In this document: positions 1 to 64,000 of the stretch, piece by piece | Layout: every line of letters starts with the position of its first letter | Position numbering within the stretch: the stretch's first letter is position 1 | Assembly (NCBI RefSeq): GCF_036365525.1 | Contig: NC_090395.1 | Span: 15,551,714 to 15,615,713, forward strand | DNA length: 64,000 bases | DNA from: Heterodontus francisci | Lineage: Eukaryota | Reading direction: 5' to 3' | Position numbers and translations under genes: made by a program | The notes under the pieces: generated by a model | Told to the model about the DNA's origin: nothing | The model's input: only the letters and a program-made list of their open reading frames with translations | Database searches by the model: none

Positions 1-330
1 CAAGCGACCATCGAGCAGGCCATTAGGCTGTTGAAGCTGAGATTCTGGTGCCTCGATTAATCTGATGGAGCCCTGCAGTATGCCCCAGTGAGGGTTTTGT
101 GTATTGTGGTGGTCTGCTGTGCTCTGCACAATCTAGCACTGCAGAGGGCAGAGGCCTTGCATGACAATGAGATGCCTGAGCGATACTCCTCCACTGATGA
201 GGAGGATGCGGAGGAGGGAGAGGAGCAAGTAACACTGGATGGTGAAGCTCTTGCACTGGAGACCAGGCAGATTGAGCCACGGCCAAGGAGGAAGAGACAA
301 TGTCATACTTACCTGCTTCCAGCCACCATT
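1..330 (+). pseudogene. PIF/Harbinger DDE transposase (HARBI1-like) C-terminal fragment, decayed
   Basis: Frame 1 reads QATIEQAIRLLKLRFWCLD*SDGALQYAPVRVLCIVVVCCALHNLA then an acidic tail. This matches the Harbinger transposase C-terminal motif (IE..FG.LK.RFRCLD.SGGALQY.P......I..CC.LHN). In-frame TAA at 58-60. Confidence 0.85.
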
Positions 331-1559
331 GCAGCCACTCAGAGTAAAAACAATAAAGACTCACCTCAATGCATACAGTCTGTCGCTTCCTTCCTATTTG
401 TGTTCTGTGTCAAGTGCCCAGCTGAACTACACGGTATGGCCAATGAGAGAGTTTATTCAATAAGGGCTGTGCTGAAATTGGCATCCACTAAGGGGGAAGT
501 CAGTAGCTCACAATTAAGGCATGATAGAATAATCACTTTTACACAATTAATATTAATAACCTGAACAAAAGAACTTTATATGAAGCATCACATGTCAGAT
601 ATCAAACACCCAGGAACCCCTAAGTGTCTCTAGGTGGTATTCTTTATACATTTACGAGTGGTTCTATGAGGTGTGGCCCCAGCGCTAGCAGCTGGGCTGG
701 AAGCAAGTTGCTGATCAGGCTGTCCCTTGACCTACGATGACTTCGGCGGGCATCCTCTGGCTCCCTGAGGCCTGGAGGGCCCCGACTGCCTGAGGGTTTC
801 CTGCACAGGTGCAGGACTCTCTGCAGGCATCGCGGCTACTGGAGCTGGGCTCACTGGCGGACGGGCTGAGGAGCCGGTGTCCACACTCGGAGCACCCTGA
901 GGGGAGCCCCCAGCTGTGGAGGTCAGCCTCTTCTCCTTCTTTTCAAGGCTCACTTAAACCTCCCTGCTGACCAGAGAAGGACACGGACCTGGAAAAGACT
1001 CCAGATGCCTCGTCCTTCTCTTGCCTTGCCACTGCTGCATCAAGCTCATGGCCAAGGCGATGGTGCGCAGGTCTGTGTGCATCTGTGGGATTTGGCTCTC
1101 CATGAGGGTCACCAACCTCTCGATGAGGAAGCCTTGCAGTCACACGCCTGAGACATGGCAGCACACATGACATGAATGGCTGCTCCATCGTCCATTTATG
1201 GCTGCGCATCTCTGCCAGATGTTGCCTTACCTCTCCCTGCAATTCCAGTATGCCCTGTGCTGTCAACACCAGAGGCTCATCATCAGCCTGGGCCTCAGCA
1301 TAGGCCTGACTGCCCACAGTCCTCCGACAGTTTGTCGCCTCGGTTGTCTCAGCCTCAGCCAGCTGCTCGGGCGTGTGTGGTGCTCCCACCAGCTTGTGAC
1401 CCTGATTCTAAAGCCGAGCGGAAACCCACCAAGGCAAAAATATCTGCGATGGTGGAAGGTGCAGGAGAGTCATGGAACTGTGCATCCTCTGAGTGCTCCT
1501 CGTCCTGAGAGGTGGATGGCTGTCCCCCTTGTACTTGAGTCTACTGCAGACGTCAATCT

Positions 1560-1938
1560 GCAGTATGACCCAGGCCGTCCTGTGAGTAGTTCAAAACCAG
1601 ACCTGGGCCAGCAGGTTAGTCATGTCACTCACTCTTTTAACAAATTCCTGCGTTTGTGGATTCCTAAGATCTCAGTTGGGGGGGGCGCGGTGTAATGCTG
1701 TCTCTTACACCGACAGGATGTGGAACACCATCGCCCCGACCAATCTCTGTTAATTGAATCCGCGAGCAGTTCCCATTGTCTTTTCCTAGGCGACTGTCTC
1801 TTAGAATACAAATTCTTTCTAGCCACTGCTGACCTCTTCAAACAAGTTATCTCTTCACTCTAGCAACAGTTTATTGTTAATGTTCATGTGATGAAATTAA
1901 TATGCCTCATTCTTGGCAGGTGGGGGTCTTCATGACAA
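1560..1938 (-). mobile_element. LTR fragment, related to the LTR at 57766-58745
   Basis: Shares gcaggttagtcatgt and aaattaat..g..tcattcttggcagg.gggggnct..ntgaca with 58509-58745. Minus-strand 5' end TGTCA. Confidence 0.55.
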
Positions 1939-1984
1939 TATTGAGAGGGGTAGAGGAAGTGAGAGACCTTGGAGTGCATTATCA

Positions 1985-2650
1985 CGGGTCCCTGAAAGTG
2001 GCAGGACAGGTAGATAGAGTGGTGAAAAAGGCATATGGAATGCTCTCCTTTATTGGTTGAGGTATAGAATACAAAAGCAGGGATGTAATGCTGGAACTGT
2101 ATAAAACACTGGTTAGGCCACAATTGGAGTATTGCGTACAGTTCTGGTCACCACATTACAGGAAGGACATAATTGCTCTGGAGAAAGTACAGAGGAGATT
2201 TACAAAATTGTTGCCAGGGCTTGAAAGTTGCAGCTATGAGGAAAGATTGGATAGGCTAGGGTTGTTTTCCTTAGAACAGAGGAAGCTGAGGGGTGACTTA
2301 ATTGAGGTGCACAAAATTAGATAGAGTAGACAGGAAGGACCTGTTTCCCCTAGAGGAGAGGTCAATTACCAGGGGGCACAGATTTAAGGTGATTGGTCGA
2401 AGGATTAGAGGGGACATGAGGAAAAACTTTTTCAGCCAGTGGGTGGTGGGTGTCTGGAATTTGCTGTCCAGATCGGTGGTGGAGGCAGAAACCCTTAACT
2501 CATTTAAAAGATACCTGGACATGTACCTGAAGTGCTGTAACCTGCAAGGCTGGAAGGTGGGATTAGATTGGGCGGCTGGTTTTCTCAGCCAGCGCAGACA
2601 CGATGGGCTGAATGGCCTCTTTATCTGCCGTAACTTTTCTATGGTTTCAA
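1985..2650 (+). mobile_element. CR1 LINE 3' fragment
   Basis: [37 protein letters not shown] and TRGHRFKV...RKNFFSQWVVGVWN. Ends in a ttctatg-type tail. Confidence 0.9.
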
Positions 2651-3655
2651 AAAACATGTGTGGGTTCCAGAAATGAACTGTATGTCAATGGAAGACAACG
2701 CTCACTCTCTTGTGCAGAGACTTCAGCCTCTCCATCTGATATGGAGTGCTGGTAATTCTAGTGCCTCTTCCTCTGCTGTGGGGAGAGGTCGAAGATCTGG
2801 GATGCCTCTGCCAGTCCGGGATGCGTCCCTCCTGTTATTGGTCCTCTTGTCCTGCAAGTGGAGTGCATGTGGGAATCACATATCGTTCATGCTTCCGTCT
2901 GCTCTCAGGAGTGTTAATAGGGGTGAGCTGTGAAAGAAGGTGGCCTGTGGCTGAGATGCAGCCAAGCATCTGTCAGGATGAGGTGATGCCTAACTCTGCT
3001 CTGCCTGTACAGTTGCAGTGCCTCCCTCCCCATGTCCCGCTTCCTCCTGATTAGCCACTTACAATCACTATAAAAAAGGTATGGAGCAGTCATCTTGGCA
3101 GAAGCAAGGAGGTCGTTGACCCTCTTGAGGCACTGTACCAATGTTCGGGGTGGGGGGGGGGGGTGACCCCCACAGCAATCTCCATCCAGGCTTGCTTGGT
3201 CAGGCAGGAGGACCTGTTCTTGCCATTGCTGGGGAAGAGAACCTCCCGCCTTTCCCTTGCACCCTGGAGGAGAATCTGGAGGGAGGCATCACTGAACCAT
3301 GGGGCCACAGTGTGTCTTGGCATGGCCATTCTGTGGGATCTGCCTTGGGGTGTTGGGTCCAGAATCAATGCAGAACAGGTTACAGTTTTGATGAGCCAGC
3401 AGCAAATGAATGCAAGGAAGCAATACAAGCAAGGCTGGCAGGGCTTTAAATATGTCACCAGCTCCTGCTCTGGAGTCACGTGATGCCGTATTTGGCATCT
3501 CGCCTCCCACCATGTGATTTGTGGGGGGCCCCACGCCACCATTATGCAAAATGGCTGCTGCCCCCGTGACAAATGGGAACAGTGCCTATTTCTGGGAAAT
3601 TCAGTCCAGTGTGTCGGGGAGTGAGGTTGGCCATGGTTGGTCTGCATTAGACACT

Positions 3656-5710
3656 GGGATAAATTTCATGAGCCTACCACTGATGCCGTCGATGGGCCTG
3701 GTAAATGGTGCCATTCCTGTCCGTCACATAATCGCAGTGGGGCGGGCACCCATTTTGCATATAGGAGGCATAGGTCCCCCCAATCACACGGCAGGGGCGG
3801 AAGGTGATTTGTTGATTACCTCAGATGACTCCAGAGCAGGTGTTGGCGCCATATTTAAGGGCCTCCCAGCCCAGTCCTGGATACAGTGCAGCCTACAATT
3901 TTGTCTGACTGAGACCTGTAACCGCACCACTCCCCCCGCGCCCCCCCCCCCCCCCCCACTCCCTGAAGAGGGCAGAAGACAATGTTCGAGCAAAGACAAA
4001 GGGTGGCCCCACAGTTTAGTGATGCCTCCCTGCAGATTCTCCTCCAGGCTGCAAGGGAAAGGCAGGAGGTTCTTTTCACCCACGATGGGAAGAAGATGTC
4101 CTCCCACCTGACCAAGCAGACCTGGGAGCCAATCGCGACCAATCGCAGAGGAGGTCAGCAGCCATGGGGTCACCCAGTGCAACTGGGTCCAGTGCAGGAA
4201 GAGGGTCAAGGATCTCCTGCTTTCAGCAAAGGTAAGTGCTCCATACAAGTCGCCTCCTTGAGGATTGCATGTGACTACACAGGAGGTTGTGCGACATGGG
4301 GAGGGTAGCATCGTTGCGGTGTTGGCTGAGTGGCTAGGATTCTGTCTCTTCCTGACTGATGCATGGCTATCTCTCGTCTACAGGCCACCTTCCTCCCATA
4401 GCTCACCCCCCCACTTAACTCCCTTGACAGCGAGTGTCAGCATGGAAGACATCAGATTCTCCAGGAGGGAATGAGAGGCTGAAATGAGCTGAACTCTCAT
4501 GTTGATCTCTGAGCCATTCTCCACCATCTCCATCTTTCCTCTTGTAGGACAAAAGGGCCCATAATAGGAGGGAGATGTTCCGGACAGGAATTCCAGATGT
4601 ACATCCACTCACCTCTGCCGAGGAAGAGGCCTTGGACCTGGTGGGCACCCAGGGTGGCTATGCAATATCCGACGGGGAGATTGGAGTCCCTACGCAAGAC
4701 AGCGAGGATTATCTCCCATTGGTATGGGCATCAATGTTGGAAACCCACATAATGCTTGGTAGGCATCAGGAGATCTGCACTGCCTAACCCACATGTGTTT
4801 GTGTTCTCTCATGCAGGTAGCCATTCACAGGGGCCCACAGCCACAGGGGAACGGACGTCCACCTCTGAGGAGGAAGCACCGTTCCATGACTCTCCTGCAC
4901 CCTCCACTTCAGCAGGTAACCGCTCAGCTTTAGAATCAGGGTCACAGGCTGGTGAGAGCACCATACATGCACCCGAGCAGCTGGCTGAGGCTGAGACAGC
5001 TGAGGCCTCTGACATTCAGAGGACTGTGGGTGGCCAGGCCCATGCTGAACCCCAGGATGATGACAAGCCGCTGGTGTTGACAGCACAGGGCATGCTGGAG
5101 TTAAAGAAAGAAATGAGGCAAAATTTGGCAGAGATGGCAGAGGTCATGCACAGCCAAGATCAGACGGTGGGTGAGTCCATCCATGCCATGAGTGCTGCCA
5201 TGTCTCAGGCCTATGAGCGCATGGCTTCCTCCATCGAGAGGTTGGCAACCCTCATGGAGAGCCAGATCCCACAGATCCACGCTGAGCTGCACACCATCGC
5301 CTTGACCATGAGCTCGACACAGCAGTGATAAGGCAAGAGAAGGAACAGAAGACCGGAGGCTCCAGCAACTCCAGATCCTTCTCTGGTCAGCAGGGAGGCT
5401 CAGGTGAATTTTCAAAGAACGGAGAAGAGGCTGACAGCCACAACTGAGCGTCCCCTCAGGGCGCTCCGAGCATGGCCACCAGCTCCTCAGCCCTTCCTCC
5501 AGTGAGCACAGCTCCTGGAGCCGCAACGCCTGAGGAGAGTCCTGCACCAGTCACAGACACCCCCAGGCAGTCGGGGCCTTGCAGGCCGCAGGCAGCCTGA
5601 GGACGCCCGCCAATGTCATCACAGGCCAAGGAGCAGCATGATCAGCAGCCTGCCTCCAGCCCAGCTGCTGCCGCTGGGATCACACCGAGTAGGAGCACCC
5701 ACAAACGTAT
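3656..5710 (+). mobile_element. Second Harbinger element with decayed Myb/SANT-like gene (exons ~3982-4231, 4548-4701, 4817-5710)
   Basis: MFEQRQRVAPQFSDASLQILLQAARERQEVLF...WVQCRKRVKDLLLSAK|gtaagt; ttgtag|DKRAHNRREMFRTG. Exon 3 is homologous to 640-1543 on the minus strand. TIR-like GGGATAAATTTC at 3656-3667. Confidence 0.75.
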
Positions 5711-5711
5711 G

Positions 5712-7373
5712 GACCCCTTGAAGTCTCATGGCATCAGGTCAAACATGGGCAAGGAAACCTCCTGCTGATTACCACCTACCGCCCTCCCTCAGCTGATGAG
5801 TCAGTACTCCTCCATGTTGAACACTACTTGGAAGAAGCACTGAGGATGGCAAGGGCACAGAATGTACTCTGGGTGGGGGACTTCAATAACAAAGACTGGC
5901 TCAGTAGTACCACTACTGACTGAGCTGGCTAAGTCCTAAAGAACATAGCTGCTAGACTGGGTCTGCGGCAAGTGGTGAGGGAACCAACAAGAGGGAAAAA
6001 CATACTTGACCTCGTCCTCACCAATCTGCCTGCCACAGATGCATCTGTCCATGACATTGTTGGTAGGAGTGACCACCGCACAGCCCTTGTGGAGACAAAG
6101 TCCCGCCTTCACTGAGGTACCCGCCATCGTGTTGTGTGGCACTATCACCGTGCTAAATGGGATAGATTTTGAACAGATCTAGCAATGCAAAACTGGGCAT
6201 CCATGAAGCACTGAGGGCCATCAGCAGAATTGTACTCAACCACAATCTATAACCTCATGGCCCGGCATATCCCCCACTCTACCATTATCATCAAGCTAGG
6301 AGAACAACCCTAGTTCAATGAAGAGTGCAGGAGGGCATGCCAGGAGTAGCACCAGGCATACCTCAAAATGAAGTGTCAGCCTGGTGAAGCTACAACAGAG
6401 GACTATCTGCGTGCCAAACTGCGTAAGCAGCATGTGATAGAGCTAAGCGATTCCATAACCAATGGATAAGATCTAAGCTCTGCAGTCCTGCAACATCCAA
6501 CCGTGAATGGTGGTGGACAACTAAACAACTAACTGTAAGATGGCTTCACAAATATCCCCATCCTCAATGATGGGGGAGCCCAGCACATCAGTGTGAAAGA
6601 TAAGGCTAAATCATTTAGAACAATCTTCAGCCAGGAGTGCCGAGTTGATGATCCATATCAGCCTCCCCCTGAAGTCCCCGGCTTCACAGGTGCCAGACTT
6701 CAGCCAATTTGATTCACTCCGTGTGATATCAAGAAACGACTGAAGGCACTGGATACTGCAAAGGCTATGGGCCCTGAAAATATTCCAGCAATAGTACTAA
6801 AGACCTGTGCTCCAGAACTTGCCGCGCCCCTAGCCAAGCTGTTCCAGCAAAGCTACAACACTGGCATCTGCCCGGCAATGTGGAAAATTGCCCAAGTATG
6901 TCCTATATACAAAAAGCAGGCCAACCCGGCCAATTACCGCCCCATCAGTCTACTCTCAATCATCAGTAAAGTGATGGAAGGTGTTATCAACAGTGCCATC
7001 AAGCGGCACTTGCTTAGCAATAACCTGCTCAGTGACGCTCAGTTTGGGTTCCACCAGGGCCACTCAGCTCCTGACCTCATTACAGCCTTGGTTCAAACAT
7101 GGACAAAAGAGCTGAACTCAAGAGGTGAGGTGAGAGTGACTGCCCTTGACATCAAGGCAGCATTTGACCGAGTATGGCATCAAGGAGCCCTAGCAAACTG
7201 GAGTCAATGGGAATCAGGGGGAAAACTCTTCACTGGCTGGAGTCATACCTCGCGCAAAGGAAGATGGTTGTGGTTGTTGGAGGTCAATCATCTGAGCTCC
7301 AGGACATCACTGCAGGAGTTCCTCAGGGTAGAGTCCTGGCCCAACCATCTTCAGCTGCTTCATCAATGACATT
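5712..7373 (+). mobile_element. L2/CR1-group LINE internal fragment (endonuclease to RT), truncated at both ends
   Basis: MGPENIPAIVLKTCAPELAAPLAKLFQ...NYRPISLLSIISKVMEG...QFGF...LDIKAAFDRVWH...GVPQG. Same family as 48875-56830. Confidence 0.9.
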
Positions 7374-7699
7374 CCTTCAAGTTATTGCTTAATTGTGAGA
7401 TGTAAACCTCACCCTTCCCCCTTAGGGCAATGCCAATGTGAACACAGCCCTCATGAACATGCCAATGTGATGAGAGTCCTTGTTAACAAATTCTCTCCAG
7501 GGACTATAAACGGAAAGAACGTAACAGAGCTCAGGCATTAAGATGGACCTTTACTTCACTCTCTGCGAATGGAGACCAGGATGGCTACAAACAATTTGTG
7601 AGGTTCTCTATTGCCTCCTCTGTGTGTTCCTCTACTCATTTGCCCTCCTGCCTTGCTACCAGAGGATGTGTCAATTACATCATCATGGACCACAGATCC

Positions 7700-8305
7700 T
7701 TGCCTAAATGGAGGCCCAACCTTTGTTCCAGCTGTGTGATCACAGACCCACCACACATCTGTTTGCCTACCCCATACTGATCCCCTACAACCACCCCCAC
7801 AAATGCAGATTTCACCCCTTTGCAGAATGCCCACTCCCCAAACCCCTTTGCAGAGCCCCCGCTACCCCGGACCCTTTGTAGAGCCCTGCAGCAACTCTGG
7901 ACCCCCAATGGCCTCTAATCCAAAGCCCCCTCTTCCCCTTGGCTGCAGTGCTCCAGGCTGCCTACCCGTCGTGTCAATGTGCTCTCCTGTCTTTGTGCCG
8001 CCAGGTTTCACTGGTTGTGAAACCGGAAGCACGTCAGTGTCACATTCCATTCACAGAGTAGGCCCTCGGACATAAAATCGCTTTTAATAATATTAAAATA
8101 TATTTAAATCACCATCTCAGTAATTTAAAATAGATTCCCATCATGTTGTGGTGAGAGTGCCACCATTGTGCTTTCCTGCCACTAACAAAATCCGAACCAA
8201 CGTCAAGATGTCGGATTTCGGGGAAGCGGCTGTGTTGCGATTCTCCGGCCCATCCACCCCCACTGCCAGTAATCCCGTTCTCGATGGCAGCACAAAATCT
8301 AGCCC
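7700..8305. mobile_element. Harbinger-type subterminal region / non-autonomous element ending in TIR AAAATCTAGCCC
   Basis: Terminal 12-mer at 8294-8305 resembles the other TIR-like motifs in the window. Non-coding. Confidence 0.4.
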
Positions 8306-8372
8306 AATATGTGGGGAGGGAGGGGGGGTGGTGGAAGGGGGATTGCCCGCAGTTGGTCTGTATTCGACACAA

Positions 8373-9650
8373 TGGGCCGGAGTTTACTCTGGAAGACGGA
8401 GGGAAAACCCATCTCAGCCCTTCATCGGACCTGCCTCGTAGCTATTTAATGGCGGACAGCCAATTAACTGCCTGCCATTGGGGAAGCTGTGCCTTTAAGG
8501 GATAAGCATCCGCCTCCAAAGCTGCCAGCCAATTGGAAGGCCGGCAGTTCTGTCGTACCGGCAGTGCCACTGGCAGCCATGGAGACTGGTGGAGACCCTA
8601 AGACGGGTAAGCGGGGTCAGGATCACCAAGGCCATTCAGGCAGGCCTTGGCAATGGAGCTGGGGGTGGTGATGGACACCGGGGAGACCCTCCAGGGGCCC
8701 TGGAATGCCCCCAACGGCGGGATGCCGGATCCCGCCAGGAGTCTCCATGTGGCAGCTGATCCCTCTGCCGACAGCAAAATCGAGATGGAGGCAGGAAGAG
8801 GCCTTTAAGTGGCCACTAATTAGTCACCAACATAGGAGTTGCGTTTCTCTTTTACGGGTAACAATGGAAATGGATTGCATGCAGAAGAGAGCTCATAATG
8901 CTCGGGAAATATCCAGAACTGGAGGCAGCGTGCTCTATATGGCCATCCTGACTCCCACATAGGAAGAAGTGCTGGAGCTGGTTGGAATGGAGGCAGATCA
9001 GGCTATTGAGAATGGTGTGACGGGTGTGGAGCCCAAGAGAGTGAGTGACCTAATGGATGGGTGCAAGAGACCCACTGACGAGCACAAAGCATAGTGCTCG
9101 TGTGCGCACCACTGGTCACATAGAGCCCCAGATAGTGAGTAGTTAGCAGAACATGTTGGAAAGCCGTCTCATCAGTCTTATCTCTCTTGCAGGTCTTAGA
9201 CGCCTAACAGCAGCCACCGAGCCTGAGAGACAGGCCCCATTTCTGAGAAGGAAGAGAGGAACTTAGAGGGTGCACCATCACATCATTCTCCTGCACCCTC
9301 CACCAGCTCAGATAGTCTCACGTCAATGGGTAGTAACAAGATCACATTCTGGTCAGCACGGCACAGATTTGCCCGAGCAGCTGATGGAGGCAGTGACAGC
9401 CAAGGTCACTTACACTCAGAATTGTGGGAGGGCCCAGTGATGCTCAGCTTCAGGCTGATGATATGCTCTGGAGTTATTCGCAAGGCAGCAGATGCTAAAG
9501 CTGCAGCATGCAATACAGGAACATCTGGTAGCTTAAAGATGCTATGCATACCCATGCATGGACTAAGAAGGCCAGGCTATGAGTGATGCCATAACTCTGG
9601 CCTCCATCAAAAGTTTGGCAACCCTCATGGAGAGCCTGTATGCCATCACA
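8373..9650 (+). mobile_element. Harbinger-derived MITE-like segment (8373-8830) plus third Myb-gene remnant (exon 2/3-like, 8884-9650)
   Basis: KRAHNAREISRTGGSVLYMAILTPT*EEVLELVG matches exon 2 of the other copies. tctcctgcaccctccacc matches exon 3. 8770-8825 resembles 13970-14030. Confidence 0.6.
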
Positions 9651-9869
9651 TTCATGAGCTCAGTTGACTCCTGCAACCAAGCCGATGCCAAATGTAGTGC
9701 TCTACATTCCTTTGGACCCAACCAGGGAGGTCAAGAGGGCAACCTTGACATTTGGGCAGCCAGGGTCTCCATAGATTTTGCCCAGACTTGTGCCCTGGAG
9801 TGGACACTCCAGTTTTGCTGCAGTGAATTAACACAACATGGGAGACAGCAGTTACGAATGATAAGCCTA

Positions 9870-10365
9870 ACGACAGAACTGGCTCAAAAAGGGCAAAACT
9901 GGGTATTGAATATTCCTGGAGACAAGGTATTCAGGAAAGATAGGAAAAGGGAAAAAAGGTGAGGGGTGGTGGTATTTATTAAGCAGAGCATTGCAGTGCT
10001 GGATAATAGGATGTCCCAGAGGGGTCGAGGACAGAACCAAGTTGGCTAGAGCTAAGGAACAAAAAAAGTGCAGTTACATTGCTTGCTATTGTCTATAGGC
10101 CACCAACTAGTGGGAAGGACATGGAGGAACAAATTTGCAAGGAAATTACAGAGAGGTGCAAAACTTATAGGGTAGTTACAATGGGGGACTTTAATTATCC
10201 AAACATAGGGTGGGATAGTAGCAGTGTAAAGGGCAGTGAGGGGCAAGAGTTCCTAGAGTGTGTTCAGGAAACTTTTCTCCAGCAGTATGTTGCTAACCCA
10301 TCGAGAAAGGAAGCACTGTTAGACCTGGTTCTTGAGAATGAGGTGGTCCAAGTGAATCAAGTATC
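9870..10365 (+). mobile_element. CR1 ORF2 endonuclease fragment
   Basis: WVLNIPG.KVFRKDR, YRPP, MGDFNYPNI, LLDLVL. Nearly the same as 54600-55085. Confidence 0.85.
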
Positions 10366-12140
10366 ATAGAAATATAGAAAAATAGGAGCAGGAGTAGGCC
10401 ATTTGGCCGTTAGAGCCATTCAATACGATAATGGCTGATCATCCAAACTCAGTAACCTGTTTCCGCTTTCTCCCTGTATCCCTTGATCCCATTAGCCCTA
10501 AGAACTATATCTCTTTCTTGAATATATTTAATGATTTGGCCTCAACTGCTTTCCGTGGTAGAGAATTCCACAGAATTCACTCTCTGGGTGAAGAAATCCC
10601 TCATCTCAGTCCTAAATGGCTTACCCCATATCCTTAGACTGCGACCCCCGGTTCTGGACTCCCCCATCGGGAACATCCTTACTGCATCTAGTCTGTCCAG
10701 TCCTGTTAGAATTTTGTAGGTTTCTATGAGATCCCCTCTCATTCTTCTAAACTCTAGCGAATACAAGCCTAATTGACCCAATCTCTCTTCATACGTCAGT
10801 CCTGCCATCCCAGGAATCAGTCTGGTGAACCTTCGCTGCACTCCCTCCATAGCAAAAACATCCTTCCTCAGATAAGGATACCAAACTGCACACAATACTC
10901 CAGATGTGGTCTCATCAGGGCCTTGTATAATTGTAGCAAGACATCCTTGCTCCCATACTCAAATCCTCTCGCTATGAAGGCCAACATACCATTTGCCTTC
11001 TTAACTGCCTGCTGCACCTGCATGCTTACTTTCAGTGACTGGTGCACAAGGACACCCAGGTCTCACTGCACCTCCCCCTTTCCCAATCTGTCGCTGTTCA
11101 GATAATAATCTGCCTTTCTGTTTTTGCCACCAAAGTGGATAACCTCACATTTATCCACATTATACTGAATCTGCCATGTATTTGCCCACTCACTCAACCT
11201 GTCCAAATCACACTGGAGCTTCTCTGCATCCTCCTCACAGCTCACACTCCCACCCAGCTTTGTGTCATCTGTAAACTTGGATATATTACATTTAATTCCC
11301 TCATCTATATCATTAATATATATTGTGAATAGCTGAGGTCCTAGCACTGATTCCTGTGGTACCCCACTAGTCACTGCCTAACACTCGGAAAAAGTCCCGT
11401 TTATTCCTACTCTTTGTTTCCTGTCTGCCAACCAGTTCTCGATCCATGTCAGTACCTTACCCCCAATCCCATGTGCTTTAATTTTGCACACTAATCTCTT
11501 ATGTGGGACCTTATCGAAAGCCTTCTGAAAGTCCAAATACACCACATCCACTGGTTCTCCATTATCTATTCTATTAGTTACATACTCAAAAAATTCCAGC
11601 AGATTTGTCAAGCATGATTTCCCTTTCGTAAATCCATGTTGACTTTGTCCGATGTGGTCATTGTTTTCCAAGTGCTCTGCTATTACATCTTTTATAATGG
11701 ACTCTAGCATTTTCCCCACTACTGATATCAGGCTAACCGATCAAGAATTCCCTGTTTACTCTCTACCTCCTTTTTTAAATAGTGGGGTTACATTAGCTAC
11801 CCTCCAATCCGTTGGAACTGTTCCAGAGTCTATAGAATTTTGAAAAATGACCAGCAATGCATCTACTATTTCTGGGGCCACTTCCTTAAGTACTCTGGGA
11901 TGTAGATTATCAGACCCTGGGGATTTATCAGCCTTCAATCCCATCAATTTCCCCAACAACATTTCCCTACTAATACTGATTTCATATAGTTCCTATTTCT
12001 CACTAGACCCTATGTTCCCCAACATTTCTGGGAGGTAATTTTGTGTCCTCCTTTGTGAAGACAGAACCAAACTATGTATTTAATTGTTGTGCCATTTCTT
12101 TGTTCCCCATTATAAATTCCCCGTTTCCGACTATAAGGGA
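10366..12140 (-). mobile_element. CR1 LINE 3' portion (RT + 3' UTR)
   Basis: KSPGSDNLHPRVLKE, SQHGFTKGKSCLTNL, YLDFQKAFDKVPH, SGVPQESVLGP, KFTDDTKL, VQRRFTR. 3' tail at ~10366. Confidence 0.92.
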
Positions 12141-12184
12141 CACACCTGCAAGACACCCGAAATCAACATGGGAGTTGTTAGGTT

Positions 12185-12580
12185 GAACATTTATTCACTC
12201 CCTCCACCACTGTCACAGTGTATACCATCTACAAGATGCACTGCAGCAACTTGCCAAGGCTCCTTCAACAGCACTTTCCAAACCCGCAACCTCTACCACT
12301 TAGAAGGACAAGGGTAGCAGATGCATGGGAACACTACCATCTGCAAATTCCCCACCAAACCACACACCATTCTGACTTGGAACTATATCACCATTCCTTC
12401 ACTGTTGCTGGGTCAAAATCCTGGAACTCCCTTCCTAACAGCACTGTGAGTGTACCTAAATCACACAGACTGCAAAGGTTCAAGAAGGCAGCTCATCACC
12501 ACCTTCAAGGGCAATTAGGGATGGGCGATAAATGCTGGTCTAGCCAGTGACACCCACATCCTGTGGAACAATATAAAAAA
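12185..12580 (+). mobile_element. L2-type LINE 3' end (SacSINE1 partner family)
   Basis: YTIYKMHCSNLPRLLQQHFPNP...SFTVAGSKSWNSLP. 3' tail gggcaattagggatgggcgataaatgctgg...cccacatcc. Confidence 0.85.
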
Positions 12581-12584
12581 AATT

Positions 12585-13710
12585 GGCATAACTTCCCTAC
12601 AACTGACAAGACTGGCTGAGTGGATCACTGAAGGAAAAACATTACACGTACATCTGGCAGGGAAGAGTTCAGAGGAAACACGAGCAGGATGTTGGCTTCG
12701 CTGTAAGGAACTCGCTGCTCTCAATGATAGAACCCTCCCACAAATGGTTCAGAACATGTTCTATTAAAACAGGGCTAGTTAACCACAAGTATCTATGTTC
12801 CAATGCTGTGCTCCACTGCAGAGACGAAAAAACAGTTCTACGAGGAATTTGACACTGCAATCTGCAGAATCCCTAATATAGAATGTCTTTCCCTACTGGG
12901 GGATTTCAATGCAAGTGGGTGTGGACCATGATACATGGCCCACTTGCCTCAGACATCACAGCATGGGAAAGATAAATGAATATTGGCAGAAACAACTTGA
13001 GCTTTGCTGCGACCATGAACAGTGTGTAACTAACACACTTTTTCAGAACAAACCATGCCCCGACGTATCTGGAGGCAGCCAAGGTCAGGTCAGTAGAATC
13101 GGCTGGACCTGATCATCACCAGATGTGACTTTCAACAGCATCCTCAATACACACTATTACCATAGTGCTGACTGCAATACAGATCACTCCCTATTGTGTG
13201 CCAGGGTTAGGATGGAACCCTTGAAGCTTTTCCATTCAAAGCAGAAAGGCTGTCCTCATAATTTCAGCCATAGTGCCTACCCAGATAGGAAGCAACAATT
13301 CCTTGACTCGATTGAATAGGCACTCACCAGCATTCCCACAGACTGCAGAAGCAAAATGGAACCATTGAGATACCATTTACAATACTGTACTCCCAAGCAA
13401 AAACATTGACTGGTTTGAGACTAACATCACTATAATGGAACCTGACATTGAAGTCAAGCAATCTACTCTAATTACAAGAGATCCGGGTGAGAAGACTCTG
13501 AATGCATTAAGAACTGCTTGAAGTAAAGTCCCAAGACTGTTAGGTACTGTGCCAACGGCTACAATTTTGCCAGAATATCCAGATGTTCTCCGACACAGGG
13601 CATGTATGATGGGAACAAAAAATGCAACAGCTCCATTGAAAACAAAGGCATGGGAGGTCATCACCTACTGCAATGAATAGTTGGAGAAATGGGTGGAACA
13701 CTACCTTGCA
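12585..13710 (+). mobile_element. RTE-clade LINE remnant (endonuclease region)
   Basis: Fragments WQGKSSEE, VGFAVRNSLL, LLGDFNA, VGVDHDTWPTCL...CVTNTLFQNKP and HSADCNTDHSL, typical of RTE/BovB-like APE domains. Many frameshifts. Confidence 0.7.
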
Positions 13711-13719
13711 TTGCACTAA

Positions 13720-14176
13720 CAGTGGCCACGGCCAAGGCTGCAGAATTAGGGCGCCTCAATGGACAGGGGTAAGTGAAGTTGGGGCAACTGGGGAGGGGTT
13801 GTCGCTAAGGGCAGGCAGCACCGTTGCTGTGGGGGCAGCCATCGTTGCCAGGGGGTCCCTCCATGAGTCATGGAGGGTAACCCCCCCCCCCCCAATGTCC
13901 ACTGGGAGGACACCAGGTTTCATTGACATTTCATTGTCACCCTATGCCACAGCAGGCCCTCCCGCTGCAGGCAAAATGCCCATGGAGATGGGAAGTGGCC
14001 CTTAATTGGCCATGTAAGTGGCTCAATTGGCCTCGCAGCAGGCAGCCAATCGGCCAGCTTTCCCACTGCTGGCAGAAAGGCATGGCAGCAGGAAGATGTC
14101 CACACACCTTCCTGTGCCATTTTGCCAGTCCTCCTACACACCAGCCCCCCCACAAAGGAATGGTAAAATTCAGCCC
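13720..14176. mobile_element. Harbinger-type MITE fragment ending in AAAATTCAGCCC
   Basis: TIR-like end at 14165-14176. Internal ggcccttaattggcc motif is shared in variant form with 8770-8825. Confidence 0.55.
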
Positions 14177-14179
14177 TGT

Positions 14180-14595
14180 GTTTCTCATCAGAAGGTTAGA
14201 TAAGTATTAAAGGCATCAGATAAGATTTACTTATCCTCCTTGTCAAAAGTTAAAAATCCTGTAGTTGAATTGACTAGGCTAATAGAAATTAGAGAGAAGT
14301 GTGAAACCTGTAAAAAGTATTGGATGACACGACCTCCTATTGTAAGCCCTCCATTAGCAAGTGACTAACGAGGTAGCTGCCATCGATCTAAAGGTCACGA
14401 CAAACACATAAAATTCTTTTTTTTGTAGACCTGGTGACCAGATTTAATCTTTTTTCAATAATACATAGCAAGGGCAAAAGAGTGATTATAGACAAACCAT
14501 GGAGAAATTGACAGACTGGACTGAGGCCACCAGTGAAGGTTCTGACGGATAATAGAGGGGAATTTACCAATGACAAGTTCAGAGCCCTGTGTGGA
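14180..14595 (+). mobile_element. LTR-retrotransposon integrase remnant (possibly Copia-like)
   Basis: Fragments KCETCKK, PPIVSPPLASD, EVAAIDLK, VDLVTRF and KVLTDNRGEFTNDKF: HHCC tail plus the first two D residues of the DDE core. Confidence 0.55.
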
Positions 14596-14736
14596 AACAT
14601 GGTATCCAAAGGAGGCTAGGCAATCCCATAACCTCCTCCCCAAACAAAGCCTTTTTAAATAATGGGCAGAGTGGCACTACAGCACTTCGTACATATGGGA
14701 TATTAACCCAGATTCCGAACAAGGTTGTGCTCAGGA

Positions 14737-14746
14737 TTTATTTATT
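14737..14746 (-). terminator. Overlapping AATAAA poly(A) signals of alpha-tubulin
   Basis: Plus-strand tttatttatt about 70 nt past the stop codon. Confidence 0.6.
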
Positions 14747-14814
14747 ACAGTTTATCATTGCATCGGTAATACAGCACAGTATAGCTATTGCCTTCGGTTG
14801 CTGGAATGTGGCTT

Positions 14815-15108
14815 TCAGTATTCCTCCCCATCCTCTTCCTCCTCCAGAGAGTCTGCTCCCACCTCCTCGTAGTCCTTCTCCAAAGCTGCCAGGTCTTCCC
14901 GTGCCTCAGAGAACTCTCCTTCTTCCATCCCCTCACCCACATACCAGTGGACAAATGCACGCTTGGCATACATCAGGTCAAACTTATGATCGAGCCGAGC
15001 CCAGGCCTCAGCAATGGCAGTTGTATTACTCAGCATACAGACAGCACGCTGAACCTTGGCCAGGTCCCCACCAGGCACTGCGGTGGGAGGCTGGTAATTG
15101 ATCCCAAC
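14815..15108 (-). CDS. tuba5: Alpha-tubulin exon 5 (V353-Y449, stop)
   Basis: cag|GTTGGG: [97 protein letters not shown], 294 nt. Alpha-tubulin is certain; the paralog name is inferred from RABIF adjacency. Confidence 0.96.
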
Positions 15109-15719
15109 CTGATGACCAGGGAGAGAAAAAGAGAGAAAGTAGTTAGATAAAATCATTTGTCACACACAGAACTGCAGAGTTTAACACAATCTGCTACTGT
15201 ACTAAATTAAACACACATCAACATCAACTCCACTTCTGCACTCATGCTGGGGAGACCCAGCCAGCCCAACAGCAACATGGAGCTGTCATTTGTCTGTAGT
15301 GAACAGCTCGAGCAAACTCAGGAATTTGTAAAGTATCAAGCATGAAGACACAAGGTCTCAACAGCCTTTCCCGTGTGTTAAAAGTTATCATTTTTTTTTA
15401 AAAACTTAAACGTTACATGCAGTCTGAGTGACCAGTAACTAGTCAGTAACAGGCAGACTGCTCGGGAATGACTGCCCATGGACAATCTTTGAAACCAGTT
15501 ATATTACTCCAGCAAATAAACCAGGTTAGCTTTGCCCATTTGTCTTAAGTGGCTGTCAGGAAGAAGCAGGATCCCTGACTGCACAATTCCCTCCAAACCA
15601 GGCTACTGAAGGTCAACTCACAGCATCTACCAGGGGTTAACCCTTTCCTTGTTATAACCGCACAGAAAGAGGTTATTGAGCTCCTGCCACTCTGTAGAGC
15701 AATCCAGTCAATTTCATTC

Positions 15720-16035
15720 AAGTTGTGGGAGTCAATGCCAAGGCCAGCATTTACTGCATTTGCCTAGCTGCCCTTCTGACTTGCCACTTCAGAGGGCAGT
15801 TAAGGGTCAATCTCTGTGGGACTAGAGTCTCATATAGGCCAGGCTAGCTAGGGGTGGCATGTTTGTTTGCTTAAAAAAAGGACATGACTGAACCAGTTGG
15901 GTCTTTATGACAATCTGATGATTTATTATCACCCACATTTTTATTTCCAGATTCTTTCAACAACCATGGTAGGATTTGAACTTATGTTCTCTGGACTATT
16001 GGCCAGTATCACCCTAGATTAGGTCAGTAACCCGG
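15720..16035 (-). mobile_element. Degenerate DeuSINE (SacSINE1-like)
   Basis: Reverse-complement similarity to 23078-23432 (ggccagcatttact, ttcagagggca, ccagatt, gatttgaa). Confidence 0.6.
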
Positions 16036-16196
16036 GGCCTTGGCCAGCCAGACCAGGTCAGCTGCAGTCTACAAAAGCAGGGTGATCCAGAGAGACCCTG
16101 CTGACAAGTACTTCCCCTGGTCTAATTACAGCTTGAAGAGAACTTGTCAGATTTGGGTTCAGCTTCAGCAAGAATGGAATCACTGACTAAGGTTTA

Positions 16197-16928
<732 letters not shown>

Positions 16929-17594
16929 TCAGTATCAACATTCAGCATTACAGCTTGCTCCCACCAGCCTACAGTAAATGAAGAATCTCAGTAACTCCAG
17001 GCCATACTTCACCAACTTCTCTATGTGTTGTTGAAGATCTGTGTATGCCACACACTTCCAGTATTAACCTGCAGGTCTGCATTTATAATGGCACTGTCAC
17101 AAACCAGTCAGTACTTTTGAATTCTCAAATTTCTAACGTTAAGATTTTAAAACAAAACAAGGTTGTGTTTCACAGTAACATTGCCCCTTTTAATTATCTT
17201 GTGTTTTTAATGTCTTTTTTTAATCAAAGGCCTATGCCTCAAAAGCCTGGGCTTGATGGCCATATATTCTGCTCAGACTCCATTAACTGAAGGCAGATCC
17301 TTCAGTCTGGGCACATGTCGTTTGCACAATTTCAGAGAACGTATTGACAACATTCTGCCTCAAAAATGCTATTTGGTCATTTTTCAAAATGCTTAAAAGG
17401 AAAGCTGGAGGACAAATTTCAAAAACTTTAAATCAATCAGTTAGAGTTTAGTTCAGTGTTAAAACATCAAGGAGGAAGTGTGTGTGAAACAGAAATGGCA
17501 AAAGCCCAAGGAATCTCTCCAAAACCCAGCAAGCCCAACACATTCCATATTATATACAAACATTTTATATTATATATAATACATATAAAAACAT

Positions 17595-17937
17595 TTCTTA
17601 ATTCATTCTTGGGATGTGGGTGTTGCAGGCAAAGCCAGCTTTTATTTCCCATCCCTAACTTCCCCTGAATAACTTCTTGAACCGCTGCAGTCCATGTGAT
17701 GTAGGTACACCCACAGTGCTGTTAGGAAGGAAGTTCCAGGATTTTGACCCAGCAACAGTGAAGGAACGGTGATATATTTTCAAGTCAGGATGATGCGTGG
17801 CTTGGAGGGGAACTCGCAGGTGGTGGTGTTCCCTTGTCCTTCCAGGTGGTAGTCGTTGTGGGTTTGGAAGGTGTTGTTGAAGGAGCCTTGGCGAGTTGCT
17901 GCAGTGCATCTTGCAGATGGTACATACTGCAGCCACT
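17595..17937 (-). mobile_element. L2-type LINE 3' fragment
   Basis: AAVCTICKMHCSNSPRLLQQHLPNP...SFTVAGSKSWN. Same family as 12185-12580. Confidence 0.85.
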
Positions 17938-18282
17938 TATTTTTTATATACAACAAAAATATACCCCAGAGTATAATTTATAAAATGGTATTTGACTTAC
18001 TCCCTGTGTATCATTGTTCTAATGTTATCTGTACATGGTCTCATTAAGGAAAGAGTGAATCCTCAGACTCATGAGCAATAGGTTCCTGCTGCTGTAGGAA
18101 GTCAGTGAGGTCCAATACTGAAAAATGGCCATGTTGTATGAAGAGAAACGGTATGGTCTAGAAACAGTCAGTTATTCAACACAAACTACTCTGGTATGAG
18201 CAATGATTTGACATCGGGAAGGAGACAGGACAGATGTGGTGAATAGTGTTCCACAAGAGTCTGTGCTGGGACAGCTCTCATG

Positions 18283-18962
18283 TCATAGAGTCAGAGTTAT
18301 ATGGCACTGAAACAGGCCCTTCGGCCCATCATGTCCATGCCGGCCATCAAGCACCTATTTATTCTAATCCCATTTTCTAGCACTTGGCCCATAGCCTTGT
18401 ATGCTATGGCATTTCAAGGGCTCATCTAAATACTTCTTAAATGTTGAGGGTTCCTGCCTCTACCACCCCTTCAGACAGTTTATTCCAGATTCCAACCACC
18501 CTCTGGGTTAAATTTTTCTGCCTCAAATCCCCTCTAAACCTCCTGCCCTTCACCATAAATCTATGCCCCCTGGTTATTGACACCCCGGCGAAGGAAAAAA
18601 AAAAGTTTCTTCCTATCTATCCTATTTATGCCCCTCAATTTTGTATACCTCAATCAGGTCCCCCCTCAGCCTTCTCTGCTCTAAGGAAAACAACTCTAGC
18701 CTATCCAGTCTCTCTTCATAGCAGAAATGTCCCAGCCCAGGCAACATCCTGGTGAATCTCTTCTGCACCCTCTCCAGCGCAATCACATGTGATTTAATCA
18801 AAGGCATAGGCCTTTGATTAAAAAAAGACATTAAAAACACAAGTGGGGACTGGAACTGTACACAGTACTCCAGCTGTGGCCTAACTAGTGTTTTATACAG
18901 CTCCATCATAACCTCCTTGCTCTTGTATTCTATGCCTTGGTTAATAAAGGCAAGTATCCCAT
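18283..18962 (-). mobile_element. CR1 (HER1-like) 3' fragment with templated insertion
   Basis: [17 protein letters not shown]...VIALERVQKRFTRMLPGL. 3' end gggccgaagggcctgtttcagtg is shared with HE1 SINEs. Confidence 0.9.
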
Positions 18963-19064
18963 AGATTGAATCAAGCTATTAAGACTTAGGATCCTAGGGA
19001 ACAATGTGGGAACTTGTAACAAGGACTGAAGGAGAGCACAGGCAGAGGCAAATGCAGTTCAATG

Positions 19065-19820
19065 GGATGCCTGAAGAACAGAAAACACTCCTTCCAAGTG
19101 AAAGTGATTTACTTGTACTTCTTTCAAATTAGTATACTGTATTCGCTGCCACAATGCAATCTCCTCTACATTGGAGACCAAACACAGACTCGGTGACCGC
19201 TTTGCAGAAAACTGCCATTCATCCACAAGCATGACGCCAAGCTTCCTGTCACTTGTCATTTTAATTCTCTACCTTGTTCCAACCCTTGCGCTTGGCCCGT
19301 CAGTGTTCCAATGAGGCTCGAGGAACAGCACCTCATCTTTCAATTGGGCACTTTACAGCATTCTGGACTCATGGAGTTCAATAATTTTAGATCATAACCT
19401 CTGCCTCCATTCTTTTTTTCCTTTTCTCATTGAGTCTTCCCTCCTCTTGCTTCACCAACCACCCTCCCCTCCCGCCACTCCGCTTCTTTCTTAATCCTTT
19501 ACTTCGTGTTCAGATGCTGCTATTTGGCCATCTACACCTTATCCAAAGGCATCTTTTGTTTCCTTCCTTGGTTTTGTACCACAAAACCTTTTGTCATTAA
19601 TCTCTCCTGCCATCCACACCATCAGACTTTCCCCTTTTGTGGTTCTTCCTTTCCTCCCCTCTCTCCGCCAACCTCCATCTTTCACTAGTGTAAAACCTAT
19701 TACATTTCTAACCTTTGCCAGTTCTGATGAAAGGTCATTGACCTGAAAAGTTAACTCTTTCTCTCTCTCCACAGAACTGCCAGACCTGCTGAGTATTTCC
19801 TGCATTTTCTGTTTTGTTTG
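19065..19820 (+). mobile_element. Penelope-like element remnant (GIY-YIG fragment + pLTR)
   Basis: FTCTSF.LVYCIRC...LLYIG..KHRLGDRFAE is homologous to 20694-20960 on the minus strand. pLTR tail ctccacag...gacctgctgagtatttcc. Confidence 0.8.
19719..19757 (+). ncRNA. Minimal type I hammerhead ribozyme motif (Penelope pLTR), best-preserved copy
   Basis: CAGUU-CUGAUGA-A-AGGUCA-U-UGACCU-GAAAA-GUU-AACUC: helix I AGUU/AACU, intact CUGAUGA and GAAA boxes, palindromic helix II. Helix-III C is mutated to A. Confidence 0.65.
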
Positions 19821-19932
19821 AGATAGGACTCCTTAAATGGAGTTAGGGAGCTGGAAACACGGGTCAAGAGACTAACTTGTCTCTTATCAAGTCACGTGAC
19901 ATTCCCCTGTCCTGCCTGCCCTCAATACTCAC

Positions 19933-20081
19933 CAACTTTCGGACACGCTCCAACACCATGTCGATGATCTCCTTTCCAACAGTGTAATGCCCTCGGGCAT
20001 AGTTGTTGGCTGCATCTTCCTTTCCTGTGATCAGTTGTTCCGGGTGAAAGAGCTGGCGATAAATCCCAGTTCTGACCTCGT
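19933..20081 (-). CDS. tuba5: Alpha-tubulin exon 3
   Basis: ttctag|(D)[49 protein letters not shown]|gtgagt. 149 nt. Confidence 0.96.
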
Positions 20082-20282
20082 CTAGAAGAGAGGAAGGTAA
20101 CAAAGGACAGTCAACAGATTGCACATAGGAAGGGTGTTAAAATATGAAAAGGACAAAATAGAAAAAACTAGGAGTCAGCCTGGACTCAATTGAACACTGG
20201 AGGCAGAGCAGAGTCATGAGACTAAAACAAGAAATGCTGGAAATATTCAGCAGGTCCGGCAGCATCTGTGGAGAGAGAAGCA

Positions 20283-20321
20283 GAGTTAGTGTTTCAGGTC
20301 AGTGACCTCTCAACAGAACTG
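20283..20321 (-). ncRNA. Degenerate hammerhead motif (pLTR), sense to tubulin pre-mRNA
   Basis: CAGUU-CUGUUGA-G-AGGUCA-C-UGACCU-GAAAC-ACU-AACUC. Core A6 and the cleavage triplet are mutated. Confidence 0.5.
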
Positions 20322-21655
20322 AGAAGGTTGGAAATGTAATAGGTTTTAAGCAAATAAAACAGGGGTGGGGAAAGAGATAACAAAAAGGGTGTTGATAGGA
20401 CAGGGTCGCAGAGAATAACTGACCAGGTGGTCATGGAGCAAAGGCAAACAGTATGTTAATGGTGTGCTGAAAGACAAAGCATTAGTGCAGAGAGGGTGTT
20501 AATTGACAGAAAAATGGCCCAAAGCACAAACATGAAAAAAAAGTGGGTAGGCACATGGTAAAAAATGATGAAACAAACCAAAATAAAAAGTAACTAGAAA
20601 TAAAAAAGGGGGGCCCCCGTCATGTTCAGTCCGGCAGTCTGTAGCATGCCTAATCGGTAAATGAGATGCCGTTCCTCGAGCTTGCATTGATGTTCACTGG
20701 AACACTGAGCAATCCCAGGACAGAGATGTGGGCATGAGAGCAGGGGGGAAAGTGTTGAAATGGCCAGCAACCGGAAGCTCGGGGTCATGCTTTCGGACTG
20801 GGCGGAGGTGTTCCACAAAGCGGTCACCCAATCTGTGTTTGGTCTCCCCAATGTAGAGGAGACCACATTGTGAGCAGCGAATACCATATACTACATTGAA
20901 AGAAGTACAAGTAAATCGCTGCTTCACCTGAAAGGAGTGTTTGGGGCCTGGAATAGCGAGGAGAGAGGAGGTAAATGGGCAGGTATTACACCTCCTGCGA
21001 TTGCAAGGGAAGGTGCCGTGGGAAGGGGACAAAGGTGTTGGGGGTAACTGAGGAGTGGACCAGGGTGTCACGAAGAGAACTGGATTGCTGACAGGTGAAG
21101 ATGCGTTTGGTGGTGGCATCATACTGGAGGTGGTGGAGGATGATCCTTTGGATGTGGAGGCTGGTGGGGTGGAAAGTGAGGACAAGGGGAACCCTGTTGC
21201 AGTTCTGGGAGGGAGGGGAAGAGGTGAGGGTAGAAGTGCAGGAAATGGGCCAACCACGGTCGAGAACACTGTCAACTACAGTGTTGGGGGGAGGGGGGGG
21301 GGGGGGTGGAAAAAGAGAGAAGAGATACTCGGTTGAGGAAAAAGGAAGATGCATCAGAAGCACTGTTGTGGAAGGTTGCATCATCAGAGCAGACCGGACT
21401 GAACAGGGAGTTCAAAAATTTCAGAGCATGACGGGCCCCCCTTTTTATTGTTAGTTATTTTTTTCTTTTTTGTCTATTGTACTATAGTTTGTTTCATCAT
21501 TCATTTTTTTTTTTAACCATGGCCTACCCGCTGTTTTTTTTCCATGTTTGTGCTTTGGGCCAGGGCTGTTAATTTTTCTGTCAATTAATACCCTCTCTGC
21601 ACTAACACTGTCTTTCAGCACACCATTAACCTTTGCTCCATGACCTTCTAGTCAG

Positions 21656-21983
21656 TTTATTTTTATTTTTTATTTAGAGATACAGCACTGAAACAGGCCC
21701 TTCGGCCCACCGAGTCTGTGCCAACCAACAACCACCCATTTATACTAATCCTACATTAACCCCATATTCCCTACCACATCCCCACCATTCTCCTAACACC
21801 TACCTACATTAGGGGCAATTTATAATGGCCAATTTACCTATCAACCTGCAAGTCTTTGGCTGTGGGAGGAAACCAGAGCACCCGGCGGAAACCCACGCGG
21901 TCACAGGGAGAACTTGCAAACTCCGCACAGGCAGTACCCAACTGTGAGGCTGTGGTGCTAACCACTGCGCCACTGTGTCACCC
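21656..21983 (-). mobile_element. HE1 V-SINE inserted in Penelope pLTR
   Basis: tRNA-like head gtggcgcagtggttagcacc, V-core ggagtttgcaagttctccctgtg, HER1-type tail. Confidence 0.9.
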
Positions 21984-22068
21984 TGTCCTATCAACACCTT
22001 GCCTTTTCTTATCTCTTGCCCCACCCCTGCTTTATTTGCTTAAAACCTATTACATGTCTAACATTTGC

Positions 22069-22107
22069 CAGTTCTGATAACAGGCCACTGACCTGAAACA
22101 TTAACTG
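22069..22107 (+). ncRNA. Degenerate hammerhead motif (pLTR)
   Basis: CAGUU-CUGAUAA-C-AGGCCA-C-UGACCU-GAAAC-AUU-AACUG. Perfect helix I, G8 mutated. Confidence 0.5.
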
Positions 22108-22289
22108 TTTCTCTCTCCACAGATGCTGCCGGACCTGCTGAGTATTTCCAGCATTTGTTTTTATTTCAGATTTCCAGCATCTGCAGTATTTTGCTTTTAT
22201 TTTACAATCATGAGACTGATCGCCAGTGTCAGGGCCCCCGAGTTATGAGGAAAGGTTCGAGGCATTCAGACTCTTCAGCCTACAAAGGA

Positions 22290-22844
22290 GCTGGACTTTG
22301 TTTGCCTCCCAATATTGGGCTCTGTGGCGGCAGGGGGGGGTGGGTGCCGGAAGATTGGAGCGGCACTAGCCTGCCACGAAACCAGACGCCGAGATTACCA
22401 GGCCCGATCTTCTTGGCAGCCGGGAAACTCCGTGGTGGGCCCTCTGCCGTTCTGCGAAGGGACCCAACTTTACATATTAAAATTAGCTGTTTGCATTAAT
22501 TAAAATCTAATCCGCAGCGATCTTACCTGCAGTTCCACATCTTCAGCGCGACGGGCAACACTCACTTGCCTTCTCTTTTCCGTCCAGGTAAAGCTGGGGA
22601 AGGGGGTGTCTCGGATTGTGGAGGTGGTGGGGGCGTGGGAGAAGGGGTCAACTCTGTATTGGTAGTGTAGTTGAGGTGAGGGGGGAAAAGAGGAAAAACA
22701 GGGAAAATATGTATTTTTGGTGTAGTTGCGGGGGTGGAACGGGGGCAACTCTGCAGGTTGGCAGGCTTTTAAAAATGGCACCAGCGCCTGCACAGAAACA
22801 GTTGACACAGTTCACGGCGTAACCAAGGCCATCCCCGCCACGTG

Positions 22845-22879
<35 letters not shown>

Positions 22880-23021
22880 TGGGGAACAAAAAACGGCTGC
22901 CCTGCACATGATAATGAGCCGATGGGCTCAAGATTGGGATGCCGTGTGGCCCATGCGTGCCAGCCGCCATTTTCTTTTTATGCCTGCCGTTGCTCTCAGC
23001 AGTGGGACTATAAAGTCCAGT
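22290..23021. mobile_element. MITE (probably Harbinger-type) with CTGGACTTT terminal inverted repeats
   Basis: CTGGACTTT at 22291-22299 and AAAGTCCAG at 23012-23020. Non-coding, GC-rich, with an internal poly-G run. Confidence 0.55.
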
Positions 23022-23077
23022 GGCTGGAGGTGACTTTGAGTAAGTATTGTACAGAGGAGAATTCAGACTACTTTGAG

Positions 23078-23432
23078 AGGTGGTGGCGCAGTGGTAGCGT
23101 CTAGTAATCCAGAGCCCAGGCTAGTGCTCTGGCGACACTGATTCAAATCCCACTACACAGATGGTAACATTTGAATTCAATTAATAAATCTGGAATTGTA
23201 AACTCGTCTAATGGTGACCATGAAACCATTGTCGATTGTTGTAAAAACCCATCTGGCCCTTTAGGGAAAAAAATCTGCTGTCCTTACCTGGTCTGGCCTA
23301 CATGTGATTCCAGACTCACAGCAATGTTGTAGACTCAAATGCCCTCTGAAATGGCCTAGCAAGACACTCAGTTTGGGATGGGCAATAAATGCTGGTCAGC
23401 GACACCCACATCCCACAAACGAATTTAAAAAA
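23078..23432 (+). mobile_element. SacSINE1-like DeuSINE
   Basis: tRNA-like head, Deu-type core (ccttacctggtctggcctacatgtgattccagac) and a 3' tail shared with the L2-type LINE. Confidence 0.8.
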
Positions 23433-23529
23433 TAAGTCAAATATTGGGAGGTGGTCAAGGGGGACAGGTTCACTGGGAAACATATTGTGCCCGTCTTCTC
23501 AGAAGATAAACCACAATAGAGGACAACTA

Positions 23530-24890
23530 AGTATCTAATGACAGTGAGGAAGTTAAGCTAATTATTAAAGTAGCAGTACTGGAGAAATGAATAGGACCAA
23601 AAGCTGACAAATTTCCTCGACCTCATGGCTTACATCCTGGGCGGTTGCATTGTCTTTGACCTTCCAGAATTTTCTAGATTCTGGAGAAATCTCTGTGGAT
23701 TAGAAGGTAGTGGTGAATGTAACCCCAGTGTTCAAGAAATTGGCCGGGGCTGGGGGGTGCGATGAGAGAGAAAACAAGGAACCATAGGCCAGCTAGCTTA
23801 ACATTAGTAGGAAAAATACTAGAATCTATTAAGGACATAGTAATAGAGCACTTGGGAAAAAAAAAATCACAATATGATTAATAAAAGAGAACTTATGTTT
23901 GACAAAATTTAGTTTCTTTGAGATCATAACTAGCAGGATCGATAAGGGGAAAACCAGTGAATGTAGTCCATATGGATTTTGATAAGATGCCGCAGAAGAG
24001 GTTGTTACACAAGATTGGGGGTTATAGATTAGCATGGATTAGTTAATGGACAGAAAACAGTAGGAATAAAAGGGTCACTTTTGGGATGGCAGGGTCTAAC
24101 CAGTGGAGTGCTGCAAGGGTCAGTGCTGGGCTTCACCTAATTTACAATCTAGATCTATAACTTGGGTAAGGGCCCCGAGTGTAAAGTGTCCAAGTTTGCT
24201 GATGAATCAAAGTTAGATGGGAAAGTAAGCTACGAGGGAGACACAAAGAGGTTGAAAAGGGCTATAAATAGGTTAAGCGAGTGGCAAGAAGGTGCCAGAT
24301 GGAGTATAATGTAGAGAAGTGTGAGATTATTCACTTTGGTAGAAAGAATAGAAACCTATTTTAAATGGTGAGAAACTATGACCTGTTGGTGTTCAGAGGG
24401 ATTTGGGTGCCCTTGCACATGAAACACAAAGTGATCATGCAGGTACTGCAAGCAATTAGGAAGGCAAATGTTATGTTGGCCTTTATTGCAAGGTGGTTGG
24501 AGTACATGAGTAAGGAAGGCTTGCTGTAATTATACAGGGCTTTGGTGAGACCACACCTGGAGTACGGTGTACAACTGGGGTGAAAAAAATGACGACAGGG
24601 TTACAAAGTCAGAATACAGAGTCGGCCATTTAGGAGTAAAATGAGGAAGTCTTTCACCCAGAGGGTTTTGAGTCTTTTGAATTCTCTACCCTGGAGGACT
24701 GTAGATGCTCCATCGTCAGGTATATTAAAGATTAGCTTGATAGATTTTTGGACTCCAAGGGAATCAAGGGATTATGGGGGACCAGGTAGGAAAGTGGAGT
24801 TGAGGTCAAAGATCAGTCATGATCATAATAAATGGCAGAGCAGGCTAGAGGGGCTGAATGGTCTACTCCTGCTCCTATTTCTTATGCAAA
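23530..24890 (+). mobile_element. Old CR1 RT/3' fragment
   Basis: Decayed RT motifs (SGVLQGSVLG, SKFADESKL, LVRPHLEY) and a CR1 3' UTR. Confidence 0.8.
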
Positions 24891-25374
24891 TAAAAATTTT
24901 AGGACTTCTCCATGCAGAGCGAGATCAGCAGTTGGAATGGATCACTAGTGATGGCCAATCAATTTGAACGATATCACAATCCAGCAGAAGCAGCAATGAG
25001 GGTAATTCTGGCTGGGTGAAAGTACAGGCCCAATGGGCCCTCTAGTTATCTCGAGAACTATACATTTGACAAGGTGTAGGCAGAGGAGGAACTAGTTTCA
25101 GTGGCTCCTGCACCTCGCCCCAGGATAAACACCTCCACCAGTGGATCCAGGCAGCCACACCCCACCCTTGCACCATAGCTTGGGAACACTTAGAAACAAA
25201 CAGATTACACAATCCCAAACGTTCAGCCTCCACCCCTATCCTCACCATACACTGTCCCAGTCCCGGACACCCATCACCCTGTAAGGCTGACAGATGGATC
25301 ATGACCAGGAGACAAACATAAAAGCTCTATTAAAAGAGGCAAAGGGCACTGAGCTCTGACTGACAGGAGATCAG

Positions 25375-25710
25375 AGGTCATACAGTCAGTCATTTACGAC
25401 ACAGGTGGTGGTGATTCGGCCCATTGAGTCCATGCTGGCTCTCCACAGAGCAATCCAGTCAGTCCTACTCCCCACCTCGATCCTCACAGCCCTAAATGTC
25501 TATTTACTTCAAGTGGCCATCCAATTTCCTTATGAAGTCATTGATCATCTCGGTGCTCACAAGGGCAGTAGAAACAGAGTTCCAGGTCATTACCACCCGC
25601 TGGGTAAAAAAAGTTCTTCCTCATATTCCACCTGCATCTCTTGGCCAAAACGGTAAATCTGTCTGTCGTCCTTGTATGATTAGTTAACGGGAACAGTTTT
25701 TCCCTCGTCA
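25375..25710 (-). mobile_element. CR1 3' UTR fragment
   Basis: EKLFPL...RWNMRKNFF on the minus strand, with a 3' tail similar to other CR1 copies. Confidence 0.6.
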
Positions 25711-25837
25711 ACTGCCCACAAACTTGTGATCCAGTTAACCCGTGTAACTGGGTAGATTTAACCCTGGGAAAGAGTTTTTCTCCTCCCCCACACAGGCAAA
25801 AAGGGGAAAGGTCAGAAGGAGGAGAGTAGAATGAGTG

Positions 25838-26400
25838 AAGAGTCATACAGCAAAAAACAGGCCCTTCGGCCCATCATGTCCGTGCCGACCATCAAGCACC
25901 CATCTATTCTAATCCCATTTTCCAGCACTTGGCCTGTCGCCTTGTATGCTATGGCGTTTCAAGTGCTCATCTAAATACTTAAACTTTGTGAGGGTTCCTG
26001 CCTCTACCACCCCTTCAGGCAGTGTTCCAGATTCCAACCACCCTCTGGGTGAAATTTCTTTTCCTCAAATCCCCTCTAAACTTTCTGCCCCTTACCTTAA
26101 ATCTACGTCCCCTGGTTATTGATACCTCTGCTGAGGGAAAAAGTTTCTTCCTATCCACCCTATTTATTTATGCCCCTCATAATTTTGTATACCTCAATCA
26201 GGTCCCCCCTCAGCCTTCTCTGCTCTAAGGAAAATACCCCTAGCCTATCCAGTCTCTTCATAGCTAAACTGCTCCAGCCCAGGCAACATCCTGGTGAATC
26301 TCCTCTGCACCCTCACCAGTTCAATCACATCCTTCCTATAGTGTGGTGACCAGAACTGTACACAGTACTGCAGCTGTAGCCTAACTAGCATTTTATACAG
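25838..26400 (-). mobile_element. CR1 (HER1-like) 3' fragment
   Basis: [42 protein letters not shown]. Same family as 18283-18962. Confidence 0.88.
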
Positions 26401-27114
26401 GTTGTGTGTGACCAGATAATTTGTATTGTCAGTGTTTAACAGCACAGGAGTAGCTAAGCTTCTGTAGAGTAGTGCTAGATCAGGGCACAGGCACTGCAGA
26501 AAGTAACAGGGCATTGGCCTGCAGGACACATGGTTGTGCAACTGCTGTTTGTGTCTAAGCATAAACCTAACCTCACAAAAACATGTAACCTTGACTGTTG
26601 AACCAGATCTATAATACTGCAACAATAAACATACCTGCGTACCTATAAATGCCTGTCAGTTAATAACCCAGGTCCAATGTGAATGAATAATGAATGTTAT
26701 CATGAATGATAACCGAGCTGCTGATTAAAGCTGTAATCACTGATACATCAGTCCCTGGTTTCACCAACAACTGACTGACCTGAAAGATATGTTAATTGGC
26801 TTAAGGTATAACTATTAAACTTCTCAGACAGCTGACCTATAACAGGCATCTCAAACATTAAAGACAGAAATCTGCCAAGCCTACACACCCACACAGAGAT
26901 TTTTATTAATTACATGTGCCAAAGGAGTCCAAATAATCCTTCACCCAGTCTGAACAGGAGCATACATCCCATCACACCACTGGAGGAGGCTCCACACTGA
27001 CATTAACAGAGGGCGGGGGACAATCTACCTTACAGACATTCCCCAAGATAAACCACAGGACTTTATCATCACATCCAGTCAGGCCACTGATACCCACTGC
27101 CATTTTGCCCCTTA

Positions 27115-27435
<321 letters not shown>

Positions 27436-28342
27436 TCATTCACCTGTCATTGCCATCTGCATATCATTAAAATGTTCCAAGGTGTAGCAGCAATTAAACC
27501 AAAAGCTGAATTCTTGCTGCAGCTCAGGGCTTTGTGTTTCACACACGTTCATTCCACAGGCTATATGCCCACATTCTGTTACCAGGCTTACTGCAAACGA
27601 CTCCTACAACTGACCTGGGGCTCAAGATGGGTATAACACTGATGTAAAAGATCCTGCAACAAGGCTTCATTGAGCCCAGTGCAGTGTGACTACACACACA
27701 TCTGTTCTTGTGTCTGCAGCAAGGTGACTCACGGCTGCAGTGGAGATAAAAAACCAGGTGGAGGGGGGAGTGGGAAGGCACTTAAAACACAATAATAACG
27801 CAGCTTTAAAAACTCCTCAGTTCCAACAAGCCCTACAGTTGTGAACAAGACCTTATATGGGCTGACAGGGTGGTGCATTTGTGGAAAGTACAAGCAGTCA
27901 AACCAGCTCAACTTGCTAGCTGATCACTGTGGGCCCAGAAGACAAAAAAGGTTAACCCCTTAGCTTTGCTCATACTCCCACAATATTTAAGGCACAAAGC
28001 AGACAGAGTGGGGAGCTGACACTTCAGGAAGCATTTCACCTTCAGCATCATTTGTGGGCATTAAACGTGCCAGGACAGAGGACATAGTTCAGAAATACAA
28101 ATACAAAAGTGCTGATAAACGTGAACTGACTGGGGTTCTTTTAGTAAAGGGAAAATGCTGCCTAACCCTCAGGGGTTAGAGCAAAGCAGCATTCCGAGCT
28201 CGGCGATACTATTATAACTTGGATAACAGATCTGGGGACAAGGAGAAGCAGCTTACACCAAGCTGCAGATAAATTTAACTGGCCCCCAACCACAAGGCAT
28301 GGGAATGAAGAGAAAACTCAAAGCAGCAGAGCTGAGCAAACA

Positions 28343-28757
28343 GGGTGGCACAGTGGTTAGCACCGCAGCCTCACAGCTCCAGCGACCCGGGTTCAATTCT
28401 GGGTACTGCCTGTGTGGAGTTTGCAAGTTCTCCCTGTGTCTGCATGGGTTTTCTCCGGGTGCTCCGGTTTCCTCCCACAAGCCAAAAGACTTGCAGGTTG
28501 GGAGGTAAATTGGCCATTATAAATTGCCCCTAGTATAGGTAGATGGTAGGGAAATATAGGGACGGGTGGGGATGTGGTATGAATATGGGATTAGTGTAGG
28601 ATTAGTACACCACTGACCACCTCCAGGCGCTTCCCCATTGTCTCTCGAGATAAGGAGGCCAAAGAAAGAAAATATAAAATGGGTGGTTGATGGTTGGCAC
28701 AGACTCAGGGGACCGAAGGGCCTGTTTCAGTGCTGTATCTCTAAACTAAACTAAACT
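28343..28757 (+). mobile_element. HE1 V-SINE carrying a ~60-bp A-tailed insertion (unit A)
   Basis: HE1 head/core/tail. Extra caccactgaccacctccagg...gaggccaaagaaagaaaa at ~28609-28672. Confidence 0.88.
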
Positions 28758-29260
28758 GAACAAAACAACAGCCTGATCACATCCACAGTGGGAAGGAGAG
28801 ATTCCCAAACATGACACAGCAAACTGAACAGAAATCTCCGAGTCTGTGGCTGCAGAAACCAGACAGGTTCAGCTGCAGTCTCCAACTGCCTGACACTTCG
28901 CTGGAAAGGCAGCAAGCTCACTCAAGCAGGGCAAACACCCCACGGAACACCTACCCTCCCCATCCCCCCCCCTCCCCCCCAAGGCAAAACCCCTCCCCCC
29001 CCCACCCACCCAAGCAAGACCCACCCCAACCCCCCACCGCAGGCAAAATCCCTCCCCCCAGGCAAGAAACACCCCCCCCACCTCAGGCAAAATCCTCCCC
29101 TCCCCCCCAGGCAAGAAACGCCCCAACCGCAGGGAAAATCCTACCCCCGCCCCGCCCCCGGGCGACATCTCCTACTGCCTGACACTTCACTGCAGAGGCA
29201 GCAAGCTCACTTCACTGCGCCGCGCCGCCTCGCCTCGCCCTGCCCAGCCCCAGTACTCAC

Positions 29261-29263
29261 CAT
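29261..29263 (-). CDS. tuba5: Alpha-tubulin exon 1 coding part (ATG only), proximal copy
   Basis: gcaatATG|gtgagt, the ATG-only first exon typical of vertebrate alpha-tubulins. Exons sum to 1350 nt = 449 aa + stop. Confidence 0.85.
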
Positions 29264-29720
29264 ATTGCCGATCCGCTTACCTCTCGCGCCAACTGCAAAC
29301 CCAACGCTCGCAGAGCCTTAAATAGAGAGCAGCCGAGAGGGCGGGTCTACCGATGGAAACCATCCGCCTATTGGTCATAACAGGCCATGGGCGGGGCTAC
29401 CAATAAAAATCTGCCGCCTTTCGCTCAGAAATAGGCAAGGGGCGGGGGTAACGCTGCAAACCTGCTGCCTATTGGTCAGTAACAAGCCAGACTGGAGCAG
29501 TTACAGCATTTCAAATAGATCCAAGTTCGTTTTAAATGACCGGCTGCATTGCTGACAACGCAAATGAAGCCTCATGCGCTCGTACATTCACTGTCTGCGA
29601 CGTTTTGGCAGCTGCCAATAGTAAAGATGGCGCTGCTCAATATATCACAAAAATGAAAACAAATGAAACCAAAATGGCCACTTCTGGTCCCGGCAACAAG
29701 TTGTTTAATGAATTTTATTG
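29264..29720 (-). promoter_or_regulatory. Proximal tubulin 5' UTR/promoter
   Basis: TATTTAA at 29318-29324, three GC boxes (~29339, 29388, 29438), three CCAAT boxes (~29370, 29400, 29471), YY1-like AAGATGGCG/AAAATGGCC (~29624, 29671). CpG-rich. Confidence 0.8.
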
Positions 29721-30109
29721 ATGATTATTTCAGGTCACAAACCCGAATTTTATATCAGTGAGCATCTTAAAAAGAGATTTCTAACATTTTGGAAGTTGGA
29801 ACAGATAAATCCTGGGAGCTCGTGTTCAGCATGAAGACCGGCAGAGAGCTGCTTCTGTGTTGTAATAAGAGCCAAATCAACAACCTGATCCAGCATCCCC
29901 TCAGTGAGCTTTGTGTTTAGACCTGAGCTCCGGGATAGCTGCATGTGCAGGATTGTGTGTGTATTTCAACAGAATCCGTGCCCTCACCCCTTCCTCCCCC
30001 TCGTCCGCTCGCTTTCCCACTCTCTCCTGCTCACAGTCTCCCTCCCCTCCCCGCCTATCTTGTCAGTTTCTTCTACACTTCCTCCATGCGGGGAAAAAGC
30101 GCTGCGATA

Positions 30110-32585
30110 GTGGGAGGGAGCGGGGACCAGTACCGGGAATGAACAGGGCAAAGTACTGGGGCCCAGTACTGGCGATGCAACGGGGACCAGCACCGGGAGG
30201 GAGCGGGGCAAAGTACTGGGGACCAGTACTGGGAGGCAGTGAGGCAATGTACTGGGAATCAGTACCGGGAGGGAGCGGGGCAAAGTACTGGGGACCAGTA
30301 CTGGGAGGGAGCGGGGCAAAGTACTGGGGACCAGTACCAGGAGGGTGTGGGGACCGGTATCGGGGACCTGTACCGGGAGGGAGTGGGGCAAAGTACTGGG
30401 GAGCAGTAATGGCGACCAGTACCAATCGGGAGTGAGGACCAGTATCGGGGACCAGCACCGGGAGGGAGTGGGGCAAAGTACTGGGGAGCAGTACCGGGCG
30501 GGAGTGAGGACCAGTATCGGGGACCAGCACCGGGAGGGAGTGGGGCAAAGTACTGGGGAGCAGTAATGGCGACCAGTACCAAACGGGAGTGAGGACCAGT
30601 ATCGGGGACCAGCACCGGGAGGGAGTGGGGCAAAGTACTGGGGAGCAGTAATGGTGACCAGTACCAGGCGGGAGTGAGGACCAGTATCGGGGACCAGCAC
30701 CGGGAGGGAGTGGGGCAAAGTACTGGGGACCAGTACCGGGAGGGAGTGGGGACCAGTATCAGGAGGGAGTGGGGCAAAGTACTGGGGACCAGCACCAGGA
30801 GGGAGTGGGGCAAAGTACTGGGGACCAGTAATGGGGACTAGTACCGGGCAGGAGCGGAGGAAAGTACTGGGGACCAGTATCGGGGACCAGCACCGGGAGG
30901 GAGTGAGGCAATGTACTGGGGACCAGTACCGGGAGGGAGTGAGGCAATGTACTGGGGACCAGTACCAGGAGGGAGCGGAGCAAAGTACTGGGGACCAGTA
31001 CCGGGAGGGAGCGGAGACCAGTATCGGGGACCAGTACCGGGAGGGAGTGAGGCAATGTACTTGGGACCAGTACTGGGAGGGAGCGGAGCAAAGTACTGGG
31101 GACCAGTACCGGGAGGGAGCGGAGACCAGTATCGGGGACCAGTACCGGGAGGGAGTGAGGCAATGTACTTGGGACCAGTACTGGGCGGGAGCGGAGCAAA
31201 GTACTGGGGACCAGTACTGGGAGGGAGTGAGGCAAAGTACTTGGGACCAGTACCGGGAGGGAGCGGAGCAAAGTACTGGGGACCAGTACCGGGAGGGAGC
31301 GGAGCAAAGTACTGGGGACCAGTACTGGGAGGGAGCGGAGCAAAGTACTGGGGACCAGTACCGGGCGGGAGCGGAGCAAAGTACTGGGGACCAGTACTGG
31401 GAGGGAGTGAAGCAAAGTACTTGGGACCAGTACTGGGGACCAGTACCGGGAGGGAGTGAGGCAATGTACTTGGGACCAGTACTGGGGACCAGTACCGGGA
31501 GGGAGTGAGGCAATGTACTTGGGACCAGTACTGGGGACCAGTACCGGGAGGGAGTGAAGCAAAGTACTTGGGACCAGTACCGGGAGGGAGTGAGGCAATG
31601 TACTTGGGACCAGTACCGGGCGGGAGCGGAGCAAAGTACTGGGGACCAGTACTGGGAGGGAGTGGGGCAATGTACTGGGGACCAGTACCGGCGGGAGCGG
31701 AGCAAAGTAAAGTACTGGGGACCAGTACCGGGAGGGAGCGGGGCAAAGTACTGGGGACCAGTACTGGGAGGGAGCGGGGCAAAGTACTGGGGACCAGTAC
31801 CGGGAGGGAGCGGGGCAAAGTACTGGGGACCAGTACCGGGAGGGAGCGGGGCAAAGTACTGGGGACCAGTACCGGGAGGGAGCGGGGCAAAGTACTGGGG
31901 ACCAGTACCGGGAGGGAGTGGGGCAAAGTACTGGGGACCAGTACCGGGAGGGAGTGGGGAGCAGTACCAGTAGGGAGCAGGAACCAGTAACGTGGACCAG
32001 TACCAAGAGGGTGCGGGGACCAGTACTGGGAATGAACAGGGCAAAGTACTGGGGACCAGTACCGGGAGGGAGTGGGGAGCAGTACCGGTAGGGAGCGGGA
32101 ACCAGTAACGTGGACCGGTACTGGGGAGGCAGCGGGGACCAGGACTGAGGACCAGTACTAGGAGGGAGCAGGGACCAGTACGACGGAGCCGTGCCGGGAG
32201 GGAGCGGGGTCCAATACCAGAACCGGCAGGGAGCAGGGAACAGTACCCGGCAGCAGTGGGGAGCAGTACTGCAGACCTGTAGCGAGAAGGAGCCAGGACC
32301 AGTACCGGGCACCGGTAGCAGAAGGGAGGGTGTTCAGTACCGGGGACCAGTACCGGGAGGAAGCTGGGAGCAGTACCGGGGAGCCGAAGTGGGAGGGAGA
32401 GGTGAGCAGTACTAGGGGCTGGTCCTGGGAGGTAGCGGGTCCCAGTACCGGGAGGCAGCAGGGACCAGCACTGGTAGCGTGAGGGAGCGGGTTGCAGAAG
32501 TAGGAGGGAGCAGGGGCCAGTACTGGGTACCAGTACCGGGAGGGAACGGGGAGCAGTACCGGGGATCAGAAGGAGGGAGCGAGGC
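30110..32585. repeat. G-rich minisatellite, ~36-bp unit GGGGACCAGTACCGGGAGGGAGCGGGGCAAAGTACT with variant units
   Basis: Near-perfect units at ~31715-31955. 12-aa periodic translation (PLPPGTGPQYFA). Degenerate ends. Confidence 0.95.
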
Positions 32586-32957
32586 TTTCTTACTGTAATT
32601 ATAGAGGACCTTAGTGAGACAGAGTGGGGAGCTGACACTTTAGGAAGCATTTCACCTTCAGCATCATTTGTGGGCATTAAACGTGCCAGGACAGAGGACG
32701 TAGTTCAGAAATACAAATACAAAAGGGCTGATAAACGTGAACTGACTGGGGTTCTTTTAGTAAAGGGAAAATGCTGCCTAACCCTCAGGGGTTAGAGCAA
32801 AGCAGCATTCCGAGCTCGGCGATATTATTATAACTTGGATAACAGATCTGGGGACAAGGAGAAGCAGCTTACACCAAACTGCAGATAAATTAAACTGGCC
32901 CCCAACCACAAGGCATGGAATGAAGAGAAAACTCAGAGCAGCAGAGCTGAGCAAACA

Positions 32958-33370
32958 GGGTGGCACAGTGGTTAGCACCGCAGCCTCACAGCTCAGCGAC
33001 CTGGGTTCAATTCTGGGTACTGCCTGTGTTGAGTTTGCAAGTTCTCCCTGTGTCTGCATGGGTTTTCTCCGGGTGCTCCGGTTTCCTCCACAAGCTAAAA
33101 GACTTGCAGGTTGGGAGGTAAATTGGCCATTATAAATTGCCCCTAGTATAGGTAGATGGTAGGGAAATATAGGAACGGGTGGGGATGTGGTATGAATATG
33201 GGGATTAGTGTAGGATTAGTACACCACTGACCACCTCCAGGCACTTCCCCATTGTCTCTCGAGATAAGGAGGCCAAAGAAAGAAATATAAAATGGGTGGT
33301 TGATGGTTGGCACAGACTCAGGGGACCGAAGGGCCTGTTTCAGTGCTGTATCTCTAAACTAAACTAAACT
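32958..33370 (+). mobile_element. HE1 V-SINE with the same insertion (unit B)
   Basis: Duplicate of 28343-28757. Confidence 0.88.
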
Positions 33371-33840
33371 GAACAAAACAACAGCTGATCACATCCACAG
33401 TGGGAAGGAGAGATTCCCAAACATGACACAGCAAACTGAACAGAAATCTCCGAGTCTGTGGCTGCAGAAACCAGACAGGTTCAGCTGCAGTCTCCAACTG
33501 CCTGACACTTCGCTGGAAAGGCAGCAAGCTCACTCAAGCAGGGCAAACACCCCACGGAACACCTACCCTCCCCATCCCCCCCCCACCAAGGCAAAACCCT
33601 CCCCCCCCCCCACCCACCCAAGCAAGACCCACCCCAACCCCCCACCGCAGGCAAAATCCATCTCCTCCCCCCCCAGGCAAGAAACGCCCCACCTCAGGGA
33701 AAATCCTTCCCCCGCCCCGCCCCGGGCGACATCTCCTACTGCCTGACACTTCACTGCAGAGGCAGCAAGCTCACTTCACTGCGCCGCCTCGCCCTGGCCT
33801 GGCCCGGCCCGGCCCGGCCCAGCCCAGCCCCAGTACTCAC

Positions 33841-33843
33841 CAT
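33841..33843 (-). CDS. tuba5: Duplicated alpha-tubulin exon 1 (ATG only), distal copy
   Basis: Same ATG|gtgagt context as 29261-29263, offset 4580 bp. Confidence 0.7.
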
Positions 33844-34300
33844 ATTGCCGATCCGCTTACCTCTCGCGCCAACTGCAAACCCAACGCTCGCAGAGCCTTA
33901 AATAGAGAGCAGCCGAGAGGGCGGGTCTACCGATGGAAACCATCCGCCTATTGGTCATAACAGGCCATGGGCGGGGCTACCAATAAAAATCTGCCGCCTT
34001 TTCGCTCAGAAATAGGCAAGGGGCGGGGGTAACGCTGCAAACCTGCTGCCTATTGGTCAGTAACAAGCCAGACTGGAGCAGTTACAGCATTTCAAATAGA
34101 TCCAAGTTCGTTTTAAATGACCGGCTGCATTGCTGACAACGCAAATGAAGCCTCATGCGCTCGTACATTCACTGTCTGCGACGTTTCGGCAGCTGCCAAT
34201 AGTAAAGATGGCGCTGCTCAATATATCACAAAAATGAAAACAAATGAAACCAAAATGGCCACTTCTGGTCCCGGCAACAAGTTGTTTAATGAATTTTATT
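33844..34300 (-). promoter_or_regulatory. Distal duplicated tubulin promoter
   Basis: Near-identical to 29264-29720. TATTTAA at 33898-33904; GC, CCAAT and YY1-like motifs intact. Confidence 0.75.
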
Positions 34301-34684
34301 GATGATTATTTCAGGTCACAAACCCGAATTTTATATCAGTGAGCATCTTAAAAAGAGATTTCTAACATTTTGGAAGTTGGAACAGATAAATCCCTGGGAG
34401 CTCGTGTTCAGCATGAAGACCGGCAGAGAGCTGCTTCTGTGTTGTAATAAGAGCCAAATCAACAACCTGATCCAGCATCTCCTCAGTGAGCTTTGTGTTT
34501 AGACCTGAGCTCCGGGATAGCTGCATGTGCAGGATTGTGTGTGCATTTCAACAGAATCCGTGCCCTCACCCCTTCCTCCCCCTCGTCCGCTCGCTTTCCC
34601 ACTCTCTCCTGCTCAGTCTCCCTCCCGTCCCCATCCAGTCAGTTTCTTCCACACTTCCCCCATGCAGGGAAAAAGCGCTGCGAT

Positions 34685-35660
34685 AGCGGGCGGGAGTGGG
34701 GGGACCTGCACCGGGAGGCAGTGGGGAACAGTACCAGTAGGGAGCGGGAACCAGTAATGTAGACCAGTACCGAGAGGGGAGCGGGGAGCAGTACTGGTAG
34801 GGAACGTGGACCAGTACCGGGAGGGAGCAGGGACCAGAATCGGGAAGCAGTGGGGAGCAGTACCGGAATGAACAGGGCAAAGTACTGGGGACCAGTACTG
34901 AGAAGGAGCGGGGAGCAGTAACGTGGACCGGTACCGGGGAGGCAGCGGGGACCAGGACTGAGGACCAGTACCAGGAGGGAGCAGGGACCAGTACCGGGGG
35001 AGTGGGACCAATACCGCGGAGCCATGCCAGGAGGGAGCGGGGTCCAATACCAGAACAGTACCGGCAGGGAGCGGGGAACAGTACCCAGCAGCAGTACCGG
35101 GAGGCAGTGGGGAGCAGTACTGCGGACCCGTAGCGAGAAGGAGCCAGACCAGTACCGGTAGCAGAAGGGAGCATGGTCCAGTACCAGGGACCAGTGCGGG
35201 GAGGGAGCGGTGTTCAGGAGTGGGGACCAGTGCCGGGGACCAGTGTGGGGTGGGAGCGGTATTCAGTACCGGGGACCAGTGCCAGGTGGGAGCGGTGTTC
35301 AGTACCAGGAGGGAGCGGGGACCAGTACCGGGAGGAAGCCGGGAGCAGTACCGGGGAGCCGAAGTGGGAGGGAGAGGTGAGCAGTACTAGGGGTTGGTTC
35401 CGGGAGGTAGCGGGTCCCAGTACCGGGAGGCAGCAGGGACCAGTAATGGAGTGATCGGGGAGCAGTACTGGAGACTGGTGCAGGGAATGAACTGGTAGTG
35501 GGAGGGAGCAGAAGCGGGAGGGAGCGGGGAGGCAGAACTGTGGACCAATATCGGGAGGGAACGGGGAGCAGTACCGGTTACCAGTAGGGAACGGGGAGCA
35601 GTACTGGGTACCAGTTACCGGGAGGGAACGGGGAGCAGTACCAGGGATCAGAAGCAGGAG
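34685..35660. repeat. Shorter degenerate copy of the same minisatellite
   Basis: Repeated cagtaccggg/gggagcggg motifs, colinear with 31950-32585. Confidence 0.85.
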
Positions 35661-36225
35661 GGAGCAAGGATTTGAGTACAAGCGCAAGGATGTCTTACTG
35701 CAATTATACAAGGCCTTGGTGAGCCCACATCTGTGCGCGGTTTTGGTCTCCTTATCTGAGGAAGGATCTTCTTGCCATGGAGGGAGTGCAAAGATGATTT
35801 ACTAGGCTGATTCTTGGGATGGCAGGATTGACATATGATGAGAGGTTGGTTAGACTAGGCCTATATTCACTAGAATTGGAAGAATGAGAGGGGATCTCAT
35901 AGAAACCTATAATATTCTAACTGGACTAGACAGGCTAGATGCAGGATGTTCCCGATGGCTGGGTAGTCCAGAACCAGGGGTCACAGTCTCAGGATATGGG
36001 GTATGCCATTTAGAACGAGATGCAGAGAAATTTCTTCACTCAGAGGGTGGTGAACCTGTGGAATTAAATATTATTCAAGAAGAGATTAGATATATTTCTT
36101 AATGTCAAAGGGATCAAGGGATATGGGGAGAAAGTGAGAACAGGGTACTGAATTAGATGATCAGCCATGATCTTTATTGAATGGGCAGAGCAGCCTGAAT
36201 GGCCTACTCCAGCTCCTATTTTCTT
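35660..36225 (+). mobile_element. CR1 3' fragment
   Basis: MRGDLIETYNILTGLDRLDA. Same family as 10366-10900. Confidence 0.85.
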
Positions 36226-36439
36226 GGGAGCAGGGGCAGGAGGGGAGGCGAAGATGTGAGGCCAAAATGACAAATGACCATTCCTTGCACATGTGCGAAT
36301 TAGTCGTATTCACACAGCAAGCCAGGTGCTGATGTAGGCTGCGCATGCGCAGCATCATACTGACAGCAAGCGTCTGTTCTGCACTCGTGCAAATCTGGGA
36401 GCGCTCTGATGTTGCTGGCGGGGAACTTTGTCAGGAATC

Positions 36440-36630
36440 ACTTTTCTTCCACAGGATGTGGGTGTAGCTTTCTAGGCAGCATTTTTTGTCCATACCCTAA
36501 TTGCCCTTGAACTAAGTGGCTTGATTGGCCACTTCAGAGTCAACCACATTGCGGTGGGTCTAAATAACATGTAGGCTAGACCAGGTAAGGACGACAGATT
36601 TCCTTACTTCCCTAAAGGACATTAGTCATC
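36440..36630 (-). mobile_element. DeuSINE 3' fragment
   Basis: ggatgtggg...ccctaattgcccttga...agaccaggtaaggacgacagatttcc is the reverse complement of the SacSINE1-like core/tail. Confidence 0.7.
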
Positions 36631-37199
36631 TCAAAGCATTCATTTTCCACTTGTTAAGTGTGCAGCCAGGTTTATGTTAATGCTACTGTCAACATCTTCC
36701 TCTAAAATAATTGGTTCCAATGCTCCCCACTTATATATCACAACCTGTTGATTTTAATATTACTTCTCTTATCCCATTACTTTTTGCTTATGCCCAATTT
36801 TTACTCATCATCCCAATTATAACTAGTCCATTATGTCTTATCCCTCTCCACAAACACCCACTGAGCTATAACATAGTGATCCTCCGCCCCACCGCCCCCC
36901 CCCCCCAAACCAATGTGCGATATTAATGGTATAGCTCCTTTCAACCCCCCCCCAGTGTGGGAATATCAGTGGAACTGCCCCTCCCTTCCCCATTGCGGGC
37001 TATCAGTGGTACTATTTCCCCCCATCCCACCAATTATTGAATCATTGGTACAGTCCCCTCTCTTCTCCCCCCCCCACAGTGGTACCCCCTCCCCTTTTGT
37101 GGATTAGTAGTGGTACCGCCCCTCCACCCCCCCAAAACAATGCCAGGATCTGATTGGGCTGCTCACCACGACAGCACAGGGGCATTCAGAAGATTTTCT

Positions 37200-37205
37200 T
37201 TTAAT
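37200..37205 (-). terminator. Probable RABIF poly(A) signal ATTAAA
   Basis: Plus-strand tttaat about 285 nt past the stop codon. Confidence 0.4.
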
Positions 37206-37490
37206 AACAACCAAAAAATACAGCCGAGCTTGTCACCACAGTGCTGCACACGACCCAGAATACTGGACTGGTGAGCATGTCACAGTTGAAGAGCAGCTGT
37301 TTGAATTCTACACTGCGACTTGCACTGATACTTTTATGTAGCTTTCCATTGGGACACTATGTGGGGCAGTTACATGTCTGGTTCCCAGTAACAGGCTGCA
37401 GGCAGAGTGTGAACTGACAGTGAGAGACAGATCCATCCTCTCAGATGATTGTCCTGTGCCCCTGTGAAAATGCTGTCTCCTCACTTTCCA

Positions 37491-37739
37491 CTATTCATGC
37501 TGCACACGATCCAAAGCCACATAAAAGCTCTTCTTGTCATCCAGGCAGTGCCCAGCCAATGGCCCAATTTCACAGTCAGCACAGACCAAATACTTGATGT
37601 TGTTCACATTCTTTGTGAAGCCCACATTCTCAAAGGTGTACATGTCATCAACGAACCAGTGCTCTTTGTAGCATGTCCCTTCTACTGAGCTTTCCTCGGT
37701 GCCCAGTGCCACCCTCTGCCTCATGGATGGAAGAAAGAG
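37491..37739 (-). CDS. RABIF: RABIF/MSS4 (Rab-interacting factor) exon 2
   Basis: ttgcag|LFLPSMR...EHWFVDDMYTFENVGFTKNVNNIKYLVCADCEIGP..HCLDDKKSFYVALDRVQHE*. Matches the MSS4 C-terminal two-thirds including FENVGF and the CxxC Zn ligand pair. Confidence 0.93.
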   Translation of the reverse strand, partial: LFLPSMRQRVALGTEESSVEGTCYKEHWFVDDMYTFENVGFTKNVNNIKYLVCADCEIGPLAGHCLDDKKSFYVALDRVQHE

Positions 37740-37809
37740 CTGCAAGACAAAACACACCCGTCAATTGCATGCCCACTCAGCACTGGTTTCACCTTGGCTG
37801 TGTGAGGGC

Positions 37810-38100
37810 CAGCTTGAGTCTGACTAAACAAAATGAATTTTTTGAGGAGGTCACTAACATGGTGGATAGGGCAGTATGTATGAATGTTGTCTATATGGAC
37901 TTCCAGAAGGCATTTAATAAGGTTAACTCAAGAGATCACGATAAAAATAAATGCACACTGAACTGGAGGTACCTTGTGACATGGGTTGGGAGAGTGTGGA
38001 GGGACAATGCATATGTATTTCAAATAGGCAGCGTGAGTAGTGGTGCCCCAGACCTGTATTAGGGCCTCAGCTTTTCGACTATAATTATAAATGATTTAGA
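37810..38100 (+). mobile_element. Old CR1 RT fragment in RABIF intron
   Basis: EFFEEVTNMVD...VVYMDFQKAFNKV. Confidence 0.75.
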
Positions 38101-38101
38101 T

Positions 38102-38391
38102 GGGCGGCACAGTGGCGCAGTGGTTAGCACCGCAGCCTCACAGCTCCAGCGACCCGGGTTCAATTCTGGGTCCTGCCTGTGTGGAGTTTGCAAGTTCCTC
38201 CCTGTGTCTGCATGGGTTTCCTCGGTGCTCCGGTTTCCTCCCACATGGCAAAAACTTGCAGGTTGATAGGTAAATTGGCAATTAGCAATTGCCCCTAGTA
38301 TAGGTAGGTGGTAGGGAAATATAGGGACAGGTGGGGATGTGGTAGAAACATGGGATTAGTGTAGGATTAGTATAAATGGGTGGTTAACGGT
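38102..38391 (+). mobile_element. HE1 V-SINE (cut by gap)
   Basis: gggcggcacagtggcgcagtggttagcacc head and V-core. Confidence 0.9.
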
Positions 38392-38591
38392 NNNNNNNNN
38401 NNNNNNNNNNNNNNNNNNNNNNNNNNNNNNNNNNNNNNNNNNNNNNNNNNNNNNNNNNNNNNNNNNNNNNNNNNNNNNNNNNNNNNNNNNNNNNNNNNNN
38501 NNNNNNNNNNNNNNNNNNNNNNNNNNNNNNNNNNNNNNNNNNNNNNNNNNNNNNNNNNNNNNNNNNNNNNNNNNNNNNNNNNNNNNNNNNN
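38392..38591. other. Assembly gap (200 N)
   Basis: Run of N. Confidence 1.
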
Positions 38592-38649
38592 TGGCGCCAG
38601 GCCGCTCCCCGACAGCAGCAACCGAGCGGCCGCCGAACCCAGTCTCCAT
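38592..38649 (-). CDS. RABIF: Probable RABIF exon 1, 5' part (rest lies in the gap)
   Basis: Strong Kozak GCGCCATGG, METGFGGRSVAAVGERPGA..., CpG-rich, just downstream of ETS motifs. The first CxxC is not visible and is presumably in the N-gap. Confidence 0.6.
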
Positions 38650-38745
38650 GGCGCCTCCAGAGCGAGGGCGGGACAACCACAACTTCCGGTTCCGTAGCAC
38701 ACTTCCGGAAACATGGAACTGTGACAACGACACTTCCGCACAAGT
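38650..38745 (-). promoter_or_regulatory. TATA-less RABIF promoter with tandem ETS/GABP motifs
   Basis: CCGGAAGT at 38682-38689 and 38701-38708, GCGGAAGT at 38732-38739, GC box at ~38666. Confidence 0.65.
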
Positions 38746-38749
38746 GACT

Positions 38750-41700
38750 TCTTGGATCGTGATATCCCGGAGAGTGATATTCCGAAGAGTGACGCTCCCG
38801 GATAGTGATGTTACCGGAGAGTGATATTCCTGGATAGTGAGTGTCTGGATAGTGATATTCCCGTAGAGTGACACTCGCGGATAGTGTCACTCTGGATAGT
38901 GACACTCCCAGATAGTGATATTCCCAGATAATTATATTCCGGATAGTGTAATTCCTGATAGTGACACTCCGGATAATGACACTCCCAGATAGTGATATTC
39001 CCAGATAATTATATTCCCGGATAGTGTAATTCCTGATAGTGACACTCCGGATAATGACACTCCCAGGTAGTGACATTCCCCGATCGTGACACTCTCGGAT
39101 AGTGATGTTACCGGAGAGTGATATTCCTGGATTGTGTTATTCCTGCAGAGTGACACTCCAGATAGTGACATTCCCGGATAGTGACAGCACGGATAGTTAC
39201 ACTCCGGATAGTGACATTCCCAGCTAGTGAGCCCCTCGGATAGTAATATTCCCAGATAGTGACACTCCGGATTGTGACATTCTTGTTCGTGACAGTCCCG
39301 GATAGTGACATTCATGTATAGTAACACTCTGGATAGTTACACTCCAGATAGTGACATTCCCGGATAGTGACATTCCCAGACAGTGACTCCCCAGGATAGT
39401 GACACTCCCAGATAGTAACATACCCAGATGATGACACCCAGATCGTGACACTCCCGGACAGTGATATTACCAGAGAGTGACATTCCCAAATAGTAATATT
39501 CCCAGAGAGTGACATTCCTGGAGAGTGATATTCCCAGATAGTGACACTCCCAGAGAGTGATATTCCTGGAGAGTGATATTCCTGGATAGTGATATTCCCA
39601 GAGAGTGATATCCCTGGATAGAGATATTCCAGGAGTGTGACACTCACAGATAGTGATATTCCCAGAGAGTGAAACTCCCAGATAGTGATATTCCCCGGGA
39701 GTGATATTCCCAGATAGTGACATTCCTGGAGAACGACACTGCCGAATAGAGATATTCCCCCGAGGATGATATTCCCGAGAGTGACACACCCGGACAGTGA
39801 TATTACCAGAGAGTGATATATTCAGATCATGATTTTTCCAGAGAGTGACACTCCTGGATAGTGATATTCCCATAGAGTGACATTCCCAGAGAGTGATATT
39901 CGTGGATAGTGACACTCCTGGATAGTGATATTCCATGGTAGTGATATTCCCGGAGAGTGATATTCCCAGATAGTGATATTCCCAGAGTGTGATATTCCCG
40001 GATAGTGACACTCCCAGAGATTGATATTCCTGGATAGTGATATTCCTGGATCGTGACACTCCCGGATAGTGATATTCTCAGAGAGTGATATTCCCGGAGA
40101 GTGATATTCCTGGAGAGTGGTATTCCGAAGAGTGACATTCCCAGATAGCGATATTCCCACAAGTGATATCCCAGATATTGATATTCCCAGAGTGTGACAA
40201 TCACAGATAGTGATATTCTCCAGGAATGATATTCCCAGATAGTGACATTCCTGGAGATTGACACCGCCGAATAGTGATATTCCACGAGGATGATATTCCC
40301 GAGAGTGACACACCCGGACAGTGATATTACCAGAGAGTGATATATTCAGATCATGATTTTTCCAGAGAGTGACACTCCTGGATAGTGATATTCCCATAGA
40401 GTGACATTCCCAGAGAGTGATATTCCCAGAGAGTGATATTCGTGGATAGTGACACTCCTGGATAGTGATATTCCATGGTAGTGATATTCCCGGAGAGTGA
40501 TATTCCCAGATAGTGATATTCCCAGAGTGTGATATTCCCGGATAGTGACACTCCCAGAGATTGATATTCCTGGATAGTGATATTCCTGGATCGTGACACT
40601 CCCGGATAGTGATATTCCCAGAGAGTGATATTCCCGGAGAGTGATATTCCTGGAGAGTGGTATTCCGAAGAGTGACATTCCCAGATAGCGATATTCCCAC
40701 AAAGTGATATCCCCAGATATTGATATTCCCAGAGTGTGACAATCACAGATAGTGATATTCTCCAGGAATGATATTCCCAGATAGTGACATTCCTGGAGAT
40801 TGACACCGCCGAATAGTGATATTCCACGAGAGAGATATTCCCGGGTGTGACACTCTGGATACTGATATTCCCAGAGAGTGATATTCCCAGATAGTGATAT
40901 TCCCAGAGAGTGATATTCCTGAATAGTGATATTCCCAGAGAGTGACACTCCCAGATAGTGATATTCCTGGAGATTAATATCCCTGGATAGTGATATTCCC
41001 GGAGTGTGACACTCGCGGATAGTGATATTCCCGGAGAGTGACACTCCTGGATAGTGATATTCCCCCAGAGCTGTATTCCCGGAGAGTGACATTCCTGGAG
41101 AGTGACAGTTCCGTATAGTGATATTCGCCAAGAGTGATATTCCCGAGAGTGACACTCCGGTTGCTGATATTACCGGAGACTGATGTTACCAGATAGTGAT
41201 ATTCCCAGAGAGTGATATTCCTGGAGAGTGACATTCCTGGAGAGTTATATCCTAGATAGTGACAGTCCTGGATAGTGATATTCCCAGAGAGTGATATTCC
41301 CGGGAGTGACACTCCGGATACTGAAAATCCCGGAGAGTGATATTCCCTCATAGCTATATTCCTGGAGAGTGACATTCCTGGAGAGTGATATTGCTGACTG
41401 TGACTGTCCTGGATAGTGATATTCCAGGAGTGTGATATTCCTGAATAGTGATATTCCCGGAGAGTGATACTCCCATATAGTGATATTCTCGGAGAGTGAT
41501 ATCCCTGGATAGTGATATTCTCAGAGAGTGACACCCATGGATAGTGAAATTTCCGGAGAGTGACAGTCGAGAGTGATATACATGGATAGTTATATTCCCC
41601 GAGAGTGATATTCCCAAGAGTGACAATCATGGATAGTGATAATCCCAAGAGTGAAACTCCTGGATAGTGATATTACCGGAAATTGATAGTCCTGGATAGT

Positions 41701-44700
41701 TATATGCCCGGAGAGTGACACTCCTGGATAGTGATATTCCCCGAGAATGATATTCCCAGGAGTGACGCTCCCGGATCGTGATATTACCGGAGAGTGATAT
41801 TCCTGGATAGTGTTATTCCTGGAGAGTGACTGTCCCAGATAGTAATATTCCCTGAGAGTGACACTCCCGGATAGTGTTCTTCCTGGAGAGTGACACTGCC
41901 GGATAGTAATATTTCCCGTGAGTGATATTCTGGGATAGTGACACTCCCAGATACTGAAACTGCTTATAGTGATATTCCCGGATAGTGAGTGTCTGGATAG
42001 TGATATTCCCGGATAGGGATATTCCGTAGAGTGACACTCATGGATAGTGTCACTCTGGATAGTGACACTCACGGATAGTGACATTCCCGGCTAGTAATTC
42101 ACCCAGATAGTAACATGCCCGGATAGTGACACTCTGGATTGTGACTCTCCCGGATACTGACACTCCGGATAGTGACATTCTTGTTCGTGACAGTCCCGGA
42201 TAGTGACATACATGTATAGTAACACTCTGGATAGTTACACTCCAGATAGTGACATTCCCGGATAGTGACATTCCCAGATAGTAACTCCCCAGGATAGTGA
42301 CACTCCCAGATGGTAACATACCCAGATGGTGACACCCAGATAGTGACACTCCGGGATAGTGATGTTCCCGGTGAGTGAAAACCCCTGATAGTGATATTCC
42401 TGGAGAGTGACACTCCCAGATAGTGATATTCCCGGATAATGACATTCCTGGAGAGTGACACTCCAGACAGTGATATTACCAGAAAGTGATATAGTCAGAT
42501 AGTGATTTTCCCAGAGAGTGACACTCCTGCATAGTGATATTCCCAGAGAGTGACATTCCTGGAATGTGATATTCCCAGATAGTGACACTCCCAGATAGTG
42601 ACACCCAGATAGTGACAATCCTAGATAGTGATGTTCCCGGTGAGTGATATCCCCGGATAGTGATACTCCTGGAATGTGACTCTCCCAGATAGTGACATTC
42701 CTGGAGAGTGACACTCCTGGATCGTGATATTCCCCGAGGGTGATATTCCCGAGAGTGACACTCCCGGATGGTGATATTACCAGAGAGTGATATTCCCAGA
42801 GAGTGATATTCCTGGATAGTGATATTCCCGGAGAGTGATATCCCTGGATGGTGATATTCCAGGAGTGTGACACTGACGGAGAGTGATATTCCTGGAGAGT
42901 GACACACCCGGATAGTGATATTCCCCGGGAGTGATATTCCCAGATAGTGACATTCCTGGAGAAAGACACTGCTGAATCGAGATATTCCCCGAGGGTGATA
43001 TTCCCGAGAGTGATACTTCCGGACAGTGATATTACCAGAGAGTGATATATTCAGATCGTGATTTTCCCAGAGAGTGACACGCCTGGATAGTGATATTCCC
43101 ATAAAGTGGCATTCCTGGAGAGTGATAGTCCCAGATAGTGATATTCCCAGAGAGTGATATTCCCAGAGAGTGATATTCCTGAATAGTACTCCCGGAGAGT
43201 GACACTCCCAGATAGTGATATTCCTGGAGACTAATATCCCTGGAAGTGATATTCCCAGAGTGTGACATAGCGGATCGTGATAGTCCCGGAGAGTGACACT
43301 CGCGGATAGTGATATTCCCCGAGAGTGGTATTCCCGGATAGTCACATTCCTGGAGAGTGACAGTTCCGTATAGCAATATTCGCCAAGAGTGATATTCCCG
43401 AGAGTGACACTCCGGATGCTGATATTACCGGAGACTGATGTTACTAGATAGTGATATTCCCAGAGAGTGATATTCCTGGAGAGTGATATTCCTAGATAGT
43501 GACAGTCCTGGATAGTAATATTCCCAGAGAGTGATATTCCCGGAGAGTGACCTACCTACAGATTGACACTGCCGAATAGTGATATTCCCGGAGAGTGATA
43601 TTCCCTGATAGCTATGTTCCTGGAGAGTGTCATTCCTGGATAGTGATAATCCTAGATAGTGACAGTCCTGGATAGTGATTTTCCTGGAGTATGATATTCC
43701 CAGATAGTGATATTCCCAGAGAGTGATATTCCTGAATAGTGATATTCCCGGATAGTGATACTCCTGGATAGTGATATTCTCGGAGAGTGATATCCCTGGA
43801 TAGTGATAGTCCCAGAGTGTAACACCCATGAATAGTGATATTCCCGGAGTGTGATACTCCCGGAGAGTGAGATTCCGGAGACAGACACTTGAGAGTGATA
43901 TACACAGATAGTGATATTCCCAAAGAGTGACACTCCTGGATAATGATATTCCCCGAGAGTGATATTCCCAAGACTGACACTCATTGATAGTGATATTCCC
44001 AAGAGTGACGGCGCTGGATAGTGATATTACCGGAGAGTGATATTCCCGGATAGTTATATGCCCAGATAGTGACACTCCTGGATAGTGATATTCCTCAAGA
44101 GTGATATTCCCAAGAGTGACGCTCCTGGATAGTGATATAACCGGAGAGTGATATTCCTGGATAGTTATATGCCCGGAGAGTGAAACTCCTGGATAGTGAT
44201 ATTCCCCGAGTGTGATATTCCCAAGAGTGACGCTCCCAGATAGTGATATTATCGGAGAGTGATATTCCTGGATTGTGTTATTCCTGGAGAGTGACAGTTC
44301 CAGATAGTAATATTCCCTGAGAGTGACACTCCCGGATAGTGATATTCCTGGAGAGCGACACTGCCGGATAGTAATTTCCATTGAGTGATATTCTGGGACA
44401 GTGACACTCCCAGATACTGAAACTGCTTATAGTGATATTCCTGGATAGTGAGTGTCTAGATAGTGATATTCCCGGATAGGTATTTTCCCGTATAGTGACA
44501 GTCTGGATAGTGACACTCCCGGATCGTGATATTCCCAGATAATTTATTCCTGGATAGTGTCATTCCAGATAGTGACATTCCTCGATGGTGACATTCCCAG
44601 ATAGTGACATTCCCGGATAGTGAACTTGCTGGAAAATGACGCCCCCGGATAGTGACACTCACGGATAGTTACAGTCCGAATAGTGACATTCCCAGCTAGT

Positions 44701-47700
44701 GAGTCCCCCAGATAGTAACATTCCCGGATAGTGACACTCTGGATTGTGACACTCCCGGATACTGACACTCCGGATAGTGACATTCTTGTTTGTGACAGTC
44801 CCGGATAGTGACATTCATGTATAGTAACACTCTGGATAGTTACACTCCAGATAATGACATTCCCGGATAGTGACATTCCCAGATAGTAACTCCCCAGGAT
44901 AGTGACACTCCCAGATAGTAACATACCCAGATGATGACACCCAGATAGTGACACTCCGGGATAGTGATATTCCTGGATAGTGATATTCCCGAATAGTGAC
45001 ATTCCTGGAGAGTGACACTCCCAGATAGTGATATTCCTGGAGAGTGATATTCCTGGATAGTGACATTCCTGGAGAGTGACACTCCCGGACATTGATATTA
45101 CCAGAGAGTGCTATAGTCAGATAGTGATTTTCCCGGAGAGTGACTTTCCTGGAGAGTGATATTCCCAGATAGTGACACTCCCACAGAGTGATATTTCCAG
45201 AGAGTGATATTCCTGGAGAGTGATGTTCCTGGATAGTGATATTCCAAGAGAGTGATATCCCTGGATAGTGATATTCCAGGAGTGTGACACTCACGGATAG
45301 TGATATTCCCAGAGAGTGACACTCGCAGATAGTGACATTCCCGGAGAGTGACACTCCCGGATAGTGATATTCACGGAGAGTGACACTCGAGGGTGATATT
45401 CCCGGATAGTGATATTCCCAAGGAGGGACACTCCTGGATAGTGATATTCCCTGAGAGTGTTATTCCCAAGAGTGATTCTCATGGATAGTGATATTCCCAA
45501 GAGTGACACTCCTGGATAGTGATATTCCCGGAGAGTGATATTCCCGGATAGTTATATGCCCGGAGAGAGACACTCCTGGATAGTGATATTCCCCGAGATT
45601 GATATTCCGAAGAGTGACGCTCCCGGATAGTGATATTACCGGAGAGTGATATTCCTGGATTGTGTTATTCCTGGAGAGTGACACTCCCGGATAGTGATAT
45701 TCACGGAGAGTGACACTCGAGGGTGATATTCCCGGATAGTGATATTCCCAAGGAGGGACACTCCTGGATAGTGATATTCCCTGAGAGTGTTATTCCCAAG
45801 AGTGATTCTCATGGATAGTGATATTCCCAAGAGTGACACTCCTGGATAGTGATATTCCCGGAGAGTGATATTCCCGGATAGTTATATGCCCGGAGAGAGA
45901 CACTCCTGGATAGTGATATTCCCCGAGATTGATATTCCGAAGAGTGACGCTCCCGGATAGTGATATTACCGGAGAGTGATATTCCTGGATTGTGTTATTC
46001 CTGGAGAGTGACACTGCCGGATAGTAATATTTCCCGTGAGTGATATTCTGGGATAGTGACACTCCCAGATACTGAAACTGCTTCTTGTGATATTCCCGGA
46101 TAGTGAGTGTCTGGGTAGTGATATTCCCGGATAGGGATATTCCCGTAGAGTGACACTCGCGGATAGTGTCACTCTGGATAGTGACACTCCCAGATAGTGA
46201 TATTCCCAGATAATTATATTCCCGGATAGTATCATTCCAGATAGTGACACTCCGGATAGTGACACTCCCAGATAGTGACATTGCTGGAAAATGACTCCCC
46301 TGGATAGTGACACTCCCAGATAGTGACATTCCTCGATCGTGACACTCTCGCATAGTGACACTCCCGGATAGTGACACCACGGATAGTTACACTCCGGATA
46401 GTGGCATTCCCAGCTAGTGAGTCCCCCGGATAGTAATATTCCCAGATAGTGACACACCGGATTGTGACACTCCCGGATACTGACACTCCGGATAGTGATA
46501 TTCTTGTTCGTGACAGTCCCGGATAGTGACATTCATGTATAGTAACACTCTGGATAGTTACACTCCAGATGTTGACATTCCCGGATAGTGAAATTCCCAG
46601 ATAGTGACTCCCCAGGATAGTGACACTCCCAGATAGTAACATACCCAGATGATGACACCCAGATAGTGACACTCCTGGATAGTGATATTCCTGGAGAGTG
46701 ATATTCCCAGATAGTGACATTCCTGGAGAGTGACACTCCCAGATAGTGATATTCACTGAGAGTGATATTCCCGAGAGTGACACTCCCGGACAGTGATATT
46801 ACCAGAGAGTGACATTCCCAAATAGTCATATTCCCAGAGAGTGACATTCCTGGATAGTGATATTCCCAGATAGTGACACTCCCAGAGAGTGATATTCCTG
46901 GAGAGTGATATTCCTGGATAGTGATATTCCCAGAGAGTGATATCCCTGGATAGCGATATTCCAGGAGTGTGACACTCACAGTTAGTGATATTCCCAGAGC
47001 GTGACACTCCCGGATAATGATATTCCCCGGGAGTGATATTCCCAGATAGTGACATTCCTGGAGAACGACACTGCCGAATAGAGATATTCCCCGAGGATGA
47101 TATTTCCGAGAGTGACACTCCCGGACAGTGATATTACCAGAGAGTGATATATTCAGATCATGATTTTCCCAGAGAGTCATATTCCTGGATAGTGATATTC
47201 CCAAAGAGTGACATTCCCAGAGAGTGATATTCCCGGAGAGTGATATTTGTGGATAGTGACACTCCTGGATAGTGATATTCCATGGGAGTGATATTCCCGG
47301 AGAGTGATATTCCCAGATAGTGATATTCCCAGAGAGTGATATTCCCGGAGAGTGATATTCCTGGAGAGTGGTATTCCGAAGAGTGACACTCCCAGATAGC
47401 GATATTCCCACAGAGTGATATCCCTCGATAGTGATATTCCCAGAGTGTGACAATCGTGGATAGTGATATTCCCCAGGAGTGATATTCCCAGATAGTGACA
47501 TTCCTGGAGATTGACACTGCCGAATAGTGATATTCCCCGAGAGAGATATTCCCGGGAGTGACACTCCGGATACTGATATTCCCAGAGAGTGATATTCCCA
47601 GATAGTGATATTCCCAGAGAGTGATATTCCTGAATAGTGATATTCCCGGAGAGTGACACTCCCGGATAGTGATATTCCTGGAGATTAATATCCCTGGATA

Positions 47701-48870
47701 GTGATATTCCAGGAATGTGACACTCACAGGAAGTGATATTCCCGGAGAGTGACACTCCCGGATAGTGATATTCCCCCAGAGTTGTATTCCCGGATAGTGA
47801 CATTCCTGGAGAGTGACAGTTCCGTATAGTGATATTCGCCAAGAGTGATATTCCCGAGTGTGACACTCCGGTTGCTGATATTACCGGCGACTGATGTTAC
47901 CAGATAGTGATATTCCCAGAGAGTGATATTCCTGGAGAGTGATATTCCTAGATAGTGACATTCCCGGATAGGAATATTCCCATATAGTGACACTCTTGGA
48001 TAGTGTCACTCTGGATAGTGACACTCCCTGATAGTGATACTCCCAGATAATTAAATCCTGGATAGTGTCATTCCAGATAGTGACACTCCATATAGTGACA
48101 CTCCCAGATAGTGACATTCCTCGATAGTGACACTCCCGAATAGTGACATTGCTGGAAAATGACTCCACCAAATAGTGGCATTCCTCGATAGTGACACTCC
48201 CGGATAGTGAAATTCATGGATAGTGACACTCCCGGATAGTGACATTCCTGGATATTGACACTCTGGATAGTGACTCTCCCAGATAGTGACATTCCTCGAT
48301 AGTGACACTCCCGGATAGTGACATTCCTGGATAGTGACATTCCCAGATAGTGACATTCCTGGATATTGATACTCTGGATAGTTACAGTCAGGATAGTGAC
48401 ATTCCCGGCTAGTGACTCCCCCGGATAGTAACATTCCTGGATAGTGACACTCAGGACAGTGCCACACCCGGATACTGACACTCCGGATAGTGACATTCCT
48501 GTTCGCGACAGTCCCAGATAGTGACATTCCTGTATACTAACACTTTGGTTAGTTACACTCCATTAGTGACATTCCCGGATATGACATTCCCGGATGGTGA
48601 CACTCCGGATCGTGACACTCCTGGAGAGTGACATTCCCGATAGTGTCATTCCCAGATAGTGATACTGCCGGTTAGTGACATTCCCAGATAGTGACACACC
48701 AGATAGTGAAGTTCTGGATTGTGACATTCCTGGATAGTGACACTGCGGTTAATGACATTCCCAGATAGTGACACACCGGATATTGACACCCTGGATAGTG
48801 AGACATCGGATCGTGACTCACCTGGATAGTGATGCTCCAGATAGCAACACCTCTGGATAGTGACAATCTG
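38750..48870. repeat. ~10.1-kb satellite array, ~17-bp monomer GA(T/G)AGTGA(T/C)A(T/C)TCC(C/T)(A/G)(G), with higher-order repeats
   Basis: Continuous gatagtgatattcccag / gagagtgacactcccgg units. Recurring landmark variants at kb scale. Confidence 0.97.
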
Positions 48871-51060
48871 GATTTTTAAAAATTTGTTCTGGGGATGTAG
48901 GCATCACTGGCTAGGCCGCTATTTATTGCCCATCCCTAATTGCCCTTCATAAGGTGGTGGTGAGCTCTCTTCTTGAACTGCTGCAGTCCTTGTGGTGTAG
49001 ACACACCAACAGTGTTGTTAGGAAGAGGGTTCCAGGATTTTGACCCAGCAATAGCGAAGGAACGGCGATATAGTTACAAGTCAGGATGTTGTGTGGCTTG
49101 GAGGGGAACTTGCAGGTCCTGGTGTTCACATGCATCCACTGTTCTTGTCCTTCTAGGTGGCAGAGATCGCAGGTTTGGAAGGTGTTGTTGAAGGAGCCTT
49201 GGTGAGTTCTGCATTGCATCTTGTAGATGGTACACACTGCTGCCACTGTGTGTCGTTGGTGGTGAAGGAAGTGAATGTTGAAGGTGGTGAATGGGGAAGC
49301 AATCAAGCGGGCTGCTTTGTCCTGGATGGTGTCGAGCTTCTTGAGTGTTGTTGGAGCTGCACCCATCCAGGCAATGGAGAGTATTCCATCACACTCCTGA
49401 CTTGTGCCTTGTAGATGGTGGACAGGCTTTGGGGAGTCAGGAGGTGAGTTACTTGCCACAGAATTCCCAGTCTCTGATTTGCTCTTGTAGCCACAGCATT
49501 TATCTGGCTGGTCCAGTTCAGTTTCTGGACAACGGCAACCCCCAGGATGTTGATAGTAGGGGATTCAGCAATTGTAATGCCATTGAATGTCAAGGGGAGA
49601 TGGTTAGATTCTCTCTTGTTTGAGATGGTCATTGCCTGGCACTTGTGGGCTGCTTCAGTATCTGAGGAGACGTGAATGGTGCTGAACATAGTGCAATCAT
49701 CAGCGAACACCCCCACTTCTGACCTTATGATGGAGGGAAAGTCATTGATGAAGCAGCTGAAGATGGTTGAACCTAGGACACTACCCTGAGGAACTCCTGC
49801 AGTGATGTCCTGGGACTGAGATGATTGGCCTCCAACAACCACAACCATCTTCCTTTGTGCTAGGTATGACTCCAACCAGCGGAGTGGTTTCCCCCGATTC
49901 CCATTGACTCCAGTTTTGCTAGGGTTCCTTGATGCCATACTCGGTCAAATGCTGCCTTGATGTCAAGGGCAGTCACTCTCACCTCATCTCTGGAGTTCAG
50001 CTCTTTTGTCCATGTTTGAACCAAGGCTGTAATGAGGTCAGGAGCTGAGTGGCCCTGGCAGAACCCAAACTGAACGTCAGTGAGCAGATTATTGCTGATC
50101 AAATGCTGCTTGATAGCACTGTTAACAACCCCTTCCATCACTTTACTGATGATCGGGTGGTAATTGGCCAGGTTGGATTTGTCCTACATTTTGTGCACAG
50201 GACATACCTGGGCAACTTTCAACATTGCCGGGTAGATGCCAGTGTTGTAGCTGTACTGGAACAGCTTGGCGAGAGGTGTGGCAAGTTCTGGAGCACAGGT
50301 CTTCAGTACAATCGCCGGAATGTTGTCAGGGCCCATAGCCTTTGCAGTATCCAGTGCCTTCAGCCATTTCATGATATCACGTGAAGTGAATCAGATTGGC
50401 TGAAGACTAGCAGCTGTGATGCTGGGAACCTCAGGACTTCTGGCTGAAGATGGATGCAAATGCTTCAGTCTTGTGTTTTGCACTAATGTGCTGGGCTCCC
50501 CCATCATTGAAGATGGGGATATTTGTGGAGCCTCTTCCTCCTGTCAGTTGTTTAATTATCCACCACCATTCACGACTGGATGTGGCAGGACTGTAGAATT
50601 TATATCTGATCTATTGGTTGTGGGTTTGCTTAGCCCTGTCTATTGCATGTTGCTTCTGCTGTTTGGCATGCAAGTAGTCCTGTGTTGTAGCTTCACCAGG
50701 CTGACATCTCACTTTAGGTATGCCTGGTTCTGCTCCTGGCATGCCCTCCTACACTCTGCATTGAACCAGTGTTGGACTCCTGGCTTGATGTTAATGGTAG
50801 GGTGGAGGATATGCCGGGTCATGAGGTTAGGGGTTGTGGTTAAATACAATTCTACTGCTGCTGATGGTGCACAGTACCTCATGGATGCCCAGTTTTGAGT
50901 TGCTAGATCTGTTCAAAATCTACCCCATTTAGCATGGTGGTAATGCCACCATGGTGGGTACCTCAATGTGAAGACGAGACTTCGTCTCCTCAAGGATTGT
51001 GCAGTGGTCACTCCTACCAATACTGTGGACAGATGCATCTGTGACAGGCAGATTAGTGAG

Positions 51061-52921
51061 AACAAAGAACAAGAACAAAGAACAGTACAGCACCGGAACA
51101 GGCCATTCGGCCCTCCAAGCCTGCGCCGATCTTGATGCCTGCCTAAACTAAAACCTTCTGCACTTCTGGGGCCCATATCCCTCTATTCCCTTCCTATTCA
51201 TATATTTGTCAAGATGTCTCTTAAACGTCGCTATCGTATCTGCTTCCACCACCTCCCCTGGCAGCAAGTTCCAGGCACTCACCACCCTCTGTGTAAAGAA
51301 CTTGCCTCGCACATCCCCTCTAAACTTTTCCCCTCGCATCTTAAACCTATGTCTTTTAGTAACTGACTCTTCCACCCTGGGAAAAAGCTTCTGACTATCC
51401 ACTCTGTCCATGCCGCTCATAACTTTGTAAACCTCTATCATGTCGCCCCTCCACCTCCGTCGTTCCAGTGAAAACAATCCAAGTTTTTCCAACCTCTCCT
51501 CATAGCTAATGCTCTCCAGACCAGGCAACATCCTGGTAAACCTCCTCTGTACCCTCTCCAAAGCCTCCACGTCCTTCTGGTAGTGTGGCGACCAGAATTG
51601 CACGCAATATTCGAAGTGTGGCCTAACTAAGGTTCTGTACAGCTGCAACATGACTTGCTAATTTTTATACTCGATGCCCCGACCGATGAAGGCAAGCATG
51701 CCGTATGCCTTCTTGACTACCTTATCCACCTGCGTTGCCACTTTCAGTGACCTGTGGACCTGTACGCCCAGATCTCTCTGCCTGTCAATACTTCTGAGGG
51801 TTCTGCCATTTACTGTATACCTCCCACCTGCATTAGACCTTCCAAAATGCATTACCTCACATTTGTCCGGATTAAACTCCATCTGCCATTTCTCCGCCCA
51901 AGTCTCCAACCGATCTATATCCTGCTGTATCCTCTGACAATCCTCATCATTATCCGCAACTCCACCCAACCTTTGTGTCGTCCGCAAACTTACTAATCAG
52001 ACCAGCTACATTTTCCTCCAAATCATTTATATATACTACAAACAGCAAAGGTCCCAGCACTGATCCCTGTGGAACACCACTAGTCACAGCCCTCCATTCA
52101 GAAAAACACCCATCCACTGTTACCCTCTGTCTTCTATGACCGAGCCAGTTCTTTATCCATCTTGCCAGCTCACCTCTGATCCCTTGTGACTTCACCTTTT
52201 GTACCAGTCTGTCATGAGGGACCTTGTCAAAGGCTTTACTGAAGTCCATATAGATAACATCCACCGCCCTTCCCTCATCAATCATCTTCGTCACTTCCTC
52301 AAAAAACTCAATCAAATTAGTAAGACATGACCTCCCCTTCACAAAACCATGCTGTCTCTCGCTAATAAGTTTGTTTTTTTCCAAATGGGAGTAAATCCTG
52401 TCCCAAATAATCCTCTCTAATAGTTTCCCTACCACTGACGTAAGGCTCACCGGCCTATAATTTCCTGGATTATCCTTGCCACCCTTCTTAAACAAAGGAA
52501 CAACATTGGCTATTCTCCAGTCCTCTGGGACCTCACCTGTAGCCAATGAGGATGCAAAGATTTCTGTCAAGGCCCCAGCAATTTCTTCCCTTGCCTCCCT
52601 CAGTATTCTAGGGTAGATCCCATCAGGCCCTGGGGACATATCTACCTTAATGCTTTGCAAGACACCCAACACCACCTCCTTTTTGATAATGAGATGACTG
52701 AGACTATCTACACTCCCTTCCCAAGGCTCATCATCCACCAAGTCCTTCTCTTTGGTGAATACTGATGCAAAGTACTCATTTAGTACCTTGTCCATTTCCT
52801 CTGGCTCCACACATAGATTCCCTTCTCTGTCCTTGAGTGGGCCAACCCTTTCCCTGGTTACCCTCTTGCTCTTTATATATGTATAAAAAGCCTTGAGATT
52901 TTCCTTAATCCTGTTTGCCAA
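51061..52921 (-). mobile_element. Young 5'-truncated CR1 (RT largely intact)
   Basis: 328-aa ORF SPGPDGIYPR...NYRPVSLTS...QHGF...YMDFSKAFDKVPH...GVPQGSVLGP...FADDTK. TGTTCTT(T)-repeat tail. TGAG on both sides. Confidence 0.93.
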
Positions 52922-53176
52922 TGAGGACGAGGTCAAGTCAGATCTTCCCTCTTGTTGGCTCCCTCACCACCTGCTGCAGACCCAGTCTAGCAGCTATGTC
53001 CTTTAGGACTCGGACAGCTCAGTCAGTAATGGTGCCTCACCCAGAGTATATTTCATGCCCTTGCCATCCTCAGTGCTTCTTCCTATTGGTGTTCAACATG
53101 GAGATGCACTGATTCATCCGCTGATGTGGGGGTGGTAGATGGTAATCAGCAGGAGGTTTCCTTGTCCATGTGTGAC

Positions 53177-56100
53177 TGGAAACAGAGTGCAGATTGCAAG
53201 CAGAGTGTGGAGATACGAGTTTGGTGAGTGGGGAGCAGGAGCTCCTTTTTCTGCTTTTTTCACCCTCCAGTATTTGGTTCTTACTTTGCCGCAGTGGAAG
53301 GAGCAGGTTAGTGAGTAACTCATAAGCTATTCTGCTTATAATGTTAAGGTATGGCAAGGCAGCTCAGCCAAGTGGAATGTGCATCCTATGGCATATGGGA
53401 CGTCATGGACGCACCACGTGTCCTAGAAAAGTGCATCTGCAGGAAGTGTCATCAGCTGCACAAGCTTAAGCTCTGGGTTTCAGAACTCGAGCAGCGGCTG
53501 GAGTCACTGTGGTGCATCTGCGAGGCAGAGGACTATGTGGATAGCACGTTTAGGGAGGTGATCACACCACAGGTTAGGGGCATGCAGGCAGAGAGGGAAT
53601 GGGTGACCACCAGGCAGTCTAAGAGAACCAGGCAGGTAGTGCAGGAGACCCTGAGATGATCTCACTTGCTAATCGATTTTCCATTTTGGATACTGGTCGA
53701 GTGTTATTTCCTCAGTGGAGTGCAAGTTTGTGGCACCACAGGTGGCTTAGCTGGACAAGAGGGGAGGAAGAAGAGTGGAAGAGCAGTAGTGATAGGGAAT
53801 TTGTTAGTTAGGGGAACAGACAGGTGTTTCTGCGGCCTTAGACATGACTCCAGGATGGTGTGCTACCCCCCCACCCCCTGGTGCCAGAGTCAAGGATGTC
53901 ACAGAGCAACTACAGGACATTCTTCTGGGGGAGGGTGAACAGCCAGAGGTCATGGTCCACGCTGGCACTGATGACATATGTAAGAAGGGGGATGAGGTCC
54001 TGAAAGCAGATTTTTGGGAGCTAGGAAGGAGATTAAAAAGCAGGACCTCAAAAGCAGTAATCTCAGGATTACTCCCAGTCCCACATGCAAGTGAGCATGG
54101 GAATAGCAGAATTGAGTGATTGAACACATGGCTGGGAAACAGGGGAGGGCATCAGATTTCTGAGACATTGGGACTGGTTCTGGGGCAGGTGGGAGCTGTA
54201 CAAGATGGACAGGTTGCATCTTAGCAGGACTGAGGCTAATATCATCACAGGGATATTTGCTAGTGCTGTTGGGGAGGGTTTAAACTTGATTGACAGGGGG
54301 AGGAAAATGTGAGAGGGAGCTCAAATTGGAGGGAAACAGAACTGGTAACTTGTCGGGGTGTTGGAACCAGGGGCAAATATCAGAGAGGAAAACTAAGGTG
54401 CACAGAATAGCAGGGGAGATAGAAAGCACTAGAGTAGGGAATAGTAAGTTATTAGGTGGGGTCAGAGTAAGGCAGAAAGTAATAAAGTCTAAATCAGGGT
54501 TAATGTGCATGTATGTGAATGCACGGAGTGTGGTTAATAAGACTGGTGAGGTACAGGTGCAGATTGTCATGTGGAAATATGAAGTTGTGGCTACAACAGA
54601 GACCTGGCTCAAAGAAGGGCAGACCTGGGTGTTAAATATTCCTGGATACAAGGTGTTCAGAAAAGAAAGGGAAAAAGGAGGAGGGGTGGCAGTATTGATT
54701 AAGGAGAGCATTGCAGTGCTGGAGAAAAAGGCTGTCCCAGAGGGGTTGAGGACAGAATCAATTTGGCTTGAGCTAAGGAACAAAAAAGGTGCGGATTATA
54801 TTGCTTAATATTGTCTATAGGCCACCAACTAGTGGGAAGGACGTGGAGGAACAAATTTGTAAGGAAATTACAGAGAGGTGCAAAGATTATAGGGTAGTTA
54901 TAATGGGAGACTTTAATTATCCAAACATAGACTGAGATAATAGTGTAAAGGGCAGTGAGGGGCAAGAGTTCCTAGAATGTGTTCAGGAAACTTTTCTCCA
55001 GCAGTATGTTGCTAGTCCAATGAGAAAGGAGGTACTGTTAGACCTGGTTCTTGGGAATGAGATGGGTCAAGTGGATCAAGTATCAGTAGGAGAGCATTTA
55101 GGGGATAGTGATCATTGTATTGTAAGGTTTAGGCTGACTATGGAAAAGGACAAAGAGTAATCCAGGGTAAGAATAATTAACTGGGGGAAAGCCAACTTCA
55201 ATGGGGTAAGAATGGAGCTGGGGCAAATAAATTGGAGTCAAAGGTTGGTAGGAAAAACAATAGCTGAACAATAGGCTACCTTCAAAGAAGAGATAGTTTG
55301 GGCACAGTCAAGGTATGTTCCCTCGCAGGGGAAAGGTAGGGCAAATAAATCCAGACTCCCTGGATGACAAAAGGGGTAGAGATTAAGATGAAGAAGAAAA
55401 AGTGTGCTTAGGACAGATGCCAGGTAGAAAATACTATTGAGAACCAGGCTGAATATAGAAAGTCCAGAGGGGAAGTGAAAAAGAAAATAAGAGAAGCAAC
55501 GCGAGAGCATGAAAAGAGACTGGCTGCTAAAATTAAAGGGAATCCCAAAGTTTTCTATAGACATATAAATAGTAAAGGGGTGGTAAAAGGAGTGGGGCCA
55601 ATTAGGGACCATAAAGGGGATTTACACATGGAGGCAGAGGGCATAGCTGAGCTATTAAATGAATACTTTGCATCTGTCTTTATCAAGGAAGAAGATGCAA
55701 CCCAGGCAATGTTGAAAGAGGAGGTAATTCAGACACTAGAGAGGTTTAAAATTAAAGAAATGTGAAGTGATTGATTTTGGTAGGAAGAACATGGAGAGAC
55801 AATGTAAAAAAAAGGATACAATTTTAAAGGGGGTGCAGGAGCAGAGGGACCTGGGTTTATATGTATAGAAGTCATTGAAGATGGCAGGACAAGTTGGGAG
55901 AGCAGTTAATAAAGCATACAGTATCCTGGGCTTTATTAATAGGGACATAGAATACAAGAGCAAGGAGGTTATGTTGAACTTGTATAAGACACTAGTTCAG
56001 CCTCAGCTGGAGTATTGTGTCCAGTTCTGGGCGTGCACTTTAGGAAAGACGTGAGGACATTAGAGAAAGTACAGAAAAGATTCACGAGAATGGTTCCAGG

Positions 56101-56552
56101 GATGAGGAACTTCAGTTATGAAGATAGATTGGAGAAGTTAGGACTGTTTTCCTTGGAGAAGAGAAGGCTGAGAGATGATTTGATAGAGGTATTCAAAATC
56201 ATGAGAGGTCTGGACAGACTAGATAGAGAGAAACTGTTCCTACTTGTGAAAGAATTGAGAACGAGAGGGCCCAGATTTAAAGTAGTTGGTAAGAGAAGCA
56301 AAAGTGACATGAGGAAAAACTTTTTCATGCAGCGAGTGGTTAAGGTCTGGAATGCGCTGCCTGAGAGTGTGGTGGAGGCAGGTTCAATTGAAGCATTCAA
56401 AAGGGAATTAGACAGTTATATGAAAAGGAAGAATGTGCAGGGTTACGGGGAGAAGGTGGGGGAATGGAACTGAGGGAGTTGCTCTTTCAGAGAGCCAGTG
56501 GGCCAAATGGCCTATTTCTGCACTGTAACAATTCTGTGATTCTGTGGTTCTC
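53177..56552 (+). mobile_element. Near full-length CR1 (ORF1 Zn-finger + SGNH esterase, ORF2 APE, 3' end) lacking the RT core
   Basis: ORF1 EC...CICRKC..L...VSELEQRLESL, AVVIGN, PGARVKDV, VHAGTDDI. ORF2 CMYVNARS, ETWL, GDFN, SDH. Jumps at ~55755 to KCEVI.FGRKN. ATTCTGTG tail. TGTGAC direct repeat at 53171-53176 and 56553-56558. Confidence 0.9.
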
Positions 56553-57765
56553 TGTGACCTCATGCCATGAGATTTCATGGGGTCCGGAGTCAATGTTGAA
56601 GACTCCCAGGGCAACTCCCTCCCTCCTGCATACCACTGTGCTGCCACTTCTGGTGGTTCAGTCCTGCTGGTGGGACAGGACATACCCAGGGATGGTGATG
56701 GTGGTGTCTGGGTATGATTCCGTGAGTATGATTTTGTCAGGCTGTTGCTTGACTAGTCTGTGGGACAGCTCTCCCAACTTTGGCACAAGCCCCCAGATGT
56801 TAGTAAGGAGGATCTTGCAGGGTCAACTTGTCAGTTACCCATTTCATTGGATAAGTTAATTTACATATGATTTACTTACCGGTCCTGTAACAATGAAAGT
56901 TAGTCCTGATTTGCATATTGATTTGGTGGATTTGTTGCTAGGAAATAACTTAGCTGGGGATAAGTGTTTGGCATCTCCAGTAATTTTGGAAAAGCCAGAT
57001 GAGTTGCTGAAACTGAAGTTTTGCAGGACGTATTCCCGGAATATTCCCAGGTTGTTGTGTAGTGATTAGGTCCCAGGCTCATTGGGCTGAACAAGGTAAG
57101 GCAGATTGTTATGGAAGTGCTTCCATTTATTTACGTTTTTTGAGGACTTGTGTTCTGGAATCGTGGTGATAGATTCATTTGAGACTGAAGGGATTCTATG
57201 GATGTGTTTTTTTAAAGGGTCACTGGAAGGACTCTGTTTAATAACAACATTTACTGAATGCCACATGCCTTCAGCTAAGTAAACAACAGGGGCCTTCTGA
57301 CTATGGGAGTTGTTTACAAGACAAGTGACATGTCAAAATTAATGGTGCTCAAGAATGTGTTTCATTTTTGAATACTGTTTTGCATCAGTTGGGTTTATAG
57401 CCTGCTGAAACACTCAGTTGATCTTTTCTCCACCTCTCTGAGAAGCCCTGCAAAAAATCCAGTGTCCGATAGCTGTAAAGCTTGTTGCCGCATTTCTAAT
57501 GAGACGCTTTTGGAAGACATCCTCTCAACATCTCCTGAACGAACTGCTTCTGAAAAGATCCCAGTGACCCAAATACGTGTACTTGAACGCCAGACTGTTT
57601 GCCATCTGGAACATAACATATCTTATCCTTTTCTTCAAGAATTAACAAGTACTTTGGCCAAAGCATCTTTATTTTTTCTTTAACATGTGTGTGTGTGTTG
57701 GGTATATCGAAGGGAATATGTATATTTACTGTCATATTTCAAACTGTGTGTTAAAGCTTTGCACC

Positions 57766-58745
57766 AGTTACGACCAGATGAGAAAGGGGTCTAGGGATTC
57801 CCTCTCAGCCTTTGCCTGGTTTGACCGTAACGGGGTTTAATTTTTAAAATACCATATTTTTAGACCCCCCCCTCAGTGAATCCTTGTTCACTGCTCTCCA
57901 ATTGTAGGGCAAAGAAATCAACAGACAGGTTTTCTGAGAATTACACAAGAAAGGTGGAAGCTTATTAACCTTAAACTCTAATTCGGTTAATGACTATGAA
58001 TATGCGACGCGATCACGCTAGCATGCATACGCAATAAACAAACTCGTGGATGGAGACAGAAAATTAGAAAGAACAAAGGGGAAAAGGTTGAGGCAATAGC
58101 TGGGATTTATTTACTGTCCTTTTAGTCCGATACATGAGCATGCATACATGTTACACAGATGCAGATAGAGACAGAAAAGAGCAGAAGAAATAAAGTGGAA
58201 ACGTTTGAGGCAATATCTGAAAAGTTTTTGTTACGGGTCTTCGAGCTCACTGTAGAGCCCTTGCTTGTAGGTTCATCTGTTGGGGCCCAGTATTCTTCTT
58301 AAACCTTGTTCGCTGTAGGAGACATTTCTCTCTTGGGGTTCATGTGTCTTCCATGGGTTTTTTTAGTTCTGTGAGAAAGAGATGAGAGCTGACAGACAGG
58401 CAGGAGAGGCTATGGTGAGCCAGCCAGCAGAGTTCTTCTCAGTCAAGGAGCAAAATGCTTTCTGCCAGTTCAAACATTGCACAAGTCAGAAAAAAAACAG
58501 ATTGCCAAGCAGGTTAGTCATGTGACCAACCAGTCTGACAATGTCTGTTTGTGGATTGTAATGGAGGAGGGGATAGCTCCTTTGTTCCCAAACACTGTCT
58601 GTTAATATGCAAAAATGTCTTTCTAGCCAGGGGTCTGGAAAACCCTTGTCACAGGCTTTCTCTTCTTCCCAGCACCAATTTGAAATTTAATGTCCATGGG
58701 ACAAAATTAATGTGATCATTCTTGGCAGGCGGGGGCCTGCCTGAC
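57766..58745 (-). mobile_element. 3' LTR of Gmr1-like Gypsy element
   Basis: Minus strand starts TGTCA after a purine-rich tract and ends ...TCGTAAC. Homologous to 1560-1938. Lies downstream of gag-pro. Confidence 0.6.
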
Positions 58746-61303
58746 ACCTACACACCCAGGGCAATGAAATACGATTTGACAAAAGCGCATTTCATTAAAA
58801 GGGTTGAGAGAAAATATATAAGATACAGAAAACCATGCATTTCTCTCATTTATTCCCATTCATTCATGAATCCTAAAACTTACTAAAACTGTCTTTTCTT
58901 GGTGGCAGTGCTGCTTTAACTTCCCCTTTTTGGCATCCCAGTAACCATGGTTCTTTCAGTTTGCCCATTTCCATGACTGCCTAGGGTCTTCGCTCCTGTT
59001 GAGGTCTGCCAAAGTGTGTGGCGGTGTGGGGGGGGGGGGGGGGGAGGGTAGTTGGGGAGTTAGATTTAATTAACCCTAGGTTGGAGGTTTTTCGAAGAGA
59101 AACAGTCATGGGAGGGTATATCCTGAACTCTCTTTGCTGAGTCCTGCAAAGGCTTTTGACTTCAGGTTGATGGATGGTTCCCTTTTTCTGTGATTGTGGG
59201 GGAGGATTCTTTGTTAAGCTCCCCTTTGTTCTCTGGGACACTGCTGCCTGCAGATATTTGTGCAGACTCTACTGCACTCCCCTGTGACACTTTGACTAGG
59301 TGAGGAATCACCCTCACGGTTTCTCTGCCCCTTTGAAGTCTTTCTTTGGCTCTGAGGGTTCCTGTAAATGCTGTTAGCAATTCTGGTGGGGTGCTTCTAG
59401 AGTCTGCATTTACGTAGGAGGATGTGGGGTCTAGGTTTTAAATTTTTAAGGGTTGGCTGACTGGACAGTAGGGGTTTTCATCCAGGATTCCTCCTGGATG
59501 TACTTTAAATTGCCCTCTTGGTCGTATTTTCCCTTTCCCTTTCTAAACGTTTGCCAGCCTTGTGCCTGCCTGTCCCCTTTTGTTCTCAGCGTGGGTCCCT
59601 TACAGTTCACCAGCCCTCTGCTGGAGGGTCCTCCAGAGATCGATACAGGACTTAGGGCTGCAGGTTTCACTGTAGGTTGGGGTTTCCCCTCAACCTGGCA
59701 CATGTAGCAACTCCTGCAGTACTCCACCACATCTTTGTGGAGTTTTGGCCAGTCAAACTGCTGTCTTATGTGAGCTTTGGTCTTCCATATACCGGCATAT
59801 ACAGCCACTGTAGTCCTGTGGGCCCTTCTTAATATTTCTCCTCGTTACCTCTGCGGCACCACTAGCTGGTGAACTACTGCCCACTCCTTGCTCTCAGGTC
59901 TGTGAGGAGAACTCCATTTCCTCATCAGTACCTCATTCTTTAAATAGTAGCAATCAGGGACTCCCTGTGCTAACTTTCTCAATACTGGGTCAGCTCGCTG
60001 AGCCTCAGCTAGGGAAAATCCGTTTAATTCATTCCCTGGGTCTTCTAACTTTCCAAAGAAAGTCTCAGACAGACAGACCTGGTCATTTGCCTGCGGTACC
60101 AATGCAGTCTCTTCTGGGGGAGCTGGTTTGATCATGGCCTGATCCAGTACACATTCCGGGAAACTGCAGGGGTCCATCTCCTGCCACTGCCCGGTCTCTC
60201 TGAACTCTCTTTCTTTCACTACTGGGGGCAGGGTAGGGGGGGGCATCTACCACCTTCACCCCTGCCAGATCATTACCTAGGAGCAGGTCAAACCTGTTCA
60301 CAGGCAAACTAGAGACACTCCCTACAGTCACCGTTCCTGAAACTAGGTTGCACTCCAGGTGCACCTGGTGTACAGGTACAGGCATACGCGGCCCTCCAAT
60401 ACCATTCACCGCCGTTTTGGAGTTCACTGTACATTTTGGGGGAAATGTCAGGCCTTTTCCCAGTAAAAGGGATCTAGTGGCCTCTCTGTCCCTGAGAATC
60501 ACTGTGGGCTTGCTGGCTCCACACAAGGGGTATGGGGTTACTTTCCCTTCAGACACAAAACCCTGATAACCTTCAGGAATCCTATTAAGTTTTCCGGCAC
60601 TTGCAGTAGTAAGTTTCCTGGGTTGCACTCTTACTGCAGTTAAAGCCACAGCTTGTTCTACTGTGCTTTGCATCAGGGTCCCATCTTCACTGATGTTCCC
60701 TGATGGTGTTCCCTGATCAATCCTACTGGTTTTACCTTTAGTTTCCAGCAGTCAGCTTTTAAATGCCCTGCTTTATTACAATGGAAGCACACAGGGTCCG
60801 GGTCTCACTCTTGCTCACAGCACCTTCCTTTTTGGCTAGAGGAGGGCCCTCTGTGTCTCCTGCTTTCCTTTCTCTCTCAGGATTGCCTGGGCAGATATCA
60901 CCTTCCCACCCTTTGTCCTTATCGGATTTGTGGGGGTGACTAGGAAAGGTTCTCCCCTGGGAAACCGACTTATAAATTAAAGCAAACTCATCGGCCAGAA
61001 AGGCTGCTTGCCAGACTCTCTGGAGTCGCTTCTCCTCTACATGGGTCTTTATGGAGAGTGGGAGAGAGTGTTTAAATTCCTCGAACAGAATTACTTCCCT
61101 GAAATTCTCATAGCTGAGCTGTACTTTAAGAACCCTCAGCCACTGGTCAAAAGCCAGCTGCTTACATCTTTCAAACTCCAGATAAGCTTGATTGGCTTGC
61201 TTCTTGAGGGTTATATACTTTTAGCGATAGGGTTTGTGTACTAATTCATATACCCCGAGCTTAGTATTTTTGGTCAGTTCATAATTTGATGAACTCTGAT
61301 CTG
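58746..61303 (-). mobile_element. Gmr1-like Gypsy internal relic: gag (SCAN-like CA, CCHC), protease, integrase Zn domain, then deletion
   Basis: REVILFEEFKHSLP...AAFLADEF; CFHCNKAGHLKADCW; ILRDREATRSLL...DLLLGNDLAG; LVVP...GIWKTKAHIRQQFDWPKLHKDVVEYCRSCYMCQ. Confidence 0.85.
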
Positions 61304-63290
61304 TTTTAGCGGTCGGGAACTCCACAAATGCTTGGACTTTTGTTGTTCTTGGAAATAGTTGTCCTTGCCCTACTATATTTTTGCAAATTCGCTTTTGGCC
61401 AGCTTTACCACTAAATCAGCTGCTTGTAATTTCTTAAACAAAGTTTTCTAGTTGTTTCAAGTGGTCCTTCCAAGTGTTACTGTTTACCAGCACATCATCA
61501 AGGGTGGCACAGTGGCGCAGTGGTTAGCACCGCAGCCTCACAGCTCCAGCAACCTGGGTTCGATTCTGGGTACTGCCTGTGCGGAGTTTGCAAGTTCTCC
61601 CTGTGTCTGTGTGGGTTTTCGCCGGGTACTCCGGTTTCCTCCCACCACCAAAAGACTTGCAGGTTGATAGGTAAATTGGCCATTATAAATTGCCCCTAGT
61701 ATCGGTAGGTGGTAGGGGAATAGAGGGACAGGTGGGGAAGTGGTAGGAATATGGGATTAGTGTAGGATTAGTATAAACAGGTGGTTGATGGTCGGCACAG
61801 ACTCAGTGGGCCGAAGGGCCGGTTTCAGTGCTGTATCTCTAAATAAAATAAATAAATAAACGACACAGTTTCCTACACAGACTTTGTCAAGACAGTCTTG
61901 CACACTGGTTACCACTTGATTCATCAGTCTCTGAGAAGTTTCTGGAGTACCCCCTAACCTGTATGGTATCACTTGGCACTGAAAAAACTGCCCAGTGTGA
62001 CAAAAGCTTATTTTTCTTTAGCTCGGGGTGTTAAAGGAACTTGCCAGTATCCCTTTAACAAATCTATTTTTGTAAGAAAAATGGCACTGGCCACTCTGTC
62101 AATGCAGTCTTCCAAGCGAGGGATTGGATAGGAGTTGACCTTTGTGACTGCATTAACTTTTCTGTAGTTTATGCAAACTCTAGTTGACCCGTCAGGTTTA
62201 GGCACTAATACTATTGGTGAATGCCAACTGCTCAGACTGGGTTCAATTATGGGGTTTTCTGGCATGTATTGGATTTTTGCTTTTACGTGGGTCTGTTTGT
62301 CTGGACTTAAATGGTAACAATGTTGTTTTATAGGAACGGATTCCCCTATATCCACATCATGTGTGGCTAAGGTTGTACATCCTAGCCCATCCCTACAGAC
62401 TCTTTTAAATGCTGTGAGTAGCCTTGTTAGGTCTTCTTGTTGTTCTGCATCTAAATATGAAAGCATAGTGTCCAATCTCCCTAGCAATTCAGTATTAGCT
62501 AACCAGATAGTAGGAGGTTAAGTTTGAGAATTGTCTAGGCTTCCTACTGCCTCATCTTCACTACCTCTTTCATTCCTCACTGTCCCTACTACCTGACATA
62601 CCTGTGCCTGCTTATCTTCCTCCCAGCAATAATATTGTTTTAACGTATTGATATGACACAGTTGATTCTTTTATCAGCGACCTGGGGTGTTAATCAAATA
62701 ATTTACCTTACCATTTCTCTTGACCACTTTACATGGACCACTGATCCATGATTTTAATGGTTCACCTTGTAAAGGTAGTAATACCAACATTTTATCCCTG
62801 GTTGAAATGTTCAGGTGTTAGCATGCTTGTCTGCCTATTTTTTTATAGTTGTTTGGGACGCTTTAAGGTTCATGAGTCACATTGTGAGTTGTTCCCAGAG
62901 CACGGATACATAATCTAGTACAGAAGATTCATCCCTCTGTTCTAAAAACCTTACTTTAATTAGTTCTGGAGAACCTCTTATCTCATGCCACTATACTAAT
63001 TCCAAAGGACTAAAACCTGTAGACCCATTCGGTGAATCTCTCGTGGCAAATAAAAGGAAGTCTAGCCCTTTATCCCAATCATGTGGATATTCATGACAGG
63101 ATGCCCTGATCATTGTTTTGAGGGTCTGATAGTACCTTTCTAAAGCTCCCTGTTTCTGTGGATGGTATGAAGGCCTTAACTGTGTTATACCCAAATTACC
63201 CATAACTTCTTGAAATATCTTAGACATAAAATTGGAACCTTGATCCGACTGAATTTCAATTGGTAATGCATAACTAGTGAAGAATTGGGT
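61304..63290 (-). mobile_element. Gmr1-like Gypsy pol relic with integrase upstream of RT
   Basis: IN core PIEIQSDQGSNF...YHPQKQGALER...STGFSPLELV (63299-62991) precedes RT SSWHSPIVLVPKPDGS...YRKVN...IDLLKGYWQVPL...VY/LDDVLV. Confidence 0.88.
61502..61860 (+). mobile_element. Full-length HE1 V-SINE
   Basis: Complete head, V-core, HER1 tail and (TAAA)n end. Confidence 0.93.
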
Positions 63291-63645
63291 TAGAATCATA
63301 GAAATATTATGGCACAGAAGGAGGCCATTCAGCCCATCATGTCCGTGCTGCCTGAAAAAAACTAGCCGCCCAATCTAATCCCACCTTCCAGCACTTGGTC
63401 CATTGCCTTACCGATTACAGCACTTCAGGTGCAGGTCCAGGTACCTTTTAAAATAATTGAGGGTTTCTGCCTCCACCATCATTCCTAGCAGTGAATTCCA
63501 GACGCCCACCAACCACTGGGTGAAAAAGATTTTCCTCATGTCCCCTCTAATCCTTCTACCAATCAGCTTAAATCTGTGCCCCCTGGTAATTGACCTCTCT
63601 GCCAGGGCAAACAGGTCCTTCCTGTCTACTCTATCTAGGCCCCTC
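63291..63645 (-). mobile_element. CR1 3' fragment
   Basis: Reverse complement of the 2320-2640 family. Confidence 0.85.
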
Positions 63646-63649
63646 TGTT

Positions 63650-64000
63650 ACATAGGCATATATATCTCAAAATTCCCTTTTATCCGGAAGATGAAAGACT
63701 TGAGAGCCACAACAATAATCTCAGCAGTACGAATTCTATTTGCTGAGCAAGGGATTCCTGAAAGGTTAATATGTGACAATGACACCCAATTTACATCCAG
63801 AGAATTTAAGGAATTCACTGACCTGTGTGGGTTCAACACCATCACCTCATCACCACACTACCCATGGGAACACGGATTTATGGAAAGACATGTCCAGACG
63901 GTCAACGGAACACTTGTGAAATACCAAGAGATGAAGGAAGACCCAAACCTGGCCTTATTGTCACTCTGATCCACACCTCTCAAGGCTGACAAGAAATCAC
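63650..64000 (+). mobile_element. Gypsy integrase core fragment (different family)
   Basis: SKFPFI...LFAEQGIPERLICDNDTQFTSREFKEF...TSSPHYP...GFMERHVQTV...DPNLALL. Confidence 0.85.

Follow-up and report, generated by a model that had tools for sequence, protein, structure and literature searches.

The window analysed here, a 64-kb stretch of DNA likely from a shark, carries on its minus strand a single alpha-tubulin gene body preceded by two head-to-tail copies of its promoter, exon 1 and partial intron 1, and, further upstream on the same strand, the last coding exon of a gene of the Mss4/RABIF family. The five tubulin exons splice into 1350 nt, encoding 449 amino acids without an internal stop, and the predicted protein has an MREC N-terminus, K40 and a GEEY C-terminal end. 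We take the five-exon layout to resemble that of TUBA3/TUBA8. Exon 4 matches the tubulin GTPase and C-terminal domains (Pfam PF00091 and PF03953), and its named matches among the best 60 chains of solved structures are alpha-tubulins (best E 1.6e-152); exon 5 gave 0 matches to solved structures at a cut-off of 1e-58, and hence no isotype. The single-copy part of the gene and its neighbour comprise the following:

14815..15108, minus strand: alpha-tubulin exon 5, stop codon included, with the GEEY end
16221..16901, minus strand: alpha-tubulin exon 4, residues 126-352
19933..20081, minus strand: alpha-tubulin exon 3
27123..27345, minus strand: alpha-tubulin exon 2, single copy
37491..37739, minus strand (the tubulin strand, upstream): Mss4/RABIF-family last coding exon (Pfam PF04421, E 4.3e-27)

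The initial annotation had proposed a tandem duplication giving two promoters and two ATG-only exons, with one breakpoint in intron 1 and the other upstream of the promoter. Self-comparison of the window, in which 28001-31084 matches 32617-35665, and the identical motifs of the two copies bear this out. The unit limits fall at 28001/32617 on the left, within tubulin intron 1 (exon 2 begins at 27345), and at 32618/35723 on the right, upstream of the promoter. The letters AG are common to 28001-2, 32617-8 and 35722-3; if the letters of two other CR1-like copies are ancestral, the microhomology at the junction would be AGAC, reaching 32620. We recognise the following parts:

28001..32616: proximal unit P (4616 bp), with the 5' part of intron 1, exon 1, promoter, poly(A) signal pair, an expanded minisatellite and a short CR1-like end
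32617..35723: distal unit D (3107 bp), parts as in P, with the minisatellite short
29261..29294, minus strand: exon 1 of P, a predicted 31-nt 5' UTR plus ATG
33841..33874, minus strand: exon 1 of D, identical to that of P
29318..29475, minus strand: promoter P, with TATTTAA, three GC boxes and CCAAT boxes both ways; CpG o/e 0.83 (29100-29650)
33898..34056, minus strand: promoter D, motifs as in P; CpG o/e 0.79 (33670-34230)
29646..29719, minus strand: poly(A) signal pair in P, AATAAA 29719-29714, ATTAAA 29709-29704 and a U-rich downstream element
34227..34300, minus strand: the D counterpart of this signal pair, AATAAA 34300-34295, ATTAAA 34290-34285 and the same U-rich element
32617..32618: junction microhomology AG, at a junction crossed by read contigs
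35667..36184, plus strand: CR1-like LINE fragment holding the outer breakpoint
32579..32618, plus strand: junction-side CR1-like remnant, with 8 substitutions in 40 bp and a 20-bp loss relative to 35684-35723
28345..28755, plus strand: SINE-like element with a nested 69-bp insert; D copy at about 32960-33370
30182..31959: array of a 36-bp G-rich minisatellite, expanded in P (38 core 13-mers vs 1 in D)

The SINE-like element is present in both units and is 92-93% similar to the window's other copies. On the minus strand the minisatellite presents repeated decoy acceptors, each a pyrimidine tract followed by AG; a 906-aa frame that runs over it was set aside as a repeat artefact. An Rfam scan of 27000-38390 returned 0 families, and a gap of N (38392-38591) lies 2.7 kb past the duplicated unit.

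The exon 1 boundary reads ATG/GTGAGTAC in both copies, the ATG lying at 29263-29261 in P and at 33843-33841 in D. TATTTAA begins at 29324 and 33904, respectively, and an initiator A follows 30 nt downstream, at 29294 and 33874; the start site of exon 1 is placed by this TATA/initiator spacing. CCAAT and GC boxes, already named in the initial annotation, are found in both orientations in P and D alike, and the stretch 29246-29600 differs from its D counterpart by 0 substitutions in 355 bp and one 1-nt indel. Since both first exons encode the same single Met, and not differing protein segments, either copy would yield the same protein, as first proposed, and mRNAs from P and D are indistinguishable. 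With an exon 1 of one codon, any reason for keeping the copy must be regulatory, which makes the locus a natural case for following the fate of a duplicated promoter where the protein cannot change.

The description of a promoter-only duplication stands for the promoter and exon 1, and falls short in that the unit likely carries a neighbour's terminator as well. To judge from its position and letters, the poly(A) signal pair in D likely serves as terminator for the Mss4/RABIF gene upstream, which would place the end of that gene likely about 0.4 kb from the tubulin promoter. The best 30 nt downstream contain 20 T for both signal pairs, compared with 6-16 T for the remaining 27 of the 31 minus-strand hexamers in 14000-38390. 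Against this assignment, the stretch from the Mss4 stop codon to 34300 contains three weaker hexamers (37200, 36753 and 36173), and the implied Mss4/RABIF UTR is 3.2 kb. The signal pair of P lies in the intron of any D-started transcript, so that D transcripts would meet a signal 4.2 kb in, ahead of exon 2. In PMC6428223, U1 is described as shielding intronic poly(A) sites near the start better than distal ones.

Divergence between P and D forms a mosaic: the promoter core differs by 0.3%, the intron part by 1.9%, the distal part by about 6% and the stretch beside the junction by 20%. The core has 3 substitutions in 1115 positions and the left part 12 in 628 (Fisher p 6e-4); segment borders were picked after inspection, scan statistics are still significant, and the mosaic, scored on one haplotype, fits conversion, selection and fast minisatellite change alike. 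Anchored distal blocks, which are biased low, have 26/474 to 38/622 substitutions (5.5-6.1%); higher distal values of 8.3% and 11.6%, which mis-registered repeats had inflated, were not retained, and a 691-bp substitution-free run was discarded because it spans an uncounted 285-bp low-complexity segment with 8 substitutions. The near-identical tract reaches past the motifs, taking in 330 bp of plain intron with 0 substitutions and, upstream, 430 bp with 3, and ends at the start of the length-divergent minisatellite. Among the 8 substitutions in the 40 bp at the junction, 6 are derived on the junction side and 2 are ambiguous. We considered, and rejected, the idea that the inner copies are in general richer in derived changes: every one of the 9 polarised substitutions points inward, but 6 of them fall within the one 40-bp cluster and CpG-type changes split 3 to 3, so the excess is retained as a junction effect only. 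On sequence grounds, the mosaic suggests an old event followed by conversion of, or selection on, the core. P and D differ by 1.9-6%, at least tenfold the pi of 0.002 reported for one shark (PMC10587355), and the duplication looks older than a fresh copy-number variant.

Reads were examined over 32400-32950 (551 bp) in four of the 20 runs listed for this sequence. Seven runs of organism B, whose shares are small (0.07-0.12), do not enter the analysis. X1 and X4 are DNA runs of one sample (S1), perhaps the assembly's own, with a bridging depth of 2-3; X16 is another individual; X3 is RNA-like. An X4 contig spans 32539-32671 across the junction with 0 other letters (78 + 55), and an X1 contig spans 32531-32641, also with 0 other letters (86 + 25), 6 short of the 31-letter rule, by which the junction is thus bridged in one of the four runs. 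Neither X3 nor X16 has a contig bridging the junction within the 551 bp, and hence no second individual does; loose contig ends also mark the P start and the D end. D-specific letters occur in reads at 32700 and 32726 (X4) and at 32825 (X1 and X4), while P letters occur at all three positions in X3 and at the first two in X1; with both types present, these P/D differences are not consensus errors. Two signals in X16 were rejected as support. By bin depths, two reads, perhaps one molecule, seem to cover roughly 32865-32915 and show D letters at 32878 and 32892; an allele of a locus present once could give the same picture. A further read, ending near 32620, goes no further than the last letter of the possible AGAC microhomology.

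None of the runs listed for this sequence is on record as RNA, and the RNA nature of X3 is a guess; its contigs show neither strand nor absence, and bubble-popping can hide D letters. Within those limits, both of its contigs over 32617-32950 carry P letters (depth 4.1-5.7), its depth is 0 at 32590-32608, and over the 551 bp this sole RNA-like run yields neither a contig across the junction nor D letters within its intron contigs. X3 also contains a 1411-nt D-type contig on the distal half (depth 53.7, mapping to about 34075-35766), which extends some 200 nt past the proposed poly(A) signal. The end of this abundant contig also fits a divergent plus-strand RNA begun 200 nt upstream of the D start, and, if it is such an RNA, promoter D is busy. 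Compared with D in the window, the contig is short by about 282 nt; it may represent the other haplotype, in which the duplication may be absent. Neither a 25-mer repeat nor a good intron accounts for the difference, and 13-mer and 16-mer repeats lying 280 and 278 apart fit an allele. The copied likely terminator, the mosaic divergence and the P-type intron contigs of the RNA-like run were all overlooked in the initial annotation.

The reading we favour, with confidence evenly balanced, is that of a real tandem duplication, crossed by reads, in which most tubulin mRNA likely comes from the inner promoter P, the outer promoter D being likely an attenuated spare that adds little tubulin. The duplication would have arisen by template switching between the CR1-like fragment and intron 1, at a microhomology of 2-4 letters, and the 40 bp beside the junction may stem from error-prone or foreign-templated synthesis. 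The copies would then have diverged by 2-6%, with the minisatellite expanding in P only, while a 1.4-kb promoter-bearing core was kept near-identical by gene conversion, selection or both. RNA from D would have to traverse 6.5 kb to exon 2, vs 1.9 kb for P, passing 12 decoy acceptors on the way and, at +4.2 kb, the copied poly(A) signal, and much of it would be cut short. D RNA that is spliced through would be the same mRNA, subject to MREC autoregulation. Counting against an attenuated D, promoter D retains its full CpG island and every motif.

That the arrangement is an assembly artefact, with haplotypes laid in tandem or a chimeric read, we consider very improbable. The gap 2.7 kb away, the several 1-nt homopolymer indels of D, the one covered (32916) being absent from all S1 contigs, and the shallow bridging by runs that are perhaps the assembly's own would fit it. 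The junction, however, is crossed without a mismatch in two separate DNA runs, which makes a haplotype artefact unlikely, and it has its own derived 40-bp end and microhomology; the divergence likewise far exceeds the reported shark pi. The claim that this is no assembly stutter thus holds, and the proposed check for reads across 32617 came out in its favour, in two DNA runs of one sample, one of them by the 31-letter rule. An unlikely alternative makes D a silent or irrelevant neutral passenger, its core identical only through conversion between neighbours 4.6 kb apart, and possibly polymorphic. The spread of near-identity over non-motif intron and upstream sequence up to the minisatellite, the lack of D-intron RNA in X3 (551 bp) and the second allele hinted at by the shorter D-type contig speak for a passenger; against it, the intron part adjoining the junction escaped homogenisation, and unequal crossing-over should remove near-identical direct repeats over millions of generations (dating per PMC10587355).

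It is possible, if doubtful, that both promoters work, D transcripts escaping the signal, splicing to exon 2 and adding dosage or tissue range, or interfering with P as their transcription passes over it. Promoter D is intact, with its CpG island and 355 substitution-free bp, the lineage has retained the duplicate through some 2-6% divergence, and the abundant D-type contig could be divergent RNA from promoter D. Against this stand the strong-looking poly(A) signal on the D path and the P-type intron contigs of X3, with neither a junction contig nor D intron letters; two working promoters are so far not supported. The same holds for an effect on dosage. The MREC motif is a route of tubulin mRNA degradation when free tubulin is in excess (PMC10403363), and its retention in the protein means that a gain from a second promoter would be damped. 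Regulatory divergence, also suggested at first, lacks support so far: identical promoter cores give little basis for differing tissue patterns, and divergence has not begun there. More speculatively, selection might keep the duplicate as a terminator-promoter-terminator-promoter cassette, which we rate as improbable; D would absorb Mss4/RABIF read-through and fire an attenuated upstream unit, with conversion maintaining identity. That unit would be cut at the copied signal or, if U1-protected, run on to dampen or add to P. If true, identity would have been kept for millions of generations, and the cassette would be a transcription-level tuning device for tubulin, making two letter-identical mRNAs and so invisible to ordinary RNA-seq.

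A literature search, with most subscription journals and supplements outside its scope, found no paper on this locus. Partial gene duplications of a promoter and first exon are already known, and we compare them here. Closest is Arabis alpina PEP1a/PEP1b (PMC3527215), a partial tandem duplication in which about 2 kb, holding the proximal promoter, exon 1 and some of intron 1, occurs twice at a spacing of 6.3 kb, the distal copy varying in presence among accessions; either exon 1 is spliced to a single exon 2, with an identical predicted protein. At PEP1, however, upstream sequences have diverged and both copies are transcribed with different patterns, whereas the tubulin locus has identical cores, a Met-only exon 1, a likely neighbour terminator copied along and a distal copy whose use is putative. 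The 79,156-bp CYP19A1 duplication of aromatase excess syndrome, ascribed to fork stalling and template switching (PMC3272822), likewise includes promoters and first exons only and leaves the protein unchanged; it differs as a large, young, pathogenic human variant with a used distal exon and overexpression, whereas the tubulin unit is 3-4.6 kb, diverged by 2-6%, and its product autoregulated. The use of distal copies in PEP1 and CYP19A1 favours two working promoters here.

Closely spaced tandem human genes (PMC8972054) share the likely short distance, the upstream gene ending <2 kb from a same-strand promoter, but those pairs are unduplicated; polymerase pausing, not interference avoidance, is given there as the main force shaping them, which weakens the idea of insulation. 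A promoter duplication in a tightly packed gene pair can bring the neighbour's likely terminator with it, limiting its own effect. The present scope is one locus in one sample, with function putative; if both copies are active, or the duplicate is fixed across species, the locus would offer a testable model of tandem-promoter interference. The protocadherin, UGT1 and GCNT2 clusters (PMC1885805) also set tandem promoter-plus-first-exon units before common constant exons, and protocadherin neighbours undergo gene conversion; their first exons are many and encode large, distinct protein parts, whereas the tubulin locus has two copies and one codon.

The minus strand carries an alpha-tubulin gene of five exons and, upstream of it on the same strand, a gene of the Mss4/RABIF family:

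Exon 1 of alpha-tubulin, minus strand, contributing only the ATG and present in two copies
27345-27123, minus strand, alpha-tubulin exon 2
20081-19933, minus strand, alpha-tubulin exon 3
16901-16221, minus strand, alpha-tubulin exon 4
15108-14815, minus strand, alpha-tubulin exon 5
37739-37491, minus strand, last exon of the Mss4/RABIF-family gene

The joined tubulin exons encode 449 amino acids without a stop, with MREC at the N-terminus and GEEY at the C-terminus, and both tubulin Pfam domains are found on exon 4, which also matches alpha-tubulin chains. In the best solved alpha-tubulins residue 219 is Ile and residue 225 is Thr; here (~16600-16625, minus strand) they are Thr219 and Ile225, which may be a real change or a consensus error.

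The initial annotation claimed that the tubulin promoter and its ATG-only first exon are duplicated in tandem, and the parts mapped here bear this out: a proximal unit (P, 28001-32616) is joined head to tail to a distal unit (D, 32617-35723). Each holds 1.2-1.3 kb of intron 1 (with a SINE-like element common to both), an exon 1 of 34 nt that ends in ATG/GTGAGTAC, a promoter with CCAAT and GC boxes and a TATA-like box 30 nt ahead of the initiator, a G-rich minisatellite, and the beginning of a CR1-like fragment. Exon 1 and the core promoter are identical between the units. Microhomology at the join is 2 letters, or 4 if the window's two other CR1-like copies show the ancestral state. The promoter (29339-29490; 33919-34071) is itself made up of a degenerate 51-bp repeat in three copies, all of which have GC-box and CCAAT-like parts; it was therefore built by an earlier internal triplication. 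In the 5' UTR (29273-29283, 33853-33863, minus strand) a further 5' splice-site-like sequence, GAG/GTAAGC, lies ~20 nt before the post-ATG donor and matches U1 equally well (7/11); if used, it would leave the mRNA without start codon and MREC motif.

Reads from 4 of the 20 listed runs were placed on 551 bp around the join, with bridging judged by the read tool's 31-letter rule. Error-free contigs cross the join in two DNA runs: the one in X4 reaches 78 letters to one side and 55 to the other, the one in X1 86 and 25, below the rule. The start of P continuing into intron 1 was found in X1, X4 and X3 (a run guessed to be RNA), and the end of D continuing into the CR1-like fragment in X1 and X3. 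Since the join and both outer borders all occur in reads, three distinct ends exist; at three copy-specific sites, both letters are present. These three runs, at depth 2-5, share one sample, which may be that of the assembly, and in X16, from a second individual, no bridge was found across the join. An assembler's join of two haplotypes is excluded, with zygosity and frequency outside the reach of one sample, and we regard an artefact of any kind as very improbable.

Divergence between the units is uneven. Substitutions number 12/628 in the intron part beside the left border; in the stretch from the remaining intron part through exon 1 and the promoter to the upstream region they fall to 0/330, 0/355 and 3/430, and the minisatellite flank has 11/101. 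In anchored distal blocks the divergence is 5.5-6.1%. With a 285-bp low-complexity segment (8 substitutions) excluded, 26 substitutions remain over 1844 positions, and in scan statistics the densest 100 bp and the sparsest 1000 bp each reach p < 1e-4. The final 40 bp before the join hold 8 differing sites and a 20-bp loss; six of the eight are derived on the junction side and two are ambiguous, a cluster consistent with a template switch at which synthesis was error-prone or foreign-templated. The left-hand changes (9 transitions, 3 transversions) are an ordinary ageing spectrum. With the epaulette shark's rate, 7e-10 per generation (PMC10587355), 1.9% divergence corresponds to ~14 million generations (7-68 million over that source's interval), a loose date because the rate is borrowed from another species. 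Core divergence is 0.27%, close to the 0.2% allelic diversity given there. Most simply read, the event is old and its ~1.4-kb core was homogenised or conserved, conversion and selection being separable only with an outgroup. That the duplicate is a neutral passenger, its copies kept alike by conversion, we consider unlikely, and that it was retained as a selected cassette more doubtful still.

The initial annotation described the doubled promoters correctly in structure and overlooked a pair of poly(A) signals that each unit carries. This signal pair lies ~420 nt upstream of either start site: AATAAA, then ATTAAA, with a U-rich element that has 20 T in its 30 nt versus 6-16 and is the richest among the 31 minus-strand hexamers examined. 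Over the distal half, X3 yields a 1411-nt D-type contig at depth 53.7, ~10 times that of the intron contigs. We favour, with some reserve, a Mss4/RABIF 3' UTR ending at the signal pair. Divergent RNA from promoter D is the less probable source; the contig's inferred end near 34075, 200 nt beyond the signal pair, speaks for it, and contigs carry no strand. This contig is ~282 nt shorter than the window at 34811-35319, which suggests a second minisatellite allele.

Any D transcript would meet the copied signal pair after 4155 nt, before promoter P. By then it would have passed all 12 decoys (pyrimidine tract plus AG) found on the way from the D donor to exon 2, of which the minisatellite has 11 and its flank one. 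U1 protection of intronic poly(A) sites falls with distance from the start (PMC6428223). The two X3 contigs that cover 32617-32950 have P letters and either run on into the P side of intron 1 or match it; at 32590-32608 the depth is 0. X3 holds 0.41 of sampled words, between the shares expected for exon 2 plus P intron (0.32) and with the D distal half added (0.54), and far from the 0.9 expected with the P array; it is a single run, RNA by guess, whose contigs cannot prove absence. We propose that P would drive most tubulin mRNA, while D would fire less or its RNA be cut short; if the signal pair is a terminator, its copy would stand in the D transcript's path ahead of promoter P. Any D RNA reaching exon 2 would be an identical mRNA, subject to the MREC-dependent decay at excess free tubulin described in PMC10403363, and the net change in tubulin dosage is likely small. 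Two working promoters are possible but rather doubtful.

The locus is thus a real tandem duplication of promoter and exon 1, a kind already known, and literature searches listed no paper on this locus. It differs from the known kind in that a likely terminator was copied along and the mRNAs are indistinguishable, any functional role being hypothetical. Arabis alpina PEP1a/b has the same layout with identical predicted proteins and both copies demonstrably active (PMC3527215), and in the CYP19A1 duplication the distal copy raises expression (PMC3272822). First exons of variable-first-exon clusters encode differing protein parts (PMC1885805), which places the tubulin locus outside that class. 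For human genes that lie close together in pairs, a survey speaks against interference avoidance as the main force (PMC8972054), making the insulation idea less likely.

The Mss4 exon reads GPLAGHC (~37550-37565, minus strand), which, against orthologues, resembles the result of two close compensating 1-nt indels and is a possible sign of consensus indel errors. At 38392-38660, an N gap (38392-38591), its left edge in a SINE-like element, interrupts what is likely exon 1 of this gene, with an ATG at 38649 (minus strand) preceded by several CCGGAAGT-like motifs. Directly upstream of the putative Mss4/RABIF promoter lies a 10-kb degenerate satellite (38754-48865; 16-bp base period, ~635 copies, higher-order periods of 31 and 301 bp). 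Broken frames at 59400-63400 hold gag-, reverse-transcriptase- and integrase-like pieces, which we take to resemble an LTR-retrotransposon. The gene pair is flanked by a LINE-like fragment in two inverted copies (6014-7378 and 49733-51063, 83% alike).
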